Assembly (NCBI GenBank): GCA_036378095.1
Contig: DASUXC010000084.1
Location: 19,805-83,804 of the forward strand
Length of the DNA stretch: 64,000 bases
Reading direction: 5' to 3'
From: Gemmatimonadaceae bacterium
Lineage (GTDB): Bacteria; Gemmatimonadota; Gemmatimonadetes; Gemmatimonadales; Gemmatimonadaceae
Position numbers and translations under genes: made by a program
The notes under the pieces: generated by a model
What the model was told of the DNA's origin: nothing
What the model saw: only the letters and a program-made list of their open reading frames with translations
Databases searched by the model: none
Part shown: positions 1 through 64,000 of the stretch, piece by piece
Position numbering within the stretch: position 1 is the first letter of the stretch
How the letters are laid out: each line of letters begins with the position of its first letter

Positions 1-395
1 ACCGGATGCGTGACCTTCCCCTCCTTCCCGAGGTCGTAGCGATCCCAGTAGCCCTGATTCAGGGCGAGCGCCACCCCGTTGTGGCGGAGCACGAGCACCA
101 CCGACATGGCGGTCGGCTCGACGCCGAGGATGTCGCCGTACTGGCGCGTCCAGAGCGCGGCGCGCCACACGCCGTAGCCGCTCTCGATCTCGGGCACGTC
201 GAACACCGTGCGGTACCTGCCCGTGATGCGGTTGGGCCAGGTGACGTCCCAGTCGTCAGGCGCGCGCCGGGGATCCGCGTGGCCGAGGAGCGTGGCGGCG
301 TGGAGCACGCCCGGCGCGTCGAACGCGAGCGGGAAGGCGCCGAGCGCCGCGCCGGCCGCGACGCGCGAGAGGAACTGTCGCCGATCGTGGGTCAT
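1..395 (-). CDS. Partial CDS (N-terminal part, runs off the window): Tat-signal secreted protein of unknown function
   Basis: Not in the ORF track because it leaves the window. My reverse translation from ATG 395..393 gives MTHDRRQFLSRVAAGAALGAFPLAFDAPGVLHAATLLGHADPRRAPDDWDVTW..., a twin-arginine motif (RRQFL) followed by a hydrophobic region. The frame stayed open in the stretches I translated. Confidence 0.45.
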   Translation of the reverse strand, partial: MTHDRRQFLSRVAAGAALGAFPLAFDAPGVLHAATLLGHADPRRAPDDWDVTWPNRITGRYRTVFDVPEIESGYGVWRAALWTRQYGDILGVEPTAMSVVLVLRHNGVALALNQGYWDRYDLGKEGKVTHP

Positions 396-610
396 TGTCC
401 CTCCGGAGCCGATGTGCGGGCGGCGCCCGGCATCGCCCACGTGCGACGCGCCGCCGCCCTGGAGCGACTCCAGTTTGTGGGCGGCGGCGGTGCACGCAAG
501 GGAACGAGCGTTTGGCGTCCGAGCGCGCCGGCTCGTCCGCCCCTCGGACGTCACTCGCGCAATCCTCCAGCATTTCACGAAGCGAACGAGCCATACCACC
601 CGGGCATCGA

Positions 611-1016
611 GATGGCCGGGCGCGTGCGCGCGCTCGTCGGTGACGGAGCGATCGACGTGGCGGTGGAGCAGGTGGGGGGCAGCGCGCGCGGAGCGAGCCT
701 CGCGCTGCTCGCGCCGCTGGGGCGGTTGGTGGTGATGGGCAACGCCAGCGGTGCCGACGACGTGGCGCTCTCCGCCAACACGCTCTGGTTCGCCAGCACG
801 AGCATCATGGGATTCAACCTGCGACTCGTGAGCGCCGTCGCCGCGGAGCGTGTCCGTCGCGCCATGCGGTTCGCGCTCGAGTGCATCGCCGATGGACGTC
901 TGCGCGTGGAGGTGACCGGCGTGCTCCCGCTCGCCGGTGCCGCCGACGCGCACCGGCGCATCGAGGCGAGGGAGACCATGGGGAAGCTCGTGCTGAAGGT
1001 GAGCGACGACTCGTGA
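611..1016 (+). pseudogene. Remnant: C-terminal ~135 aa of an MDR-family quinone oxidoreductase; N-terminal catalytic domain missing
   Basis: Tail of ORF 6..1016. LALLAPLGRLVVMGNASG...AHRRIEARETMGKLVLKV aligns by eye with the C-terminal third of the intact paralog at 32730..33737 (LELLAPRGRLVLIGTLAG...AHRRLESNATIGKVVLSV). The upstream part of the ORF is Arg/Gly/Ala-rich and overlaps the minus-strand Tat CDS. Confidence 0.45.
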
Positions 1017-1205
1017 TGCGCCGCGCTCACCACCGTCCAGCGCGGTTCACCGCACCGTAGCGCCGCTCGCCACGAAGTGGTGGCGCGCCGCTCGGGCGGA
1101 GGGCAGCATGCGGTCGAGATCTCCACGCGCGCGTCCCGGGGGCCGAGGTCGATCCCGCCCCAGGGACGCCGCGTGGGCACGCAGCTCCCCTCGACCCGGA
1201 ACCCG

Positions 1206-2792
1206 ATGCTCCGAACGCTGTCATCGTGGCGCGTGATCGCGCTGCCGCTCATCCTGTGTGGCGCGGGCGTCGCCACCCCCCATCCCACGGCGCGGCGAGC
1301 ACCAGCGCACGACCACCAGGCGGCGGTGGCGGTCGTGCGGCACGGCCTCGACGCGATCGGCGGCGAGAACGCCTGGCACCGCGTGCGCACGCTCGAGCTC
1401 TGGAGCCGCGGCGTGCAATTCCACGTCGGCGACTCGGAGTGGCCGGAGGGACCCTACGCCCTCGACTATCTCACCGTCCACGAATGGCGCGATCTGGCGG
1501 GCCTTCGGAGGTCGGAGCGGACCGCCTCCAGCACCATGGACACCGCCGCGGCCACCTCCCGGCGAGTCACGACGCTCCAGGGCTCCACGCAGTACGTGAC
1601 GAGCGGCGACACCGAGGTGGCCGTGGCGTCGCTCTCCCCCGACACGCTGGCGCTGCTGCTCGCCCCGGAGCACGTGCTGCTGGCGGCGCTGGAGGCGCCG
1701 GACCTGCGGGTCGAGCGCGACACGGTGATGCGGTTCGTCCCGCATCACGTGGTGAGCTTCCGGGTGGCGGGCCATCCAGCCCGCATCTTCTTCGAGGCGG
1801 AAACGGGATTCCCTCGCATGGTAGAGGTGCGGCGCGCGTTTCCGACGAGCGTCTTCTGGAACGCGTGGGGAGACGTGGTGGAGCGCGTGCGGTACACGAA
1901 CTGGACGCGAGAGGCTGGGGGGATCCTCTATCCTCGACAGATCGACACCGAGCGCAACGGCGTGCCACTGTCGAGCGTCAGCATCGGCGCGGTCGGCGTG
2001 AACGCGCAGGTGCCCGCGGGAAGGCTCGACGTGGTCGCGCGCACCACCGGCGGACCGCCGTGCGGGTTCTCGTGCCAGATCGCGGACTCGCTCCCGCTCG
2101 GCGTGGGTGGCGCGGGAGGAACGAGCGCGACCGCCGCGGATCGCGGGGGGCACGAGATCGCGCCGGGAGTGGTGCAGATCGTCGGTGGCTGGAACGTCAC
2201 CCTCGTGCGGCAGCCGGACGGCGTGGTCGTGATCGAAGCCCCGATCTCGGCCGGATACTCGCGACGCGTGATCGAGGAAGCGGCGCGGCGCTTTCCCGGC
2301 CTGCCGGTGAAGGCGGTGGTGAGCACCACGGACTTCTGGTGGCACGTGGCCGGGCTGCGCGAGTACGTCGCGCGCGGCATCCCCGTGTACGTGCTCGGCC
2401 GGAACGTGCGGGTGGTGCGCGACCGTGCGGCGGCGCCCCACACCCTGTTCCCCGACAGCCTCGCGCGCGCGCCGCGCGATCCGATCATCCGGGCGGTGCG
2501 CGGTCGCACCGTGCTCGGCTCGGGCGACAACCGGCTCGAGCTGATCCCGTTTCACACGGAGGGGCTCGACCGGATGATGATGGTGTACCTGCCCGGCCGG
2601 CGCGTGCTCTACACGGCGGAAGGCGTGCAGCTCTTCGGCGGCCGGCTGTGGTACCCGGAGACGGCCGCCGAGGCCATGAGCGCGGTGCGCCGCGAGGGGC
2701 TGGTGCCCGAGTCGTTCATCGGCATGCACGTCCCCCGAACGCCGTGGACCAGCCTGACGACGGTCCTCGACTCCGTCGCGCGGACCAACTGA
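1206..2792 (+). CDS. Secreted metallo-beta-lactamase-fold-like protein (degenerate metal motif)
   Basis: Inner ATG of ORF 1077..2792. Signal-like MLRTLSSWRVIALPLILCGAGVA. The C-terminal half (VVIEAPISAGYSRRVIEEAARRFPGLPVKAVVSTTDFWWHVAG...LIPFHTEGLDRMMMVYLP) resembles an MBL fold, but STTDFWWH replaces HxHxDH. Confidence 0.6.
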   Translation: MLRTLSSWRVIALPLILCGAGVATPHPTARRAPAHDHQAAVAVVRHGLDAIGGENAWHRVRTLELWSRGVQFHVGDSEWPEGPYALDYLTVHEWRDLAGLRRSERTASSTMDTAAATSRRVTTLQGSTQYVTSGDTEVAVASLSPDTLALLLAPEHVLLAALEAPDLRVERDTVMRFVPHHVVSFRVAGHPARIFFEAETGFPRMVEVRRAFPTSVFWNAWGDVVERVRYTNWTREAGGILYPRQIDTERNGVPLSSVSIGAVGVNAQVPAGRLDVVARTTGGPPCGFSCQIADSLPLGVGGAGGTSATAADRGGHEIAPGVVQIVGGWNVTLVRQPDGVVVIEAPISAGYSRRVIEEAARRFPGLPVKAVVSTTDFWWHVAGLREYVARGIPVYVLGRNVRVVRDRAAAPHTLFPDSLARAPRDPIIRAVRGRTVLGSGDNRLELIPFHTEGLDRMMMVYLPGRRVLYTAEGVQLFGGRLWYPETAAEAMSAVRREGLVPESFIGMHVPRTPWTSLTTVLDSVARTN

Positions 2793-2801
2793 CAGCGCGG
2801 A

Positions 2802-2820
2802 CCGGCGGCGGTGCCGCCGG
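2802..2820. terminator. Candidate bidirectional hairpin between convergent genes
   Basis: CCGGCGGC-ggt-GCCGCCGG, an 8-bp GC stem about 10 nt after the stop at 2790..2792. No U-tract. Confidence 0.3.
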
Positions 2821-2847
2821 CCCGCCGCTCGCGGTGCGCGGCGCTGG

Positions 2848-3861
2848 CTATGCCGCGTCGCCCCCGGCGCTCCGCCGCTCGCTGTCCAGCATCGCCATCT
2901 GGTGCGCGTCGTACCGTTCGCCGGCTGCCGCTCCGGGGGGGACGGCCCGCTCGATGCGCTCGATGTCTTCCGGCTCGATGTAGACGTCGAGCGCGGCGAG
3001 CGCCTCGGCGAGTCCGGCGCGGCGGGTGGTGCCGATGAGCGGGACGATGTCGTTGCCGCGCGACAGCACCCAGGCGATGGCGAGCTGCGGGACGGTCAGC
3101 CCGCGCGCGGCGGCGAGCTCGCGCAGCGCCTCCACCAGACGAAGGTTGTGGCGGAGGTTCTCCCCCTGGAAGCGCGGATAGCGGGAGCGCGAGTCTCCGC
3201 GGCCGCCGAGACTCGCGGCGCGGTCGCTCAGCAGCCCGCGCGAGAGCACCCCGTAGGCGGTGAGCCCCACGCCCAGCTCGCGCAGCGTGGGGAGGATCTC
3301 CCGCTCGATCCCCCGGCTGAGGAGGGAATACTCGATCTGCAGGTCGCACACCGGGTGAACGGCGTGCGCGCGACGCACGGTGTCCGCGGAGGCCTCGGAG
3401 AGACCGATGTGGCGCACGTACCCCGCCTGCACCATCTCGGCGATCGCGCCCACGGTGTCCTCGATGGGCACCCGGGAGTCCACGCGGGCGGGGCGGTAGA
3501 TGTCCACGTAGTCGGTTCCGAGCCGCCGCAGCGTGTAGGCGAGCGACGTCTTCACCGCCTCGGGACGCCCGTCGAACCCGAGATACGTGCCGTCCGGGGC
3601 GCGTTGCGCTCCGAACTTGACGCTGAGCAGCACCCGCGCGCGGTCCGCTCCGCGCAGCGCCTCGCGCAGCAGCAGCTCGTTGTGCCCCATGCCGTAGAAG
3701 TCGCCGGTGTCGAGCAGGGTGATCCCCGCATCGAGCGCCGCGCGCACCGTGGCGATACTCTCGGCGTCGTCGCTCGCGCCGTACACACCCGACATCCCCA
3801 TGCAGCCGAGGCCGATCGCGGCCACGGTCGGACCAGCCTTCCCCAGTCGTCGAACCTTCAT
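2848..3861 (-). CDS. Aldo/keto reductase
   Basis: Inner ATG (MKVRRLGKAGPTVAAIGLGCMGMSGVYG...) of ORF 2848..3972. AKR hallmarks LDTGDFYGMGHNELLL, YVDIYRPARVD, HIGLSEAS, IPLIGTTR. Confidence 0.9.
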   Translation of the reverse strand: MKVRRLGKAGPTVAAIGLGCMGMSGVYGASDDAESIATVRAALDAGITLLDTGDFYGMGHNELLLREALRGADRARVLLSVKFGAQRAPDGTYLGFDGRPEAVKTSLAYTLRRLGTDYVDIYRPARVDSRVPIEDTVGAIAEMVQAGYVRHIGLSEASADTVRRAHAVHPVCDLQIEYSLLSRGIEREILPTLRELGVGLTAYGVLSRGLLSDRAASLGGRGDSRSRYPRFQGENLRHNLRLVEALRELAAARGLTVPQLAIAWVLSRGNDIVPLIGTTRRAGLAEALAALDVYIEPEDIERIERAVPPGAAAGERYDAHQMAMLDSERRSAGGDAA

Positions 3862-3931
3862 TCCGTTCGCTCTCCGTACTCTTGCCGTGGTTCCCATCGC
3901 GGACGAGCGCCGAGCGATCGCCCCGGGCCGC

Positions 3932-6109
3932 TCACTTCCGCAGCACCTCCAGCCGCATCTCCGTCCACCCATCCACCTGCACGTACTCCACGCGCAGCGC
4001 GTGGCGGCCGGCGGGGAGCGGGGCGGACGACACGCGCGACTCGTGAGGTGTCCAGTCGTCGATCACGAGCGAGTCGTCCACCCACACCCGCACGGCATCG
4101 TCGCTGATGGCGCGGAGGGTGTACTCCCCGGCCGGAAGCTCCACACTTCCCCGGGCGACGAACGCGGCGCGCTCGGCGGGGATGCCGCCGATGGTGGGAC
4201 GGTACCACTCGTAGTCGAGGCGCGTCGTCCGCTGCTCGAGCACGGGAGTCGCGTGGGCGAGCAGCGAGTCGAACGCCGCGGGGTGCGCGCGCGGGTCGGT
4301 GTCGTCGGTCCATGCGTGCCAGCGTACCGTCCACGCGACCGGCGGCTCCCACCGGCCGTACGAGAACCGGTACGGCGCGCCGGCGGGGTGCCGCTCGCCG
4401 CGCGGCGACACCGTGGCGGCGCCGCGATACTCGAGCGTCAGCAGCCAGTTCCCCACCGAATCGGGGTGCGGCGTCACGGTGATCGTGTCGGGCTCGCCGA
4501 TGCCGCCGATCTTCCCGGAGGTCGCCGACAGATCGGCGATCCCGCGCCGGCCGACCACGCGCCAACGCCCGCTCGGCCCGAGCACGCGCAGGCGCAGGGG
4601 GACGGATCGCGTGCTGTCGATCGGCCAGAGCTTGGGGGATCGGTAGTCGTACGGGCCCCACTCGTCGACGACGATCGCCCCGCGCGGCAGGCGGGCGACC
4701 GGGTCGCCGTCGCGCGGGAGTCCACCGGGCATGGGCGCCGGCGCGAGACGGGCGATCTCGGGCGGAAGCACGGGCGCGGCGCCCGTGCCGGGCGTCACCG
4801 TGTTCCCCGTGAGGGCCACGGCCGTGGTGTCGGCGAGCACGAAGGTGGACTCCACGCCGGCGAACGCGTTCGCGGACACGTGGAGGGAGCTGGTGTTCCG
4901 CGCATGCACGGCGACGTGGTTCCCGAGGAACGCGTTGCCGTGAATCCGGTAGTCCCGGCTGCGGGTGTCGTGATGCTCCGGGTAGCCCCAGTCCGACGCG
5001 GTGATCGAGTCGGCCCAGAGGTCGATCGCGACGGAGTCGCCGTCGAACACGTTGAGCCCGATCTCGTTCGACTGGCCGTGCTCGATCGCGATGCCCACGC
5101 GGTCGTCCGCGAAGCGGTTGCCGAGCACGCGCGAGTCGTGGCTGTACCCGCCCCACAACCCATGGTCGGCGCCTTCGGCGCGGTTGCCGACGAAGGTGTT
5201 GCGGCTGAACGTCGCCTCGATCGCGTTCGTCGGCGCGAAGCTGAAGTCGTTCCCGTACACCAGATTGTCGTTCGCCCCGCCCTCCCCGGTGTCCATCGTC
5301 TGTTGCCCCGCCCACAGGAAGAAGCCATCTCCGCCGTGCGTCACCGAGTTGTACGCGATCACGTTGCGGCAGCTCTGCTCGTACAGGAGGATCCCCGCCG
5401 AGTCCTGGCCGCGCCGGTAGAAGCCGTGGCTGTACCCGCGCACGTCGTAGTCCACGTGGTTGTGCATGATCGTGTTGTCGCTCGACCGGTAGAGCCCGAT
5501 GCCGAGCCCGGAGTCGAACGAGAACACGTTGTTCCAGACGCGAAGCGAGTCGGAGCGCGCCATCATGAGGCCGTTCATCCCCCGTTCGGCGCGATTGCCG
5601 CGGATCTCGCCGCCGTGCACGTCGTCGAGGTAGATCGCCGCGCCGTAGCGCAGCCACTCGTCCCGCTCGTCGTGGTGGAACGACAGCCAGTCGACGAGGC
5701 TCTCGTGCTCGACCTGGCTGAAGAGCCGCGGCTTCCAGTTGTCGCTCAGGTCGTTGTCCCACAGCCGGAGCGAGCGGGTGCCGCGCGCGAGGATGGCGGC
5801 CTTGTAGCCGCGCACGCGGGCGCCGCGGATGGTGATGCGACGTCCGCCGTCCACGCGGATGGCCACGCCGGCCGCGCGATCGGGGTCGGCGCCCTCATCG
5901 AGCCCGACGAGCGAGACGCCGCGCATGTCGACCGTCACGTCATCGCCGCGCACGACGATCACGGCGGAGTCGAGGGAAGCCGGCGCGGACAGCCGGTAGG
6001 TGCCGGGCTTCACGCGCACGGAGTGGTCGATGACCAGACCGGGGTGAGGGGCGACGACTGGGAGCTGGATCGCGAGGAGAGAGGCGGCGAGGATGGCGGG
6101 TGGAAGCAT
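3932..6109 (-). CDS. Secreted right-handed parallel beta-helix repeat protein with C-terminal PA14-like domain
   Basis: 725-aa ORF with a signal peptide (MLPPAILAASLLAIQLPVVA). Repeated N/D-rich beta-helix rungs (NNVFSFDSGLGIGLYRSSDNTIMHNHV, NSVTHGGDGFFLW, GNRFADDRVGIAIEHGQSNEIGLNVF). C-terminus YTLRAISDDAVRVWVDDSLVIDDW...RVEYVQVDGWTEMRL is typical of PA14. Confidence 0.85.
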   Translation of the reverse strand: MLPPAILAASLLAIQLPVVAPHPGLVIDHSVRVKPGTYRLSAPASLDSAVIVVRGDDVTVDMRGVSLVGLDEGADPDRAAGVAIRVDGGRRITIRGARVRGYKAAILARGTRSLRLWDNDLSDNWKPRLFSQVEHESLVDWLSFHHDERDEWLRYGAAIYLDDVHGGEIRGNRAERGMNGLMMARSDSLRVWNNVFSFDSGLGIGLYRSSDNTIMHNHVDYDVRGYSHGFYRRGQDSAGILLYEQSCRNVIAYNSVTHGGDGFFLWAGQQTMDTGEGGANDNLVYGNDFSFAPTNAIEATFSRNTFVGNRAEGADHGLWGGYSHDSRVLGNRFADDRVGIAIEHGQSNEIGLNVFDGDSVAIDLWADSITASDWGYPEHHDTRSRDYRIHGNAFLGNHVAVHARNTSSLHVSANAFAGVESTFVLADTTAVALTGNTVTPGTGAAPVLPPEIARLAPAPMPGGLPRDGDPVARLPRGAIVVDEWGPYDYRSPKLWPIDSTRSVPLRLRVLGPSGRWRVVGRRGIADLSATSGKIGGIGEPDTITVTPHPDSVGNWLLTLEYRGAATVSPRGERHPAGAPYRFSYGRWEPPVAWTVRWHAWTDDTDPRAHPAAFDSLLAHATPVLEQRTTRLDYEWYRPTIGGIPAERAAFVARGSVELPAGEYTLRAISDDAVRVWVDDSLVIDDWTPHESRVSSAPLPAGRHALRVEYVQVDGWTEMRLEVLRK

Positions 6110-6140
6110 GTCGTGCGAGGGGCGTGTCCGGGCGAGTGTA

Positions 6141-6270
6141 TGGTGCGGGGGAGGGATGGGGCGCGGGGGGCGGGGCGCGGGACGCGGATTCGGCGAATCG
6201 CGGGCCCGAGGCCCTGACCCCCGACCCCTCGTCCGGCCACTGGCCCCCGGCCCACAACCCCCCGACCCCT
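6141..6270. repeat. Composite intergenic element E1: G-run array, central palindrome, C-run array
   Basis: Top strand has six G3-6 runs at 6147..6181, then the palindrome GATTCG-g-CGAATC (6187..6199), then C3-6 runs (gacccccgacccctcgtccggccactggcccccggcccacaaccccccgacccct) up to the stop of the MFS gene. Confidence 0.6.
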
Positions 6271-6272
6271 AG

Positions 6273-7919
6273 CTAGTGCGCATCGACGGGCGCCCGAGCT
6301 CCCCGGTGCCTGCGCAGGAGGAGGATCGCCGGGGAGACGATCAGGAACGTGAGGAGGAGGAGGATCCAAGCGTCGTTGTAGCTCAGCATGGCCGCCTGCC
6401 GCATCACGAGCTGGTCGAGAATCTTGAGCGCGCCCTGATGGGCGGCCTCCGGGGAGTAGCCGCGCTGCATCAGGCCGGCGGCGAACGCCTGCGCGCGCTG
6501 GGCCACGAGCGGATTGCCGGCGTACACGTTGGACACCAGGTCCACCCGGTGCAGCTGCGTGTGCGTGGTCACGTACGAGGCGAGCCAGGCGATGCCGAAC
6601 GAGCCGCCGAGCTGGCGCGCGAGGTTGATCAGGCCGGACGCCTGCTGCGCCTCGCTCGGCTGCAGGCTCGCGTACGCCACCTGGTTGATCGGCGTGAAGA
6701 GCATGCCGAGTCCGGCGCCGCGGAAGATGAGGGCGATGCGCACGTCCTCCTCCCCGGCGGCCACCGTGAGATGCCCGAGCTTCCACATGGCCCAGACCAC
6801 CAGGAGCACGCCGATGGCGATCAGCGCGCGCGGATCGGCCAACGGCTTGGCGCCGTTGAGCAGCGCGCCGCAGATGACCGCGGTGACGGCGGTGGCGATC
6901 CCGCCGGGGAGAAGCGCGAGCCCCGTCTCGGTCGGGGTGAAGCGCAGGATTCCCTGCGTGAACAGCGGGAAGATGAACGTCCCCCCGTACAGCGCGAAGC
7001 CGAGCGCCACGAAGAGGAAGATCGACGCGGAGAGCTCGCGATTCTTGAGTACGCGGAAGTTCACCACCGGATGCCGGTTGCGGGGCGAGATCTCCCACCA
7101 GAGCATGGTCAGCAGCGCCACGCCGGCGATCACGGCGAGCCTCACGATCCACTCGTTGGAGAACCAGTCCTTCGAGTTCCCCTCCTCGAGCACGTACTGG
7201 AGGGAGCCGAGGCCCACGGTGAGGAGCCCGATCCCGAGCCAGTCGATCTGCCCGGAGTGGCGCCGCTGCCCCGGCGGGTCCTTCAGGAAAGTGGTCACCA
7301 GGAACGCCGACACGATGCCGATCGGCACGTTGATGAAGAAGCACCAGTGCCACTGGTAGTTGTCGGTGATCCACCCGCCGAGCGTGGGGCCGAGCGTCGG
7401 GGCCACGATGATCCCGAGGAGGAAGATCGCCTGCACGATCCCTTGCTGCTCCAGCGGGAAGATCTGTCGGATGGTGGCCTGCGCGGTGGAGAGGAGCGCG
7501 GCGCCTCCCGCGCCCTGGACGATGCGCCAGAACACGAGCTCCACCAGGCTGTTCGACGTCCCGCAGAAGAACGAGGCGGCGATGAACAGGATGATGGAGA
7601 AGGTGAGGTAGCGCTGCCGCCCGAAGCGCTCGGTGAAGAACGCCGTCATCGGGAGGAAGATGACGTTGGACAGGATGTACCCGGTGGCCACCCAGCCGAT
7701 CTCCTCCTGGGTGGCGCCCAGGTTCCCCGCCATCTGCGGGAGGGCGACGTTGATGATGGTGGTGTCGAGCACCTCCATGATCGCCGCGGTGATGAGGCCG
7801 ACGAGGATCACCCAGCGGTAGCGGGCGACGAAGGCCGCGGCGGCTTCGGCCGCGTCGTGCGTACCTCCACGGGCGCCCGGGCCGCCGGACGCGCGGGAGT
7901 CGATAGCGTGTGTGGTCAA
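6273..7919 (-). CDS. emrB: MFS transporter, DHA2 (EmrB/QacA) drug-efflux family
   Basis: 548-aa ORF, polytopic. N-terminal block VLDTTIINVALPQMAGNLGATQEEIGWVATGYILSNVIFLPMTAFFTERFGRQ is the characteristic DHA2 motif. Confidence 0.88.
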   Translation of the reverse strand: MTTHAIDSRASGGPGARGGTHDAAEAAAAFVARYRWVILVGLITAAIMEVLDTTIINVALPQMAGNLGATQEEIGWVATGYILSNVIFLPMTAFFTERFGRQRYLTFSIILFIAASFFCGTSNSLVELVFWRIVQGAGGAALLSTAQATIRQIFPLEQQGIVQAIFLLGIIVAPTLGPTLGGWITDNYQWHWCFFINVPIGIVSAFLVTTFLKDPPGQRRHSGQIDWLGIGLLTVGLGSLQYVLEEGNSKDWFSNEWIVRLAVIAGVALLTMLWWEISPRNRHPVVNFRVLKNRELSASIFLFVALGFALYGGTFIFPLFTQGILRFTPTETGLALLPGGIATAVTAVICGALLNGAKPLADPRALIAIGVLLVVWAMWKLGHLTVAAGEEDVRIALIFRGAGLGMLFTPINQVAYASLQPSEAQQASGLINLARQLGGSFGIAWLASYVTTHTQLHRVDLVSNVYAGNPLVAQRAQAFAAGLMQRGYSPEAAHQGALKILDQLVMRQAAMLSYNDAWILLLLTFLIVSPAILLLRRHRGARAPVDAH

Positions 7920-7939
7920 CGACGGTTGGTGAGCGGGAG

Positions 7940-8617
7940 TTAACGCGATGCCGCCTCATCGCGGACGAGCGACACGACCATCCGGGCGGCGGTCTCGAGC
8001 GGGATGGTCGCGGTGTTGATCTGCATGTCGTACAAGTTCGGGTCGTTCGTGTCCTGCCGGTAGTAACGCTCGAGATAGTGTTTTCGGTCCCAATCCCGGC
8101 GGCGGACGTCGTCGGCGGCCTGCCTCGCCGAGACCCCCGTCCGGCTGGCCACCCGATGCACCCGCACGTGAAACGGGGCGGTGACCCGCACCCGGAGGAG
8201 GTCGCGGCGGTCGCGAAGCAGGCACGTGGCGCCATGGCCGATGATGACGAGTGGCGGGGTGCGCGCGGCCTCGAGCACCACCGCGCGCGTGGCATGCACC
8301 ATCGCGTCGGGGTCGGGGGTGCCCGGGGCGTCCGGGAGCACGGGCGCATCGGAGGGCACGACGGTGAACGCGGCGGCGATGCGCTCGAGCAGCGTGGGCG
8401 CGTGCTCGTCCACCAGCTCCACGTCCTCGCACCGGCAGCGCAGCCGCGCCGCGATGCGGCGGGCGAGCTCGCGGTCGAGCACGGGCCATCCCAACTGCTC
8501 GCCGAGCAGCACTCCCAGCTCGCTCCCCCCCGCGCCGTATTCGCGGGAGAGCGCGATCACGCGCACGGGCTCGCGACGCGTGACGTCCGGGGTCGCCTGC
8601 GCGGCCGGTGCGGTCAT
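7940..8617 (-). CDS. Cytidylate kinase-like family protein
   Basis: Inner ATG (MTAPAAQ...) of ORF 7940..8839. IALSREYGAGGSELGVLLGEQLGWPVLDRELARRIA and the C-terminal DRKHYLERYYRQDTNDPNLYDMQINT match the cytidylate-kinase-like (PF13189-type) pattern. Confidence 0.75.
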   Translation of the reverse strand: MTAPAAQATPDVTRREPVRVIALSREYGAGGSELGVLLGEQLGWPVLDRELARRIAARLRCRCEDVELVDEHAPTLLERIAAAFTVVPSDAPVLPDAPGTPDPDAMVHATRAVVLEAARTPPLVIIGHGATCLLRDRRDLLRVRVTAPFHVRVHRVASRTGVSARQAADDVRRRDWDRKHYLERYYRQDTNDPNLYDMQINTATIPLETAARMVVSLVRDEAASR

Positions 8618-8813
8618 CTCGCCTGTCTCGTCGTGCTCTGGCCCGGGACCGTCCCTTCCAGCATCACTGTCCCCTCGGTGGCCCGCCGAATCTAGCTCGC
8701 CCCGACGGCCCTGTCCACGCGCGGGGGCGAGCGGAACCGCTGCTCGATCATCGATGGTCAGATTCCATGCCATGACGCGGGGCTCGCGACCGCGATCGTC
8801 CGGTGGCCGCGCC

Positions 8814-8878
8814 GGGAACGGTCCACGGGAACGGTCCACGGGAACGGTTCACGGGAACGGTCCACGGGAACGGTTCAT
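8814..8878. repeat. Tandem repeat, 5 x 13 bp (GGGAACGGTCCAC; variants GGTTCAC and GGTTCAT)
   Basis: Read directly: gggaacggtccac gggaacggtccac gggaacggttcac gggaacggtccac gggaacggttcat, inside the 415-bp divergent intergenic region 8618..9031. Confidence 0.9.
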
Positions 8879-9031
8879 CCGCGCCAGGTGTTGTGGGAGC
8901 AGCGCGCGCGGCTCGGCGACGCGCGCTATTCGGGGCTCCCGGGTGACATTCGCGGCACGCGGCCATCCGCCGGGCATGGTCGCTGCGTTCCGATCGATCT
9001 TCGATTGAATGACATGAAGGAGCAGGATACG

Positions 9032-9922
9032 ATGGCCAGCAGACCGACGACGACAGCCACGCCCGCGGCACAGGCGGGCTCGATCACCATTGGCGGGGAC
9101 CTCGTGGTCGAGCGCATGGGCTACGGCGCCATGCGGCTCACGGGGAAGGGGATCATCGGCGAGCCCGCCGACCGCGCCGAGGCGAAGCGCGTGCTTCGCC
9201 GCGCCGTGGAGCTCGGAGTGAACTTCATCGACACGGCGGACTCGTACGGGCCGCACGTCTCGGAGGAGCTGATCGCCGAGGCGCTTCACCCGTATCCGGA
9301 GGGGCTCGTGATCGCCACCAAGGGCGGCCTCGAGCGGCCGGGGCCGGACCAGTGGCTGCCGAACGGCCGGCCGGAGCACCTGCGCGCCGCGCTCGATGGG
9401 AGCCTCCGCCGGTTGAAGCTCGACCGCATCGATCTCTGGCAGCTCCACCGCATCGATCCCGAGGTTCCGGCCGACGAGCAGTTCGACGTGCTCGCGGAGT
9501 TCGTTCGGGAGGGGAAGGTGCGGCACGTCGGCCTCTCCGAGGTGAGCGTGGAGCAGATCCGGCGCGCGCGCGAGGTGGTGCCGATCGCCTCGGTGCAGAA
9601 CCGCTACAACGTGTTCGACCGGCAGTGGGACGACGTCGTGGACGAGTGCGAGCGCGAGGGGATGGCGTTCATCCCGTGGTATCCGCTCGCCGCGGGGGTG
9701 CTCGGACAGTCGGAGCGCGAGGCGAGCGAGCGGCTGGCCAGAGTGGCGCGGCGCCACGGCGCGACGCCCCTCCAGGTGGCGCTCGCCTGGCTCCTTGCGC
9801 GGTCGCCGGCGATGCTCGTCATTCCCGGCACCTCCAAGGTGAAGCACCTGGAGGAAAACGTGGCGGCGGCGGGGGTGGAGCTGAGCGCGGACGACTTGCG
9901 GGAGCTCGGGAATCGGGAATAG
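9032..9922 (+). CDS. Aldo/keto reductase
   Basis: ATG 9032 is preceded by AAGGAG with a 9-nt spacer (alternative ATG at 9014). [47 protein letters not shown]. The last 7 codons and the stop lie in repeat element E2. Confidence 0.9.
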
Positions 9923-10082
9923 GGAATCTCGGGAATCGGGAAGCGGGAATCGGGAAGCGGGAATCGGCAAGCGAAGAGCACCGATGTGGATGGCAACGGG
10001 GCCGGCGACCGCCGGCCCCGTTGCGTTCCATGCTCGATCGCTTCCCGATTCCCGAGATTCCCTATTCCCGATTCCCGAGCTC
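9902..10082. repeat. Composite element E2 (GGGAATC family): perfect 44-bp inverted repeat around a 12-bp GC hairpin
   Basis: 9902..9945 (gagctcgggaatcgggaatagggaatctcgggaatcgggaagcg) is the exact reverse complement of 10039..10082. The left array continues with further GGGAA(T/G)C units to about 9972. Central hairpin AACGGGGCCGGC-gacc-GCCGGCCCCGTT at 9995..10022. Confidence 0.92.
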
Positions 10083-12359
10083 CTTCGCCATCTCGCTCAC
10101 GTGCGCCGCTTCGGCGTCGAGCACGGCGGCGATGCGGGCGATCTCGGTGTTCGCGGCCGTCCATTCCCCCTGCTCGATCGCCTCGCGCGCGCCGGGCATG
10201 GTCTTCACGCCGTAGCCCGTGTAGTAGCCCGGCGCGTAGAGCAGGTGGCGATACCACGGGCGGTTGGGGAGGCCACGATCCGACGTGAGCAGCCGCTCGC
10301 TGGCGAGGAGCTGCTCGTTGATCGACGCCAGCGACGCGCGGCGCTCACTGGAGCCCGCCGCCCGCGACGTGGTGTCGCTCTCCCCCGACCACGCGGCGTA
10401 CGCGCGCTCGAACCGGTCGGCGGCGTGCGCGAGCGAGTCGGCGGCGTTGTGCAGCGCGGCGAACTCGAGCCGCGGCGCCGGCGTCTCCCGCTCCGGCGCG
10501 CGCGTCGGGTCGCGGGGATCGCTCACCAGCGCGTACATGCCATCGTCGATGTCGCGGTTGCGCTGCTCGATCTCGCTCGCGCGCTTGTCGCGGAGCTGCT
10601 CCAGCTCGGTGACGTAGCGCTGCACGGTGGCCGCGAGGTTCGCGAAGCGGAACGGGAGCAGGTCGGCGTCGGCGAGACGCATGACGGCGGTGCCGACGGT
10701 CTGCGCGAGCGCGCGGCCGTAGACGAACGAGGTGTCGGCGAAGTGCGTGTACCAGTAGAAGTCGTCGTACACCGAGTGGTACACCCCGCCCCGGTCCTCG
10801 CCGCCGAAGCCGAGGTTGAGCGACGCGATGCCGAGGTGCTGCACGAAGGGCGTGTAGTCGGAGCCGGATCCGAGCGCGCCGATGGGAAGGTCGCCGCCAT
10901 CCTTCGGCGGCTCGCGGTGGTCATCGGAGGACCGGTGGACGCGGGCGCGCGCCTGGTCGCGCTTCCACACGGTGGCGCCGCTCTCCGGGTCGTCGATGTC
11001 GCGCGCCACGTCGTTGATGAAGCGCTCGAGCGTGTGCGAGCCCGACATCCCGAGGTATCCGCGGCCGTTCCCGTCCGTGTTCAGGTACGCGACCGCGTGC
11101 CGCGCCAGCTCCTCGGCGTGCGCCTCGGCCCACTCGGTCGAGCCGAGCAGCCCCGGCTCCTCGCCGTCCCACGCCGCGTAGACGATCGTGCGCTTCGGCC
11201 GCCAGCCGCTCTTGTACAGGGCGCCGAGCGCGCGCGCCTCCTCCAGCTCGGCCACGAGGCCCGAGATCGGGTCGGCGGCGCCGTTCACCCAGCCGTCGTG
11301 ATGGTTGCCGCGGACCACCCACTCGTCGGCCTCGCTCGTGCCCGGAAGCCTGGCGATCACGTCGTAGAGCGTCTTCAGGCTCCAGTCGGACTTCACGACG
11401 AGGTGCACGCGCGCGGGACCGCTCCCGCCATAGCGATACGTGATCGGCAGCCCGCCGCGCCAGCTCTCGGCCACCACGGGGCCGCCGAGCGCGGCGAGCA
11501 GCGGCTGCGCATCGCCGTACGAGATCGGGAGCACGGGGATCTTCGTGATCGTCTTCGCCTCGGCCACCGTCAGCCGCTTGGCGTCCTTCGTCGCGCCCAC
11601 GCCCGGCGTGAGCGGATCGCCGGGGTAGACCGGCATGTCCGCGACGCTGCCGCGCTGCACGCCATCGCGCGGGCGCATCGGCCCCGCGGGGAAGACGCTC
11701 CCCTCCGCCCAGCCATCATCGGCGGGGTCGGAGTAGATGAGGCACCCGACCGCGCCGTGCTCGGCGGCGACCTTGGGCTTGATGCCGCGCCACGAGCCGC
11801 CGTAGCGGGCGATGACGATCGCTCCCTTCACCGACACGCCGTGGCGCGCGAGCTCCTCGTAGTCGGCGGGGACGCCGTAGTTCACGTAGACGATCGGCGC
11901 GGTCACGTCGCCGTCGGCGGAGTAGGCGTTGTACGTGGGGAGCTGCTCGTCGTGCTGGCCGCTCGTGGGATCGGCGGCCACGGCCGGCTCGCGCAGCGCC
12001 GCGCGGAACGTCGTCGGGGCGACGAGCTCCACGACCCGCTGCTTCGGGGTGGGGAAGAGCACGTCGAAGCGCTCGATCCGCGCCTGCCAGCCGTACGACT
12101 CGAACTCCTTGCGCAGCCAGGCGGCGTTCGTGCTGTCGTACGGCGAGCCGACGTGGTGCGGACGCGCGGAGAGGGTTCGCATGGCCTCGCGCATGCGCGC
12201 GGGCTCGGGGATGGCGCGGAACTTCGTTTCCCAGCCGCGCTCGACGCGCGAGGACTCCGGCGTGAAGCCGCGCAGGGTCGAAGGATCGGTGCGGGTGGGC
12301 AGGATGGAGAGCCCGGCCAGCGCGAGCGCGAGCGAGAGGGAGTGAGCGGGAGTGTTCAT
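10062..12359 (-). CDS. M28 family metallopeptidase, glutamate carboxypeptidase II / transferrin-receptor-like
   Basis: Inner ATG (MNTPAHSLSLALALAGLSIL, signal peptide) of ORF 10062..12461. PA-domain block IVIARYGGSWRGIKPKVAAEHGAVGCLIYSDP, zinc-site blocks GNHHDGWVNGAADP and WDGEEPGLLGSTEWAE, and a C-terminal dimerisation-like region. Confidence 0.9.
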   Translation of the reverse strand: MNTPAHSLSLALALAGLSILPTRTDPSTLRGFTPESSRVERGWETKFRAIPEPARMREAMRTLSARPHHVGSPYDSTNAAWLRKEFESYGWQARIERFDVLFPTPKQRVVELVAPTTFRAALREPAVAADPTSGQHDEQLPTYNAYSADGDVTAPIVYVNYGVPADYEELARHGVSVKGAIVIARYGGSWRGIKPKVAAEHGAVGCLIYSDPADDGWAEGSVFPAGPMRPRDGVQRGSVADMPVYPGDPLTPGVGATKDAKRLTVAEAKTITKIPVLPISYGDAQPLLAALGGPVVAESWRGGLPITYRYGGSGPARVHLVVKSDWSLKTLYDVIARLPGTSEADEWVVRGNHHDGWVNGAADPISGLVAELEEARALGALYKSGWRPKRTIVYAAWDGEEPGLLGSTEWAEAHAEELARHAVAYLNTDGNGRGYLGMSGSHTLERFINDVARDIDDPESGATVWKRDQARARVHRSSDDHREPPKDGGDLPIGALGSGSDYTPFVQHLGIASLNLGFGGEDRGGVYHSVYDDFYWYTHFADTSFVYGRALAQTVGTAVMRLADADLLPFRFANLAATVQRYVTELEQLRDKRASEIEQRNRDIDDGMYALVSDPRDPTRAPERETPAPRLEFAALHNAADSLAHAADRFERAYAAWSGESDTTSRAAGSSERRASLASINEQLLASERLLTSDRGLPNRPWYRHLLYAPGYYTGYGVKTMPGAREAIEQGEWTAANTEIARIAAVLDAEAAHVSEMAKELGNRE

Positions 12360-12513
12360 GGGCGAACGCGTGGTTGAGTGGTGTCGCCAATCAACCGCTG
12401 GGGGCGGGGGCTCGCAACCGCGCGGCGGAGGCGTCGGGCGGGAGACTCGACCGGGGGGCACCCCGGGGGCGGCCCCGGAGCCACCTCGGGGCCACCCCCG
12501 GGTCGCCCCGGGG

Positions 12514-12846
12514 TCAGAGGTTCTCCTGGATGAAGCGCGGGCTCAGGTGGACGTCGAGCTGCACGAGCGGCCCGTCGCCGATGTTGCGGAAGCCGTGGAT
12601 CTCCCCGGCCTTGATGACGAGGATGTCGCCGGCGCCCGCCTCGAACTCCTCTCCGTTCACCACCCAGAGACCACGCCCTTCGCGCACGAACTGGACTTCA
12701 TCGTACGGGTGGCGGTGGGGTCCGGGTCCCTTCCCGGGGAGGGCGTTGAGGAGGAACACGGAGACGCCGACATCGCCGTTGTCGGCTCCGACGAACTGAT
12801 GCGAGCTGCCCACGAAGGGCAGGTCCTGCTGGCGGACGCGATACAT
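12514..12846 (-). CDS. Cupin domain protein
   Basis: ORF 12514..12876. I prefer ATG 12846 (MYRVRQQ...) because GAGGAG sits 9 nt upstream; 12876 is the alternative. Cupin motifs GPHRHPYDEVQFVREG and GEIHGFRN. Confidence 0.8.
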   Translation of the reverse strand: MYRVRQQDLPFVGSSHQFVGADNGDVGVSVFLLNALPGKGPGPHRHPYDEVQFVREGRGLWVVNGEEFEAGAGDILVIKAGEIHGFRNIGDGPLVQLDVHLSPRFIQENL

Positions 12847-12983
12847 CGTGTGGTGCTCCTCCCCGGTAGGGTCCATGCCTGCGCCGGCCGGCGGAGCGCC
12901 GGCCGGCTCCGGGAAGGATATCAGGCACGGCCGGCCGCGGACCAGTCGGGCCGGGGTTGCGCGCGCCGCCGGCGTTGGTCATA

Positions 12984-13013
12984 ATACCAAGTCTGCTTGG
13001 TATCGCTACCAAC
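12984..13013. promoter_or_regulatory. Two overlapping palindromes in the AT-richest part of a divergent promoter region (candidate operator)
   Basis: ATACCAAG-tctg-CTTGGTAT (12984..13003) overlaps TTGGTA-tcgc-TACCAA (12998..13013). It lies between the cupin gene (-) and the racemase gene (+). Confidence 0.35.
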
Positions 13014-13025
13014 GAGGTCGGGACG

Positions 13026-13724
13026 ATGCGGTACATCGGACTGCTTGGCGGCACGAGCTGGGCGTCGACCGTGGAATACTACGGGTTGATCAACCGGCGG
13101 ATCGCCGCGCGGATGGGCGGGCGGCACGCGGCGAAGATCCTGCTCCACAGCGTGGACGTCGCCGAGATCGACGGGCTGAGGTGCGCCGAGGCGTGGGAGG
13201 ACGCGGCCGCCATCCTCGCCGACGCGGCGGTGGGGCTCGAGCGCGGCGGCGCGGAGGCGATCGTCCTCTGCGCGAACACCATGCACCGCGTGGCCCCGGC
13301 CATCGAGACCGCGCTCGGCGTGCCGCTGCTGCACATCGTCGACCCCGCCGGACACGCGCTTCAGGCGGCGGGGATCCGGCGGGCCGCCCTGCTCGGGACC
13401 CGCTACACGATGGAGGAGCCCTTCTGGCGCGACCGGCTCGCCGACGGGTTCGGCGTCGAGCTGCGCGTGCCCGGCGCCGCGGATCGCCAGCTCATCCACC
13501 GCGTGATCCACGATGAGCTCTGCCACGACGAGTGCTACGAGCGGTCCCGCGCCGCGTGCGTGTCGATCATCGAGCAGATGGCCAGGGAGGGCGCGGAGGC
13601 GGTGATCCTCGGGTGCACCGAGATCGGGATCCTGATCCGGCAGTCGGATGTGACGCTGCCCCTGTTCGACACCACCACGCTGCACGCGGAGGCGGCCGCG
13701 TCGTTCGCGCTGGGCGCGGCGTAG
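13026..13724 (+). CDS. Aspartate/glutamate racemase family protein
   Basis: Inner ATG (MRYIGLLGGTSWASTVEYY) of ORF 12957..13724. The two catalytic-Cys blocks are IVLCANTMH and VILGCTEIG. Confidence 0.85.
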   Translation: MRYIGLLGGTSWASTVEYYGLINRRIAARMGGRHAAKILLHSVDVAEIDGLRCAEAWEDAAAILADAAVGLERGGAEAIVLCANTMHRVAPAIETALGVPLLHIVDPAGHALQAAGIRRAALLGTRYTMEEPFWRDRLADGFGVELRVPGAADRQLIHRVIHDELCHDECYERSRAACVSIIEQMAREGAEAVILGCTEIGILIRQSDVTLPLFDTTTLHAEAAASFALGAA

Positions 13725-13726
13725 GG

Positions 13727-13891
13727 CGTCGGGCGTGGTGTGAGCGAGTGGGGGGTGGGGTATGGCGCACCAAGCGGATGTGGCGTGAGGCGGCGTGGGG
13801 CGTGGCGAGTGGCCCGCGCTCCATGCGCCGCGCTCCATGCGCCGCGCTCCGTCCTCACGCCACAAGCGCGTCCATTGTCGCGCCCCACATC
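13727..13891. repeat. Composite element E3 (GTGGCGTGAGG family) between convergent genes
   Basis: G-rich left part (gagtggggggtggggtatgg). Inverted pair GTGGCGTGAGG (13780..13790) and CCTCACGCCAC (13853..13863). Internal 14-bp (2 x 7) tandem CGCGCTCCATGCGC x 2.5 at 13815..13850. Confidence 0.65.
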
Positions 13892-14407
13892 CTACCTTCT
13901 CTCGCCACGGCGGGGAAAGAAGCTCCTCTCCGTGCGCTCGAGCACGTTCGCGATCTCCGCGGCCGCCGCGTCGTACGCGTCGATGACGGCACGGCCCCGG
14001 GTCGTGAGCGCGGCGCCTCCGCCCGCGGGTCCGCCGGCACGACGCGCCACCAGCGTGTGCTCGAGCAGCGCCTCGGCGCGCTGGAGCCAGGCGATCGCGT
14101 GACGGTAGCCGAGCCCGAGCTCGCGCGCGGCGGCGCGCAGCGAGCCGTGCTCGTCGATCAACCGGAGCAGGCGGATGAAGCGCGGGCCGATCACCTTGTC
14201 GCCGTTCTCGGTGAGCAGGAGCACCGCGCGGGCATGGACGCGCCCGCGGCGCCACGACACGCCACCCGCGCAGGCGCGCGGCGCGGCGGACCGGGCACGG
14301 CGCGGGCGCCGCTCGGCGCGTGGGGAGGCTCGAGACGAGGTCTTCCGCATGTCCCTCCAGGGCGTGGGCGAGCGCGCCGGCCGTCGGCCGGGCGCGGCGT
14401 CATTCAT
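13892..14407 (-). CDS. ModE-N-terminal-like winged-helix transcriptional regulator (start uncertain)
   Basis: ORF 13892..14407. Core IGPRFIRLLRLIDEHGSLRAAARELGLGYRHAIAWLQRAEALLEHTLVARRAGGPAGGGAALTTRGRAVIDAY matches the ModE/LysR-type HTH domain. The N-terminal 50 aa are Arg-rich, so ATG 14350 or GTG 14260 may be the real start. Confidence 0.65.
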   Translation of the reverse strand: MNDAAPGRRPARSPTPWRDMRKTSSRASPRAERRPRRARSAAPRACAGGVSWRRGRVHARAVLLLTENGDKVIGPRFIRLLRLIDEHGSLRAAARELGLGYRHAIAWLQRAEALLEHTLVARRAGGPAGGGAALTTRGRAVIDAYDAAAAEIANVLERTERSFFPRRGERR

Positions 14408-14529
14408 GGAAGCTGCAACGGGCCGGGCGCCGCGTCGAGAGCACCCGCCGCCGCGACCTTGCGCGCGAAGCGGGGCGCCGCATCTTCTCGCTGTTCCCCG
14501 GAGGGTAACAACGATCGCCCGGAGCCCGC

Positions 14530-16641
14530 GTGTCGCGTCTCGCGTTTCGTCCCCGCCTCCGCCTTCGTTCGCGCGCGCGCCGTATCGCGCTCACGGCACT
14601 CGCCGCGCTGCCGGTCGGCGCGATCGCCTCCGCGCGCGCCGCGGCCCAGGACACCGCCGCGGCACCGTACCCGCTCGGCGAGGTCGTGGTCTCGGCGCGG
14701 GCCCCGGTGTCCGAGGCGAGCGGCACGGTGCGCATGGTCACGGCGGCGGACATCCGCGCATCCGGCGCGCGCACGCTCGACGAAGCCATCGCGCTCCTCC
14801 CCGGCGTCCACGTGCGCACCGGCGGCGACGGCGTGCCGCGCGTGGACGTGCGCGGCTTCCGTCCCCGCCACGTGCTCCTCCTGCTCGACGGCGTGCCCCT
14901 CAACTCCACGTACGATGGGCAGTTCGATCCCACCCTCGTGCCGGTCGAGGAGATCGCGTACATCAAGGTGCAGCCCGGCGCGTCGTCCGTTCTGTACGGC
15001 GCGGGGGCGCTCGGCGGCGCGATCGACATCGTGACGCGCACCGGGAGCGGGCCGGCGCACGGCGAGATCGGAGGTGAGGCGCGCGAGCGCGATGGCACCC
15101 TCGCGCGCGCCAGCATCGGCGGGGGGAACGCGCGCATCGGCGGCTTCGCCGCGGCGAGCGGCATGCGCACCGACGGCTACCTCGCGCCACGCCTCTCGCC
15201 GAGCGTCGCCGGCTCGGGGAGCGGGGACGCGCTCCGCGCCAACACCGATCGCAAGCGAGTGAACGCGTTCGGCAACGCGAAGGCGCGCATCGGCGAACGG
15301 CTCACGCTCGGTCTGGTGCTCTCCGGCGTGCACGGCGCGTACGGGATCCCGACCACGGTGATCGGCGACGCGAGCGATCCGTTCGCCACGCGAGCGACGT
15401 ACGAGCGCGTTCCCTCCCTCGACCAGCGCTCGGCGCAGCTCGCCGCATCGTGGGCGCCGCGCGGCGCGATCTCGGTGCGATCGTGGGCGTACGTCAATCA
15501 GTACGACGAGGACCACGACCGGTTCGACGACAGCAGCTTCGCATCGATGTCCGATTCCACCGTGCGCGGCACCTTTCACCAGTCGAGCCGCTCGCGCGTG
15601 AGCGGCGTGGGGGCGCAGGTCGCCCTGGAGGCGGCCCGGTGGGGGCGCCTCACGGTGGGCGCGAGCGCGGAGCGGGATTCGTGGCGGTCCGACCTGCACG
15701 TGCGGGACGTGCCGGTGGGGAGTGGCGGTGGCGGCGGTGGCGGCGGTGGCGGCGGTGGCGGTGGCGGAGGCGGAGGCGGCGCGACGTGGTACCGCTTCCG
15801 CGACGTGTCCGACGCGCGGCACCTCGATCACGCGGGACTCGCCGTCGAGTACGAGGTCCGGCCGGTGGCGCCGGTGGGCGTGGTCGTCGGCGTCGCGCAC
15901 GACTGGCTGGCGAAGGACTCGGCCGGGCACGACGATGCGGGGGCGTACACCGCCGGCGCCTACGTCGACGTGGCACGGGGGACGCGCGTGCGCGCCTCGG
16001 CGGGGCGGAAGGTCCGCTTCCCGGCGATCCGGCAGCTCTACGATCCCACCGCGGGGAACCCGGCGCTGCACGCCGAGCGCGCCGACGAGTACGAGGCGGG
16101 GGTGGAGCAGTCGCTCCCCGCGCGGTCGCTGCTGTCGGTGACGGCGTTCGTGACGAACGTGCGCGGCTACATCGAGCGCCCGTCGCCATCGGAGCCGTTC
16201 GCCAATGCCACGGCCTACCGCTTCTCGGGCGTGGAGGTGCTGGCCGAGACGCGGGCGATCGAGCGCGTGCTCCTGCGCGCGGGGTGGTCGTTCCTCGACA
16301 CCCAGGATCGCTCGCCCGGCGCCTCGCGCGACGCGTTGCAGTACGAGCCGCGGCATCGCATCACGCTCGAGGGGCGATGGGCACTTCCGATCGGGCTCGA
16401 CGTGGCGGGCTCGGTGATGCGCGTGACGGGGCAGGTCTTCTACTCGCGCGCGGCGCCCGTTCGGCAGGCGTCGCTCCCCGACTACACGCTGCTCGGCGTG
16501 CGGCTCGGGCAGCGCGTGCTGCGCGGCGCGGTCGACGTGTACGCCGGCGCCGACAACCTGCTCGACGAGGCGTACGAGGACGAGTACGGCTACCCGCGTC
16601 CCGGGCGCACGCTGTACGCCGGCGCTACCTTACGGTGGTGA
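14530..16641 (+). CDS. TonB-dependent outer-membrane receptor
   Basis: GTG start with GGAG 5 nt upstream. Signal peptide, plug block VRMVTAADIRASGARTLDEAIALLPGVHV...VDVRGF...LLLDGVPLN, and C-terminal barrel ending TLYAGATLRW. Contains an unusual 19-Gly tract. Confidence 0.9.
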   Translation: MSRLAFRPRLRLRSRARRIALTALAALPVGAIASARAAAQDTAAAPYPLGEVVVSARAPVSEASGTVRMVTAADIRASGARTLDEAIALLPGVHVRTGGDGVPRVDVRGFRPRHVLLLLDGVPLNSTYDGQFDPTLVPVEEIAYIKVQPGASSVLYGAGALGGAIDIVTRTGSGPAHGEIGGEARERDGTLARASIGGGNARIGGFAAASGMRTDGYLAPRLSPSVAGSGSGDALRANTDRKRVNAFGNAKARIGERLTLGLVLSGVHGAYGIPTTVIGDASDPFATRATYERVPSLDQRSAQLAASWAPRGAISVRSWAYVNQYDEDHDRFDDSSFASMSDSTVRGTFHQSSRSRVSGVGAQVALEAARWGRLTVGASAERDSWRSDLHVRDVPVGSGGGGGGGGGGGGGGGGGGGATWYRFRDVSDARHLDHAGLAVEYEVRPVAPVGVVVGVAHDWLAKDSAGHDDAGAYTAGAYVDVARGTRVRASAGRKVRFPAIRQLYDPTAGNPALHAERADEYEAGVEQSLPARSLLSVTAFVTNVRGYIERPSPSEPFANATAYRFSGVEVLAETRAIERVLLRAGWSFLDTQDRSPGASRDALQYEPRHRITLEGRWALPIGLDVAGSVMRVTGQVFYSRAAPVRQASLPDYTLLGVRLGQRVLRGAVDVYAGADNLLDEAYEDEYGYPRPGRTLYAGATLRW
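15721..15780 (+). repeat. Triplet simple-sequence repeat (GGY/GGA)n encoding Ser + 19 Gly inside the TonB receptor
   Basis: agtggcggtggcggcggtggcggcggtggcggcggtggcggtggcggaggcggaggcggc. Protein reads VGSGGGGGGGGGGGGGGGGGGGATWY. Confidence 0.9.
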
Positions 16642-16690
16642 CGATCACGCGAGCGGCGTCCGGTCGAGGACGACGGGGAGGGGTGTCGAC

Positions 16691-17326
16691 GTGAGAGAAG
16701 CGATGCTGTCGCTGCACGAGGAGCTGCGGGCCACGTCCCGCCTTCCGGTGCTCGCCGGTGCGCGCGGGGGGAGCGCGGTACGGCCCCTGGAGCTGGCGAC
16801 GCTCCTTCTCGCCGGCGTGGCCGCGTCGCTGCTGACGAACCTCGTGCGGCTGCGGCTCGGGATCCCGGGGAGCAGCATCGTGCTCACCGTCTTCCCGATC
16901 GCGCTCGGCTTCGCGCTCGTGCCGCGTCGGTGGGCGGGCTCGGTGATGGCCGGAGGGGCGCTGGCCACCTCGCTCGCGCTCTGGCTCGCCGGCGCGCGGT
17001 TGGACGGCGTGGGAGCGCAGACGAGCCTGCTCCTCACCGGGCCCCTGCTCGACGTGGCGTTCGGCTGGGGCGGGGGCGCGGGAGGGTGGCGGCTGTACGC
17101 CGCCTTCGTCGCCGCCGGCGGGGCGAGCAACGCGGCGGCGTTCCTCGTGCGTGGCGCCGCCAGGCTGGCCGGGGTCGGCGAACATGGCGGAGCGCGATCG
17201 TTCGCGCTGTGGTGGCCGCGCGCCATCGGGAGCTACGCCGCCGCGGGGATCGTGGCGGGGCTCATCGGCGCGCTCGCCTGGTTCCACTTCCGCGCGCGCG
17301 AGGCCGTCGCGCGCGACGGGCGATGA
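16691..17326 (+). CDS. Polytopic inner-membrane protein, unknown family
   Basis: 211-aa ORF (GTG 16691 or ATG 16703) with about 5-6 hydrophobic segments (LELATLLLAGVAASLLTNLV, IVLTVFPIALGFALV, SVMAGGALATSLALWLAG, SYAAAGIVAGLIGALAWF). Its stop overlaps the next start (ATGA). Confidence 0.6.
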   Translation: MREAMLSLHEELRATSRLPVLAGARGGSAVRPLELATLLLAGVAASLLTNLVRLRLGIPGSSIVLTVFPIALGFALVPRRWAGSVMAGGALATSLALWLAGARLDGVGAQTSLLLTGPLLDVAFGWGGGAGGWRLYAAFVAAGGASNAAAFLVRGAARLAGVGEHGGARSFALWWPRAIGSYAAAGIVAGLIGALAWFHFRAREAVARDGR

Positions 17327-18024
17327 TACACATCGGGATCGACGACACCGACACGCTCGACACGCCGGGGACGAACCAGCTCGCCCGCCGCCTCGCGGCG
17401 GCGCTCCCCGCCGGCTTCGCGTTCGTCGCCGCGCTTCGCCACCAGCTCCTCTTCGATCCCCGCATCCCGTACACGAGCAAGAACGGGAGCGCATCGCTCC
17501 TCGTCGCCGCCGACCCGGGGCACGACGCGAGCGAGCTCGTGCCGGTACTGCGCCGCGAGATGCGCGCGTGGTACGTGCCGGGGAGCGATCCGGGGCTGTG
17601 CGTGGCCGGCGAGGTTCCGCTCGCGGTGACCGCGTTCGCGCGCCGCTGCCAGGCGGAGCCGGTGCGTCAGGCGGAGGCACGCGCGCTGGCCGCCCGGCAC
17701 GGGATCCATCTCGAGGGGCTCGGTGGCACCGAGGACGGCGTGATCGGCGCGCTCGCGGCGGTGGGGCTCCTCGCCTGGGGGAGCGACGGTCGCGTGGTGC
17801 ACCTCGCCGGCTGGCCCTGGCCCGACCCCTTCGCCGGCGAGCAGCCCGTGCGCGCGGTGCTCGCGCGCGGCGTCGGCGCGATACGCGTCCTCTCGTCCGG
17901 CGAGATGGTCCGCGACGGCGTGGTCGATGTGGGCAAGCACCTGCGCCCGGCCTGGCGAGACGGGAGCGCGGTGCTGTTCGTGGAAGGGGGGAACGGCCGA
18001 TGGAGGGCGGTCAAGACGAGCTGA
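17323..18024 (+). CDS. Stand-alone protein resembling the N-terminal kinase domain (TCKD) of archaeal TiaS (tRNA-Ile2 agmatidine synthetase)
   Basis: Inner ATG of ORF 16930..18024, overlapping the upstream stop. MIHIGIDDTDTLDTPGTNQLAR...LRHQLLFDPRIPYTSKNGSASLLV resembles, from my memory of TiaS, IGIDDTDS..GMCTTY...RLIRLNPxIPYKTRGNGAVSFLV. No OB or zinc-ribbon region follows. Confidence 0.55.
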   Translation: MIHIGIDDTDTLDTPGTNQLARRLAAALPAGFAFVAALRHQLLFDPRIPYTSKNGSASLLVAADPGHDASELVPVLRREMRAWYVPGSDPGLCVAGEVPLAVTAFARRCQAEPVRQAEARALAARHGIHLEGLGGTEDGVIGALAAVGLLAWGSDGRVVHLAGWPWPDPFAGEQPVRAVLARGVGAIRVLSSGEMVRDGVVDVGKHLRPAWRDGSAVLFVEGGNGRWRAVKTS

Positions 18025-18228
18025 CCGCCCGATTCCCGTCGTGCGGCAGCCGTCCGCGTCGGCGACTCCCCGACACGCGCGGTGTGGATTCGGACCCGTC
18101 CGCCGGCTGAAATACGGACGAAAAATCAGCCCCCACCCGACGGAAGCAGGGTTGCGCCCGGCCTAATGTCCCGGTGCGACGATCGCCGACTTCGCGGCGA
18201 CGCCGGACACCTCATCGCCGAGCCCACC

Positions 18229-18843
18229 ATGCGCGTCAGGCTTCTCGCTCTCCTCGCCCTGTGCGGCGTCGTGACGCCCGCGTTGCGCTCGCAGAGCACC
18301 CCCGTCCCGGTCGAGCCGGAGAGCCGCATCTGGTTCGACGGCACCGCCACGCTGCACGGGTTCACGTGCACCGCCGGCGAGTTCGCCGCCGAAGTCCAGC
18401 CGGCGGCGGCGCACCAGGACAGCACGAGCCGACGCCCCGTTCAGCGCCGTGGCACCCTCACCATCCCCGTGCGCCGGCTCGAGTGCGGCGACGGGAAGAT
18501 GGAGAAGAGCATGCGCAAGGCGCTGCGAGCGGACGAGAACCCGGACATCCGCTTCGAGCTCGTCGAGTACGACCTCGCGCGCCAGAGCGACGACAGCGCG
18601 ACCGTGCGCGCCGACGGCACCCTCGAGTTGGCGGGGGAGACGCGCTCGGTCTCGCTCGTCGTGGGCGCGAAGCGCCGCGCGGATGGCGCCGTACGCCTGA
18701 CGGGGAGCCGCGCGCTGTACATGACCGACTTCGGCATCACGCCGCCGACGGGGCTCCTCGGCCTCATCAAGGCGGGCAATCGCATCGTGGTTCGCTTCGA
18801 CGTGGTGGTCCCGGCCGAGCGGCTGGCCACCGCGAGCAGATGA
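18229..18843 (+). CDS. YceI-like periplasmic protein
   Basis: Inner ATG (MRVRLLALLALCGVV, signal peptide) of ORF 18082..18843. WFDGTATLHGFTCTAGEF...GTLTIPVRRLECGDGKMEKSMRKALRADENPDIRFEL...GTLELAGETRSVSL. Paralog of 29701..30348. Confidence 0.78.
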   Translation: MRVRLLALLALCGVVTPALRSQSTPVPVEPESRIWFDGTATLHGFTCTAGEFAAEVQPAAAHQDSTSRRPVQRRGTLTIPVRRLECGDGKMEKSMRKALRADENPDIRFELVEYDLARQSDDSATVRADGTLELAGETRSVSLVVGAKRRADGAVRLTGSRALYMTDFGITPPTGLLGLIKAGNRIVVRFDVVVPAERLATASR

Positions 18844-18938
18844 GCTTCACTCACCAGGGGATGGCACCCATGCCCGTACGCGTCAGTGCCGCTCCGTACG
18901 CCCTCCGACCCTCAAACATCGCATCGGAGCATCGTCAT

Positions 18939-20246
18939 ATGAAACGCCGTCTCGCCCTCGCGCTCACCGCGCTCGTACTGCCGGCCACCGCCTCGCGCCT
19001 GGCCGCGCAAGACGGATCCGTGCTGCGCGCGCCGATCCAGCACATCCGTCCGGCCGATCAGAGCGGGATCAACGTCTTCGAGTCGCCGAAGACCGACTCC
19101 ACCCCGTTCAACGGCCTGGCGCTCTCGGTCGGCGCCGCGTTCACGCAGCAGTTCCAGGGACTCAAGCACGCCAACGCGGCGTCGCCGAACATGGTGGATG
19201 GCAAGGACGCGAACAAGTTGATCGACATCGGGAAGGGATTCAACAACGCGACCGCGAACCTGATGCTGAACGCCCAGCTCGCGAAGGGGATCCGCGTCCA
19301 GCTCACCAGCTACCTCTCGGCGCGCCACCATCAGGAGACGTGGGTGAAGGATGGCTACCTGCTCGTCGATGCGTCGCCGCTCGACGTCAAGGTGCTGAAC
19401 GACATCATGAAGGTCGTGACCCTCAAGGTGGGGCACTTCGAGATCAACTACGGCGACCAGCACTTCCGCCGCTCGGACAACGGGAACGCGATGTACAACC
19501 CGTTCGTCGGCAACCTGATCATGGATGCCTTCACGACGGAGGTGGGGGGCGAGGTGTACGTTCGCACCGGTCCCTTCCTGGCCATGGGCGGGATCACCGG
19601 CGGCGAGGTGCGCGGCAGCGTGCAGAACCCGAGCAAGCGCGGGCCGTCGTACCTGGCGAAGCTGGGCTTCGACAAGCAGATGGACCCGGCGCTGCGCGTC
19701 CGCCTCACGGGGTCGCTGTACAAGAACGGGAAGTCGAACAGCAACACGCTGTACAGCGGCGACCGCGCCGGCTCGCGCTACTACGACGTGATGGAGAACA
19801 TCACGTCCACCGAGACCGCGCAGGCCTGGTCGGGTGAGATCCAGCCCGGCTTCAAGAACAAGGTGACGGCGATGGTGCTCAACCCCTTCATCAAGTACCA
19901 CGGGCTCGAGCTGTTCGGCAACATCGAGCGCGCCAAGGGTCGCGCCTCCACGGAGGCGGCGGATCGCACCTGGCACCAGTACGCGGGCGACGCGGTGTAC
20001 CGCTTCGGGCCGTCGGAGAAGTTCTACGTGGGCGGCCGCTACAACACGGCCAACGGCTGGCTCGCGGGGATCACCGACGAGGTGCGCGTGAACCGCGTGC
20101 AGGCGGGCGGCGGCTGGTTCGTGACGCGCAACGTGCTCGCCAAGGCGGAGTACGTGGACCAGCGCTACAAGGACTTCCCGGTCACCGACATCCGGCACGA
20201 CGGTCGCTTCCACGGCTTCATGGTGGAGGGCGTGGTCGGCTTCTGA
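18939..20246 (+). CDS. Outer-membrane beta-barrel porin-like protein
   Basis: Inner ATG (MKRRLALALTALVLPATASRLAAQ, signal peptide) of ORF 18174..20246. Alternating beta-strand pattern, ending ...FHGFMVEGVVGF with a terminal Phe. Confidence 0.75.
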   Translation: MKRRLALALTALVLPATASRLAAQDGSVLRAPIQHIRPADQSGINVFESPKTDSTPFNGLALSVGAAFTQQFQGLKHANAASPNMVDGKDANKLIDIGKGFNNATANLMLNAQLAKGIRVQLTSYLSARHHQETWVKDGYLLVDASPLDVKVLNDIMKVVTLKVGHFEINYGDQHFRRSDNGNAMYNPFVGNLIMDAFTTEVGGEVYVRTGPFLAMGGITGGEVRGSVQNPSKRGPSYLAKLGFDKQMDPALRVRLTGSLYKNGKSNSNTLYSGDRAGSRYYDVMENITSTETAQAWSGEIQPGFKNKVTAMVLNPFIKYHGLELFGNIERAKGRASTEAADRTWHQYAGDAVYRFGPSEKFYVGGRYNTANGWLAGITDEVRVNRVQAGGGWFVTRNVLAKAEYVDQRYKDFPVTDIRHDGRFHGFMVEGVVGF

Positions 20247-20274
20247 TCCGGTGGTGGTCGACCACGAGCGGGAC

Positions 20275-20308
20275 GCCACGGGCGGCTCTCCGGAGAGCCG
20301 CCCGTGGC
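20275..20308 (+). terminator. Strong hairpin after the porin gene
   Basis: GCCACGGGCGGCTCT-ccgg-AGAGCCGCCCGTGGC, a 15-bp perfect stem 29 nt after the stop. No clear U-tract. Confidence 0.55.
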
Positions 20309-20415
20309 GCATCCATACCCGACGGTTGGGCACGACACGTGCACTTCTCCGCGGACGACATGGAAGCCGCCGGCCATCGGTCCGCGGCACGATCTCTCAT
20401 TGGGAGACACCACGC

Positions 20416-21300
20416 ATGAGAAGCGCACCTCTCGTCTCCGGGCGCATGGTCGCGCTCGTCTTCGCCGGCGCCGTTGCCGCGGCCTGTGGCAGCGACTCCT
20501 CGACACAACCCAAGACCGTCGCCAGCGTGACCGTGAGTCCCGCGAAGGACACCGTCCAGACGGGCGAGACGGCGCAGTTCACTGCCGAGCTCAAGGACGC
20601 CAACGGCAACGTGCTCACGGGGCAGTCGGTGACGTGGACCTCGAGCGACACGGATGCGGCCCCCATCTCCGCGTCCGGCGCGGTGGCGGCGATCCTCCCC
20701 GGGACGTCGACGATCACCGCCACCGCCGGGGGCGTCTCGAACACCGCCGATCTCACCATCCTCGCCGGTGCCGCGCACCAGCTCTCCGAGGGCGAGCGGA
20801 TCGGCGACTCCACCTTCGCCCCCGGCGACGGCCCCAACGGCGGGCAGGGCGACCCGGTGGGCAGCGTGCCGTGCGCCGCCGATGCGGGGCAGCCGGTGGA
20901 ACACCGGCACTCGCACCTCACGCTCATCGCCAACGGGCAGCAGATCGCGATCCCGCTCGCCATCGGCGTGATGAACCCCATCTACAACGACACCAACGAG
21001 GCGTTCGCCGGCACGTGCTTCTACTGGCTGCACACGCACGACCAGACGGGGATCATCCACGTGGAGCCGTTCGAGGGGGGACACACGTTCACGCTCGGTG
21101 ACTTCTTCGACATCTGGGGGCAGCCGCTGACGGCGAGCGGTGTAGCGGGGTACAGCGGGAGCGTGGCGGCGTACGTGGACGGGAAGCGCTTCACCGGCGA
21201 TCCGCGCTCGATCGTGCTCGCCGATCACCAGCAGATCACGCTCGAGGTGGGAGCTCCCCTCGTGGCGCCGCCGATCTACACCTGGCCCAATGGCTATTAA
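20416..21300 (+). CDS. Lipoprotein with Big_2 (bacterial Ig-like) domain and a His-rich C-terminal domain of unknown function
   Basis: Inner ATG of ORF 20251..21300. Lipobox LVFAGAVAAAC-GS. Big_2 block VASVTVSPAKDTVQTGETAQFTAELKDANGNVLTGQSVTWTSSD. C-terminal EHRHSHLTLIANGQQIAIP...CFYWLHTHDQTGIIHVE...FTLGDFFDIWGQPL. The 3' end overlaps the kaiC start by 11 nt. Confidence 0.75.
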   Translation: MRSAPLVSGRMVALVFAGAVAAACGSDSSTQPKTVASVTVSPAKDTVQTGETAQFTAELKDANGNVLTGQSVTWTSSDTDAAPISASGAVAAILPGTSTITATAGGVSNTADLTILAGAAHQLSEGERIGDSTFAPGDGPNGGQGDPVGSVPCAADAGQPVEHRHSHLTLIANGQQIAIPLAIGVMNPIYNDTNEAFAGTCFYWLHTHDQTGIIHVEPFEGGHTFTLGDFFDIWGQPLTASGVAGYSGSVAAYVDGKRFTGDPRSIVLADHQQITLEVGAPLVAPPIYTWPNGY

Positions 21301-22738
21301 GGCACCAACCGGCATCCGCGGTCTCGACGAGATCACCGGCGGTGGGCTGCCGGCCGGGCGCCCCACGCTGGTGTGCGGCGGTCCGGGCTGCGGGAAGACG
21401 CTCCTGGCGATGGAGTTTCTCGTGCGCGGCGCCACGGATGCCGGCGAGCCCGGAGTGTTCGTCGCGTTCGAGGAGACGGTGGCCGACCTCGCGGCGGACG
21501 TCGCGTCGCTCGGCTTCGACCTCGACCAGCTCATTGCCCAGGGGAAGCTGCGCGTCGACCACGTGCGCGTGCTGCGCTCCGAGATCGACGAGGCCGGAGA
21601 CTACGACCTGGAGGGGCTGTTCGTCCGCCTCGGCCACGCGATCGACAGCATCGGCGCGAAGCGCGTGGTGCTCGACACGATCGAGACGCTCTTCTCCGCC
21701 TTCTCCAACGAGGCCATCCTGCGCGCCGAGCTGCGCCGGCTGTTCGGATGGCTCAAGGAGCGCGGCGTGACCGCGGTGATCACCGCCGAGCGCGGAGAGG
21801 GCACGCTCACCCGGCAAGGGCTGGAGGAGTACGTCTCCGACTGCGTGATCCTGCTCGACCACCGCGTGAACGGGCAGGTGAGCACCCGGCGCCTTCGCGT
21901 GGTGAAGTACCGCGGCTCCTCGCACGGCACGAACGAGTTCCCGTTCATCATCGAGGACGGCGGGCTGACGGTGCTCCCGATCACCTCGGTCGGCCTCTCG
22001 TACGGTGTGAGCGAGGAGCGCATCTCGACGGGGGTGGCCGGGCTGGATGACATGCTCGGCGGCCTCGGCTTCTACCGGGGGAGCAGCATCCTCGTCTCCG
22101 GCAGCGCCGGCACGGGAAAGTCGCTGCTGGCGGCGCACTTCGTGGACGCCGCCTGCCGGCGCGGCGAGGGCGCGCTGTACTGCGCGTTCGAGGAATCGCC
22201 GGCGCAGATCATGCGCAACGCCCGCGCGACGGGGGTGAGGCTGGCGGAGCACGTGGAGCGCGGCCTGCTTCGATTCCACGCGGTGCGCCCCACCATGTAC
22301 GGGCTCGAGGCGCATCTGGCCCGGATCGTGAAGGACATCGACATGTTCCGGCCGCGCGTCGTGGTGCTCGATCCCCTCACGGCGTTCCTCGGCGCCGCCA
22401 TGCAGCCCGATGTGCTCGCGATGGCGACCCGTCTCATCGACTCGCTCAAGCTCGTCGGGATCACGGCGATGATGACGAGTCTCAACGGCCGTGACGAGAC
22501 GGTCCTGGGGGAGAGCGACGTCGGCGTCTCATCGCTGGTGGACTCGTGGATCTGCCTCCGCGATGTCGAGCGGCACGGTGAGCGCCACCGCGGCCTCTAC
22601 GTTCTCAAGTCCAGGGGCATGGCGCACTCCAACCGGATTCGCGAGTTTCTCATCTCGAGCCAGGGGATCCGACTGGGCGAACCCAACCCGGGTGACGAGC
22701 GGGAAGGGTGGCAAGTGGAGTTCATCGAACGGCAATGA
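21290..22738 (+). CDS. kaiC: Circadian clock protein KaiC homolog (double RecA-like ATPase)
   Basis: 482-aa [24 protein letters not shown]. Walker A GGPGCGKT (CI) and GSAGTGKS (CII). Catalytic EE pairs VAFEE and CAFEE. C-terminal [44 protein letters not shown]. Confidence 0.92.
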
Positions 22739-22793
22739 CACCGCCGCCGCTCACGCCGTGCGCGGCGCGGCCACCCTTTTTCGAGTGCGCTTC

Positions 22794-23123
22794 ATGAGCA
22801 CATCCAAGGCGCCCGGCGCGGCGCCCACCCTGTCGGAACCCGCGGTCGAGCAGTGGGATCTGCGGCTCTACGTGGCCGGGCAGTCTCCGCGCTCGCTCGC
22901 CGCGTTCGCGAACCTCAAGCGGCTGTGCGACGAGCACATTCCCGGTCGCTATCACATCGAGGTGATCGATCTCGTCGCCCACCCGCAGCTCGCGGTCAGT
23001 GACGAGATCGTCGCCCTTCCGACGCTGGTCCGGCGGCTGCCGCCGCCGATCAGGAAGCTCATTGGCGACCTGTCGAACGGCGAGCGCACGCTCGTCGGCC
23101 TCAACATTCGCCCTCGCGCGTGA
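22794..23123 (+). CDS. kaiB: KaiB homolog (copy 1)
   Basis: Inner ATG of ORF 22491..23123. [74 protein letters not shown] is the canonical KaiB pattern. Confidence 0.9.
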
Positions 23124-23151
23124 CCAGCGCGCCACCACGGCGGACGATCTC

Positions 23152-23493
23152 ATGCCCGAGCAGCCTGTCAGCGTCACCGAGGAGTTCGAGCGCGCACTCC
23201 GGGGCGTGCAGCCGAACGCGCGGTACGTGCTCCGGCTGTACGTCGCCGGCTCGAGCGCGCGGTCGCTCCGCGCCGTGGAGAACGTGCAGCGGCTGTGCGA
23301 GGCGTACCTGCCGGGGCGCTACGACCTCGAGGTCATCGACATCTACCAGCTCCCCTGGCTCGCCGAGGCGGGGGAGGTGGTGGCCGCGCCGACGCTGGTG
23401 AAGGAGCTCCCGCTTCCCCTCCGCCGCGTGGTCGGCGACCTCGCCGACGAGGGGCGCGTGCTGATCGCGCTCGGCCTCAGGGTGGCGGCATGA
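23152..23493 (+). CDS. kaiB: KaiB homolog (copy 2)
   Basis: Inner ATG of ORF 22999..23493. YVLRLYVAGSSARSLRAVENVQRLCEAYLPGRYDLEVIDIYQLPWLAEAGEVVAAPTLVKELPLPLRRVVGDLA. The stop overlaps the next ATG (ATGA). Confidence 0.9.
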   Translation: MPEQPVSVTEEFERALRGVQPNARYVLRLYVAGSSARSLRAVENVQRLCEAYLPGRYDLEVIDIYQLPWLAEAGEVVAAPTLVKELPLPLRRVVGDLADEGRVLIALGLRVAA

Positions 23494-25190
23494 GCACGTC
23501 GAGCGACGAGCCCGTCGCGGGATCGACGATCGCGATGGCGGATGCGGCGGCGCGCCCGAACGGCCGGGAGGACAGCCGGCCGGCCGATCCCGGGCTGGAT
23601 GCGCTGCGGATGCGCCTCCAGGAGGCGGAAGAAACGCTGCGGGCGATCCGCCTGGGGGAGGTGGACGCGGTCGTGGTGCAGGGACCGGACGGCCCGCGCA
23701 CCTACACGCTCGTCACCGCCGACCAGGTGTATCGGCAACTCGTCGAGCAGATGCGCGAGGGGGCGCTCACCTTGAGCACCGCCGGCGTCATCCTGTACTG
23801 CAACGCGCGCTTCTCGGCGCTCCTCGGCCGGCCGCACGCGAGCATCGCCGGGCGGCGGCTCCGCGAGCTCGCCGATGCGGGCGATGTGGATCGCCTGCAG
23901 ACGCTGCTCGATGCCGCCGCGACCGGGAGCGCGAGCGGCGAGGTGCGGCTCCGGCGCGGCGACGGCACCCCCATCCCCATGCTCCTCTCCCTCAGCGTGC
24001 TCCGCGCGGAGGCGTTCAACGGGATCTGCGCCGTGGCCACCGATCTCACCGACCGGGATCACCGCGAGCAGCAGGCGGCGGACGAGCGGCTCACGCGGGC
24101 GATCCTCGAGCACGCCGCCGAGGCGATCGTGCTGTGCGATGCCGACGGGCGGATCGCGCGCGCCAACCGGATCGCGGTCGAGCTGAGCGGGGAGGATGTG
24201 GTGGGTCGCCGCTTCGAGGAGGCGTTTCCGGTGGGGATCACGTTCGCCGAGCTCACGGCGCCGACGCACGCCTCGCTCGGCGAGCGCCGCGATGGAAGCT
24301 TCGTGCGGGGCGATGGCCGCCGGGTCCACCTGCTCGTGGGAGCGCGTCCGATCGGTGGCGAGATCGACATCGACGGCGACCGGTGGGTGGTGACGCTGGC
24401 CGACGTCACCGCGCGGCGCGAGGCCGAGGCGGCGCGCGACCGGCTGCTCCAGGCCGAGCGCGCGGCCCGCGCCGACGCGGAGAACGCGAGCCGGGCGAAG
24501 TCGGACTTTCTCGCCGTCATGAGTCACGAGCTCCGGACGCCGCTCAACGCCATCGCCGGCTACGCGGAGCTCATGCAGCTCGGCGTGCCGGAGCCGGTGC
24601 CCGAGGCGCACCGCCCGTATCTCGTCCGGATCCAGGCGGCGCAGCGCCACCTCCTCGCGCTCATCAACAATGTTCTCAACCTCGCGAAGCTCGAGCGGGG
24701 TCACGTGGAATACCAGGTGGAGCCCGTGGCCGTGAGCGAGCTGTGGACCACGGTGGAGGCGCTGGTGTCGCCGCAGATCCACGGCAAGGGGCTCGAGTAC
24801 CGGAGCACGCCGTGCGATCCGTCGCTCGTGGTGATGGTGGATCGCGAGAAGGCGGTGCAGATCCTCCTCAACCTGATCGGCAACGCGGTGAAGTTCACGC
24901 CGGCCGGCGGCCGGGTGACGCTCGATGCCGATCATCTGGGCGACCGGGTGAGCATCCGGGTGCGCGACTCGGGGATCGGGATCGCCCCCGAGAAGCTGGC
25001 ATCGGTGTTCGAGCCGTTCGTGCAGATCGACCGAACGGTCGCGGGTACGAGAGAGGGGGTGGGGCTCGGTCTCTCCATCAGCCGGGAGCTCGCGCGCGGG
25101 ATGGGCGGCGATCTGACCGCGCAGAGCGTGCCGGGTGAGGGGTCGGAGTTCTGCCTGGTGCTGCCGGCGGGGGGAACGGCTCGGGAATAG
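23490..25190 (+). CDS. Cytoplasmic PAS-PAS sensor histidine kinase (candidate Kai output/input kinase)
   Basis: Inner ATG of ORF 23295..25190. Coiled-coil plus IRLGEVDAVVV, two PAS-like blocks, H-box MSHELRTPLN, N-box LLNLIGNAVKF, G-boxes DSGIGI and GVGLGLS. No TM segment. The stop TAG lies in the first GGGAATA unit of E4. Confidence 0.9.
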   Translation: MSTSSDEPVAGSTIAMADAAARPNGREDSRPADPGLDALRMRLQEAEETLRAIRLGEVDAVVVQGPDGPRTYTLVTADQVYRQLVEQMREGALTLSTAGVILYCNARFSALLGRPHASIAGRRLRELADAGDVDRLQTLLDAAATGSASGEVRLRRGDGTPIPMLLSLSVLRAEAFNGICAVATDLTDRDHREQQAADERLTRAILEHAAEAIVLCDADGRIARANRIAVELSGEDVVGRRFEEAFPVGITFAELTAPTHASLGERRDGSFVRGDGRRVHLLVGARPIGGEIDIDGDRWVVTLADVTARREAEAARDRLLQAERAARADAENASRAKSDFLAVMSHELRTPLNAIAGYAELMQLGVPEPVPEAHRPYLVRIQAAQRHLLALINNVLNLAKLERGHVEYQVEPVAVSELWTTVEALVSPQIHGKGLEYRSTPCDPSLVVMVDREKAVQILLNLIGNAVKFTPAGGRVTLDADHLGDRVSIRVRDSGIGIAPEKLASVFEPFVQIDRTVAGTREGVGLGLSISRELARGMGGDLTAQSVPGEGSEFCLVLPAGGTARE

Positions 25191-25283
25191 GGAATCGGGA
25201 ATCGGGAATCGGGAATCGAGAATCGGGAATCGAATGCGCGAGGAGCGTGCTGGCGATTCCCGTTTCCCGATTCCCGAGCCGTT
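25176..25283. repeat. Composite element E4 (GGGAATC family) between convergent genes
   Basis: Left array of 7 heptads at 25183..25231 (gggaata gggaatc x4 gagaatc gggaatc). Right arm cgattcccgtttcccgattcccgagccgt (25254..25282). The outer 13 nt (acggctcgggaat / attcccgagccgt) are a perfect inverted repeat. Confidence 0.88.
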
Positions 25284-27031
25284 CAGAATCCCACCGCCAC
25301 CCCGTCCCCCCGCGAGTCCGCGCCTCCCTCGAGCACGCCGGTGTCCGCGTGCACGCGGATCATCTGGGCGTGTCCCATGTCGGAGGACCAGTCTTCCACC
25401 ACCCGCACGCGATGGCCGCGGCGGCGAAGCTCGCGCGCGACCGCGTGCCCCACGCGTCCCTCCAGCCACAGCAGCTCGCGCGGCGAAGCGAGCGTGCGCC
25501 CCATCACCCATCGCGGCGCGTCGATCGCGCGCTGCACGTCGTGCCGCATGTCCACCAGGCGCGTGATGAGCGCCGAGTGCGTTTGCGGCTGTCCGTTTCC
25601 TCCCATCGTCCCGAACGCCGCCCACGGCGCACCTCGCTCGAGCGCGAGCGCCGGGGAGAGCGTGTGGAACGGTCGCTTCCCCGGCGCGAGCACCCCGGAG
25701 GCGCGCGCGTCGAGCGAGAAGAGCGCGCCGCGATTCTGCAGCAGCACGCCCGTGTCCGCCGCCACCTCCAGGCTTCCGAACGCCAGGTAGATGCTCTCGA
25801 TCGCCGACACCACCAGTCCGTCGGCGTCCACGACGGTGAAGGCGCACGTGTCGCCGCGCGTGCCGCAACCGGCGCCCGCGTCCACGCCTCGCGGCGCGGC
25901 GCGCGGGATCCCCGGCGCCAGATCCGCCGCGGCGATCGCCGCGGCGGGCCGAATGAGCCGGCGCCGCTCCGCCGCATAGTGCTCGTCGAGCAGCCGCGCG
26001 AGGGGAGCCTGCACGAACCGCGGGTCGGCGCACCACGCATCGCGGTCGGCGTAGGCGAGGCGCGCGGCCTCGGCCTGGTAATGGTAGTAGTCGGCCGAGG
26101 CATCCCCCCACGCGGCGACGTCGAACCCCTCGAGCAGCGCGAGGATCTCGAGCGCGGCGAACCCCTGCGAGTTCGGCGGCATCTCCTGGACCGTGATGCC
26201 GCGGTACGAGGTCGCGATCGGCTCGGTCCACTCCGCGCGGTACGCGGCGAGGTCGGCGGCCCGGAGGGGGGAGCCGAGCGCGGCGACGTCGCGGCACGTG
26301 CGCTCCGCGAGCTCCCCATCGTAGAAGGCGCGCGGCCCCTCGCGCGCGATGCGATCGAGCGTCGCGGCGAGGGCGGGCCGAGCGAGCGGCTCCCCCAGGG
26401 CCGGTACCCGTCCGCCCGGCAGGAACTCGCGCGCCGCGCTCGGGTGTTGGCGGATCGGCTCGGCGCTCGAGGCGAGCGCGCGGGCGAGCGAGCGTCCCAC
26501 GGGCACGCCCTCCCGGGCCCAGCGAACGGCGTCGGCGAGGAGCTCGCCCCAGGCGAGGCGGCCGAACCGCTCGTGCGCCGCGCGCCAGCCATCCACGGCG
26601 CCGGGCACGGTGAGGGTGGCGAGCGCGCCGCGCTCGGGGATGCGCCGCCCGCGCCCGCGCGCCGCGTAGTAGTCAGGCGTGGCGAGGCGCGCGGCCGGGC
26701 CGCTCGCGTTGAGGGCGAGCGTACGAGCGCTCCGCGGGTCGTGAACGAGCCAGAAGCCGTCGCCCCCGATCCCGGTCATGTGCGGGGACGTCACGCCGAG
26801 CGCGGCGGCGATGGCGATCGCCGCATCCACGGCGCTGCCGCCCACCCGCAGGACTCGGAGCCCGGCCGCGCTCGCCAGCGCGTGCGGCGAGGCCACCATC
26901 GCCGTGGGGGCGAACACCGGGGCGCGAGGGGTGACGAGCGCGGCGGTGCCGCGGCGAGCGCGCGGGATGGTCACGAGGCACAAGGTACGGCTCGCCAGGG
27001 GAGATGCCAATGCATCTGTCCATCTGGTCAT
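25283..27031 (-). CDS. ggt: Gamma-glutamyltransferase family protein
   Basis: 582-aa ORF. MVASPHALASAAGLRVLRVGGSAVDAAIA, TGIGGDGF, nucleophile-Thr block GDTCAFTVVDADG, TMGGNGQPQ. The start may be an internal Met. Confidence 0.85.
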   Translation of the reverse strand: MTRWTDALASPLASRTLCLVTIPRARRGTAALVTPRAPVFAPTAMVASPHALASAAGLRVLRVGGSAVDAAIAIAAALGVTSPHMTGIGGDGFWLVHDPRSARTLALNASGPAARLATPDYYAARGRGRRIPERGALATLTVPGAVDGWRAAHERFGRLAWGELLADAVRWAREGVPVGRSLARALASSAEPIRQHPSAAREFLPGGRVPALGEPLARPALAATLDRIAREGPRAFYDGELAERTCRDVAALGSPLRAADLAAYRAEWTEPIATSYRGITVQEMPPNSQGFAALEILALLEGFDVAAWGDASADYYHYQAEAARLAYADRDAWCADPRFVQAPLARLLDEHYAAERRRLIRPAAAIAAADLAPGIPRAAPRGVDAGAGCGTRGDTCAFTVVDADGLVVSAIESIYLAFGSLEVAADTGVLLQNRGALFSLDARASGVLAPGKRPFHTLSPALALERGAPWAAFGTMGGNGQPQTHSALITRLVDMRHDVQRAIDAPRWVMGRTLASPRELLWLEGRVGHAVARELRRRGHRVRVVEDWSSDMGHAQMIRVHADTGVLEGGADSRGDGVAVGF

Positions 27032-27179
27032 GAAGTGACCTGCCGCCGACCGGTGGCGGCAGTATGTTGGAACGGGGCCTCGAAAATGGCGTCATGCAGC
27101 CGCCGCTCGTCCGTTCGCGCGACGCGAGGTACCCGGGCACGATCCCGCTCGACTGCATCGCCGACCACGGAGCCCGCCG

Positions 27180-29435
27180 ATGCTCGACGCGACCGACGCG
27201 CTGGACCTGGGTCCGGATGCCGTGATCGTTCTCGACACGGAGTGGCGCTGCACGCTCGTGAACGCCGCCGCCGAGCGTCTGCTCGGGAAGACGCGGGAGG
27301 AGTGCACCGGTCGGACGCTGTGGGAGATCGCCAGCCCGTGGCTCGGGGAGGCGGAGGCGCGCGCGCTCCGGCGCGTGATGGAGGAGCGGACCACCGCCGC
27401 GTTCGACTGGCGCGACGCGCCGAACGGCCGGTGGCTCGACGTGCGCGTGGCGGCCGACCGCCGCGGGATGGTGATCACCGGACGCGATGTGGGCGAGCGC
27501 CGGCGCGCGCAGGACGCGCTCATCGCGAGCGAGCGGCACCTCCGCGCGATCCTGGAGACGCAGCCGGAGGGGGTGATGCTCGTCGGACACGACGGGCGCA
27601 TCCTCCAGATCAATCGCGCCGGGCTCGCGCTGTTCGAGGCGCCGTCGCCGGCATCGGTGCTCGGGCTCACCGCGGGCACGTTCGTGACACCCGAGCACCT
27701 CGACTCCTACGCGGCGGCGCACGAAGCCGTGCTCGCCGGCGAGAGCAGCACGCAGGAGCTGGAGATCGAGACGCTGCGCGGAACGCGGCGGTGGCTGTCG
27801 GTGAGCTCGGTACCGTTGCGCGATGCCGCGGGGGGGATCGTCGCCATGCTCTCGATCGCCCGCGACATCACCGGCCGCAAGCTCGCCGAGGAGGCGCTCC
27901 GGGCGAGCGAGGAGCGATACCGCCTCGTGACGCGGGCGACGAAGGAGGTGGTGTACGACTGGGACCTCCGCACCAACGCGCTCGCGCTGAGCGATGCCGT
28001 GTTCTCCCGGTTCCGGTACGATCCGGGCAGCGTGCGCCCCGAGTACTCGTGGTGGGAGGAGAACGTGCACCCGGAGGACCGCGCGCGGGTGACGCGCGGG
28101 CTGGAGCGCGTGATCGCCGGTGGTGGCGAGGTGTGGGAGGATGAGTACCGCTTCCGCCGTGGCGATCGCACCTGGGCCACGGTCGCCGGAAGCGGCTACG
28201 TGATGCGCGATGCGCAGGGCGCGCCGGTGCGACTCGTCGGCACGATCCGCGACCTCACCGCGCGCAAGGCGCTCGAGGAGCAGCTCCGGCAGGCGCAGAA
28301 GCTGGAGGCGGTGGGGCGGCTCGCCGGCGGGATCGCGCACGACTTCAACAACATTCTGACCGCCATCTCGAGCAACGCCGAGCTCGCCCGCGCGATCGTC
28401 CCGCGAGGGAGCCCGGCGCGCGAGGATCTGGACGAGATCCGCCGCGCGATCGCGCGCGGCTCGGCGCTCACGCGGCAGCTCCTCGCGTTCGGGCGCCGGC
28501 AGGTGCTGCAGCCGCGCGTGCTCGACCTCAACGAGGTCGTCCTGGGCGCCGAGCGGCTGCTCACGCGCCTCGTCACCGAGGACATTCAGATCACCCTGCA
28601 GCTCGACCAGGAGCTGTGGCCCGTGCGCGCCGATCCCGGGCAGCTCGAGCAGGTGCTCATGAACCTCGTGGTGAACGCCCGCGACGCCATGCCGCACGGC
28701 GGGCTGCTGGTGATCCACACGTCGAACGCGACGATCGACGAGCCGGTGCAGGGCGTCGGCCTCGTGGTGGAGGCGGGCGACTACGTGCGGCTGGAGGTGC
28801 GCGACTCCGGCGTGGGGATGGACGCCGCGACGCGCGCGCGCCTGTTCGAGCCGTTCTTCACCACCAAGGCGCACGGGCGCGGTACGGGACTCGGCCTCGC
28901 CACGGTGTACGGGATCGTCGAGCAGTCAGGCGGGATGATCGAGGTGCAGAGCGAGCCGGAGCGCGGGAGCGCGTTCTGCATCCTGCTCCCGCGGGCGGAC
29001 CAGATCGAGGGGGAGGAGGCGCAGCGGTCCGGGCTCACGGTGCCCGAGCGGCGCCCCTCCGAGACGGTACTCCTGGTGGAGGACGAGGAGGCGGTGCGCT
29101 CGTCGCTGCGCCGCCTGCTCGAGCGAAGCGGCTTCCGGGTGGTCGAGGCGCGGGACGGCCTGGAGGCGCTGGAGGTGTGGGAGCGCGAGGGCGCGGAGGC
29201 GGGCGTGGACCTGGTGCTGAGCGACGTGGTGATGCCCCGCCTCGGCGGGCGCGAGCTGCTCGAAGAGCTGCGCTCGCGCGCGCCCGGCGCGCGGGTGCTG
29301 CTCATGTCGGGGTACACGGCGGACACGCACGCCGTGTCGGAGCTCCTGGGCACCGGGGCCGCGCTCATCGAGAAGCCGTTCGCGATCGAGGTGCTGCTCG
29401 CGCGGGTCCGCCAGATGCTCGGCAAGAGCGCCTGA
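27180..29435 (+). CDS. Hybrid sensor histidine kinase (multiple PAS, HisKA, HATPase, receiver)
   Basis: 751-aa ORF. 3-4 PAS-like blocks, H-box GGIAHDFNNILT, N-box NLVVNARDAM, DSGVGM, GTGLGLA, then receiver VLLVEDEE...DLVLSDVVMP...EKPF. Confidence 0.9.
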   Translation: MLDATDALDLGPDAVIVLDTEWRCTLVNAAAERLLGKTREECTGRTLWEIASPWLGEAEARALRRVMEERTTAAFDWRDAPNGRWLDVRVAADRRGMVITGRDVGERRRAQDALIASERHLRAILETQPEGVMLVGHDGRILQINRAGLALFEAPSPASVLGLTAGTFVTPEHLDSYAAAHEAVLAGESSTQELEIETLRGTRRWLSVSSVPLRDAAGGIVAMLSIARDITGRKLAEEALRASEERYRLVTRATKEVVYDWDLRTNALALSDAVFSRFRYDPGSVRPEYSWWEENVHPEDRARVTRGLERVIAGGGEVWEDEYRFRRGDRTWATVAGSGYVMRDAQGAPVRLVGTIRDLTARKALEEQLRQAQKLEAVGRLAGGIAHDFNNILTAISSNAELARAIVPRGSPAREDLDEIRRAIARGSALTRQLLAFGRRQVLQPRVLDLNEVVLGAERLLTRLVTEDIQITLQLDQELWPVRADPGQLEQVLMNLVVNARDAMPHGGLLVIHTSNATIDEPVQGVGLVVEAGDYVRLEVRDSGVGMDAATRARLFEPFFTTKAHGRGTGLGLATVYGIVEQSGGMIEVQSEPERGSAFCILLPRADQIEGEEAQRSGLTVPERRPSETVLLVEDEEAVRSSLRRLLERSGFRVVEARDGLEALEVWEREGAEAGVDLVLSDVVMPRLGGRELLEELRSRAPGARVLLMSGYTADTHAVSELLGTGAALIEKPFAIEVLLARVRQMLGKSA

Positions 29436-29700
29436 CCGTGGCGCCCCGAGCGTGCGGGCCGGGGCGCGTCGGGGCGCGTCGGGCGCCCCCTCACGCCGTC
29501 GCGCGGCGACCCTCACACACAATCGTTCCTTCCGCCGACAGCGAGGGCGCCCGCGCGCGGGCAGCTTACTCGTGCGCCCGGTGCAGAGCGGCCGGGGAGC
29601 GGCGCCGGAAGCGGGATGCGCCGCCCTCCACGACGGTCCGGGCGCGCACCCCGACGGCCGGCGCATCCGGCGATCCCGCGCGAACGAGGAGAGCTGCCAT

Positions 29701-30348
29701 ATGCGGAAGGACGTATTCACCGGCGCCGTGCTGGCCCTGGCGTTGGCGACGGGAGCGGCGACGGCGGGAGCCCAGTCGCGCTCCGGCACGATGATGGAGA
29801 TCCAGCCCGCCACCAGCAAGCTGTGGATCGAGGGCACGTCGTCGCTGCACGACTGGAGCTGCACGGCGGGAACGGTGAACGGCTCGGTGGAGCTGGATGC
29901 CGCCTACTCCACGCTGAACCTCCAGACGAACCCGAAGATCGCGAAGACGGTGGCCATCAGCGTCCCCGTGAAGGAGATGAAGTGCGGGCACGGGAAGATG
30001 GACGGCAACATGTACAAGGCGCTCCGGGCCGACGAGTTCCCGACGATCGAGTACAAGCTCGGTGGGTACGACGTGACGCCGCAGGCGGACGATCCCGCTT
30101 CCTTCGTGATGCACACGCGCGGCACGCTCACCATCGCGGGGCAGACGAAGGACGTCCAGTTCGACATCACGGCGCACCGCGCGCCGAACGGCGAGGTGAA
30201 GGTGCAGGGGAGCCAGCCGATCGTGATGACGGACTACGACGTGAAGCCGCCGAAGGCGATGCTCGGCACGATCAAGACGGGGAAGACGGTGACGGTGAAG
30301 TTCGACCTGCTGCTGGCGCCGGCGGCGGCGAAGGTGGGGGGGCGGTAG
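29701..30348 (+). CDS. YceI-like periplasmic protein (paralog)
   Basis: Inner ATG (MRKDVFTGAVLALALATGAATAGAQ), preceded by GGAGAG, of ORF 29452..30348. WIEGTSSLHDWSCTAGTV...VKEMKCGHGKMDGNMYKALRADEFPTIEYKL...GTLTIAGQTKDVQF. Confidence 0.8.
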   Translation: MRKDVFTGAVLALALATGAATAGAQSRSGTMMEIQPATSKLWIEGTSSLHDWSCTAGTVNGSVELDAAYSTLNLQTNPKIAKTVAISVPVKEMKCGHGKMDGNMYKALRADEFPTIEYKLGGYDVTPQADDPASFVMHTRGTLTIAGQTKDVQFDITAHRAPNGEVKVQGSQPIVMTDYDVKPPKAMLGTIKTGKTVTVKFDLLLAPAAAKVGGR

Positions 30349-30350
30349 TG

Positions 30351-30498
30351 GCCGGGGGCCGGGGGCCGGGGGCCGGGGGCCAGGGAGTGGAGGAGAACGT
30401 CGAGTATGGAATGCGACACGGGGCCGGCAGTTGCCGGCCCCGTGTCGCTCGATCTCCATTCTCGCGCACCCCGCACCCCGCGCCCCGCACCCCGCGCC
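30351..30498. repeat. Composite element E5: (GCCGGGG)5 array, 15-bp hairpin, (GCACCCC/GCGCCCC)4 array
   Basis: Left heptads at 30351..30385. Hairpin CGACACGGGGCCGGC-agtt-GCCGGCCCCGTGTCG at 30414..30447. Right heptads at 30466..30498, abutting the stop of the minus-strand gene. Confidence 0.85.
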
Positions 30499-31077
30499 TC
30501 ACCGCCGCGCGAGGTACTCCCGGTACGCGTCCGGATACACCGCCACGTGGAAGTGCGCCGGGTGGTGCTCCTCGGTGGCGTCCACGACGCCCCGACGCTC
30601 GAGCACGAGGAGCGTCTTGCGCAGCCAGCGCCGGCACTTGCCCCGCTTGGAGCGGCGCAGGTCGATGGCGATCCCGGTCGGGTGCACGGAATGGTCGCTG
30701 GCGTTCACCGGCTGCACCGATTCCGGGCGCACGGCGCTCGTGACGACGAGCGGCTCGCCGCATCCGCGCCGGTACTGGGCGGCGAGACGGCGCACGAAGG
30801 TGCGCGTCTCCGGGGCCACGTAGGGGAAGCTCACCTCGTGCAGCACGTAGTCGCGCCCGGGGTGGAGGCGAACGAGGCGACCCTCGTGCACCGCCCGGCG
30901 CACCTCGCGCGCGGTGTGCGTGAACGAGTAGTCATGCGCGACGGCGTAGTGCCACACGCGCTCGACGCTGCGGTGCGAGCCGTGCAGCGATTGGGCGCCC
31001 GCCGCCGGAGGGGCGATGACGAGCGCGGCGATGATCGCGGCGGGGGGGAGAAGCGGGGAGAGACGACGCACGGACAT
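30499..31077 (-). CDS. Secreted protein with peptidase-M15/Hedgehog-type zinc-site-like motif (function uncertain)
   Basis: Inner ATG (MSVRRLSPLLPPAAIIAALVIAPPAAGAQS, signal) of ORF 30499..31347. VVTSAVRPES...SVHPTGIAIDL...EEHHPAHFHV resembles the LD/DD-carboxypeptidase fold. Confidence 0.55.
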   Translation of the reverse strand: MSVRRLSPLLPPAAIIAALVIAPPAAGAQSLHGSHRSVERVWHYAVAHDYSFTHTAREVRRAVHEGRLVRLHPGRDYVLHEVSFPYVAPETRTFVRRLAAQYRRGCGEPLVVTSAVRPESVQPVNASDHSVHPTGIAIDLRRSKRGKCRRWLRKTLLVLERRGVVDATEEHHPAHFHVAVYPDAYREYLARR

Positions 31078-31312
31078 GACACGACTGAGCCGGAGCACCT
31101 GCGAGGGGTGTCCGGGCGGTACACGGAAGCGACTGCGGAGTGCGCAAGATACGGCTGGGTCGCGTGATGCGCCAGGGCTCGCCGGCGCATGGGCCCCCAT
31201 ACGATCGGGGTGGACCGCCACGGGCTCCGTCACGGCGAGCCGCCGTCGCGCTGGTCCGCCCCTTGCTCCGAACGTCGCCGTACACCACATCGACCACATC
31301 GGGGGACTCACC

Positions 31313-32686
31313 ATGCGAGGCCAGTCGTCAGTGCCGGCGATGGGCACCGCCGCCGCACGCGCCGTGCTCGGTACCCTGTTCGGCGATCCCGGCGCGCGCG
31401 CGTTCGACGTGCGCTACTGGGACGGTACGGTGGAGAAGGGAGGCGCGGATCCGGCCCCGTTCACGTTCGTGCCGCGCTCCGCGGGTGCGCTCAAACGCAT
31501 GCTCCTCCCGCCCTCGGAGCTGAAGCTCGGCGAGGCGTACGTGCGCGGCGACGTCGACGTGGAGGGGGATCTCGAGGCCGCCGCGTCGCTCGCCGATGGG
31601 GTCCGCGCTCGACTCGCCTCCCCCGCCCGGCTCGCGCGTCTCGCCCGGCAGGTGCTCGCGCTGCCGGGTGGCGCCTCCGCGGAGGCGCCCGCGCCGCGCC
31701 GCACGCGACATGGCCTGCCGCGCCACCGCCACTCGCGCGCGCGCGACCGCGCCGCCGTGCGCTCGCACTACGACGTGGGGAACGACTTCTACTCCCTCTG
31801 GCTCGACCGGAACATGGTCTACTCCTGCGCGTACTTCGCCACCGGGACGGAGGACATCCACGCCGCGCAGGAGGCGAAGCTCGAGCACATCTGCCGCAAG
31901 CTCCGGCTCGCCCCCGGCGAGCGCCTCCTCGACATCGGATGTGGATGGGGAGGGCTCGTGCGCTGGGCCGCCGCGCGTCATGGCGTGGAGGCGCTCGGCA
32001 TCACGCTGAGCGAGCGTCAGGCGGCGTTGGCGAACGAGCGCATCCGCGCGGAAGGGCTGGAGCGCCGCTGCCGCGTGGAGGTGCGCGACTACCGCGACCT
32101 CCCCGGTGATGCGCTGTTCGACAAGGTCGTGAGCGTCGGCATGTTCGAGCACGTCGGGCGCTCGCAGCTGCCGACCTACTTTCGGCACGCCGCCCGCCTC
32201 ACGCGCCCGGGCGGCCTCTTCCTCAATCACGGGATCGTGCGCGCGCCGGAGCGCGATGCCGGGCTCGTCAGCCGCGTGCGCCGCGCGCTCTGGCGGCAGG
32301 GGCGGTTCATCGACCGCTACGTGTTCCCGGACGGCGAGCTGGTGCCGCTCGACGTGGCCGTGCACGACGCCGAGGCCGCCGGCTTCGAGACGCGTGACGT
32401 GGAGTCGCTGCGCGAGCACTACGCCATCACCCTTCGCCACTGGGTGAGACGCCTGGAGCAGGCGCGCGACGCCGTGGAGGCGCTCGTCGGCGCGCAGGCG
32501 TACCGCGTCTGGCGGCTGTACATGGCGGCGTCGGCCTACGCGTTCCGCGTCGGGAAGCTGTCGCTCGCCCAGGTGCTCCTCGGACGCCCCGATGCCAGCG
32601 GCCGGGTGGCGATCCCCGCCACGCGAGACGACCTGTACGCGCCGGCCCCGCGCATCACCGCGCCTCAGCACGGAGCGGCGGCGTAG
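31313..32686 (+). CDS. cfa: Cyclopropane-fatty-acyl-phospholipid synthase family SAM methyltransferase
   Basis: Inner ATG of ORF 31016..32686. HYDVGNDFYSLWLDRNMVYSCAYF, EAKLEHICRKLRL, SAM motif LLDIGCGWGGL, VSVGMFEHVG, YIFPDG-like YVFPDGEL. Confidence 0.85.
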   Translation: MRGQSSVPAMGTAAARAVLGTLFGDPGARAFDVRYWDGTVEKGGADPAPFTFVPRSAGALKRMLLPPSELKLGEAYVRGDVDVEGDLEAAASLADGVRARLASPARLARLARQVLALPGGASAEAPAPRRTRHGLPRHRHSRARDRAAVRSHYDVGNDFYSLWLDRNMVYSCAYFATGTEDIHAAQEAKLEHICRKLRLAPGERLLDIGCGWGGLVRWAAARHGVEALGITLSERQAALANERIRAEGLERRCRVEVRDYRDLPGDALFDKVVSVGMFEHVGRSQLPTYFRHAARLTRPGGLFLNHGIVRAPERDAGLVSRVRRALWRQGRFIDRYVFPDGELVPLDVAVHDAEAAGFETRDVESLREHYAITLRHWVRRLEQARDAVEALVGAQAYRVWRLYMAASAYAFRVGKLSLAQVLLGRPDASGRVAIPATRDDLYAPAPRITAPQHGAAA

Positions 32687-32729
32687 CGCCGTGGCGCTCC
32701 GCGCTCGCCCGCGATAGACTGCGCGCACC

Positions 32730-33737
32730 ATGAGCCAGTCCAAGATGCGCGCGGTCGTCATCACGCGCCCCGGTGGGCCCGAGGTCCTCGAGCTGCGCGA
32801 GGTGCCGACGCCGACGCCAGGCCCCGGCGAGGTCCTCGTGCGCGTGCACGCGGCGGCGCTCAACCGCGCCGACGTCCTGCAGCGGCGGGGGCGCTATCCC
32901 GCCCCCCCTGGCGTGCCCCCGGAAGTGCCGGGGCTGGAGTTCGCCGGCGAGGTCGCGGAGCTCGGGCCCGGCGTCACCGCCTGGCGTCCGGCCGACCGCG
33001 TGTTCGGCATCGTCGGCGGGGGCGCGTACGCGCAGTTCCTGGTGACCCACGAGCGCATGCTCGCCGCCGTGCCGCGCGCGCTCGAATGGACCGCCGCCGC
33101 CGCCGTGCCCGAGGCGTACATCACCGCGTACGACGCGCTCATCGAGCAGGCCGGCGCGCGACTCTCCGAGCGCGTGCTCGTGAACGCCGTGGGGAGCGGC
33201 GTGGGGCTCGCGGTGGTGCAGCTCGCCCGCGCGATGGGACTCGTTCCGTACGGCAGCGCGCGCAGCGCCCGGAAGATCGACGTGGCGCTCGAACTCGGGC
33301 TGGAAGACGGGATCGTGGTGGGAGAGGACCTCGCGCCCATGGTGGAGCGGGCGCGCGAGTGGAGCGGCGGGATGGGGCTGGACATCGTGCTCGACCTCCT
33401 GGGCGGCCATTACCTGCCGGCGAGCCTCGAGCTGCTCGCGCCGCGAGGGCGGCTCGTGCTCATCGGCACCCTCGCCGGGCGCGACGCGGAGATATCGCTC
33501 GGCCGCGTGCTCGGCGCGCGCCTGACGATTCGCGGCACCGTGCTGCGCGCGCGTCCGCTCGAGGAGAAGATCGCCGCCACGCGCACCTTCGTCCACGAGG
33601 TCGTGCCGCAACTCGAGCGCGGCGCCCTGCGCCCCGTGGTGGACAGCGTCTACCGGCTCGCCGACGCCGCCGAGGCGCACCGGCGCCTGGAGTCCAACGC
33701 GACGATCGGCAAGGTCGTGCTCTCCGTGCCGGATTGA
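32730..33737 (+). CDS. NAD(P)H:quinone oxidoreductase (MDR superfamily)
   Basis: 335-aa ORF. MRAVVITRPGGPEVLELREVPTPTPGPGEVLVRVHAAALNRADVLQRRGRYP, VNAVGSGVGLAVVQLA, GKVVL. Confidence 0.9.
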   Translation: MSQSKMRAVVITRPGGPEVLELREVPTPTPGPGEVLVRVHAAALNRADVLQRRGRYPAPPGVPPEVPGLEFAGEVAELGPGVTAWRPADRVFGIVGGGAYAQFLVTHERMLAAVPRALEWTAAAAVPEAYITAYDALIEQAGARLSERVLVNAVGSGVGLAVVQLARAMGLVPYGSARSARKIDVALELGLEDGIVVGEDLAPMVERAREWSGGMGLDIVLDLLGGHYLPASLELLAPRGRLVLIGTLAGRDAEISLGRVLGARLTIRGTVLRARPLEEKIAATRTFVHEVVPQLERGALRPVVDSVYRLADAAEAHRRLESNATIGKVVLSVPD

Positions 33738-34861
33738 CGGACCTCGTGCGCCGGGGGCTCCGGGTCGCGCTCGCGGTCGCCGCGGCGGGGTGCGCCACCA
33801 CCGCCACCCTCCCGGGGTGGCGGGGCCCGAGAACCGACCACTTCGACGGCTCGCACTTTCACAACATCGAGCCCTTCGCCGAGCAGCCGGTGCAGGACGT
33901 CCTCCTCTGGCAGCTCGCCCGGCACCGCGGCGCGTGGCGCGACGACACCATCCCCCCCGCTCCGCCACCGCCCCGCCGCGTGACGGGGAGCGAGCTGCGC
34001 GTGACGCTCGTCAACCACGCCACGGTGCTCGTCCAGATGGACGGCCTGAACATCCTCACCGATCCGGTGTGGTCGGAGGGTGTGGGCCCGACGCCGAGCA
34101 CCGCGCAGCGGCGCCATCGTCCGGCCGGCATTCGCTGGGAGGACCTCCCGCCGATCGACGTCGTGCTCCTGAGCCACGACCACTACGACCACTTCGACGT
34201 GCCCACCCTGCGCCGGCTCGCGCGCCGATTCCACCCGCGCATCATCACCGGGCTCGGCAACGGCGAGCGGCTGCGACGGGAGGGGATCCCGGGAGGGGAG
34301 GAGCTGGACTGGTGGCGCTCGGCGCGGATCGCGCCCGGCGTGCGCGTGACCGCGGTGCCGGCGCAGCACTGGTCGGGACGCACGCTCACCGACCATTGCT
34401 CCACACTGTGGATGGGGTTCGTGATCGAGGGGCGCGCCGACACGGTGTACTTCGCCGGTGACACCGGCTGGGGAAGGTTCTTCGCGCTCATCCACGCGCG
34501 CTATCCGCGCTTCCGCCTGGCGATGCTCCCGATCGCACCGTTCCGCCCGGAGTGGTACATGCACCGCAAGCACGCGTCGCCGGCCGACGCGGTGCACGCG
34601 GCGCAGGTGCTGCACGCGTCGACGAGCGTGGCGATCCACTGGGGGACGTTCGAGCTGGGGGACGACGGACGCATGGAGCCCGTGGACTCGCTGCGGGCGA
34701 CGCTCGCCGAGCTGCCCGAGCGCTGTCGCCCCGTGTTCCTCACCCCCGACAACGGGGAGACGGTGCTCGTGCCGCCGTCGACCCGCGACGCGCGCCTCAG
34801 CGCGGCGGCGGATTCGGCGTGCGCGCCTCCGGCGTCCGAATCTCGCCGCCACTCGCGCTGA
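33734..34861 (+). CDS. MBL-fold metallo-hydrolase lipoprotein (NAPE-PLD-like)
   Basis: Tail of ORF 33086..34861. Proposed TTG start at 33734 overlaps the upstream stop (TTGA); GTG 33746 is the alternative. Lipobox-like ALAVAAAGC. HxHxDH as LLSHDHYDHFD, then FAGDTGW and IHWGTF. Confidence 0.78.
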   Translation: MTDLVRRGLRVALAVAAAGCATTATLPGWRGPRTDHFDGSHFHNIEPFAEQPVQDVLLWQLARHRGAWRDDTIPPAPPPPRRVTGSELRVTLVNHATVLVQMDGLNILTDPVWSEGVGPTPSTAQRRHRPAGIRWEDLPPIDVVLLSHDHYDHFDVPTLRRLARRFHPRIITGLGNGERLRREGIPGGEELDWWRSARIAPGVRVTAVPAQHWSGRTLTDHCSTLWMGFVIEGRADTVYFAGDTGWGRFFALIHARYPRFRLAMLPIAPFRPEWYMHRKHASPADAVHAAQVLHASTSVAIHWGTFELGDDGRMEPVDSLRATLAELPERCRPVFLTPDNGETVLVPPSTRDARLSAAADSACAPPASESRRHSR

Positions 34862-35645
34862 CCGCGCCACAGATCTCCGGGGGGCACGGCGTGATCGGGT
34901 GCGGCGTCACGCGCACGAGCAGCTCCTGGCCGATGCGGATGCGGTCGTCGGCGAGGCGGTTGAGCGCGCGGAGCCGCTCCGGCGTGGTGTGGTAGCGCCG
35001 GGCGATGCTCTCCAGCGCGTCGCCGCGGTGCACGCGATAGTACTCGCGGTTCGGCGGGAGCGCGGCGAGCGAATCGCGGTAGTGTCGCTCGAGCCGGAGC
35101 GTCTCGCGGATGACGAGGTCGCGCCGGTTCGCCTCGCGCACGAGCGCGCCGAGCTCCGCGCGTTGGCCGGCGCGCACGCCGTAGCGCCGCGGCTCCCCCC
35201 CGTGCGAGAGCCGCACCGCCGCCGCGCTGAACGGCGCGGACGTGGCGGCGATGGCGAACAGCGTGTCGTACGGGTAGGAGCGCACGTCGAAGGCGCGCGG
35301 CGCGTCCGGCGTGGGGTACAGCTCGGGGAGCACTCCCACGTAGAGCACGCGGCGGTCGGTGGCGGCGAGCACGCCGTAGGTCGCGCGGTACAGATCGTAC
35401 CAGTGACGCTCGGCGGCGCGCACGCGGTGCAGCACGCGCTCCCCCGGCTCCAGGCGCACGCGCAGCTCGCGGAGCGCGAGCCGCTCGGCGTTCGCCCGGT
35501 CGCGAACGTTGGCGGCGAACACCACGAGCACCACGGCGCCCACCGCGACCAGCGGCGCGCCCCAGGTGAGGAGCGCGCGACCGGCGCGACGATGCCATGG
35601 CTCCCGCCTGGCTGGCGGAGCGATCGTGGGTGGCTGCGCGGGCAT
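34797..35645 (-). CDS. Membrane-anchored LysM domain protein
   Basis: Inner ATG (MPAQPPTIAPP...) of ORF 34797..35774. One TM (APLVAVGAVVLVVFAA). C-terminal LysM YYRVHRGDALESIARRYHTTPERLRALNRLADDRIRIGQELLV. Confidence 0.7.
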   Translation of the reverse strand: MPAQPPTIAPPARREPWHRRAGRALLTWGAPLVAVGAVVLVVFAANVRDRANAERLALRELRVRLEPGERVLHRVRAAERHWYDLYRATYGVLAATDRRVLYVGVLPELYPTPDAPRAFDVRSYPYDTLFAIAATSAPFSAAAVRLSHGGEPRRYGVRAGQRAELGALVREANRRDLVIRETLRLERHYRDSLAALPPNREYYRVHRGDALESIARRYHTTPERLRALNRLADDRIRIGQELLVRVTPHPITPCPPEICGAVSASGGEIRTPEARTPNPPPR

Positions 35646-35772
35646 GCCCGGACGTACAGAAAATTTGATGCCAAACGGGCCCCGCCAGCCGCTCGGCGCC
35701 GTTGGAGCGAGATGGCGGGCGTCACATATTGTGTCATTCGGACTTCGGCCCGTCGTTTCGCCCCGGACCAGC

Positions 35773-36525
35773 ATGCTGGCGCGCCAACCACACCTGTCGT
35801 TGATCGTGCCGGTCTACAATGGGGCCGCGCGCCTACCTGGCACACTGTTGCAGCTCCGCGACTGGTTGTGCGCCCGCCCCTACGCGTGGGAGCTGATCCT
35901 CGTGGATGACCACAGCGATGCGCCCGCGGCGGAGATCCTGGGCGAGTTCGCGCGGGCGAGGCCGGGCGTGGTGCTGCTTCGCAACGACCGCAATCGCGGA
36001 AAGGGGTACTCCGTCGCGCGCGGCATGCTGGAGGCGCGCGGGCGCCATCGCGTGTTCACCGACGCGGACCTCGCGTACCCGCCGTCGGAGGTGGACAGGA
36101 TTCTCGCCGACCTGGATGACGGCGCCGACGTGGCGGTGGCGTGCCGGGTGCTTCCCGCGTCGCGCTACCTCATGAGCCCCACGTTCTTCTCGTACCTGTA
36201 CACGCGGCACGTGATGAGCCGCGTCTACAACGCGGTCGTGCGGTGGACGCTCGTGCCGGGGGTGCTGGACACGCAGGCGGGTCTCAAGGGGTTCACGGCG
36301 CGCGCCGCGGACACCGTCTTCCGGCGCGTCACCGTCCCGGGATTCGGGTTCGACGTGGAGGCGCTGTTCATCGCCAGGAAGCACGGCTTCGCGATCCGGC
36401 AGACGGCGGTCAACTTCCGGTACGACCAGGAGCCGACGACGGTCCGCTTCTTCCAGGATGCGGCGCGGATGGCGCGCGACCTGGCACGCATCCGCGGCAA
36501 CGACTGGCGGCGGCGCTACGAGTGA
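35773..36525 (+). CDS. Family 2 glycosyltransferase (polyprenyl-phosphate sugar synthase-like)
   Basis: Inner ATG of ORF 35509..36525. LSLIVPVYNGAARL, ELILVDDHSDD-type block, NRGKGYSVARG, FTDADL, GFGFDVE. Confidence 0.85.
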   Translation: MLARQPHLSLIVPVYNGAARLPGTLLQLRDWLCARPYAWELILVDDHSDAPAAEILGEFARARPGVVLLRNDRNRGKGYSVARGMLEARGRHRVFTDADLAYPPSEVDRILADLDDGADVAVACRVLPASRYLMSPTFFSYLYTRHVMSRVYNAVVRWTLVPGVLDTQAGLKGFTARAADTVFRRVTVPGFGFDVEALFIARKHGFAIRQTAVNFRYDQEPTTVRFFQDAARMARDLARIRGNDWRRRYE

Positions 36526-37388
36526 TGCGCGACCGCGCGCGCCGGCTGATCGTGCACGCCGACGATCTCGGGCTCTCCCCCGGCGTGACGCGCGGGATCC
36601 TGGAGGCGCACGCGGCGGGCGTGGTGACCTCCGCGTCGGCGGTGGGGAACGCGCCGTGGCTGGACGATGCCGCGTGTGCCGCGCGTGTGGCGCCGTCGCT
36701 CGACGTGGGGGTGCACCTGAACCTGGTGCAGGGGCGCCCGCTGGAGCGCGTGCCGACGCTCGTCGACCGCCGCACGGGGGCGTTCCTCTCCCTCGGCGCG
36801 CTCGCGCGCCGCGCGCTCGCCGGCCGCGTGGACGTGGGCGAGGTGAGCGCGGAGTGCGCGGCGCAGATCGCGCGCGTGCGCGGGGTGGGGATCGAGCCCT
36901 CGCACCTGGACGGCCACCGGCACGCGCACGTGCTGCCCGGGATCTGGCCGGGGGTGGCGGAAGCGGCGCGCGCGGCGCGCATCCGCGTCGTACGCGTGCC
37001 GGTGGAGCGCTCGCTCGGGGCGACGTGGCGGCCGGGCGCCGGCGTCAAGCGGCTGGCGCTCGCCGCCGCATGGCGCGTCGCGAGCCGGCGCGCACCTGCG
37101 CCGGATCACGCCGACCACTTCGCCGGGATCGCGCTCATGGGTGGGCGCCGGACGCTCCCGCGGCTCCTCCGGCTGCTCGACGCGCTTCCGCCGGGCACGA
37201 CGGAGCTCATGGTCCACCCCGGCCGCGCGGATCGCGCGCTGGCGGCCGTGGACCCGTACACGTGGCAGCGCGAGCGCGAGCTGGAGGCGCTCCTCTCCGC
37301 GGCGCTACGCGCCCGCCTCGCGCGAGCGGACATCGAGCTCGTCACGTTCCGCGAGCTCGGTCGGGCGACGCGGGACGATTCCCAGTAG
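36525..37388 (+). CDS. ChbG/HpnK (YdjC) family carbohydrate deacetylase
   Basis: Inner ATG of ORF 36141..37388, overlapping the GT2 stop by 1 nt. LIVHADDLGLSPGVTRGILEAH, HLDGHRHAH and ELMVHPG are YdjC hallmarks. Confidence 0.8.
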   Translation: MRDRARRLIVHADDLGLSPGVTRGILEAHAAGVVTSASAVGNAPWLDDAACAARVAPSLDVGVHLNLVQGRPLERVPTLVDRRTGAFLSLGALARRALAGRVDVGEVSAECAAQIARVRGVGIEPSHLDGHRHAHVLPGIWPGVAEAARAARIRVVRVPVERSLGATWRPGAGVKRLALAAAWRVASRRAPAPDHADHFAGIALMGGRRTLPRLLRLLDALPPGTTELMVHPGRADRALAAVDPYTWQRERELEALLSAALRARLARADIELVTFRELGRATRDDSQ

Positions 37389-38546
37389 CTCTCCCTGCAT
37401 CACCAGCCAGACCAGGACGCACGGTATCGTCTTGAGCCGGTAGGGCACGAAGATCGCGCGCTGCCACGCGTGCGGCGTGATCTCCGTGGACGAGAGCGAC
37501 ACGAGCAGGATGGCCAGAACGACGAGCGCCCCGTGCACCGCCGAGCGTGGGGTCGCGACGTACCAGATGGCGATGCCGGTCATGGCGATCACGAACGACG
37601 GCGACTCCGACTGGTGGTTGAAGATGACCAGGTACACCAGCAGCGAGCAGAGCATGCGCAGCCGGAAATCGGGGTCGCGCCAGGCGCCGGGGCGGAGCGC
37701 GAGGGGGAGGAGGAGGATCACCGTGCCGGCGAGTTGCACCGGCCAGTTGGGCCAGTGCACGCCGAGCCAGATGCGGAGCTGCTGCATCACGCCGCCGTAG
37801 AGTCCTCCTCCCCCGACGCCGCCGGTGGCGTGCGAATCGCGGGCCAGACGCAGCCACCACCAGTGGTACTGCGCGGCGAGGGCGCGCGGCGAGGTGACGA
37901 GCAGGGGGAGCGCGATGAGCGCGGCCATCACGCCCGCGAAGAGCAGCGCGAAGCGCCGACGCCGCGGATGCGGCACGGCGAGGGCGAGCGCGGCGATCGG
38001 GAAGATCTTCACCATGGTGCCGGCGGCGATCGCCGCCGCCGCGCCGAGCTGCCGCCGGCGCTCCAGCGCGACGAAGGCGAACAGGATGAGCGCGGCGACG
38101 AGCGCGTTGCTCTGCGCGCGCTGCATCGAGCGCAGCGCCTCGAGGTAGATGAGGGCGAGCGCCACGGTGGACTGCCGTTCGGGGAGCACGCGCGAGACGG
38201 CCCACCAGAGCAGCAGCGTGTTCAGCGCGCTCCACGCGAGCACGGACAGGAACAGGGGGAGCGCCGCGAGCGGGGCGAAGCAGAGCGCGAAGGTGGGGCT
38301 GTACTTGTACAGGTCGAGGTACTGGTCCGGGTAGGGCGCGTACAGATCGCGCCCCGCCGCGAGGTGGCCGAACGCCGCGCGGAAGATGGCGAAGTTGTTG
38401 TCCGGACGGATGAAGCCGTCGAGCGCGCCGGCTCGCATCACGCCCCCCTTCTGCACCGCCACGACGGCGATGCTCGCGACGTAGAGCGCGAGCAGCCACC
38501 GGCGCCAGCGAAGGCGGGGCGTCGCGATGGGATCGGAAGGCGGCAT
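37305..38546 (-). CDS. Polytopic GT-C glycosyltransferase, GT87/DUF2029 family
   Basis: 413-aa ORF with more than 9 TM segments. Block YPDQYLDLYKYSPTFALCFAPLAALP...LWWAVSRVL is typical of DUF2029 mannosyltransferase-like proteins. Confidence 0.72.
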   Translation of the reverse strand: MPPSDPIATPRLRWRRWLLALYVASIAVVAVQKGGVMRAGALDGFIRPDNNFAIFRAAFGHLAAGRDLYAPYPDQYLDLYKYSPTFALCFAPLAALPLFLSVLAWSALNTLLLWWAVSRVLPERQSTVALALIYLEALRSMQRAQSNALVAALILFAFVALERRRQLGAAAAIAAGTMVKIFPIAALALAVPHPRRRRFALLFAGVMAALIALPLLVTSPRALAAQYHWWWLRLARDSHATGGVGGGGLYGGVMQQLRIWLGVHWPNWPVQLAGTVILLLPLALRPGAWRDPDFRLRMLCSLLVYLVIFNHQSESPSFVIAMTGIAIWYVATPRSAVHGALVVLAILLVSLSSTEITPHAWQRAIFVPYRLKTIPCVLVWLVMQGELLGIVPRRPTELAERDELDVRSREAGA

Positions 38547-38632
38547 GGGCGAAGTCTGTGCACGGGGCGCCGTGGAGAGAAGTGCGCCCGGCCGGCATTG
38601 ACTCCTCAGGCCGGCGCCGACAGTGTTTCCGG

Positions 38633-39307
38633 ATGATGCGCGAACACCATATCCCGGTCGCGCGGACCGCGCGGTACGTGACCCTCGGCGACCCGGTGGG
38701 CGCGCCGCGCGAGGTCTGGTTCGTGTGCCATGGCTACGGCCAGCTCGCCGAGCGGTTCCTTCGCCACTTCACCCCGCTCGACGACGGCCATCGGCTGATC
38801 GTCGCGCCGGAGGCGCTGTCGCGGTTCTACGTGGATGTCCCCGCGCAGAGCTCGCACGTGCACGCGCCGGTGGGCGCCTCGTGGATGACGCGCGAGGACC
38901 GGCTGTCCGAGATCGACGACTACATCCGCTACCTCGACGCCTTGCACGCGCACGTGATGCGCGGGCTGCACGGGGTCTCGCCGCTGGTGGTGGCGCTCGG
39001 CTTCTCCCAGGGCGCGGCGACGGTGTGCCGCTGGCTGGCGCGCGGGCGCTCGCGCGCCGACCGCCTCGTGCTGTGGGGCGGGCTGGTGCCGCACGACATC
39101 GACCTGGACGGCGATGGCGCTGCGCTCCGGCGCGTGGAGCTGGTCCTGGTGAACGGCCGGGACGACGCGTTCGTGGACGCCGCGGCGCTCTCGGCGCAGG
39201 CGGAGCGGCTCGCGCGCCACGCGCTCAGCTTCCGCGAGATCCGCTACGACGGCGGGCACCGCATCGACGCCGCGGCGCTCGCGCGCGCGGCCGGCACCGA
39301 CGCGTAG
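38633..39307 (+). CDS. Alpha/beta hydrolase (phospholipase/carboxylesterase family)
   Basis: Inner ATG (MMREHH...) of ORF 38558..39307. VWFVCHGYGQ, nucleophile elbow GFSQGA, and a late DGGH motif. Confidence 0.7.
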   Translation: MMREHHIPVARTARYVTLGDPVGAPREVWFVCHGYGQLAERFLRHFTPLDDGHRLIVAPEALSRFYVDVPAQSSHVHAPVGASWMTREDRLSEIDDYIRYLDALHAHVMRGLHGVSPLVVALGFSQGAATVCRWLARGRSRADRLVLWGGLVPHDIDLDGDGAALRRVELVLVNGRDDAFVDAAALSAQAERLARHALSFREIRYDGGHRIDAAALARAAGTDA

Positions 39308-39320
39308 CGCGTCCGGCGCC

Positions 39321-39346
39321 GGCCGCTCGTCGCCGCGGGAGCGGCC
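39321..39346. terminator. Candidate hairpin between convergent genes
   Basis: GGCCGCTC-(10 nt)-GAGCGGCC between the stops at 39307 and 39352. Confidence 0.3.
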
Positions 39347-39351
39347 AGTCG

Positions 39352-41313
39352 TCAGCTCCCCGGCTGGAGCACGATGTACTTCACGTCGTCGGCGGAGAGC
39401 GCCTTCAGCCAGTCGATGAGCGCGGGCATGTCCGACGCGGGCGCCACTCCCTTCGTCCCGCGCAGCGTGCGTGTGACGCGCAGCTCGCGCCCGTCCTGCG
39501 CGTACTCGGCGGTGTACGCCCCGAACTCGCCGACGGCGCGCACGTTCCTGGGGAGGCGCGCCGTCCACCCCGGCGGGAGCGTGACGCGCAGCTCCTCGAC
39601 GTCCTCGTGCAGCCCCCACACCTTCTCGAAGTCGATGGGCTTGGTGCGCGGACCGCGCGCCTGGAGCGAGCTCACCACGTTCGGCGCGGCGAAGTCGCGG
39701 ATCGGGAGGGTGAAGATGCGCGTGTCGCCCGCGCTCGTGACCGCGTGCCCGTTCTTGACGAGCACCGAGATGCGGGGCTCGGCGCGCAGGTCGCGCCCGT
39801 CGAACAACTGCAGGCTGTCGCCGGATGCGCCCTCGATGATCGCGTTGGCGATGGCCAGCGTGGCGCGGGCGCGCTCGGTGGAGTCCAGCTTGGTCGAGCT
39901 GGACATCGAGCCGCGGAGCGAGTACTGCTGCGTGCCCGACGCGGTGCGCGTCCAGCGGCCGTTGAAGACGCCGGCCGTGTCGAGCGTGCCGACGATGCGA
40001 ACGGCGGCGCGGTTGGCGCTCGCCGAATCCGTGGGGAAGGTGACCTCCTCGCCGCGCCCGTCGGGGTGCACCACCAGCCCGAATTCCCCCTGCTCGGCGG
40101 GGGGGATCGAGCCATACGGCGTGAGGTCCGCCGTGAGGTCGACGAAGGTGTAGCCGCCGGCGGGGCGCTCCACGGCGGCGATCATGTGGTCGAAGGCGTG
40201 CGCGGTGGGGGTGGAGCGGTCCACGCCCCCGCCGGAGGCGAGCAGCACCGGATACGCCTTCACCCCGAGGTGGGCGAGGGCGGCGATGAAGAGCGTCGCC
40301 TTGTCCTTGCAGTCGCCGTACTTGTTGCGGAACACCTCGGCCGGCGGGTGCGGCTGGTAGCCGGCGATGCCGAGCGACAGCGACACGTAGCGGAAGTCCT
40401 GCGCGACCCACCGGTGCACGGCGCGGACCGAGTCGTCGAGGGTCGTCGCGTTCCTGACCACCTCGGCGATCCGCGCGGCGATCTCCGGCGTGATGGTGTA
40501 CCGGTCGCGGGAGAGCGACGCGTACCAGCGCGCCACGTCACCCCAGCCGATCGGCGCCGTCACGGTGAGATCCTCGCCGTACACGGTGTCGGGGGCGAGC
40601 GGCTCGACTTCCGGCTTGGGGATGTCCTGCGCCGCCCACACGTACACGTGCCGCCCGTGCGACACCGACTCCTTCCGGGCGAACGGGATGTGGTGCTCGA
40701 CGATCTTCGGCGACAGCGACGCGGGGACGTCGAGGACGAGCCGCGATCGCCGGGTGAAGACGCCGGTGATCACGCTCCACGAGTCGAAGAAGTCGTTGGG
40801 GATGAGCGGGCTCACCGTCTCCACGGTGAAGCTGTAGTCCACGATCGTGCCCGGCGCGACGCCGCCGAGGGTGACGCGGCGGATGCGCTGGTCGGAGTAC
40901 ACCGGCGCCTCGAGCGCCACCGGCGCGGCCGACTCCTGCTCGTGCGTCGGCTTGGCGGAGATCACCTTCCCGTTCCGGTCGAGCACCTTCACCCAGTTCA
41001 CGGTGAGCTTCTCGCGCCCCGGCGAGTAGCCGAAGGTGTGCTCGCCCCACCGCTCGGCGGCCTCGGGGGTGAGGAGCTGGATGACCTGGCGATAGGTGCG
41101 CGTGGCGCGGCCATCGGCTTCCAGCCGCACCACCCCATCGTCGAGGAGGAAGACGTATGGCTCGTCGCTGTGCTCCCCCTGCTTCAGGGCGAGCGCGTAG
41201 ATGCTGTCATCGCGTACGGAGGGATCGCCGGCCGGGGTGATGCGCGGCGCCTGTGCGAGAAGGGGGGAGGCCAGGAGGGGGAGCAGTGCGGCCGAAACGA
41301 GATGCCGGCGCAT
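39352..41313 (-). CDS. Secreted DUF3857 plus transglutaminase-like cysteine protease domain protein
   Basis: Inner ATG (MRRHLVSAALLPLLASPLLAQA) of ORF 39352..41340. Cys-His-Asp blocks KYGDCKDKATLF, AFDHMIAAV and FVDLT. Confidence 0.8.
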   Translation of the reverse strand: MRRHLVSAALLPLLASPLLAQAPRITPAGDPSVRDDSIYALALKQGEHSDEPYVFLLDDGVVRLEADGRATRTYRQVIQLLTPEAAERWGEHTFGYSPGREKLTVNWVKVLDRNGKVISAKPTHEQESAAPVALEAPVYSDQRIRRVTLGGVAPGTIVDYSFTVETVSPLIPNDFFDSWSVITGVFTRRSRLVLDVPASLSPKIVEHHIPFARKESVSHGRHVYVWAAQDIPKPEVEPLAPDTVYGEDLTVTAPIGWGDVARWYASLSRDRYTITPEIAARIAEVVRNATTLDDSVRAVHRWVAQDFRYVSLSLGIAGYQPHPPAEVFRNKYGDCKDKATLFIAALAHLGVKAYPVLLASGGGVDRSTPTAHAFDHMIAAVERPAGGYTFVDLTADLTPYGSIPPAEQGEFGLVVHPDGRGEEVTFPTDSASANRAAVRIVGTLDTAGVFNGRWTRTASGTQQYSLRGSMSSSTKLDSTERARATLAIANAIIEGASGDSLQLFDGRDLRAEPRISVLVKNGHAVTSAGDTRIFTLPIRDFAAPNVVSSLQARGPRTKPIDFEKVWGLHEDVEELRVTLPPGWTARLPRNVRAVGEFGAYTAEYAQDGRELRVTRTLRGTKGVAPASDMPALIDWLKALSADDVKYIVLQPGS

Positions 41314-41386
41314 GGGGAATCCTGTGAGGAGGTGGCACAAGATTCACCGGATGTTTAGCGGAGTCAACGGTTGGGGGGGAGGTTGC

Positions 41387-41547
41387 CGTCGGCCATCGGC
41401 TCTCGGCTCTCGGCCATCGGCTCTCGGCCATCGGCTCTCGGCTTGGGGCACACGCCGAGAGCTCTCTATGCTGGGCCGGTAGCCGAGAGCCGATGGCCGA
41501 GACCCGACAGCCGCGTCCTCCCGAGCGCCGATGGCCGAGAGCCGCCT
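41387..41547. repeat. Composite element E6 (CGGCTCT/CGGCCAT heptad family, core in + orientation)
   Basis: 8 heptads at 41387..41442 (cgtcggc catcggc tctcggc tctcggc catcggc tctcggc catcggc tctcggc). Core GGCACACGCCGAGAGCTCTC at 41447..41466. Complementary heptads (gccgaga gccgatg gccgaga ...) at 41482..41547. Confidence 0.88.
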
Positions 41548-41566
41548 CTTCGCTACCGCCGCTCTC

Positions 41567-42688
41567 TCATGGCTGCATCCCCGGGTACCACCTCGGCGCC
41601 GGGCCGTTGGCGAGGAGATGGATGGCACGCGCGGCGATGTCGATCACGCGCGTCATGTGCGCGAAGTCGATCCCGCTCGCCTCATCGCTCGGCTCGTGGT
41701 AGTCCCCGTGCAGGCCGAACGTGGAGAGCGTGTGCGCCGGGATCCCGCGCTTGGCGAAGGCGATGTTGTCGCTGCGCTGGAAGAACTGCTGGTCGGGGCG
41801 CGGGTCGGGCACCACCGGGAGGCCGGCGTCCCTGAACATCGCGCCCATGGTGGAGCGGTCGAATCCGGTGAGCCACGCCTTCCCCGGACCGACGGCGGTG
41901 TCGGGCCGGCCGATCATCTCGATCTCCAGGTTCGCCGTCATGCGCGACAGCGGGACCACCGGGTGCTCCAGGAACCAGCGCGTGCCGAGGAGCCGCGTCT
42001 CCTCGCCGGTGGTGGCGAGGAACACCACCGTGCGCTTGGGGGGAGACTCGTGCAGCATCGCCCGCGCGATCTCCAGCACCGCCACCGTGCCGGACGCGTC
42101 GTCGTCGGCGCCGTTGTAGATGGAGTCGCCGTTCACCGGCGCGCCGACGCCGAGGTGATCGTAGTGGGCGTCCACGAGCACGATGGAATCGCGGAGCACG
42201 GGGTCGGTGCCGCGCAGGATCCCGACGACGTTCACCGCGGGGAGTCGTCGCACCCCGGAGTCGGGGACCGTGCTGTCGATGAGCACGAGTCGTCGCTCCG
42301 GCCAGGGGCGCGCGCCCTCCGGTGCCGGGGGAGTGGCGGGAGGCGCCAGGAGCTCGCCCACGGGGACGCGCTGGAAGTAGCCGCTGTCGCCCGCCGGCTC
42401 GAGTCCGATCGCGCGCATCCGGTCGGCGATGTAGCGTGCCGCGCGCAGCGCGCCCGGCGTCCCGGTGCGGCGCCCCCGCATCGAGTCGTCGGCGAGCACC
42501 GTGAGCTCGCGGCGCACGTCCGACTCCCGCACGAGCTGCGCTGGGGCGGCTCCGGCCGCGGGGCGGGCGCTCCCCGCGTGCTGCGCGCGCGCCGCGGGCG
42601 CGGACAGCGCGGCGCTCAGCGCACCGAGGAACACGATGGGCGCGGCGCGCCTCGCTCGGGAACGTGTCTGCATGATCGGTCGGGCCAT
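41567..42688 (-). CDS. M28 family aminopeptidase (secreted)
   Basis: Inner ATG (MARPIMQTRS...; alternative 42673) of ORF 41567..42784. VDAHYDHLG, NGADDDASGTVAVLEIA, FLATTGEETRLLG, SDNIAFAKRGIPAH. Confidence 0.85.
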   Translation of the reverse strand: MARPIMQTRSRARRAAPIVFLGALSAALSAPAARAQHAGSARPAAGAAPAQLVRESDVRRELTVLADDSMRGRRTGTPGALRAARYIADRMRAIGLEPAGDSGYFQRVPVGELLAPPATPPAPEGARPWPERRLVLIDSTVPDSGVRRLPAVNVVGILRGTDPVLRDSIVLVDAHYDHLGVGAPVNGDSIYNGADDDASGTVAVLEIARAMLHESPPKRTVVFLATTGEETRLLGTRWFLEHPVVPLSRMTANLEIEMIGRPDTAVGPGKAWLTGFDRSTMGAMFRDAGLPVVPDPRPDQQFFQRSDNIAFAKRGIPAHTLSTFGLHGDYHEPSDEASGIDFAHMTRVIDIAARAIHLLANGPAPRWYPGMQP

Positions 42689-42698
42689 GTGTGAGAGG

Positions 42699-45581
42699 TC
42701 AGTTGGCCCCCCGGGCGGCGGGGGCCGAGGGGAAGCGCGAGACCTGCACGTAGTTCGCGCGATCGAGCCAGCGCCGCGCCGCATCGCGGATCGCGCGCGC
42801 GTCGAGCCGTCGCACGTCGTCGGGGTAGGAGAGGATCTCGCGCGGGTCCCACCCGTTGTAGTCGTAGCTGTAGAGCAGCGACAGCCACGTGCCGTTCCTG
42901 CGCAGCCCCGTCTCCCGCTCGCGCAGTTGCGTCTCCTTCACCTTCGCCAGGTCGCGCGCGGTGGGGCCGAAGCGCTGGAGCGAGTCCAGCTCGGCGAACA
43001 CCGCCGTCACCAGCTCGCCCACCCGTCCCGGCGCCGATCCGAACTCGATCGAGAGCGCGTAGCGCGGGCGCGGGTAGTGCTCTGGGCTGGCGCTCACGCC
43101 CACGCCGTACGTGCCGCCGAGCTGCTCGCGCAGCCGGTCGCGGAGCCGGATGTTCAGCACGTCGACCAGTGACGAGAGGAGATACACGTCGCGCCGGTCG
43201 AAGTCGAACGGCCCGGTGAACACCAGCGCCGTCTCGCTCTTCGGGTCGGATCCCCGGTACACCTCTCGCTTGACCACCCCGCGGGGATACTCGAATCCCA
43301 GGTCGCGCCAGTGGTCGCGCTCCGCCTCCGCCGGGAGGCTCGCCAGGTAGCGCTCGACCAGGGGGCGCAGCCGGAGGGTGTCGATGTTCCCCACGAAGAA
43401 GAACGTGAACGCGCCCGCGTCGGCGAAGCGCCGGCGGTAGAAGTCGAGCGAGGCGGCGAGATTCATGTCGTCGAACGTGCGCGCCGTGACCGGCCGCGCG
43501 CGCGGGTGATGCCGCGCGAGCGTGACGTCGAGCGTGTCGGCGAACGCCGCCTGGGGATCGGCGGCGCGGTTGGCGAGCAGCGCCTGCAGCCGGTTCCGGT
43601 ACGCGAGGTACGCCGCGCTGTCCGCGCGCGGCGCCGTGACGTACAGGTGGATGAGCTGGAAGAGCGTCTCCGCGTCCTCGGGCGAGGCGCTCCCGAAGAG
43701 TCCTTCGTCGTACATCCCGACCATGGGTCCCACGCTCACCGACTTGCCGGCGAGCGCCTTGCGGAGCGCGGAGGCGCTGAACGCGCCCACGCCGCCGGCG
43801 GTCACGACGCCGGTGGCCGTGCGCGCGGGCACGAGCAGCGAATCGGGGGCGAGCGACGTTCCGCCGAAGCTGTAGGCCCGGAAGAGCAGCTCATCATCCT
43901 TGAAGTCGGTCGGTTTGAGCAGCACGCGCGCGCCGTTGGAGAGCGTCCACTCGGTCACGCCGATCTCGGGGATGCGGCGCTCGGCCGTGACGCGTCCCGG
44001 CGCCGGCGCGTGCGCGAGGAGCGGGGCGGTGGAGGCGGAATCGTCGTACGCGGCCACCGTCGCATGCCCCACGCTGTCCGCCACGGCGAGAAGCCGGGGG
44101 GCGGTGGGCACGCGCGCGCTGTCCGTGGCCGGCGCGCTGGCGAGGATGACGCGGCTCGAGTCCCGGAGCCACTCGTGGGCCAGCCGGTCGATCTCGTGCA
44201 GCTCGACCCCCGGCAGCAGCAGGTGGGTGAGGTGGTGTTCGGCGGCGATTCCCGGGATCGGCTCGTCCTCGAGGAAGTTGTCGATGTACGCGCCGACGTA
44301 CGACGTGGACGGCGTCTTCTCCCGCTCGGCGTACGCGCGGTCGATGGCGCGCAGGGTGTTCGCCTTCGCGCGCTCCAGCTCCGTGCTGGTGAATCCGTGC
44401 TGCGCGACCCGCTCCGCCTCGGTGAGCAGCGCCGCCAGCCCGCGCGCGATCCCACCGTCCTTCACGAGCGCGCTCAGCGCGTACACCTCCTTGGAGCGGA
44501 TGAGGCGTCCCTGCGCCGAGAGCGCGCCGAGGAAGGGCGCGTCCGGCCGCCGGGCGATCTCGCGGAGGCGGTCGTTGAGCATCGTGTCGTACAGGTCCTC
44601 CACGAGGCGCTCGCGGAAATCCTTCACGGTGCGCTCGCGCCGGACGGGCTGCCGGTAGTACACGGCCACGCCGGAGCTGGTGTTCTCCGAATCGGTGACC
44701 ACCGACACGAGCGTCCGGTTGGTGTCGGGGACGGGATACACGACGCGGGGGCGCTCGCGCGGGGGCGCGGCGAGCGAGGAGAAGTGGCGCTCGATGAGCG
44801 CCTCGACCTTCCGCGGATCGAAGTCGCCGACGGCGATGACGGCCATGAGGTCGGGGCGGTACCAGTCGTGATAGAAGCGCAGCAGGGCATCGCGCCCCAC
44901 GTGCTCCAGGGTGGCGCGGTCGCCGATCGGGATGCGCTCCGCGTAGCGCGAGCCGGCGAACAGCACGGGGAACTGCGCGTCGCGCACGCGCTGCGCCGCG
45001 CCCCGTCCGAGCCGCCACTCCTCGATCACGACCCCGCGCTCGCGGTCCACCTCGGCGGAGTCGAACACCACGCCGTGCGCCCAGTCCTCGAGGATCTGGA
45101 TTCCGGTCGCGAGCAGCCTGGCGCTGTCGGTGGGGACGGTGAGCTGGTACACCGTCTCGTCGAAGCTCGTGGACGCGTTCAGGTCGGCGCCGAAGCGTAC
45201 GCCGGTGGACTCCAGGTAGCTCACGAGCTGCTGCCTGGCGAAGTGCGTGGTGCCGTTGAACGCCATGTGCTCCACGAAGTGGGCGATCCCGCGCTGCGTG
45301 GAGTCCTCGAGGATGGACCCGGCGTTCACCACGAGGCGAAGCTCGGCGCGTCGCGCCGGCTCGTGGTTGACGCGGATGTAGTAGCGCACCCCATTGGGGA
45401 GGGTGCCGATCGTGACCGCCGGATCCACCGGGAGCGTGCCGGTGGAATCGGCGCTCTGCGCGCCGGCCGCCGATGCGGTGAGCGCGAGGGCGGCGAGCAC
45501 GGAAAGCGCCCGGCGGGCGCCCCGGGGGCGCGGACCGGCGGCAGGGGAGTCCTGGCTCGTTGCGCCTCGATCATTAGACAT
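42699..45581 (-). CDS. M16 (pitrilysin) family zinc peptidase, double-unit
   Basis: Inner ATG (MSNDRGATS...) of ORF 42699..45650. Inverted zinc motif HFVEH in GIAHFVEHMAFNGT, with a second M16-like half downstream. Confidence 0.9.
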   Translation of the reverse strand: MSNDRGATSQDSPAAGPRPRGARRALSVLAALALTASAAGAQSADSTGTLPVDPAVTIGTLPNGVRYYIRVNHEPARRAELRLVVNAGSILEDSTQRGIAHFVEHMAFNGTTHFARQQLVSYLESTGVRFGADLNASTSFDETVYQLTVPTDSARLLATGIQILEDWAHGVVFDSAEVDRERGVVIEEWRLGRGAAQRVRDAQFPVLFAGSRYAERIPIGDRATLEHVGRDALLRFYHDWYRPDLMAVIAVGDFDPRKVEALIERHFSSLAAPPRERPRVVYPVPDTNRTLVSVVTDSENTSSGVAVYYRQPVRRERTVKDFRERLVEDLYDTMLNDRLREIARRPDAPFLGALSAQGRLIRSKEVYALSALVKDGGIARGLAALLTEAERVAQHGFTSTELERAKANTLRAIDRAYAEREKTPSTSYVGAYIDNFLEDEPIPGIAAEHHLTHLLLPGVELHEIDRLAHEWLRDSSRVILASAPATDSARVPTAPRLLAVADSVGHATVAAYDDSASTAPLLAHAPAPGRVTAERRIPEIGVTEWTLSNGARVLLKPTDFKDDELLFRAYSFGGTSLAPDSLLVPARTATGVVTAGGVGAFSASALRKALAGKSVSVGPMVGMYDEGLFGSASPEDAETLFQLIHLYVTAPRADSAAYLAYRNRLQALLANRAADPQAAFADTLDVTLARHHPRARPVTARTFDDMNLAASLDFYRRRFADAGAFTFFFVGNIDTLRLRPLVERYLASLPAEAERDHWRDLGFEYPRGVVKREVYRGSDPKSETALVFTGPFDFDRRDVYLLSSLVDVLNIRLRDRLREQLGGTYGVGVSASPEHYPRPRYALSIEFGSAPGRVGELVTAVFAELDSLQRFGPTARDLAKVKETQLRERETGLRRNGTWLSLLYSYDYNGWDPREILSYPDDVRRLDARAIRDAARRWLDRANYVQVSRFPSAPAARGAN

Positions 45582-45714
45582 CTCTAATGTCCATCCATTA
45601 AGAGAAACGTATCTTCGCCCCCCGCGAAGCGGTCCGGCGTTTGCCTCCACACCTGCGATCGCGCACGCCGCGCGCTCGCGGCCTCGCGCAGGAACTCACC
45701 CGACATCACCCATC

Positions 45715-47769
45715 ATGCACGGCCTGGAACGACTGGACCCGACGTCACCCGTGTTGGTTGCAGTCACCGAGGCCGTAGCCGGCGTGCTCGTCGCGTTCGT
45801 CGTGGCGCGGCTGACCGAGCCGGTGGTACACCCCAGCGCGTTCCTGGTGTTCTTCGGGGTGGTGGCGCTCACCGCCTGGAGACGCGGGTGGTGGCCGGCG
45901 CTCCTCGCCTCGGCGCTCTCCGTCGCGGCGCTCGCGCTCGCGTTCGGCCGCGAGGAGAGCGTGCCGCTCGCCGTGACGGCCGGCGCGCTCCGCCTCGCAA
46001 TGTACGTGGCGGTGAGCCGGTTCGTGAGCTCGCTCCGGACGTGGCGCGACGCGGCGCGCAAGCGCGAATCGGAGCTGGGTGAGCTCAACGCGCTGTTGGC
46101 GCAACAGGCGCTGGAGCTGCAGGGGCAGGTGCTCCAGTCGCGCGCGCTCGCCGCGCAGCTCGCGGAGTCGAACGCCGAGCTCGCGGCGCTCGCCCGGCGC
46201 AGCGAGGCCGATCGGGAGAGCGCCATCTCCGTGGCACAGCGGCGTGAGGGGGAGATGGCGGTCATCGACCTGCTCCTCGCCACGTCGAGCGTGGGGTTCG
46301 CGCACTGGGACCGCGACCTGCGCTTCGTGCGGGTGAACGCCCGGTTGGCGGAGATGACGGGGATCGCCGCCGAGGCGCACATCGGCCGGCGGGTGGAGGA
46401 GGTGGCGCCGGCGCTCGCGCCCGTGCTCGTCCCGATGCTGCGCCGTGCCCTCGAGGGCGGGCAGCCGGTGGTGGACGTGGAGGTGGTGGGGCAGGCGCCG
46501 GACCACCCGGGGAGCGGGCGGTCGTGGCTCGCGAGCTACTACCCGCTCCGCACCGCCGACGGCGACATCCACGGCGTGGGCGCGGTGGTCGTGGACATCA
46601 CCGAGCGCAAGCAGATCGAGGCCCGGCTCCGGCACGCGCAGAAGATGGAGGCGGTGGGACGCCTCGCGGGCGGGATCGCGCACGACTTCAACAACATCCT
46701 CACGGCCATCAAGAGCTACACGCAATTCCTCGGCGAATCGCTCCAGGACGCGGATCCGCGAGCGCAGGACGTGCGCGAGATCGCCGCGGCGGCCGATCGC
46801 GCCGCGGCGCTCACGCGGCAGCTCCTCGCGTTCGGGCGGCGGCAGATGATGCAGCCGCGCGTGGTGGATCTCAATCTCGTGGTCGGCGAGATGGAGCGGA
46901 TGCTCACGCGCCTGATCGGCGAGGACATCGAGCTGGTCACGCGGCTGCACCCGACGCTCGGCCAGGTGCGCGCCGATCCCAGCCAGCTCGAGCAGGTGGT
47001 GTTGAACCTCGCCGTGAACGCGCGCGACGCCATGCCGCACGGGGGCGTGCTGATGCTGGAGACGGCGAACGTCTGCGTGGAACCGGGGGGCGCCGACGCG
47101 ATGCTCGGGATCACCCCCGGGCCGTACGTGGTGCTCACCGTGCGCGACACCGGGATCGGGATGTCGCCGGAGACGATGTCGCACCTCTTCGAGCCGTTCT
47201 TCACGACGAAGGCGCCGGGGATCGGGACGGGGCTCGGGCTGGCGACGGTGTACGGGATCGTGAAGCAGAGCGGGGGGGATGTGCGGGCGTCGAGCGACCA
47301 GGGACGGGGAACCACGGTGGAGGTGTTCCTCCCGCGTCTGCCCGGATCGCCGGTGGAGAGCGCCGCGTCACGACGCGGCGGGATGGCACCGAGCGGGAAC
47401 GAGACGGTGCTGCTCGTGGAGGACGACGAGATGCTCCGCCCGCTCGTGCGGCGCGTGCTCGAGAAGCAGGGCTTCCGCGTGCTCGAGGCGCGGCACGGGG
47501 CGGAGGCGCTGCGCGCGGCGGCGGCGCACCGGGGGCCGCTGCACCTCCTGATCACGGACGTCGTGATGCCGGAGATGGGCGGGCGCGAGCTGGCGCAACG
47601 CATCGCCGTGACCCGCCCCGGGACGCCGGTGCTGTACATCTCCGGGTACACCGACGATGCCGTCCTCCGGCAGGGGATGCTGGAGTCGGGGAGCGCCTTC
47701 CTGCAGAAGCCCTTCACGCCGGCCGACCTGCTCGCCCGCGCTCGCGAGATCCTCGCCGGCGCCTGCTGA
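45715..47769 (+). CDS. Membrane hybrid sensor histidine kinase (TM sensor, coiled coil, PAS, HisKA, HATPase, receiver)
   Basis: Inner ATG (MHGLERLDPTSPVLVAV...) of ORF 45394..47769. 3-4 N-terminal TM segments, H-box GGIAHDFNNILT, NLAVNARDAM, DTGIGM, GTGLGLA, receiver VLLVEDDE...LLITDVVMP...QKPF. Confidence 0.9.
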   Translation: MHGLERLDPTSPVLVAVTEAVAGVLVAFVVARLTEPVVHPSAFLVFFGVVALTAWRRGWWPALLASALSVAALALAFGREESVPLAVTAGALRLAMYVAVSRFVSSLRTWRDAARKRESELGELNALLAQQALELQGQVLQSRALAAQLAESNAELAALARRSEADRESAISVAQRREGEMAVIDLLLATSSVGFAHWDRDLRFVRVNARLAEMTGIAAEAHIGRRVEEVAPALAPVLVPMLRRALEGGQPVVDVEVVGQAPDHPGSGRSWLASYYPLRTADGDIHGVGAVVVDITERKQIEARLRHAQKMEAVGRLAGGIAHDFNNILTAIKSYTQFLGESLQDADPRAQDVREIAAAADRAAALTRQLLAFGRRQMMQPRVVDLNLVVGEMERMLTRLIGEDIELVTRLHPTLGQVRADPSQLEQVVLNLAVNARDAMPHGGVLMLETANVCVEPGGADAMLGITPGPYVVLTVRDTGIGMSPETMSHLFEPFFTTKAPGIGTGLGLATVYGIVKQSGGDVRASSDQGRGTTVEVFLPRLPGSPVESAASRRGGMAPSGNETVLLVEDDEMLRPLVRRVLEKQGFRVLEARHGAEALRAAAAHRGPLHLLITDVVMPEMGGRELAQRIAVTRPGTPVLYISGYTDDAVLRQGMLESGSAFLQKPFTPADLLARAREILAGAC

Positions 47770-47784
47770 GCCGCGCCTGACGAG

Positions 47785-48876
47785 TCAGCGGCCGCGCGCC
47801 TCCACCGGCCACGGCTCCTCCACGCGCTCGCCGCGCGCGGCCCAGACCACGTCGTTGAGGTGGACGACGATGCACACGTGGTTGGGGACGACGCGAACCA
47901 CGTCGCCCACGCGCGGGCGCCACCCGCTGTCGCCGAGGTGGAGGATGCCGTGCTCCTCCGACATCGCGCGTACCACGACCTCGGGGTGGTCGAGCAGCGC
48001 GCCGAACCCCTCCCCGTCGGCGCCGCGCATCGGCTCGCGTCCGAGCGCCTTGGTGCCGGCGTCGATCACCGCCTGCCCCGGCACGGCGGTGCTCACCACC
48101 GTGGCCAGCACGGTGAGGGCGCAGTCGCTCCAGTGGGCGGCGCCGACCGCCGCCGTCACCCGGTCGTTGTACACGTAGGTCCCGGGGCGCATCTCGGACA
48201 CGCCGGGCAGCTCGTGCGTGCGCCACGCGGTGGGCGTGGAGCCGCCGCTCACCACGCGAGGGGGGAGCCCGGCGCGCGCGAGCGCATCGGTGAGCGCGCT
48301 CACGTCGCTGGCGAGCCGCGCGAGCGACGCATCCTGCGCGCTGGTGTGCTCGCGCACGTGCCCGGGATAGAAGGCGACGCCGGCCAGCGCGAGCGATGGG
48401 AGCGATGCGACGTGTCGCGCCAGCGTCACGGCCTCCGCCGCGGAGGCGACGCCGACGCGCCGCATTCCCAGATCCGCCTCCACGTACACCCCGACCGTGC
48501 GCCCGCGCTCGCGCGCGGCCGCCGACAGCCCGTTCGCCGCCTCGGCGGAGTCGAGCGCCACGGTGAGCCGCACGCGATCCGGGAGCGCCATGAGGCGGCG
48601 GAGCTTGGGCGTGCCCAGCACCGGGTAGGCGATCAGGATGTCGTCGGCCACCTGGCTCATGACCTCGGCCTCGCGCACGGTGGCGCAGGTGACGCCGGCG
48701 GCGCCGCGATCGAGCTGCAGACCGGCGATGCGCGCGGTCTTGTGGGTCTTGGTGTGCGGGCGCAGCGCGATGCCGTGTGCGCGCGCGTAGCTCGCCATCC
48801 GGTCGAGGTTGCGCTCCATCGTGGTCAGGTCCACCACGGGGGCCGGGGTCTCGAGGTCGAAGATCGAGGTCGCCAT
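47785..48876 (-). CDS. PLP-dependent D-threonine aldolase / D-serine dehydratase-like enzyme (alanine racemase N-terminal fold)
   Basis: Inner ATG (MATSIFDLETPAPVVDL) of ORF 47785..49086. PLP-Lys block LRPHTKTHKT. C-terminal VVRVVPNHVC. Confidence 0.8.
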   Translation of the reverse strand: MATSIFDLETPAPVVDLTTMERNLDRMASYARAHGIALRPHTKTHKTARIAGLQLDRGAAGVTCATVREAEVMSQVADDILIAYPVLGTPKLRRLMALPDRVRLTVALDSAEAANGLSAAARERGRTVGVYVEADLGMRRVGVASAAEAVTLARHVASLPSLALAGVAFYPGHVREHTSAQDASLARLASDVSALTDALARAGLPPRVVSGGSTPTAWRTHELPGVSEMRPGTYVYNDRVTAAVGAAHWSDCALTVLATVVSTAVPGQAVIDAGTKALGREPMRGADGEGFGALLDHPEVVVRAMSEEHGILHLGDSGWRPRVGDVVRVVPNHVCIVVHLNDVVWAARGERVEEPWPVEARGR

Positions 48877-48880
48877 GGAA

Positions 48881-48997
48881 GTGGGGAATCGGGAAGCGGG
48901 AATCGGGAATCGGAAGTATGGGCGGGAACGCGGCGCCGGTCGACCACGCCCCACCGGATCCCCTCGGCTCCCGATTCCCGATTCCCGATGCTTTCCC
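48881..48997. repeat. Composite element E7 (GGGAATC family) in a divergent intergenic region
   Basis: Left heptads gggaatc gggaagc gggaatc gggaatc at 48884..48911, starting 8 nt from the ATG of the minus-strand gene. Right arm ggctcccgattcccgattcccgatgctttccc at 48966..48997. Confidence 0.82.
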
Positions 48998-49185
48998 GCA
49001 TCCGGGCACCCCGTCCCACAATCGGACACCGCGGCGCCGCCCCGGAGAAGGCGGGAGGACTGCAACCTTTTGTCACCGCGCGACATCCAATCTCGGAGAC
49101 GATGGCTCGAACCTTTCCTTAGGGCTCACCGCCGGCACACGCGCGCCGGCTCGTCGATTCCCGGCTGGTCCACCCAGGAGCCTCC

Positions 49186-50166
49186 ATGAACACGCTCACT
49201 CTCGAGACGATGGCGCCGAGCCGCCGCGCCCGCCCGTCGGGCTCGTGGCGTTCGACCGGCGATCCCGAGCGCGACCTGCTCGAGCGGGAGATGGCGGGGC
49301 ACTACCAGGTGGTGCGCCTGCTCGGGCGCGGGGGGATGGGGGCGGTGTATCTCGCGCGGGACGTCGTGCTGCACCGGCACGTGGCGATCAAGGTGCTGCG
49401 GCGCGATCTCCTGGGGCGCGACGAGTCGCGCGAGCGCTTCCGCCGGGAGGCGCGGCTCTCCGCGCAGCTCAGCCATCCGGGGATCGTTCCGATCCACGAG
49501 TTCGGCGAGTCGCCGCGCCTCATGTACATGGTCATGCGCTACGTCTACGGCGAGTCGCTCGGCGAGCGGCTCCGGCGGGAGGGGCGCATCGCGGCCCCGG
49601 ACACGAGGGAGATTCTCGCCGGTCTCGCCGCCGCGCTCGAGTACGCGCACGCGCAGGGAGTGGTGCACCGCGATCTCAAGCCGGAGAACGTGCTCCTCGA
49701 TCGCGAAACGGGGCGCGTGGTGCTCGCCGACTTCGGGGTGGCGACGCGGCGCACGTGGGACCCCGTCCGCTCGGAGCTGCGAAAGGCGTTCGGGACACCG
49801 CACTTCATGTCCCCCGAGCAGGCCATGGGAGAGGTGGATCTCGACGGGCGCAGCGACCTGTACGGCCTCGGCGTGCTCGGCTTCCTCATGCTCTCGGGCC
49901 GACTCCCCTTCCGTGGGGAGACGTTCGCCGAGATCACCGCGCAGCACGTCTCGCGCGAACCGCCCCAGCTCTCGCCGCTCGCCCCGGACGCACCGCGCGC
50001 GCTGATCGAGGTGATCGGCCGCTGCCTCGAGAAGGACGCGGCGAAGCGGTGGCGGAGTGCGGGGGAGTTGCGCGAGGCGTTGGACGGAGTGGGGCGGAGA
50101 AGGTGGTGGGGAGTGGTGGTTGGAGCGTGGAACGGCAGAGGCGGGTGTGGCGTGAGGAACGCGTAG
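49186..50166 (+). CDS. Ser/Thr protein kinase (kinase domain only)
   Basis: 326-aa ORF. GRGGMGAVY, VAIKVL, HRDLKPENVLL, ADFG, GTPHFMSPEQ. The last ~20 codons and the stop are encoded by repeat element E8. Confidence 0.85.
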   Translation: MNTLTLETMAPSRRARPSGSWRSTGDPERDLLEREMAGHYQVVRLLGRGGMGAVYLARDVVLHRHVAIKVLRRDLLGRDESRERFRREARLSAQLSHPGIVPIHEFGESPRLMYMVMRYVYGESLGERLRREGRIAAPDTREILAGLAAALEYAHAQGVVHRDLKPENVLLDRETGRVVLADFGVATRRTWDPVRSELRKAFGTPHFMSPEQAMGEVDLDGRSDLYGLGVLGFLMLSGRLPFRGETFAEITAQHVSREPPQLSPLAPDAPRALIEVIGRCLEKDAAKRWRSAGELREALDGVGRRRWWGVVVGAWNGRGGCGVRNA

Positions 50167-50245
50167 GCGGTTGTGCGTGGGTGTGCGACCCCACGCTCCA
50201 TGCCCTACGCCTTCCTCACGCCACACCCGCCGTTCGCCGTTCCAC
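50127..50245. repeat. Composite element E8 (GTGGCGTGAGG family) between convergent genes
   Basis: Left arm gtggaacggcagaggcgggtgtggcgtgaggaacgcgtagg (50127..50167). Right arm 50204..50245, whose reverse complement is gtggaacggcgaacggcgggtgtggcgtgaggaaggcgtagg. Inner hairpin GCGTGGG-(8 nt)-CCCACGC. Confidence 0.8.
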
Positions 50246-50262
50246 TCCCCATCATCCACCCG

Positions 50263-51264
50263 CTACGCAGAAGCCCCCCGCTCCAGTCTGTCCCGAACCC
50301 CGTCCCAGCGAGACGACCCCGGCACCATCTCCACGAACACGACATCGCACCCCGCCTCGTCGAGGGAGTGGAGGGCCGCGTACAGGTCGCGCGCGTAGGC
50401 GGCGGGGTCGGCGGGCATGACGATCGGGTGGCGGAGTGGCGCGGCGAGCGGGGCGAGGAGGAGCGCACCCACGCGGCGGCCGCGCTCCGACTCGGCGCGC
50501 GCCTCCGCCGCCGCTTCGCTGCGACGCGCGGGGTCGAACAACCGGAGCTCGGCGCGCGGGGCGTAGTGCCGGTCGATCATCCCCGGCGAGGGGCGCGGCA
50601 CGTCCCCTCGGACCTCCGCCGCGGCGCGCACGGGTCCCACGATCCCCTCCAGCTCGTCGGTGGAGATCCCGCCCGGGCGCAGCAGTACGGGCGAGTCCCC
50701 CGAGACATCGACCACCGTGGACTCGATCCCGACCGTGGTCGCTCCGCCATCCACGATGACATCCACCCGGTCGCCGAGCGAGCGCTGCACGTGATGCGCG
50801 CGCGTGGGGGAGAGCTCGGTGAATCGGTTCGCGCTCGGGGCCGCGATGGGGAGACCGGCCGCGGTGATGAGCGCGCGCGCCACGGGGTGGGAGGGCGATC
50901 GGATGGCCACCGTGTCGAGCCCGGCGGTGACGACGTCCGGCACTCGAGGCCGCCGCGGCACGACCAGGGTGAGCGGTCCCGGCCAGAACGCTTCGGCCAG
51001 CCGCTGCGCCAGGTCGGGCCACCGGCTGGCCAGCGCGCGCGCGCCGGCAATGTCCGCCACGTGCACGATGAGCGGATTGAACTCCGGCCGCCCCTTCGCC
51101 GCGAAGATGCGGCGCACGGCATCCGCGTTCAGGGCATCGGCGCCGAGCCCGTACACGGTCTCGGTGGGGAAGGCCACGAGACCACCGCGCCGCAGCACGG
51201 CGGCGGCGCGTTCGATGCGCTCGGGCTCCGGGTGGACGGCGTCGACTTCGATGAGGAGTGCCAT
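50263..51264 (-). CDS. tsaC: L-threonylcarbamoyladenylate synthase (Sua5/TsaC with Sua5 C-terminal domain)
   Basis: 333-aa ORF. GGLVAFPTETVYGLGADA, KGRPEFNPLIVHV, PGPLTLV, SANRF, VDGG. Confidence 0.9.
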   Translation of the reverse strand: MALLIEVDAVHPEPERIERAAAVLRRGGLVAFPTETVYGLGADALNADAVRRIFAAKGRPEFNPLIVHVADIAGARALASRWPDLAQRLAEAFWPGPLTLVVPRRPRVPDVVTAGLDTVAIRSPSHPVARALITAAGLPIAAPSANRFTELSPTRAHHVQRSLGDRVDVIVDGGATTVGIESTVVDVSGDSPVLLRPGGISTDELEGIVGPVRAAAEVRGDVPRPSPGMIDRHYAPRAELRLFDPARRSEAAAEARAESERGRRVGALLLAPLAAPLRHPIVMPADPAAYARDLYAALHSLDEAGCDVVFVEMVPGSSRWDGVRDRLERGASA

Positions 51265-51400
51265 GCTCGGGATGTACGGGTCGGGTGCAATCTATAACAA
51301 CGGCGCCGTGCCGCGGCGCGGGATCTCCGTGCATGACGCGCGCGCGCGTGGGTCGTCAGCAGAGAGACGGGGCGGTCGGCGCTCGCCCCTCGGGAAGACG

Positions 51401-51500
51401 CGGCTGTCGGCTCTCGGCTCTCGGCCATCGGTGACTGCCCCGCGTAGCGAGCTCCCGGCGTGTGCCGTAGCCGAGAGCCGAGGCCCGAGAGCCGACAGCC
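51401..51500. repeat. Composite element E9 (CGGCTCT/CGGCCAT family, core in - orientation)
   Basis: Heptads ctgtcgg ctctcgg ctctcgg ccatcgg at 51404..51431. Core at 51447..51466 (reverse complement GGCACACGCCGGGAGCTCGC, 18/20 identical to E6). Complementary heptads ccgagag ccgaggc ccgagag ccgacag at 51471..51498. Confidence 0.88.
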
Positions 51501-51612
51501 GGGTCTTCGCCCCGTCGCTCGTGGTGAGTTTTCCGTCCCCCGTCATCCGAAGTCCGATTGCCGGTACGCGATCGGACGAGCAACTTCGCTGGCCCACGCG
51601 GGTACCTGTAGG

Positions 51613-53865
51613 ATGATGTCCCGGTTTCGCACGATCGTGATGCTGGTCGTGCTCACCGCGCTCGCCGCGTCGTGCGAGCGGATGTCCGTTGGCCCGGAGA
51701 TCGCCGGTGAGCTCCGCCGAGGGCGCGCGTACGCCGCCGCGCTCGAGGCGCGCACGCGTGCCACCCCCGCGGACAGCGTGGGCGCGATCGCGGCGATCTC
51801 GCTCGGCTACCTGGAGCGGCAGCGGCTCGCGCTCGGCAGCCCCTTCCGGCTCATCGACTACCTGCTGCGCGACGCCCGCCTCCCCGACTCCACCCGGCGC
51901 GCGGTGGCCTGGGCCGTGCTCGCCCGCACGCTCGACGACAACGGCGCCACCGTGAGCCCCCTCGCGCTCGACTCGCTCGCGGGCCCCGGCGCGCCCGAGG
52001 CGGTGAACGACGGTCGCCTCCATCTCCGCCTCATCGACCACGCGGTGCGCGAGACGCGCAGCCCCCGAGCGGGGGAGATGGCCGTCCGCCTCGCGTATCT
52101 GATCGAGGCGTCCGAGCACGTGGTGACGGCGGAGGCGCCGGGGATCGCGGCGCGAGCGGCCGCCGTGCTGCGCGATCGCGAGCTGGCGCGCGCCGATGCG
52201 CGCGACTTGCTGCGCGAAGCGTGGCGCAACGACGTCGATCCGCTGGCGATGATCCCGGCGTGGCGTGAAGCACGGCGCTTCCGCGTGGAGCGGCCGGTGA
52301 TGGACCGGCTCGACCGCGACGACCAGCTCGAGGCGATGACGCTCGTGCCCCGCCTCGTCTCCGATCTACGCGGGCTCGGTGCCGCCGACGAGGGCGAGGC
52401 GGAGCCGCGGCCGGCGGTGCCCGATCCGGCGATGCTCCCCTTCGGCGCCGCCGAGCGGCTCGCCGGGCTCGCACGCGCGGCGTCCACGCCGCCGGAGGCG
52501 CCGGTGGTGGTGCCGCTCATGCGTTATCGCCGCGAGCTGCTCGGCACCACGGATCTCTCGCGCTGGGAGCGCTCGGCGCGCCGGCGGTTCGTCCGCTACG
52601 CCGATGGCGAGGAGACGCTCGCCGCCGAGCACGCGATCGTCGCCGTGCGTGCGCCGGGGGCGGCGACGGCCCGCGCCACGCTCGCCGCGGCGGTGGCGCT
52701 GCGCGCCTACGCGCAGGAGCGTCCGTGGCGTCCCGGCGATGCCGGGCCCGCCGACGAGGAGCTGGCGAGCCGGTTCGGGATCGAGCGCGTGACCTTCGAC
52801 GCGACCGTTCCGGAGGCGTGGCGCCCCTACTACCGCGGGATGCTCGCCACCGCGCTCGATGACATGCACCGCGTGCTCCCGTCGCTCGACCTCACCGGGC
52901 TGCGCGTGCACTTCGGCGAGAGCGCGATGAAGGACGCCGCGCTCGCGCTGCACGAGCCGAAGACGCGCGTGATCTACCTCCCGCTCGCCACCAGCGCCGG
53001 CACGATCGCCCACGAGGTCGCGCACGACATCGACTGGCAGGCGGCGCTGTCGCGATACGCGGTGCACGGCGACTACGCCACCGACCGCTCCGTGCGCGAC
53101 CGGCGCGGCGGGTGGATGGCCGCGTCCATGCGCGGCCTCACCGCGGCCTCGCTCGTCTCGGCCGCCGAGCGCGGGGGGACATCGCGCCCGAGCGCGCGTC
53201 CCACCGAGGTGTTCGCGCGCAGCGTCGACTGGTTCGTGGCGTCGGCGCTCGCCCGTGACGGGCGGATGGACGGCTATCTCTCGTCGGCGCAGGATGAGCT
53301 GCTCACCGGGTACGCCCTCGGGACCTCGCCCGACGTGGCGGGGAGCGCCGTGCCGGCGCTGGTGAGCATCCTCGACGAGGTCGCCCCTCCGGCGCCGGCG
53401 GTACGGGAATGGTTCGTGGAGCAGTACGGTCCCGGCCGATCCCTCTCGCCGTTCGATCTGGTGCGTCGCGTGCTCGACGCGCCGCTCGACTCCACGGGGG
53501 GGACGCTGGTGGACCTGGTGACGCCCGTGCGCCGCGCGCGCGACCGTGCGCTCGCCCGGGTGGAGGCGGCGCGCTGCCGCCCCGGCGCGCCGGAGGACGA
53601 GCGCCTCACCGAGGCGCGGCGCAATCTCGTGGTGGTGGCGGCGAGCGCCCGCGCGGCGGGCGTCATGCGCATGCGGGGGACGGTCCTGGCGATCGAGGAG
53701 GCGCGGCGCTGGCTCACCGTCGCGCCGTACGCGGCCGCCGAGCCGCTGGTGCTCGCCGGCGCGCTCGCCGCGGCCGGGCAGACGGTGATGGCCGAGCGCG
53801 CGATGGCGCTCGACAGTCTCGCCACCCCCGCGTCGGTGCCCGCCTCGCGCTGCGGGGCGCGTTGA
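51613..53865 (+). CDS. Large lipoprotein of unknown function with a single HExxH motif
   Basis: Inner ATG (MMSRFRTIVMLVVLTALAASC, lipobox) of ORF 51460..53865. Ala/Arg-rich helical sequence. IAHEVAHDIDW is the only recognisable motif. Confidence 0.6.
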   Translation: MMSRFRTIVMLVVLTALAASCERMSVGPEIAGELRRGRAYAAALEARTRATPADSVGAIAAISLGYLERQRLALGSPFRLIDYLLRDARLPDSTRRAVAWAVLARTLDDNGATVSPLALDSLAGPGAPEAVNDGRLHLRLIDHAVRETRSPRAGEMAVRLAYLIEASEHVVTAEAPGIAARAAAVLRDRELARADARDLLREAWRNDVDPLAMIPAWREARRFRVERPVMDRLDRDDQLEAMTLVPRLVSDLRGLGAADEGEAEPRPAVPDPAMLPFGAAERLAGLARAASTPPEAPVVVPLMRYRRELLGTTDLSRWERSARRRFVRYADGEETLAAEHAIVAVRAPGAATARATLAAAVALRAYAQERPWRPGDAGPADEELASRFGIERVTFDATVPEAWRPYYRGMLATALDDMHRVLPSLDLTGLRVHFGESAMKDAALALHEPKTRVIYLPLATSAGTIAHEVAHDIDWQAALSRYAVHGDYATDRSVRDRRGGWMAASMRGLTAASLVSAAERGGTSRPSARPTEVFARSVDWFVASALARDGRMDGYLSSAQDELLTGYALGTSPDVAGSAVPALVSILDEVAPPAPAVREWFVEQYGPGRSLSPFDLVRRVLDAPLDSTGGTLVDLVTPVRRARDRALARVEAARCRPGAPEDERLTEARRNLVVVAASARAAGVMRMRGTVLAIEEARRWLTVAPYAAAEPLVLAGALAAAGQTVMAERAMALDSLATPASVPASRCGAR

Positions 53866-53965
53866 TCTTCCCGGGCGCCGGGGCGTAGATTCGGCGATCC
53901 CGCGCCCGGCGTGCCGCGCCCCGCGCCGCGCGCCCCTCGCGCCATCCCGCACCCACGCGCCCCGA

Positions 53966-55834
53966 ATGTCCTCCCGTCTGGAGCAGCAGGTCGAGATCGA
54001 GACGCCGGAGCAGGTCGTGTTCTCCTACACGATCGCCGGCGTGGGGTCGCGCGCGGCGGCGGCGATCCTCGACTACCTCATCATCTCGCTCACGCTCTCC
54101 GCGCTCGGCTTTCTGCTCTGGCTGCTCGGCAGGTTCGCGGGAGGAGCGGCGCAGCCGGCGAGCGAGCGCAGCTCGGGCGGATGGGCCACGGCGGTCGTGG
54201 CGCTCGTGGCGTTCGCCATCCAGTGGGGCTACTACGTGCTCTTCGAGGCGCTCTGGGACGGCCAGACGCCGGGGAAGCGGAAGCTCGGGCTCCGCGTGGT
54301 GCAGGACGGCGGGTACTCGGTGTCGTTCGCCGCCTCCGCGGTCCGCAACGTCGTGCGCATCATCGACATGCAGCCCGGCATCTTCTACGCGGTGGGGATC
54401 GTGAGCGCGGTGGTGTCGCGCACGGGGAAGCGCCTGGGCGATCTCGTGGCCGGGACGTTCGTCGTCCAGGAGCGGCTCGTGGCGTCGGGGCGGGCCAGCA
54501 CGAGCGATCGCGCACGCGCGGAAGGGGCGCCGGCGGTCACGGCGGCGCTCACCACGGAGGAGTACGAGCTGCTCGAGCGATTCCTCGCGCGACGGGCGGC
54601 GCTCGACCCCGAGCGTCGGCGCGCGATGACCGAGCAGCTCGCCGAGCGCTTCTCGACGCACTTCCCCGATCGGGACGGGCAGCCGCTCTTCCTGCTCATG
54701 CGCCTGTACGAGGCGGAGAAGACGGCGCGGGAGCGCGGGGTGGCCGCGCGCGGCGCCACCGGCGCGGCGCGAGAGCGCCACGCCATCGTGGCGCGCGGCT
54801 CGGCGCGGTGGAGTCAGTTCGCCGCCGCGCTCGCCGAGGCGCAGCGACGCGGGCTGCGCGCGATGTCCGATCGGGAGGTGAGCGAGCTGGTGGCGCAGTA
54901 CCGCGAGGTGGCCACCGACCTGGCGCGGCTCAAGACCGCGTCCCGCGGGCGCGATGACGACACCCTGTTCTACGTGAGCCGGCTCGTCGGCGCGGGACAC
55001 AATCTGCTCTACCGGCAGCGCACGCTCGCCATGCGCACCGCCGTGCGCTACCTGTTCTTCACCGTGCCGCGCGAGATCCGGCGCTCCGCCGCGTACATCG
55101 TGCTCGGCGCCCTGCTCCTGTTCGCGCCGGTCGGGATCACGTACCACGCCGTGCGGCGCCACCCCGCGCTCGCCGAGGAGATCCTCGGCGCGGGGATGAT
55201 CGATCGCGCCAACGAGGGCGTGGCGCGATCGAAGAAGGGGGAGCGCACGTACGTCCCGGTGAAGGACTTCATGCGTCCGGTGATGGCCAGCCGGATCATC
55301 GCCAACAACATCCAGGTCACCTACGCGGTGTTCGCGATGGGGATCACCGCCGGGATCATGACGGTGGTCATGCTCGTGCTCAACGGCGTGAGCATGGGCG
55401 CCGCGCTCGGGCTGTACGCGAACAAGGGGATCTTCCCGCAGATCGGCGAGTTCGTGCTCCCGCACAGCGTCTTCGAGCTGAGCGCGATCTGCATCGCGGC
55501 GGGCGGCGGCTTCCTGCTCGCCGCGGCGCTTCTCCTGCCCGGGGCGCGCACGCGCAAGGAGGCGCTGGTGGTGAACGGGCGGCGCGCCATCCGGCTCATC
55601 GCCGCGTCCACGCTGCTGCTCGTGTGCGCCGGCACGATCGAGGGGCTCATCTCGCCGCGCACCGACCTGCCCCTCGCCGTCAAGTTCGTGGTCGCCGGCC
55701 TGTGCGCGGCGGCGCTGGCGTCCTACATCTCGCTCGGCTGGCGCACGGACGCCGGCGCGGCTGGCGGGGAGGATGGGGACGGGGAGGGAGAGGCGTTCGC
55801 GTACGGCGCGGTCACAGCACCGCGCGCGCCTTGA
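53966..55834 (+). CDS. Fusion of an RDD-domain membrane protein with a SpoIIM-like (DUF95) membrane domain
   Basis: 622-aa ORF. N-terminal RDD pattern (SRAAAAILDYLIISL...WDGQTPGKRKLGLRVV...RLGDLVAGTFVV), a helical linker, then a C-terminal SpoIIM-like block NNIQVTYAVFAMGITAGI...LNGVSMGA...LPHSVFELSAICIAAG. Confidence 0.72.
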   Translation: MSSRLEQQVEIETPEQVVFSYTIAGVGSRAAAAILDYLIISLTLSALGFLLWLLGRFAGGAAQPASERSSGGWATAVVALVAFAIQWGYYVLFEALWDGQTPGKRKLGLRVVQDGGYSVSFAASAVRNVVRIIDMQPGIFYAVGIVSAVVSRTGKRLGDLVAGTFVVQERLVASGRASTSDRARAEGAPAVTAALTTEEYELLERFLARRAALDPERRRAMTEQLAERFSTHFPDRDGQPLFLLMRLYEAEKTARERGVAARGATGAARERHAIVARGSARWSQFAAALAEAQRRGLRAMSDREVSELVAQYREVATDLARLKTASRGRDDDTLFYVSRLVGAGHNLLYRQRTLAMRTAVRYLFFTVPREIRRSAAYIVLGALLLFAPVGITYHAVRRHPALAEEILGAGMIDRANEGVARSKKGERTYVPVKDFMRPVMASRIIANNIQVTYAVFAMGITAGIMTVVMLVLNGVSMGAALGLYANKGIFPQIGEFVLPHSVFELSAICIAAGGGFLLAAALLLPGARTRKEALVVNGRRAIRLIAASTLLLVCAGTIEGLISPRTDLPLAVKFVVAGLCAAALASYISLGWRTDAGAAGGEDGDGEGEAFAYGAVTAPRAP

Positions 55835-57287
55835 TCTCCAGATAGCGGTTGATCACCGCCGCGGTCATCTGCTGCGGCGATACGTCGAGCACTTCCACCC
55901 CGGCGCGGCGCATGCGGAGCAGCGCCTCGTTGCGCGCCAGCACCAGCTCCTCCGCCGCGGCGCTCTCGAACAGCCGGCTGGTGGAGGCGTCGCGCGGGGG
56001 GACGGTGGCGGCCATGAGATGGTCGTTCCGCAGCGCGACCACGAGGAGCAGGTGGCGCGCCGCGCTCCGTACGGTGTGCGCCACGAGCGCCTGCGACGAG
56101 CGCGGGTCCACCACGTCGGTGAAGAGGACGATGAGCGAACGCTTGCGGTGCCGCTCGGCGAGCGCGCGGAAGGCGGCCGCGTAGTCGGGCTCGGTCATCG
56201 TCGCGGTCGCCGGGATGAGCGCCCGGCGCACGCGCTCGAGCGCCTCCCGTCCGCGCGCCGCCGGCACGAACGCGCGCACCTCGTCGTCGAACACGATCAG
56301 CCCCACCTGGTCGCGCGACTGCACCGCCACGTCGGCGAGCAGCGTGGCGGAGGAGAGGGCGTACTCGAAGCGCGGCACGCCCTCGGCGAGCTGCGTCATC
56401 ATCCGGCCGGCGTCCACCGCGATCATCACCGTCTGCCCCTGCTCGACGGTGTACTCGCGCGTGATCAGCTTGCGCCGGCGTGCCGTGGCCTTCCAGTCGA
56501 TGTGCCGGGGATCGTCCCCCACGGCGTACTCGCGCAGGTTGTTGAACGTCGTCCCCTCGCCGCGCCGGCGGATGGCGCGGATGCCGACGTCGCGCAGTCG
56601 GTGCTGGAGGGAGAGCATCCGGAAGCGGCGCACGCCGCTCATGGATGGCACGACGAGCACCGCATCCCCCGGTTCGGCGCGCAGCGTGCGCTGCACGAGC
56701 CCGAGCCATCCGGTGGCGCGGAGCACCACGGGGCCGAGCGGCCACCGTCCGCGCTCGCGCCCGGTCACCGAGAAGGCGATCGTCACCTCGCCGCGCGCGG
56801 GGACGGTCCACGGGCCGGTGATGGCGCCGCTCGCCTCCACGCCGCGGGGGAGCGCGTCGAACAGGCGGACGCGGAGCCGCCACCGCATGCGCGAGCGCAG
56901 CACGTAGCTCGCGGGCTCGGTGTCGCCGAGGCCGAGCGGGTCGCCCACGTGCCGTTCCACGGGGAGCTGCCACGCCGCGGGGAGGGAGACGATGTCGATC
57001 GCCACCACGAGCAGCAGCACGAGCAGCGCGCCCACGGCGGGCGGCCACGCCGATCGCGTGCTCGAGAGCAGCCACACCGGCGCGAGCGCCGCGAGGACGA
57101 GCGCGAAGCGCCCCGTGGGGAGGAACGCCACCGTCCACCGGAACGCGCGCGTGACGAGCCCCCGGGCGGCGCGCCAGATGCGCTCGTCGCTCCACGCGGT
57201 CTCGTCGACCGCCGGCGCCTCGTCCGGTGCCGCCGCCGGCGCTGCCGCCGGCGCGCGCGGATGGAGCGGAGCGAGCGGGGGGCTCAC
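55812..57287 (-). CDS. DUF58 domain protein (vWA-like, MoxR partner)
   Basis: Tail of ORF 55812..58313. Proposed GTG start at 57287 overlaps the MoxR stop (GTGA). Two TM segments, then the hallmark FNNLREYAVGDDPRHIDWKATAR. Confidence 0.85.
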   Translation of the reverse strand: MSPPLAPLHPRAPAAAPAAAPDEAPAVDETAWSDERIWRAARGLVTRAFRWTVAFLPTGRFALVLAALAPVWLLSSTRSAWPPAVGALLVLLLVVAIDIVSLPAAWQLPVERHVGDPLGLGDTEPASYVLRSRMRWRLRVRLFDALPRGVEASGAITGPWTVPARGEVTIAFSVTGRERGRWPLGPVVLRATGWLGLVQRTLRAEPGDAVLVVPSMSGVRRFRMLSLQHRLRDVGIRAIRRRGEGTTFNNLREYAVGDDPRHIDWKATARRRKLITREYTVEQGQTVMIAVDAGRMMTQLAEGVPRFEYALSSATLLADVAVQSRDQVGLIVFDDEVRAFVPAARGREALERVRRALIPATATMTEPDYAAAFRALAERHRKRSLIVLFTDVVDPRSSQALVAHTVRSAARHLLLVVALRNDHLMAATVPPRDASTSRLFESAAAEELVLARNEALLRMRRAGVEVLDVSPQQMTAAVINRYLEIKARAVL

Positions 57288-58240
57288 TGCGGCGCGCTCA
57301 CCCGGGTGAGCAGCGCCTCGAGCACCTCGTCGCTCGACCGTCCCTCCACCTCGACCTCGGGGGAGATCACCACGCGGTGCCGGAGCACGGGGAAGGCGTA
57401 GTCCTTCACGTCGTCCGGGGTGACGAAGTCGCGTCCCGCCAGCAGCGCGGCGGCGCGCGCGACGCGGAAGAGCGACACGCTCGCGCGCGGCGAGCCGCCG
57501 AGGGTGAGCGCCGGGTCCTCGCGGGTGGCGCGCACGATGTCGGCGATGTACTCGCGCACCTCCGGCGCCACGCGGACGCCGTCCACGGCGGCGCGAAGCT
57601 CGCGGCACGCCGCGGCATCGAGCACGGGGGGCGGCACCACGTCCGCCGGCCGCTCGGCGTCGAATCCCTCGGCGTACCGCCCGAGCATCGCGAGCTCGGC
57701 CTCGCGCGCGGGATACTGCACGCGGATCTTGAGGAGGAAGCGGTCGAGCTGCGCCTCCGGGAGCGGGTACGTTCCCTCGTACTCCACCGGGTTCTGCGTC
57801 GCGAACACGGTGAACAGGTCGCCGAGCGGGCGCGCGGTGCCATCCACGGTCACCTGCCGCTCCTGCATCGCCTCGAGCAGCGCGGCCTGGGTCTTCGCCG
57901 GCGCGCGGTTGATCTCGTCGGCGAGCAGGAGGTCGGTGAACACGGGCCCGGCGCGGAACTCGCTCGTGCCGCCGCCGTCGCGCAGCACGTTCACGCCGGT
58001 GATGTCCGACGGCATGAGATCGGGGGTGAACTGGATGCGCCCGAAGCGGGCGTTGAGCGCCCCGGCGAGCGCGCGCACGAGCAGCGTCTTCGCCGTGCCC
58101 GGCACCCCCTCGAGCAGGGCGTGCCCGCGCGCCAGGAAGGCGACCAGCGCCTCGTCGATGACCGTATCCTGCCCCACGACGCGCTCGGCGACCGCGGCGC
58201 GCACGCGCTGCATGGTCTCTGCCACCTGCTCCGCTGTCAT
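57284..58240 (-). CDS. moxR: MoxR-family AAA+ ATPase
   Basis: Inner ATG (MTAEQVAETMQRV...) of ORF 57284..59395. Walker A GVPGTAKT, Walker B LLLADEINRA, ATQNPVEYEGTYPLPEAQLDRF. Confidence 0.92.
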   Translation of the reverse strand: MTAEQVAETMQRVRAAVAERVVGQDTVIDEALVAFLARGHALLEGVPGTAKTLLVRALAGALNARFGRIQFTPDLMPSDITGVNVLRDGGGTSEFRAGPVFTDLLLADEINRAPAKTQAALLEAMQERQVTVDGTARPLGDLFTVFATQNPVEYEGTYPLPEAQLDRFLLKIRVQYPAREAELAMLGRYAEGFDAERPADVVPPPVLDAAACRELRAAVDGVRVAPEVREYIADIVRATREDPALTLGGSPRASVSLFRVARAAALLAGRDFVTPDDVKDYAFPVLRHRVVISPEVEVEGRSSDEVLEALLTRVSAPQ

Positions 58241-59466
58241 CACTGGGTGATCGTCCTCTCGATGTGGTCGATGGCCCCGCCCACGGCGACCCACTCGGCG
58301 GGGGGGAGGGCACGCGCGAGCGCCGCGCGCAGCGTGTCGGCGTCGGCGGCGACCTCCGGCTTGCGCGCGCCGAGGAGCCGCAGGTACGCGTCGTCGTCCA
58401 GCGCGCCCGTGGCGCCGAGCGGATGCCGGCGCCGGAGTCCGCGCACGAGGCGCCGCGTGGCGAGGCGCGTGGCCTCGATCTGCTCGTACGCCCGCGACAG
58501 CGCGCCCACGTGCTCGAGCGGGGAGCGCCGCTCGATGCGGAGCCGCGGCACCGGCGGGATCGGGCGGACGCCGTACACGAGCAGCAGCACGAGCGCGGCG
58601 ATGAGCACCTGCACGAGCGCGCGCCCGGCCGGCGTCTGGAACAGCGCGCGCCCGATCGCGCTCACCGGACCGCCGTGCGCGCCGTAGCCGTGATGGAACT
58701 CGTCGAACACCACCGGCGCCGCGCGCGACGGGTCCACGTACTCGAGCAGACGCACGGCGAGCACCGCGCCCGCCCCGTCGCGCAGCTCGCCGTTGCGAAA
58801 GAACGAGGGGTCGGCCACGGCCAGCACCACGCCCCGCCCGAACGGCCGCGCGGCGATCGTCGGCCGGACGGCCGGCCCGCTCCGCGCGTTCAGGCGCACG
58901 TGGGCGAGCGCGATCGTGTCGGGTGGGAACACCGAGGCGGTGTCGTCGTCGGTCTTCGGGACGGGGCGCAGATAGCGGTGGACGTCGCCGATCTCCTCCA
59001 CGGCCGCGCGCACCGGCGCCGCGGCCGGGTCGCCGCCGCCCGGCTCCGGCGACACCGTCTTCAGCCCGTTCATCGGCCACGACTGCCGCATCGCGATCGA
59101 GTCGGCGAGCGGCGATCCATCGGCGGGCACGACGATCGCCCGCGCGCCGCGCCGCACGGCGCCGAGCAGCGCGCCCACCTCGGTCGCGCTCGGTTGGATC
59201 GGGGGGTCGAGGAGCACGTAGACCGCGCCGGTGTCGAGCGGCGCGCCGAAGCCCGTGAGCCGTCGCGAGACGCGGAAACCGACCCCGCGCAGCACCTCGT
59301 ACACGCCGCGCGCGGCGTACGGATCGGCGCCGTACGTGGTGAGGTCCGCGGCGCCCGCGCCCTCCGGCGGCTGCGGCGAGAACAGGAGCGCCCACGCCAC
59401 GAGCAGCGCGAGGAGGGGAAAGACGTAGCGCGGCCGGAGCCAGCGGTCGGCGCGGCGCTCAGGCAT
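58240..59466 (-). CDS. DUF4350-like membrane-anchored protein
   Basis: 408-aa ORF with N-terminal and late TM segments. Its position between DUF4129 and MoxR matches the conserved cluster. The stop overlaps the MoxR ATG (ATGA). Confidence 0.68.
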   Translation of the reverse strand: MPERRADRWLRPRYVFPLLALLVAWALLFSPQPPEGAGAADLTTYGADPYAARGVYEVLRGVGFRVSRRLTGFGAPLDTGAVYVLLDPPIQPSATEVGALLGAVRRGARAIVVPADGSPLADSIAMRQSWPMNGLKTVSPEPGGGDPAAAPVRAAVEEIGDVHRYLRPVPKTDDDTASVFPPDTIALAHVRLNARSGPAVRPTIAARPFGRGVVLAVADPSFFRNGELRDGAGAVLAVRLLEYVDPSRAAPVVFDEFHHGYGAHGGPVSAIGRALFQTPAGRALVQVLIAALVLLLVYGVRPIPPVPRLRIERRSPLEHVGALSRAYEQIEATRLATRRLVRGLRRRHPLGATGALDDDAYLRLLGARKPEVAADADTLRAALARALPPAEWVAVGGAIDHIERTITQ

Positions 59467-60094
59467 TGCCGTCGGGGCGCACGATGGGCACGGCGAGCGC
59501 GCGCAGCCGGAGGAACCGCTCCTCGTCGCACGTGCCGATGCCGTAGATCACCGTCTCGTACGAGCGGGCGAAGTCGCGGAAGCGGCCGAAGATCGCCGAC
59601 GAGCGCTGGCGCAGCTCGCGCACGTAGTCGCCCACGGTCTTGGACGGGTGCAGGCGCACCTCGCGCCGCCGCGCCGCCGCCTCGAGGAGCGCCGCGTACA
59701 ACGCGTGCGCGGCGTCGGTGTACTCGCCGCGGGCGGCCAGCTCCTGCGCCACCAACCACGGGTCGCGGCCGGACCGGCGAAACCCCGCCACCTCCCACGG
59801 CGGCGCGTTCGCGCCGTAGGTGCTGCGCAGGTACCAGAGGAACACCGCCCGTCCGATCAGCGCGGCGAGCACGGCGGCGAGCACCACGATCACCGTCCAG
59901 TAGAGCACCGGCGAGCGGTGCACCGCGCGGAAGAGCGGAGCGATGGACGCGAACAGCCGCGCGAGCTGCTCCCCCAGCCACCCCATGAACCGATCCCACG
60001 GCGAGTAGCGGTTGTACACGCTCTGCCGGAAAACGGAGTCCGTCACGCTCCGGATGAGGGAGTCGGGGAGCTGGCCGGGAGTGGAGGGGAGCAC
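59459..60094 (-). CDS. DUF4129-like domain protein
   Basis: 211-aa ORF with one TM segment (VLYWTVIVVLAAVLAALIG), then a helical C-terminus HPSKTVGDYVRELR...FRDFARSYETVIYG typical of DUF4129. Overlaps the next gene by 8 nt. Confidence 0.68.
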   Translation of the reverse strand: MLPSTPGQLPDSLIRSVTDSVFRQSVYNRYSPWDRFMGWLGEQLARLFASIAPLFRAVHRSPVLYWTVIVVLAAVLAALIGRAVFLWYLRSTYGANAPPWEVAGFRRSGRDPWLVAQELAARGEYTDAAHALYAALLEAAARRREVRLHPSKTVGDYVRELRQRSSAIFGRFRDFARSYETVIYGIGTCDEERFLRLRALAVPIVRPDGNA

Positions 60095-60194
60095 GAGGAG
60101 CGTCGGGGACCCGATCTCGGTTCGGACGGTGCGGAGCGGCTAAGATAGTCCGCGCCACCTTCCGTCGCCAACATCCGTCGCGCGGCGCCGCGCC

Positions 60195-61970
60195 TCACCG
60201 GCGCACCATGCCCTCCAGGCCACCGGCAACGAGGGAGGCGATGTTGGCGAGCACCACCGGGCGCACCGCGCCGCCGGGGGACGCGAGATACCTGGGCTCC
60301 CACACGGGGTGGAACCACTCCTTGAAGTCGCGCACGCCCTGGAAGTTGTAGAATCGCTCGCCGTGACCGTACAGCGCCATCCCGAGCTGGTTCCAGAGCG
60401 GCGCGATCGTGGAGGCGCGCAGCCCGGAGAGCGGGGCCATGCCGAGGTTGAACCAGCGCCACCCCTGTGCCTTCCCCCAGAGCATCGTCTCGCTGAGCAG
60501 ATAGCGCATGATGCCCGGCGGCGCATCGGGGGCGAAGCGCATGAGGTCCACCTCCAGCTCCTCGTGGCACCCGGACGGCCACACGTTGGCGAAGGCCACG
60601 ATGCGCCCGCCCCGCCGCGCGAGCGCGGTGGGATAGCGGCGCACGTAGCGCTCGTCGAAGAAGCCGAGCGAGAAGCGCTTCTCGCGCGCGTGCTTCGCCG
60701 CGAGCCACGCGTCGGAGATGGCGCGCAGCTCGGGGAGGAGCGCCGGCACGCGCTCCGCGGGGACCAGCTCGAACGTGCACCCCTCCTGCACGGCCTTGCG
60801 CCACGTGCGCCGCAGGTTGCGCCGCTCGGGCCCGTCGAGGGAGAAGTCGCCGAGAGGCACCCGCGCCTCCTCCCCGAGCTTCACGACGCTGAATCCGAGA
60901 TCGAGGTACAGGTAGAGCTGCGCGCGAGCGACCTTGTAGAACACCGGCCAGCCGCCGTGCTGATCCACCATCTCGATGAAGCGGTGCACGAGCGCCGGCG
61001 TCCGGTCGCTCGGCGCCACCGGATCGCCGAGCGCGACCCAACTGCGTCCGGCGACGGCGTACATCACGAAGCCATCGCCCTGCTCGTCCACGAGGACCGA
61101 CTTGTCGCCGAGAAAGACCAGGTGCGCCGATGCTTCCGGGTATCGCTCGACGATCGGTCGGAGCGCCTCCAGCTCGCGATCCGTGGGGAACGCGTGCCGG
61201 GGACGGGCGGGGCGCAGCAGCCGCGCGGCGCCGAGCATCGTGAGCATGGCCATCACGCCGGCGGTGGCGCGCAGGAAGCGGGGCGCCTGCGCGTGCACGC
61301 CGAAGTGCCAGAACAGGTCGCCCCGGATGACCGGCGTGCCGTACGAGATGAGGCCGAGCACGATCGACCCGAGCACGACGACGAGAATGGCCGCGATCCA
61401 TCCGGGGGTGAACCGCTCCTCCACCATGCTCGCCCGGCGGTAGAAGTAGCGCCGGCTCGCGAGGAGCGCGCCGAGCATCACGGAGAGGACGATCGCCTCC
61501 TCGTAGTCGAGCGCCTTGAGCAGGGAGAAGAGCACGCCGGCGGCGAGCAGCAGGGCGGTGAGGTGGAAGGCGGCGTCCAGCCGGCGCTGCAGCCCGCGCG
61601 CGAGGATGAGCAGCGCGGCGCCGGCCAGGCTGCCGAAGAAGTGCGAGACCTCGATGACGGGGAGGGGGAGGAAGTCGGCGAGCCACCCCAGCCGCCCGCG
61701 CACCGCCGGGGTGGCGCCGGAGAAGAGGAGGATCGTGCCGGCGATGAAGGTGGAGAGCGCGAGCAGGCGCGGGACGACCGCCGGCGCCACGTGTCCCGTG
61801 ATCCGCAGGAGTCGCTGGAGCGGCTGCTTCTTGCGGAGCAGGAAGATGCCGGCCGCGACGAGTGCGACGGCGAGCGTGGGGAGCAGGTAATGCACCACCG
61901 TGCCCGTGGTGTAGCGCTCGAGCGACTGGACGGCGGACCCGGTGGTGCCACGGTCCCAGGCGTGCTGCAT
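60195..61970 (-). CDS. mprF: MprF-like phosphatidylglycerol aminoacyl (lysyl) transferase, short form (membrane region plus DUF2156 synthase domain)
   Basis: Inner ATG (MQHAWDRG...) of ORF 60195..62588. About 7 TM segments, then the cytoplasmic block FVMYAVAGRSWVALGDPV...KRFSLGFFDERY...VDLMRFAPDAPPGIMRYLLSETMLWGKAQGWRWFNLGMAPLSG. Confidence 0.8.
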   Translation of the reverse strand: MQHAWDRGTTGSAVQSLERYTTGTVVHYLLPTLAVALVAAGIFLLRKKQPLQRLLRITGHVAPAVVPRLLALSTFIAGTILLFSGATPAVRGRLGWLADFLPLPVIEVSHFFGSLAGAALLILARGLQRRLDAAFHLTALLLAAGVLFSLLKALDYEEAIVLSVMLGALLASRRYFYRRASMVEERFTPGWIAAILVVVLGSIVLGLISYGTPVIRGDLFWHFGVHAQAPRFLRATAGVMAMLTMLGAARLLRPARPRHAFPTDRELEALRPIVERYPEASAHLVFLGDKSVLVDEQGDGFVMYAVAGRSWVALGDPVAPSDRTPALVHRFIEMVDQHGGWPVFYKVARAQLYLYLDLGFSVVKLGEEARVPLGDFSLDGPERRNLRRTWRKAVQEGCTFELVPAERVPALLPELRAISDAWLAAKHAREKRFSLGFFDERYVRRYPTALARRGGRIVAFANVWPSGCHEELEVDLMRFAPDAPPGIMRYLLSETMLWGKAQGWRWFNLGMAPLSGLRASTIAPLWNQLGMALYGHGERFYNFQGVRDFKEWFHPVWEPRYLASPGGAVRPVVLANIASLVAGGLEGMVRR

Positions 61971-62659
61971 CACGACTCCGAGCGAAGGGTGGCACACACG
62001 GCGCGCACGGGGCAGCGTCCGCAGTGGCGGACGCGGGCCGTGCACACGAGCGCGCCGAGCTCCATCAGCGCCTGATTGTGCGTGTATGCCGCGCGCCCCG
62101 TGCGCGGGAGGGTCGACTCGGCGATCGCCCAGAGCGCCTTGCGCCCCGCCGTGGTCTTGGGGTCGAGCGACGGCGCGAACACGCGGCGAAGGACGCGCGC
62201 CACGTTGGTGTCGACCAGCGGTGCCCGTCGCTCGAAGGCGAAGGAGGCCACCGCGCCGGCGGTGTACGCGCCGATCCCCGGCAGTCGCCGCAGCTCGGCG
62301 GGATCGGCGGGGAGCGTGGCCGGCGAGCCGCCGTCGGTCACCACGCGGGCGAGGCGGTGCAGGTTCCGCGCGCGCGCGTAATAGCCGAGCCCACTCCACG
62401 CCTCCAGCACCCGGCGTGGCGGCGCGCTGGCCACCGACTCGAGGGTGGGGAAGCGGGCGAGGAACTCCGGGTACCTGAGCACCACGCGCGACACCTGCGT
62501 CTGCTGGAGCATGAGCTCGGAGACGAGCACGTGGTACGGATCGCGCGTGCGGCGCCACGGGAGGTCGCGATGGTGCGCGCGATACCACGCGCGGAGCCGC
62601 CGGCCGAAGCGCTCGCGCGTGGCCGCGGTGATCCGGGGGAGCTTCGCCTTCGCGGTCAT
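61970..62659 (-). CDS. mutY: A/G-specific adenine glycosylase-like HhH-GPD/FeS DNA glycosylase (catalytic domain only)
   Basis: Inner ATG (MTAKAKLPRI...) of ORF 61970..63004. WYRAHHRDLPWRRTRDPYHVLVSELMLQQTQV, LPGIGAYTAGAV, cluster C-x7-C-x2-C-x5-C. No NUDIX-like C-terminal domain. The stop overlaps the mprF ATG. Confidence 0.8.
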   Translation of the reverse strand: MTAKAKLPRITAATRERFGRRLRAWYRAHHRDLPWRRTRDPYHVLVSELMLQQTQVSRVVLRYPEFLARFPTLESVASAPPRRVLEAWSGLGYYARARNLHRLARVVTDGGSPATLPADPAELRRLPGIGAYTAGAVASFAFERRAPLVDTNVARVLRRVFAPSLDPKTTAGRKALWAIAESTLPRTGRAAYTHNQALMELGALVCTARVRHCGRCPVRAVCATLRSES

Positions 62660-62690
62660 GGGTCGGTGGGTCGCGGGGGCCGGTTCCTGG

Positions 62691-62880
62691 CGGTCGGTTC
62701 TCGGCTCTCTGCTCTCGGCTCTCGGCTCTCGGCTCTCGGCTCTCGGCTCTCGGCTCTCGGCCATCGGCTCTCGGCTAAAGTCCCGCACGGAGAGCTCTCG
62801 GGGTGTGCCGCAAGCCGAGAGCCGAGAGCCGATGGCCGATGACCGATGGCCGATGGCCGATGACCGATGGCCGAGAGCCG
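62691..62880. repeat. Composite element E10 (CGGCTCT/CGGCCAT family, core in - orientation), the largest array in the window
   Basis: 12 heptads at 62691..62774 (ctctcgg x8 with variants). Core at 62790..62809 (reverse complement GGCACACCCCGAGAGCTCTC, 19/20 identical to E6). 9-10 complementary heptads (ccgagag, ccgatgg, ccgatga) at 62815..62880. Confidence 0.92.
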
Positions 62881-63033
62881 CTCTCCAAGGGCGGAAGCTA
62901 ATCGGCCGCGATCGCCGGGCAATCGGCGAGCGCGGCGGGGGTGTTACCCGGGCGTGGGCACGTGCATCCTTGAATGTGCTTCGAATGTGCTTCCCGTCGT
63001 CCACGTGAGACCAGATGCCCTCGGCCCCCGCAC

Positions 63034-63081
63034 GGGCCGAGAGCCGAGCCGAGAGCCGAGGACCGCCCGTTCCGGGCGGTC
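63034..63081. repeat. Solo half-array of the same heptad family plus a hairpin
   Basis: gggccgagagccgagccgagagccgagg, followed by GACCGCCC-gttcc-GGGCGGTC (63061..63081), just upstream of the RBS and ATG at 63104. Confidence 0.5.
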
Positions 63082-63103
63082 AGCCCTCGCCCCAGGAGTC
63101 GTC

Positions 63104-63907
63104 ATGACGAACCGCCGCATCGCCCTCTTCGCCACCGTCGCCATGCTCGCCGCCGCCGCCGAGCTGCCCGCCCAGAGCGCCATCGTGTACAAGCCGGGCG
63201 CGCGCACGTACCACCTCGTGTCGGTGATCACGCGCACGCAGGAGGTGGACGGGCAGAAGAGCAAGTACCGCATCACCAACGAGCAGCAGGTCTCGGTCAA
63301 CCTCTCCGCGCACGGCAAGGACACGCTCGACTTCTCCTACACGCTCGACTCCAGCCGCCTCTCGTCCGATCCGCCGGTGCAGCTCCAGGACGTCTCCAAG
63401 ATGCAGGGGACGAAGGTGACGGGGGCGATGTCCCCGCGCGGGGAGGTGTTCACGATCACCTCGAATCGCCCCTCGGACGATGCGTCGGTGAAGAACCTCG
63501 TGGAGGGGATGCGCCGGTTCCTCCTGACCCTCCCGCGCGACGCGAAGGTGGGGAGCCAGTGGACCGACACGACGCGGAGCGCGATGCGGGACAACGGGAA
63601 CGACCTCGACATGAGCACGATCACGACGTCCACGATCGTCGGCGACACGACGCTCGGCGGCGAGCGCGCCTGGCGCGTGCGGCGCGCCTCGGTGCTCGCG
63701 CTCGAGGGGAGCCAGAACCGCAACGGGCAGCGGATGGAGATTCACGGCAACGGCACTGGCGACGGCACGTACTACCTCAGCGCCGACGGCGCCTACCTCG
63801 GCTCCACCGGCTCGCAGCAGATGCACATGATGATCTCGATGCCGGGCTCGGGCGACACGGTGCCGGTCGACCAGGCGGTCACGAGCAAGGTCGAGGTCGT
63901 GAAGTGA
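63104..63907 (+). CDS. Secreted protein of unknown function
   Basis: Inner ATG, preceded by AGGAG with a 6-nt spacer, of ORF 62867..63907. Signal peptide MTNRRIALFATVAMLAAAAELPAQS. Composition is protein-like (K, N, D, T, S rich for this genome). Confidence 0.6.
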   Translation: MTNRRIALFATVAMLAAAAELPAQSAIVYKPGARTYHLVSVITRTQEVDGQKSKYRITNEQQVSVNLSAHGKDTLDFSYTLDSSRLSSDPPVQLQDVSKMQGTKVTGAMSPRGEVFTITSNRPSDDASVKNLVEGMRRFLLTLPRDAKVGSQWTDTTRSAMRDNGNDLDMSTITTSTIVGDTTLGGERAWRVRRASVLALEGSQNRNGQRMEIHGNGTGDGTYYLSADGAYLGSTGSQQMHMMISMPGSGDTVPVDQAVTSKVEVVK

Positions 63908-63943
63908 TCGAGAGGCGAGTGGCGAGCGCTCCGACGCCCGTGA

Positions 63944-64000
63944 TCAGTACCGGGTCTCGAGCCCGCCCACCACGCGCACCGTGTCCCTGGCGATGAGCAG
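63944..64000 (-). CDS. Possible 3' end of a minus-strand gene leaving the window
   Basis: The reverse strand reads ...LLIARDTVRVVGGLETRY-stop. Only 18 codons are visible. Confidence 0.2.
   Translation of the reverse strand: MLIARDTVRVVGGLETRY

Follow-up and report, generated by a model that had tools for sequence, protein, structure and literature searches.

Can an exported lipoprotein link the cell envelope to the input or output of a KaiBC timer? This question is raised by five co-directional genes in the window (the whole 64,000-nucleotide stretch of Gemmatimonadaceae DNA analysed here), which a preliminary description read as one unit with an unusual gene order. Upon rechecking, all genes and spacings proved to be placed correctly, on the forward strand. 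A lipoprotein gene (20416..21300, ATG at 20416, TAA at 21300; 294 aa) overlaps by 11 nt with kaiC (21290..22738, 482 aa), which is followed after 55 nt by an alpha-type kaiB (22794..23123, 109 aa), after another 28 nt by a beta-type kaiB (23152..23493, 113 aa) and, through an ATGA overlap, by a histidine kinase with a PAS-PAS-HisKA-HATPase_c architecture (23490..25190, 566 aa).

The cassette is situated between an envelope gene cluster (YceI-like, 434-aa exported protein, lipoprotein) and ggt, and both boundaries were found where they had been described. On the left, a strong G+C hairpin (20271..20314, forward strand) lies 3' of the gene for the 434-aa envelope protein. Its RNA fold of -39.9 kcal/mol (z -5.8) was equalled in stability by 0 of 200 shuffles; it is likely a terminator and bounds the lipoprotein transcription unit on its left side. 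On the right, repeat element E4 (25174..25284, without strand) separates the convergent kinase and ggt genes, overlapping the kinase gene in its final codons and ggt at its 3' end. In E4, repeated GGGAATC heptamers stand opposite their own inverted copy; the two 31-nt arms of this inverted repeat (25174-25204 and 25254-25284) are 94% complementary and fold into a long hairpin (-59.3 kcal/mol, z -5.5). E4 is likely a bidirectional terminator or REP-like element, forming the right boundary. Heptamer-pair matches number 23 in the window against 0.32 expected, and E4-like elements are also seen at 9901-10083 and 48877-48989.

The kaiC product is recognized by the Pfam KaiC profile (E 1e-107) and by NCBIfam NF006799 (674 bits). 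Its best PDB match is KaiC of Rhodobacter (Cereibacter) sphaeroides (8DBA/8DB3), with 603 bits over residues 4-469 compared to 312 bits for KaiC of Synechococcus elongatus, and it stays below the TIGR02655 equivalog cutoff (327 versus 546). Two RecA-like halves are present, each with a Walker A motif and the catalytic EE, and the phosphosite pair is S414/S415 (Ser-Ser). Judged by these profile searches and PDB comparisons, the protein belongs to the KaiC2 or R. sphaeroides type.

Both kaiB products match Pfam KaiB (E 5e-24 for the first and 8e-22 for the second) and are closest to KaiB of R. sphaeroides (91-106 bits); for the alpha type the best PDB match is 8FWJ_M at 106 bits. A neighbour-joining tree and reciprocal best hits identify the alpha type as orthologous to KaiB of R. 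sphaeroides and, in related cassettes, to whichever kaiB comes first or stands alone. The beta type falls in a separate, older paralogue clade that is always found in second position (bootstrap 168/200 exact, 199/200 near-exact), with reciprocal best hits in Pararhizobium and in two other Gemmatimonadaceae loci, L163 and L164. The two copies represent two ancient paralogue groups kept in a fixed order.

The kinase is cytoplasmic and starts with an N-terminal module (aa 36-315), followed by HisKA and HATPase_c (Pfam). The module combines the motif LRxRLxEAEETLxAIRxGEVDAxVV with two PAS domains. It aligns over 335 aa with the Kai-linked HWE kinase of R. sphaeroides KD131 (30% identity, E 1e-26), and identity rises to 43% for Pararhizobium and 51% for a Gemmatimonadaceae homologue. 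By this homology it is classed as a conserved Kai-linked sensor module. A receiver domain is missing from the window kinase, and the kai cassette contains no gene for a response regulator.

To what extent is this arrangement unusual? An operon of kaiC, kaiB and a PAS histidine kinase has already been described (PMC4794148); kaiC-kaiB accompanied by a kinase is also known outside cyanobacteria (PMC3164672). We compared 62 informative related loci, all metagenomic and with a related KaiC. In every one of them kaiC comes first. The earlier remark that this order is unusual does not stand: it is the published norm of the class. The same remark about tandem kaiB copies does not stand either: two copies occur in 34/62 loci. 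The layout kaiC-kaiB-kaiB-kinase is shared with L163 and L164 and with the annotated record of the cultured Pararhizobium qamdonense; in the annotated R. sphaeroides record kaiC is followed by kaiB and then the kinase. Among the 59 loci with enough sequence, the kinase is next after kaiB in 58. What was upheld is the recognition of a KaiA-less KaiBC plus kinase module of hourglass type, given the R. sphaeroides-like KaiC, the SS phosphosite and the homologous kinase module. The four genes are best classed as a standard KaiA-less KaiC2-type cassette in an ordinary arrangement. As a whole, we consider it highly probable that the locus is a conventional timer cassette (kaiC, kaiB-alpha, kaiB-beta and a Kai-linked PAS histidine kinase) of the same family as the R. 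sphaeroides and Rhodopseudomonas palustris operons.

This leaves the first of the five genes. Its product has a signal peptide, Cys24 in a lipobox-like context, a Big_2 domain (aa 35-114, Pfam E 2e-12) and a C-terminal domain, rich in His, of some 170 aa; orthologues are confined to the Gemmatimonadaceae, and dN/dS against the closest relative, L082, is 0.18. Like those of KaiC and the KaiBs, the Big_2 score exceeds chance by far. If all five genes formed one functional operon, this exported protein could tie the envelope to the timer, on its input or its output side. The 11-nt overlap and the missing kaiC Shine-Dalgarno sequence suit such an operon since they make cotranscription and translational coupling probable, and in L082, the one close relative with both genes, kaiC also lies downstream of a lipoprotein gene (product 89% identical). 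Against this, a survey of gene neighbourhoods showed that the linkage is not conserved: kaiC or kaiB is found within 8 kb in 0/80 loci of lipoprotein relatives, including seven full-length Gemmatimonadaceae orthologues, and the lipoprotein gene occurs in 0/80 loci of KaiC relatives. The cassettes of L163 and L164 have a divergent PALP/GHMP gene upstream and lack the lipoprotein gene. In L002, where the lipoprotein gene keeps its YceI-like and 434-aa neighbours in synteny, it is followed by ggt and the whole 3.9-kb kai cassette is absent, either through loss there or because it was inserted in the window lineage. Moreover, the 5' control region of the lipoprotein gene is conserved with or without kai genes downstream, and L082 keeps a spacer of 173 nt with a GGAGG Shine-Dalgarno sequence in front of kaiC. 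We therefore regard the five-gene operon as most improbable. Because of the two empty surveys, the cassette-free L002 and the spacer in L082, the lipoprotein gene is a resident neighbour outside the conserved kai cassette, and not a member of the unit as had been proposed.

How, then, did the overlap arise? At the junction (21287..21300, forward strand) the kaiC ATG at 21290 is located inside the lipoprotein codons AAT GGC TAT TAA. This is the earliest possible in-frame start, and no Shine-Dalgarno sequence of its own precedes the gene. Aligned to L082, the window DNA misses 211 nt, which in L082 hold the GGAGG-containing spacer and the 12 initial codons of kaiC. Since L082 retains both, and the link to the lipoprotein gene is not conserved, the overlap stems from a lineage-specific deletion relative to this closest relative. 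It is a synonymous lipoprotein codon change (AAC in L082, AAT in the window) that creates the new kaiC ATG exactly at the junction. Expression of kaiC in the window genome now probably depends on the lipoprotein gene, through read-through and translational coupling in this lineage. This dependence is a recent accident and not a design for an envelope-linked input or output, as had been suggested.

KaiC is shortened at its other end as well: it counts 482 aa against 570-626 aa in the nearest relatives, whose C-terminal coiled-coil tail of about 100 residues is absent, with no remnant in any frame. The missing tail is a particular feature of the window KaiC. One might argue that a cassette which has lost the kaiC promoter, Shine-Dalgarno sequence, N-terminal codons and coiled coil is on its way to becoming a pseudogene, all the more as removal of the coil in vitro cripples dephosphorylation of R. 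sphaeroides KaiC. All four kai reading frames are nonetheless intact with catalytic motifs present, an independent assembly has the identical sequence, the new in-frame start was gained precisely at the junction, and entire natural clades of KaiC2 proteins with short tails exist elsewhere. Because dN/dS of kaiC against L082 is 0.10 and only four deviations, all conservative, occur at 133 highly conserved columns (fewer than in the functional R. sphaeroides KaiC), the gene appears to be under purifying selection. Ongoing decay is very unlikely.

For the working of the intact timer cassette we rely on characterised homologues of approximately 60% identity. By analogy, KaiC hexamers would autophosphorylate on S414/S415 without KaiA, and KaiB would bind phosphorylated KaiC and promote dephosphorylation as the ATP/ADP ratio falls, so that the system would act as an hourglass driven by the environment, not as a free-running clock. 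The kinase would read the KaiC/KaiB state via its conserved PAS module and signal to an unlinked response regulator. In R. sphaeroides, KaiC uses its coiled-coil tail for fast dephosphorylation; an engineered coil-less version shows normal phosphorylation but hardly any dephosphorylation (PMC10076222). For that reason, resetting in the window system should lean more on the KaiBs, and with the tail missing the kinetics of KaiC may differ substantially from those of R. sphaeroides.

The same genes might instead constitute a stress-response signalling module and not a day-night timer, comparable to the KaiC2-type systems of Legionella pneumophila and environmental Pseudomonas. In published work cited in PMC5520375, KaiC2 homologues outside phototrophs are tied to stress resistance. 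Those of Legionella and Pseudomonas function in resistance to stress, and no timing role is demonstrated for them. The window DNA stems from a soil Gemmatimonadaceae MAG for which phototrophy is not shown, and the cassette is spread over loci ranging from 37 to 71% G+C, a range suggesting that many of its carriers are non-phototrophs. However, the closest characterised homologues are timers (R. sphaeroides by sequence, R. palustris by published layout), and KaiB of Legionella matches far less well (46-61 versus 91-106 bits). A pure stress role is possible but, in our view, somewhat doubtful; the two functions are also not mutually exclusive, as an ATP/ADP-driven hourglass itself senses metabolic state.

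Several known systems can be set beside the locus. In the KaiABC oscillator of S. elongatus, the double-domain architecture of KaiC and the KaiB family are homologous, but the window cassette lacks KaiA, has SS rather than ST as phosphosite and kaiC-kaiB rather than kaiB-kaiC as order, and its output kinase is without the KaiB-like domain of SasA. The proto-circadian timer of R. palustris (PMC4794148) is alike by published layout (kaiC, kaiB, PAS histidine kinase), in an operon thought to have a single promoter, although by description it has one kaiB against two here. The kaiC-kaiB-HWE kinase hourglass of R. sphaeroides KD131 (PDB 8DBA, 8DB3, 8FWI/8FWJ; PMC10076222) shares the KaiC type and phosphosite, the best KaiB matches, the homologous PAS module and a tightly spaced cassette without kaiA, kaiC being first and the kinase last. 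Differences concern the extra beta-type kaiB, the HisKA-type instead of HWE transmitter, the absent 5' region of kaiC and the absent coiled coil, which in R. sphaeroides forms the dodecamer and speeds dephosphorylation; in this respect the window KaiC corresponds, as a natural form, to the engineered delta-coil protein. The cassettes of two Gemmatimonadaceae MAGs (GCA_035253905.1 and GCA_035249955.1, KaiC about 70% identical) and of plasmid p3 of P. qamdonense T808 differ in a KaiC of 566-602 aa with its tail present, in having kaiC as the leading cistron, preceded by a gene that is divergent or unrelated and not by the lipoprotein gene, and in their kinases, one having an extra GAF domain and one being a hybrid with a receiver domain. 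They share with the window all four genes, their order, the alpha-then-beta succession of the KaiBs and the 4-nt overlaps or short gaps between them.

All five genes of the preliminary description are borne out, with their coordinates, on reading the sequence, and the profile matches are unambiguous. The lipoprotein gene (20416..21300; Big_2, E 2e-12) overlaps by 11 nt with kaiC (21290..22738), which is followed after a gap of 55 nt by a first kaiB (22794..23123; Pfam KaiB, E 5e-24), after a further 28 nt by a second kaiB (23152..23493; Pfam KaiB, E 8e-22) and, through an ATGA overlap, by a histidine kinase gene (23490..25190) with two PAS domains, HisKA and HATPase_c. kaiC, both kaiB genes and the kinase gene are co-directional in this window of 72% G+C, which protein matches assign to a Gemmatimonadaceae metagenome-assembled genome. 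The two flanking structures are present as described before: the hairpin 5' of the lipoprotein gene has a folding energy of -39.9 kcal/mol (z -5.8), and element E4, downstream of the kinase, is a long hairpin of GGGAATC heptamers (-59.3 kcal/mol, z -5.5). A sigma-70 promoter scan of positions 20000-25400 returned no sites, but is uninformative for the host phylum.

A small G+C hairpin (22755-22781), followed by CACCCTTTTT, lies inside the 55-nt spacer between kaiC and kaiB; in relatives these two genes overlap or are 5 nt apart. Terminator-like hairpins such as this one are no more numerous than expected by chance, and it may mean nothing because its stability is no greater than that of shuffled sequence (z -0.7).

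Pfam PF06745 matches the window KaiC in two stretches (E 1e-107), with Walker A motifs GGPGCGKT at residue 30 and GSAGTGKS at residue 271 and an FEE motif at residues 60 and 300. When its class is examined by profiles and structures, the protein turns out to be of the R. sphaeroides type: a PDB search gives about 603 bits for the R. sphaeroides entries 8DBA, 8DB3 and 8FWI against about 312 bits for Synechococcus elongatus KaiC, the score for NF006799 (674 bits) exceeds the cutoff of 408, and the score for the cyanobacterial equivalog TIGR02655 (327 bits) stays under the cutoff of 546. The Ser-Ser pair S414/S415 aligns with S413/S414 of KaiC_RS, the Rhodobacter (Cereibacter) sphaeroides KaiC, where KaiC1 has Ser-Thr. 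Such a Ser-Ser phosphosite is the defining mark of KaiC2, as opposed to the Ser-Thr of KaiC1 and KaiC3 (PMC5520375, PMC10076222). Judged by its sequence, the window KaiC is of the KaiC2 type, in the class of R. sphaeroides and R. palustris, and would be predicted to have KaiA-independent autokinase and ATPase activity.

The nearest KaiC relatives (69-74% identity, Gemmatimonadaceae included) are 570-626 aa long; they share a YLGxxGVLTGSSR motif as well as a tail of some 100 residues in which heptad-like repeats abound. A C-terminal coiled-coil extension of about 50-100 aa is typical of the KaiC2 subgroup, though not universal. The window KaiC is without it and ends 13 residues past the conserved, aligned core. 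A search for a remnant of the tail, in the remaining reading frames and elsewhere in the window, gave noise only; as far as the sequence tells, the tail is lost cleanly and a frameshift is not the cause. Decay of kaiC is unlikely: dN/dS is 0.10 over 182 codons against L082 (the one relative in which the lipoprotein gene and kaiC are adjacent), only four of 133 highly conserved columns are changed, all conservatively and at a lower number than the functional R. sphaeroides protein shows, and the sequence is identical in an independent assembly. Removal of the coil in R. sphaeroides leaves autophosphorylation and nucleotide exchange intact and nearly abolishes autodephosphorylation (PMC10076222).

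The kinase shares its first 300 or so residues with other Kai-linked kinases. This module (aa 36-315, window 23595..24434) combines an LRxRLxEAEETLxAIRxGEVDAxVV motif with the two PAS domains. Its identity to the Kai-linked kinases is 30% over 335 aa (E 1e-26) for C. sphaeroides strain KD131, 43% for Pararhizobium and 51% for another Gemmatimonadaceae genome. The transmitter halves vary: the window kinase has HisKA and that of C. sphaeroides HWE, the Pararhizobium kinase is a hybrid with a receiver domain, and the one in the Gemmatimonadaceae cassette L164 has an added GAF domain. Conservation of the N-terminal module while transmitters swap between lineages suggests that Kai coupling resides in this module.

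Scanning metagenomes with KaiC yielded 80 loci (59-69% identity, 37-71% G+C), and for 62 of these the downstream sequence suffices to judge gene order. kaiB lies directly 3' of kaiC in all 62, as two tandem copies in 34 and as one in 28, and of the 59 loci with room for a kinase, 58 have a homologous one next. In two other Gemmatimonadaceae genomes kaiC (592-602 aa) is succeeded by kaiB, kaiB and PAS kinase with 4-nt overlaps, the RefSeq annotation of a plasmid of cultured Pararhizobium qamdonense T808 has the same kaiC-kaiB-kaiB-kinase layout, and the annotated C. sphaeroides record likewise gives the order kaiC, kaiB, kinase. The kaiC-first order and the tandem kaiB pair had been called unusual; both are the norm for the class. 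With a view to recent horizontal transfer we looked at the composition and kinship of the cassette: its G+C is not distinctive, and among KaiC relatives with a taxon label the nearest come from Gemmatimonadaceae.

It had further been proposed that the lipoprotein is part of the kai unit and provides an envelope-linked input or output. A survey of gene neighbourhoods does not uphold this. Using an alignment of 16 orthologues as query, with one genome per species, we examined the best 80 of at least 587 loci related to the lipoprotein: none has kaiC or kaiB beside it, and this also holds for the seven full-length orthologues from Gemmatimonadaceae, whose flanks reach up to 8 kb. Conversely, none of the 80 metagenomic KaiC loci contains the lipoprotein, and the gene upstream of kaiC varies among them. 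Clustering of 123 ORFs from upstream of kaiC in 56 loci gave no conserved partner: only receiver/PAS signalling proteins recur (nine loci), and the lipoprotein is absent.

Two relatives bear on the adjacency. L002 carries a lipoprotein 69% identical to that of the window and is collinear with it on both sides of the kai block, in the order YceI-like gene, 434-aa exported protein, lipoprotein, ggt and hybrid PAS kinase. At the site of the 3.9-kb kai block it has only a small reverse-strand ORF, so the cassette is an indel between resident genes. This ORF (L002 8900-9271, minus strand; 124 aa, hydrophobic, without Pfam match) has no counterpart in the window, so what lies between the lipoprotein gene and ggt varies. 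L082 is the only relative with lipoprotein-kaiC adjacency. Its lipoprotein is 89% identical, a 173-nt spacer with a GGAGG Shine-Dalgarno precedes kaiC, and KaiC starts 12 residues earlier. In the DNA alignment with L082 exactly 211 nt are missing from the window, and the sole possible kaiC start (ATG 21290) lies inside the lipoprotein codons AAT GGC TAT TAA. L082 has AAC for AAT, which makes the start codon the outcome of a synonymous change. Taken together, the spacer, the 211-nt gap and the start-codon change mark the 11-nt overlap as a recent, lineage-specific deletion scar, which says nothing on a designed envelope link. Expression of kaiC probably depends on the lipoprotein gene through this overlap. 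Overall, what had been called unusual is in part the norm for the class and in part a local accident, and the tempting but false lead of an envelope lipoprotein input is removed.

The region 5' of the lipoprotein gene (window about 20338-20350 and 20403-20408) shows conservation across the window, L082 and L002, whether kai genes lie downstream or not. It includes a palindrome-like GACACGTGCA, which could be an operator, and a GGGAG Shine-Dalgarno. Further upstream, the 434-aa protein (window 18942..20246; L002 6578-7822) has the signal peptide MKRRLALALTALVLPATASRLAAQ..., no Pfam match and 80% identity in L002. Its gene is syntenic with the YceI-like gene and the lipoprotein gene, and the product may sit in the outer membrane as part of an envelope gene cluster.

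The lipoprotein itself begins with MRSAPLVSGRMVALVFAGAVAAAC followed by GS, a signal peptide and lipobox on motif inspection; the lipobox Cys24 is invariant in the 16 orthologues in the context [LIV][AVT]AC. Its His-rich C-terminal domain of about 170 aa (residues 120-294, window 20773..21297) has C153, H163/H165/H167, C201, H206/H208/D209 and H215/E217 invariant and is not covered by any Pfam or NCBIfam family. For the full lipoprotein model, a fold search gave Big_2 matches only; for the domain alone, with a confident AlphaFold model (pLDDT 92, pTM 0.90), it gave no significant PDB match (best E 0.33). Species-representative genomes contain at least 587 related loci, in which the domain comes in three forms: fused to Big_2 in Gemmatimonadaceae, on its own as a protein of about 200 aa in Acidobacteriota, Actinomycetota and others, and duplicated in tandem in Paraburkholderia, Caballeronia and Trinickia. 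The domain looks like an uncharacterised exported metal-binding domain. This widespread His-rich lipoprotein domain is a separate lead, unrelated to kai.

E4 (25174-25284) belongs to a repeated intergenic element also found at 9901-10083 and 48877-48989, in which arrays of GGGAATC (or GGGAAGC/GGGAATA) are opposed by an inverted one, so that long hairpins form; heptamer pairs match 23 times in the window against 0.32 expected. The arms of E4 overlap the last kinase codons and the 3' end of the convergent ggt, and the element is absent from the corresponding spot in L002. It resembles a REP element or bidirectional terminator.

Turning to the KaiB pair, the domain scores of 84.2 and 77.2 bits are well above the Pfam (PF07689) cutoff of 27. 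Both fall under the cyanobacterial equivalog cutoffs NF006798 (110) and TIGR02654 (145) and are therefore KaiB family proteins, not KaiB1 equivalogs; the best match of both is R. sphaeroides KaiB (106 and 91 bits). A neighbour-joining tree of 108 KaiBs sets all second copies, that of the window included, apart from all first or single copies, which cluster with R. sphaeroides KaiB and the first KaiB of the window. Bootstrap values for this split are 168/200 exact and 199/200 with two strays allowed. We conclude that an old duplication gave rise to two paralogues, alpha and beta, in fixed order (relatives L083-L162, L163, L164 and L167; window 22794..23493); reciprocal best hits in the two other Gemmatimonadaceae genomes and Pararhizobium qamdonense T808 confirm alpha-then-beta. 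The number of KaiBs also goes with the KaiC tail: among the metagenomic loci two are found in 33 of the 42 with a long tail, against 2 of the 20 with a short tail, the other 18 having one (33/9 versus 2/18; Fisher's exact test, p = 3e-7, kinship of loci ignored). Only L144 and L158 of these loci combine a short tail with two KaiBs, as the window does.

By analogy with studied systems, KaiC hexamers would autophosphorylate without KaiA, and KaiB would bind phosphorylated KaiC and drive resetting as ATP/ADP falls, so that the system would run as an hourglass and not sustain its own rhythm (PMC10076222). The kinase might then sense the KaiC/KaiB state via its conserved N-terminal module and pass the signal to a response regulator encoded elsewhere. 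As the coil is missing, the KaiBs should bear more of the resetting. A role in stress signalling, as reported for other KaiC2 homologues, is compatible with the locus as well.

More speculatively, and to our own judgement improbably, the two-KaiB (alpha plus beta) form would be the majority, apparently unstudied version of the KaiC2 timer, with a role for KaiB-beta distinct from that of KaiB-alpha, for example as an adaptor that couples the KaiC state to the kinase N-terminal module. Fold-switched KaiB recruits CikA, which provides an analogy for such an adaptor. If true, the genome would be a natural experiment in which a coil-less KaiC is resettable only via its KaiBs, its expression newly slaved to the gene of a metal-binding-like exported lipoprotein. 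Full-text literature searches turned up no account of KaiC in Gemmatimonadetes, nor any of KaiC2 cassettes with tandem kaiB, although this does not prove absence. Two modest leads for specialists result, namely the alpha/beta KaiB pair and the natural coil-less KaiC. To clock biochemists it might be of interest that about half or more of the close environmental relatives have two ancient KaiB paralogues in fixed order, and the rare coil-less KaiC that keeps both could be used to test resetting without the coil.

The cyanobacterial KaiABC oscillator has KaiA, an ST phosphosite and equivalog-level KaiC and KaiB, whereas the window has an SS site, scores below the TIGR02655 and TIGR02654 cutoffs and no kaiA in the cassette; no further kai-like gene was found in the cassette or the 64-kb window. 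The preliminary reading of a KaiBC-kinase module holds, KaiA-less as far as the 64-kb window shows, with a KaiC2-type KaiC, KaiBs and a homologous kinase. Given the KaiC and KaiB matches and the homology of the kinase N-terminus, this module and the published kaiC-B-PAS/HK operon known from R. palustris and R. sphaeroides are one and the same (PMC4794148). The context of kaiC-kaiB plus histidine kinase in non-cyanobacteria was described in 2011 (PMC3164672), and the present locus adds a Gemmatimonadaceae example to this widespread cassette. In contrast with the two-KaiB relatives, the R. sphaeroides and R. palustris systems have a single kaiB in the cassette.

Follow-up and report, generated by a model that had tools for sequence, protein, structure and literature searches.

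Three intergenic hairpins, E6, E9 and E10, lie within 22 kb of a 64-kb window of DNA from a soil bacterium represented by a Gemmatimonadaceae metagenome-assembled genome (MAG), the window being the whole stretch of 64,000 nucleotides that was analysed (G+C content 72.6%). The proteins encoded in the window have their closest counterparts in Gemmatimonadaceae MAGs. The question raised by these elements is why they share an oriented core of 20 nt. An initial annotation had proposed that the core is a recognition site for a protein or an RNA. Comparison of the copies with one another and with related genomes suggests that E6, E9 and E10 are paralogues, probably descended from a single palindromic repeat specific to this lineage. 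That the core serves as a recognition site is less likely, and the evidence bearing on this role is weighed below.

Each element is a hairpin of 120-200 nt with the core at its apex and with arms composed of CGGCTCT/CGGCCAT heptad arrays (Table 1). Arrays with a period of 7 nt were detected by TRF at 41396-41443, 51401-51425 and 62694-62776, together with their complementary arrays. The second array of each element runs convergently on the opposite strand and renders the element capable of stem-loop formation, as indicated by the inverted repeats of the window (I1-I17) and by the predicted folds. L-type arrays read CGGCTCTCGG and R-type arrays read AGCCGAGAGCCG. The arms of the three elements are 71-90% complementary and their unit composition differs between the two sides, which points to independent slippage of each side. 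The whole element is a quasi-palindrome centred between GAG and CTC of a GAGCTC hexamer, with a well-kept left apex half and a decayed right half; on the + strand of E10, CCCGCACGGAGAGC and TCTCGGGGTGTGCC adjoin at this centre. A mini hairpin built from the same heptads, E11, is located about 130 nt from E10. On the - strand of E11, an L-array is followed by CGTGCGGG and then by GGCCGAGGG, and the 8-mer CGTGCGGG is also present in the post-core spacer of E10. E11 shows that heptads and spacer can occur without the core, and it fits a modular build of the elements.

Table 1. Positions of E6, E9, E10 and E11 and of their parts within the window.
Feature	Position	Strand	Basis
E6, whole inserted element, ~196 nt	41371..41566	+	spacer comparison with L123
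E6 L-arm, CGGCCAT/CGGCTCT heptads, ~8 units	41385..41443	+	TRF, period 7/14/21
E6 core GGCACACGCCGAGAGCTCTC, GGCACAC + inner R-type GCCGAGAGC + inner L-type GCTCTC	41447..41466	+	
E6 post-core spacer TATGCTGGGCCGGT, variable among copies	41467..41480	+	alignments
E6 R-arm, AGCCGAG/ATGGCCG units, then decayed CCGACAG CCGCGTC CTCCCGAG, also in E9	41481..41547	+	TRF and alignment
E9 hairpin, within ~195 nt of lineage-specific sequence	51391..51511	-	L123 spacer comparison; RNA fold
E9 core GGCACACGCCGGGAGCTCGC, palindrome broken at paired positions 12/19	51447..51466	-	
E10 hairpin	62686..62890	-	TRF, inverted-repeat search, folding, orthologous spacers
E10 arrays, only 71-80% complementary	62694-62776 and 62813-62880		
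E10 core GGCACACCCCGAGAGCTCTC	62790..62809	-	
E11, core-less mini hairpin, same heptads as the E6/E9/E10 arms	63018..63061	-	TRF 63036-63060

A search of the window with the degenerate 20-mer GGCACACSCCGRGAGCTCKC returned exactly three matches, at the core positions of Table 1, and no additional match was found in the window when up to three mismatches were allowed. One hundred dinucleotide-preserving shuffles yielded no exact match. The three sites and strands given by the initial annotation were recovered exactly, and so was the polarity that it described: on its own strand, each of the three copies consists of an L-type array (CGGCTCT/CGGCCAT)n, the core and a complementary array, in this order. 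Several of its measurements had to be revised. Pairwise identity of the cores is 17-19 of 20 positions rather than 18-19, with three differences between E9 and E10; the gap between array and core is 2-3 nt instead of 3-4 nt, and the less conserved stretch on the 3' side of the core spans 13-15 nt instead of 15-30 nt. The starts of the E6 and E9 cores (41447 and 51447) are exactly 10,000 nt apart, which is treated as a coincidence.

The core had also been described as a non-repetitive module containing a palindrome, and both descriptions apply only in part. A palindrome of 10 nt is present in E6 and E10 (GAGAGCTCTC), whereas the corresponding sequence of E9 (GGGAGCTCGC) is palindromic at GAGCTC only. 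The two private changes of E9, A12 and T19 to G and G, hit the paired palindrome positions 12 and 19, and the symmetry is lost. Non-repetitive sequence is confined to GGCACAC, while core positions 8-20 are heptad-derived. Positions 8-16 correspond to GCCGAGAGC, a unit of the R-array, and positions 15-20 to GCTCTC, a unit of the L-array, so that 13 of the 20 core bases constitute an inverted junction of arm heptads in which GCCGAGAGC overlaps GCTCTC. The palindrome can therefore be understood as the head-to-head junction of an inner R unit and an inner L unit. The hexamer GAGCTC is not rare in the window (49 sites versus about 35 expected), which rules out an avoided or restriction-related site. 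Element E2 starts and ends with GAGCTC (9902 and 10077), as had been noted, and these are merely six further bases of the E2 inverted repeat.

As both GCCGAGAGC and GCTCTC can be built from heptads, the three cores might be thought to have formed separately at each site, through slippage or chance within heptad arrays. This origin is effectively refuted and retains next to no probability. The unique GGCACAC and the exact arrangement around it recur three times and were never produced by shuffling, which confirms that the core exceeds chance and slippage; E6 and E9 have further specific decayed units in common; and other inverted CGGCTCT pairs, such as those at the loci L027, L041 and L065 in other genomes, enclose unrelated centres.

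The kinship of the copies extends past the core. E6 and E9 are colinear and gap-free over 67 nt beyond it, and both contain the decayed units CCGACAG, CCGCGTC and YTCCCGAG. In the unique outer block, E6 and E9 differ at 2 of 29 positions, compared to 2 of 20 positions in the core. Because the outer block is as conserved as the core, common descent of recent copies suffices to explain the latter. In an alignment of the three copies, only 3 of the 20 core columns are variable versus 9 of the 14 columns of the following spacer. This difference hints at some constraint on the core or at a hypermutable spacer, and a variable spacer fits the data at least as well as a constrained core, since the outer block of E6 and E9 is kept equally well.

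The low column variability of the core and its fixed polarity relative to the arms have a second possible explanation, namely that the core is a sequence-specific protein site, recognised either by a mobilising enzyme (RAYT/HUH-like, or another nuclease or recombinase acting at the hairpin tip) or by a DNA-binding protein positioned between the arms. Such a site is rather unlikely. The conservation of the core does not surpass that of the outer block, E9 lacks the intact palindrome that would be expected of a site bound by a dimer, and the greater part of the core is heptad-derived. By inspection, an IHF site in the core or spacer was rejected, as the consensus WATCAANNNNTTR (WATCAA-N4-TTR) is absent, and a sigma-54 promoter in the core was rejected because the GG-N10-GC spacing is not observed.

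Comparison with related genomes indicates how the elements came to occupy their present positions. The closest available relative at the E6/E9 region, L123 (GCA_035760785.1), is fully syntenic in this region and encodes a Sua5 protein with 79% identity, and it contains neither E6 nor E9. The spacer between the genes for an M28 peptidase and a DUF3857 protein comprises 58 nt in L123 versus 253 nt in the window. In L123, the stop codon is directly adjacent to a conserved TTGACT...GGTGAATCTT block; in the window, E6 separates exactly these two as an insertion of about 196 nt. Likewise, the spacer between sua5 and a lipoprotein-like gene comprises 157 nt in L123 and 349 nt in the window, and the additional ~195 nt hold E9. 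For E10, three independent relatives with an 83% identical mutY-like protein were available (L124, L125 and L126/127). Their orthologous spacers measure 247-279 nt, compared to 445 nt in the window, and contain no heptad hairpin. The core is absent from the syntenic relatives, which also weighs against a protein site. At the E6 junction with L123, between TGA and TTGACT, neither a clear target-site duplication nor a clear terminal motif was found. A 100% identical short-read contig of 1165 nt from Logan ends at 51380, at a distance of about 10 nt from the E9 hairpin, an assembly break of the kind to be expected next to a repeat.

L123 possesses a heptad hairpin of its own at 7420-7554, in which GGGACGC/GGGATTC units face CGATTCC; in the matching spacer of the window, a short CCCGCGC array (53899-53940) is all that is found. 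Turnover of heptad elements between lineages is evidently fast.

The genomic settings of the three elements differ. On the - strand, the M28 peptidase gene ends at a stop codon at 41567, and E6 fills the space from there to the promoter-like TTGACT block belonging to the DUF3857/transglutaminase-like gene (start at 41313). E9 is flanked by the divergent sua5 (start at 51264, - strand) and lipoprotein-like (start at 51613, + strand) genes. E10 separates a conserved promoter-like block (62895-62922) from the start of the mutY-like gene (62659, - strand); this block, TTGCCC-N16-TAGCTT, is conserved in L126 and is a presumed promoter. According to Pfam, the neighbours are unrelated housekeeping genes, encoding DUF3857/transglutaminase-like, M28 peptidase, Sua5 and mutY-like HhH-GPD glycosylase proteins; for the right-hand neighbours of E9 and E10, no Pfam family was returned. 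If transcribed, E6 would be part of a 3'UTR with its core in antisense, while E10 is probably part of a 5'UTR with its core in sense; E9, between the conserved proximal blocks of two divergent genes, is probably untranscribed. Three different transcriptional settings and unrelated neighbours speak against a single specific function. GC skew stays positive throughout the window, and the + and - cores therefore also differ in their orientation relative to replication.

One regularity of these settings favours a protein site: when the core is read 5' to 3', a diverging gene start is found 123-300 nt on its 5' side in all four instances (E6, E9, E10 and the metagenomic locus L116, described below). 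Among the 36 window proteins scanned with Pfam, however, there is no transposase, RAYT or integrase, and no candidate enzyme for such a site.

An action at the RNA level would have to rely on the folding of the elements, which is predicted to be very stable. RNA fold energies of the three hairpins range from -84 to -135 kcal/mol, with z-scores between -6.3 and -10.7. For the two strands, the values are -121 and -128 kcal/mol in E6 (z -9.8 for -121), -84.5 and -86.5 kcal/mol in E9 (z -6.3 and -7.7) and -134.6 and -133.8 kcal/mol in E10. The strands of the three elements differ by only 1-7 kcal/mol and show no G-U asymmetry; such equal folding of both strands, as predicted here, characterises DNA palindromes rather than strand-specific RNAs. 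The element centres display no significant fold of their own (z -0.5 to -2.2). A test for compensatory changes, which the initial annotation had suggested as a sign of RNA structure, identified one covarying pair in a four-sequence alignment; it resides in the arms, and none was found in the centre. The centre of E6 may alternatively fold into two adjacent hairpins, the first consisting of the L-arm end, a GGCACAC loop and the inner R unit, and the second of the inner L unit, a spacer loop and the start of the R-arm.

The predicted stability would be compatible with a U-tail-less terminator, an mRNA-stabilising hairpin, a 5'UTR regulatory hairpin or a small RNA with the core as its loop. REP-like hairpins are known to stabilise upstream mRNA, and the placement of two elements would suit such functions: E6 extends from directly behind a stop codon to just short of the following promoter-like block, and E10 is found between the promoter-like block conserved in L126 and a start codon. 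Most heptamer repeats of Xanthomonas are transcribed, according to a published survey (PMC4692102). An RNA-level role nevertheless appears quite improbable in view of the folding results for centres and strands and of several searches. No U-tract (Rho-independent) terminator was detected at E6, E9 or E10, the only match being an unrelated small hairpin at 51303-51319, and no sigma-70-like consensus promoter coincided with any of the three elements in a scan. Rfam 15 returned no match at the gathering score in the whole window, and permissive scans of E6 and E10 retrieved only sub-threshold, generic miRNA-precursor hairpins on both strands. The presence of the core in antisense in an E6 transcript, in sense in E10 and probably in no transcript at all in E9 is inconsistent with an RNA function of the core sequence. 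The step from a shared core to a protein- or RNA-recognition site is consequently not supported: common descent suffices to explain the core, the element centre does not covary, and the palindrome is broken in E9.

A scan of GTDB species genomes with (CGGCTCT)2.5 produced at least 114 loci; the source genome was not among the matches listed. Many of the listed matches are located in Gemmatimonadaceae, Methylomirabilota and Vicinamibacterales MAGs, and among them the arrays either stand alone or surround unrelated centres, in many cases hairpins resembling terminators (L027, L041 and L065). None of the 114 listed heptad-array loci carries the core, neither with up to 4-5 substitutions nor in a profile search. 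The absence of the core from other copies, which the initial annotation had named as an argument against its own proposal, is thus observed in part, in the 114 listed array loci and in the core-less E11 beside E10, and it also speaks against a protein site. At positions 3790-3910 of L027, a Gemmatimonadaceae MAG locus, about 11 TATCAGC units in tandem come immediately after a small CGGCTCT/AGAGCCG hairpin, such that two heptad families abut.

A scan of JGI metagenomes with the core itself identified seven loci, five of which are unique. The core match of L117/L118 is located inside an ORF and was taken as chance. L115/L120, L119 and L121 contain neither heptad arrays nor a hairpin, match only the core part of the profile and were likewise read as chance. 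The only related-looking locus is L116, in which the core occupies the apex of an intergenic hairpin of 150 nt, between an FtsX-type permease gene and a DHFR-like gene on a different, Gemmatimonadota-like contig. Named homologues of this DHFR-like gene belong to the Longimicrobiaceae (Gemmatimonadota); positional orthologues of the locus were not found, and the DHFR-like homologues lack conserved synteny. The L116 core has its own 7-bp stem, GCACACC/GGTGTGC, and the arms are not regular heptad arrays.

The recurrence of the core at a hairpin apex without regular heptad arms counts in favour of a protein site and could mean that the core predates the arms and is under stronger constraint than they are. 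L116 provides the hint for a more specific proposal, in which GGCACAC-N4-GAGCTC at the tip of an extruded hairpin would be the putative recognition or cleavage site of a Gemmatimonadota mobilisation system, and the SSR arms would grow around it as a by-product. If this were true, E6, E9 and E10 would represent a new, REPIN-like class of mobile elements whose simple-sequence arms can expand, but the proposal is unlikely to be correct.

Taken together, the three elements are best explained, with fair though incomplete confidence, as three paralogous copies of a lineage-specific, non-autonomous, REPIN/MITE-like palindromic intergenic repeat of about 120-200 nt. At the sequence level, homology of the copies extends past the core, orthologous sites in relatives lack them, their contexts differ, and the core is in part heptad-derived; the modelled folds assign a strong hairpin potential to both strands. 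The heptad arms would lengthen, shorten and swap unit types independently via replication slippage. The 20-nt core would be the better-kept left apex half, consisting of the 7-nt loop GGCACAC and the head-to-head junction of an R and an L unit, and it would have been inherited, already asymmetric, from the common ancestor of the copies. The core may in addition have been homogenised by gene conversion via the homologous arms, and independent selection at each site would not be required. The copies could have spread by transposition-like insertion or by arm-mediated recombination. The elements would be mainly selfish or neutral DNA, with incidental effects if they are transcribed, for example as hairpins in the 3'UTR (E6) or the 5'UTR (E10). 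Several observations count against this explanation: the lack of a mobilising enzyme among the 36 scanned proteins and of a target-site duplication or terminal motif at E6, the small number of copies (three in the 64-kb window), the lower variability of the core relative to the following 14 nt, and the presence of the core in L116.

If descent from one palindromic repeat is the correct explanation, E6, E9 and E10 add one more selfish or neutral family of palindromic intergenic repeats, now in the poorly studied Gemmatimonadaceae. Such a family of heptad hairpins would explain assembly breaks in metagenome-assembled genomes, would caution annotators against spurious ORFs and long UTR hairpins at these elements and would offer a natural example of one element that is subject to both SSR slippage and palindrome maintenance. 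Greater weight would attach to the family if the core were the handle of a mobilising enzyme. To our knowledge, it is largely unknown how REP-like elements outside Proteobacteria spread.

The window contains further repeats and one conspicuous gene cluster. At 30344-30500, between convergent genes, an array of five GGCCGGG units and one of CGCACCC/CGCGCCC units flank a strong terminator-like hairpin, CGACACGGGGCCGGCAGTTGCCGGCCCCGTGTCG; the two arrays are not mutually complementary, which implies that heptad arrays can flank a hairpin without pairing. A near-perfect 13-nt tandem repeat, CGGGAACGGTCCA (8813-8874; 4.8 copies, 95% identity), is found between divergent cytidylate-kinase-like and aldo/keto-reductase genes, and an 11-nt repeat, GGGGCCACCCC (12454-12513; about 5.4 copies, 71% identity), at a two-gene junction. 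At 50129-50231, where a protein-kinase gene and sua5 converge, a tandem duplication of 26 nt overlaps with an inverted repeat of 42 nt (86% complementary, 8-nt loop). The inverted repeat is probably a hairpin of the bidirectional terminator type. The region 21290-29435 encodes a KaiC-like ATPase (21290-22738), followed by two multi-PAS histidine kinases, the second of which is a hybrid with a receiver domain; it may be a clock-like or signalling cluster unrelated to the core.

Several known families of bacterial repeats resemble the elements described here in part. REP and REPIN elements are mobilised by RAYT transposases, for example in Pseudomonas, E. coli and Stenotrophomonas (SMAG). They occur in tens to hundreds of copies per genome, their arms have a fixed sequence and length, and RAYT is a Y1/HUH transposase. 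E6, E9 and E10 resemble REPINs as short, dispersed, non-coding intergenic palindromes with inverted halves, a long hairpin and lineage-specific presence or absence. They differ in that their arms are expandable SSR arrays, and no RAYT gene was found among the 36 window proteins scanned with Pfam. A GTAG-type REP head is inconsistent among the copies, with GTAGCCGAG present in E6 and E9 only. When the two halves are compared in the manner of a REPIN, the element is a quasi-palindrome about the centre of GAGCTC with SSR arrays as halves, of which the left apex is better conserved.

In the BIME-1/RIP (RIB) elements of E. coli, inverted REPs enclose a conserved, oriented central motif that binds IHF. 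The combination of inverted arms with an oriented, conserved central module is shared by the elements of the window, but their core lacks the IHF consensus and their arms are of a different type. MITEs such as Correia, ERIC and Nezha are non-coding insertions of 100-250 nt with terminal inverted repeats, located in UTRs and promoter regions. The similarity to MITEs comprises the non-coding insertion, the foldability of the whole element and the placement in UTRs or promoter regions. In contrast to MITEs, the inverted repeats consist of SSR arrays instead of TIRs bound by a transposase, and the E6 junction shows no target-site duplication; we know of no parent IS for E6, E9 and E10. A literature search retrieved no paper on palindromic repeats of Gemmatimonadetes, and the RepRanger survey of REPs mentions neither Gemmatimonadetes nor heptamers.

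Intergenic heptameric SSRs and inverted pairs of them are described for Xanthomonas (GGGAATC) and Nostoc in the survey by Rehm et al. (2015, PMC4692102). As reported there, a Xanthomonas genome contains about 185 GGGAATC arrays and about 70-75 convergent inverted heptamer pairs, which are capable of stem-loop formation and have no known function, and the arrays vary among close relatives. The same text cites work of 2007 in which heptamers were reported to be in excess among bacterial SSRs, with longer runs more frequent in large genomes of high G+C content. The elements of the window share with the Xanthomonas and Nostoc heptamers the intergenic 7-nt tandem arrays, variable in unit number and sequence between relatives, and with the Xanthomonas pairs the arrays that face each other on opposite strands and can form a stem-loop. 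In both, prominent arrays are not kept at the same genes, as exemplified by the absence of E6, E9 and E10 from three orthologous sites.

The Xanthomonas heptad GGGAATC itself forms inverted pairs at three places in the window, 9901-10083, 25174-25284 and 48880-48992. The first is a GGGAATC-family hairpin with two 45-nt arms that are 100% complementary, including irregular units. Between these arms is a second hairpin, GC-rich and terminator-like (about 9995-10027). Two convergent genes both end inside mirrored TAGGGAA variant units of the arms, with TAG stop codons at 9920-9922 (+ strand) and 10062-10064 (- strand). The perfect symmetry of this hairpin suggests that one arm was copied from the other by template switching rather than produced by independent slippage. 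The GGGAATC/GATTCCC pairs at 25174-25284 and 48880-48992 have unrelated centres, and the former is located between convergent genes. The latter pair starts 3 nt upstream of the ATG of a D-serine-dehydratase-like gene (48877, - strand), which leaves no room for a ribosome-binding site.

The differences from the Xanthomonas repeats concern units, host, placement and centre. Unlike the GGGNATC units of Xanthomonas, CGGCTCT and CGGCCAT lack a G3 tract, and the G-quadruplex rationale does not apply to them; in the window, G-rich units of this type are confined to the separate GGGAATC elements. The host is a Gemmatimonadaceae MAG, and two of the three elements are located between divergent genes, a class that is under-represented in Xanthomonas. 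Finally, E6, E9 and E10 have in common a unique centre of a kind that the consulted sections of PMC4692102 do not mention. An apical, unique and oriented module within an inserted unit is what these elements add, on this reading of PMC4692102, to the already known architecture of inverted heptamer pairs.
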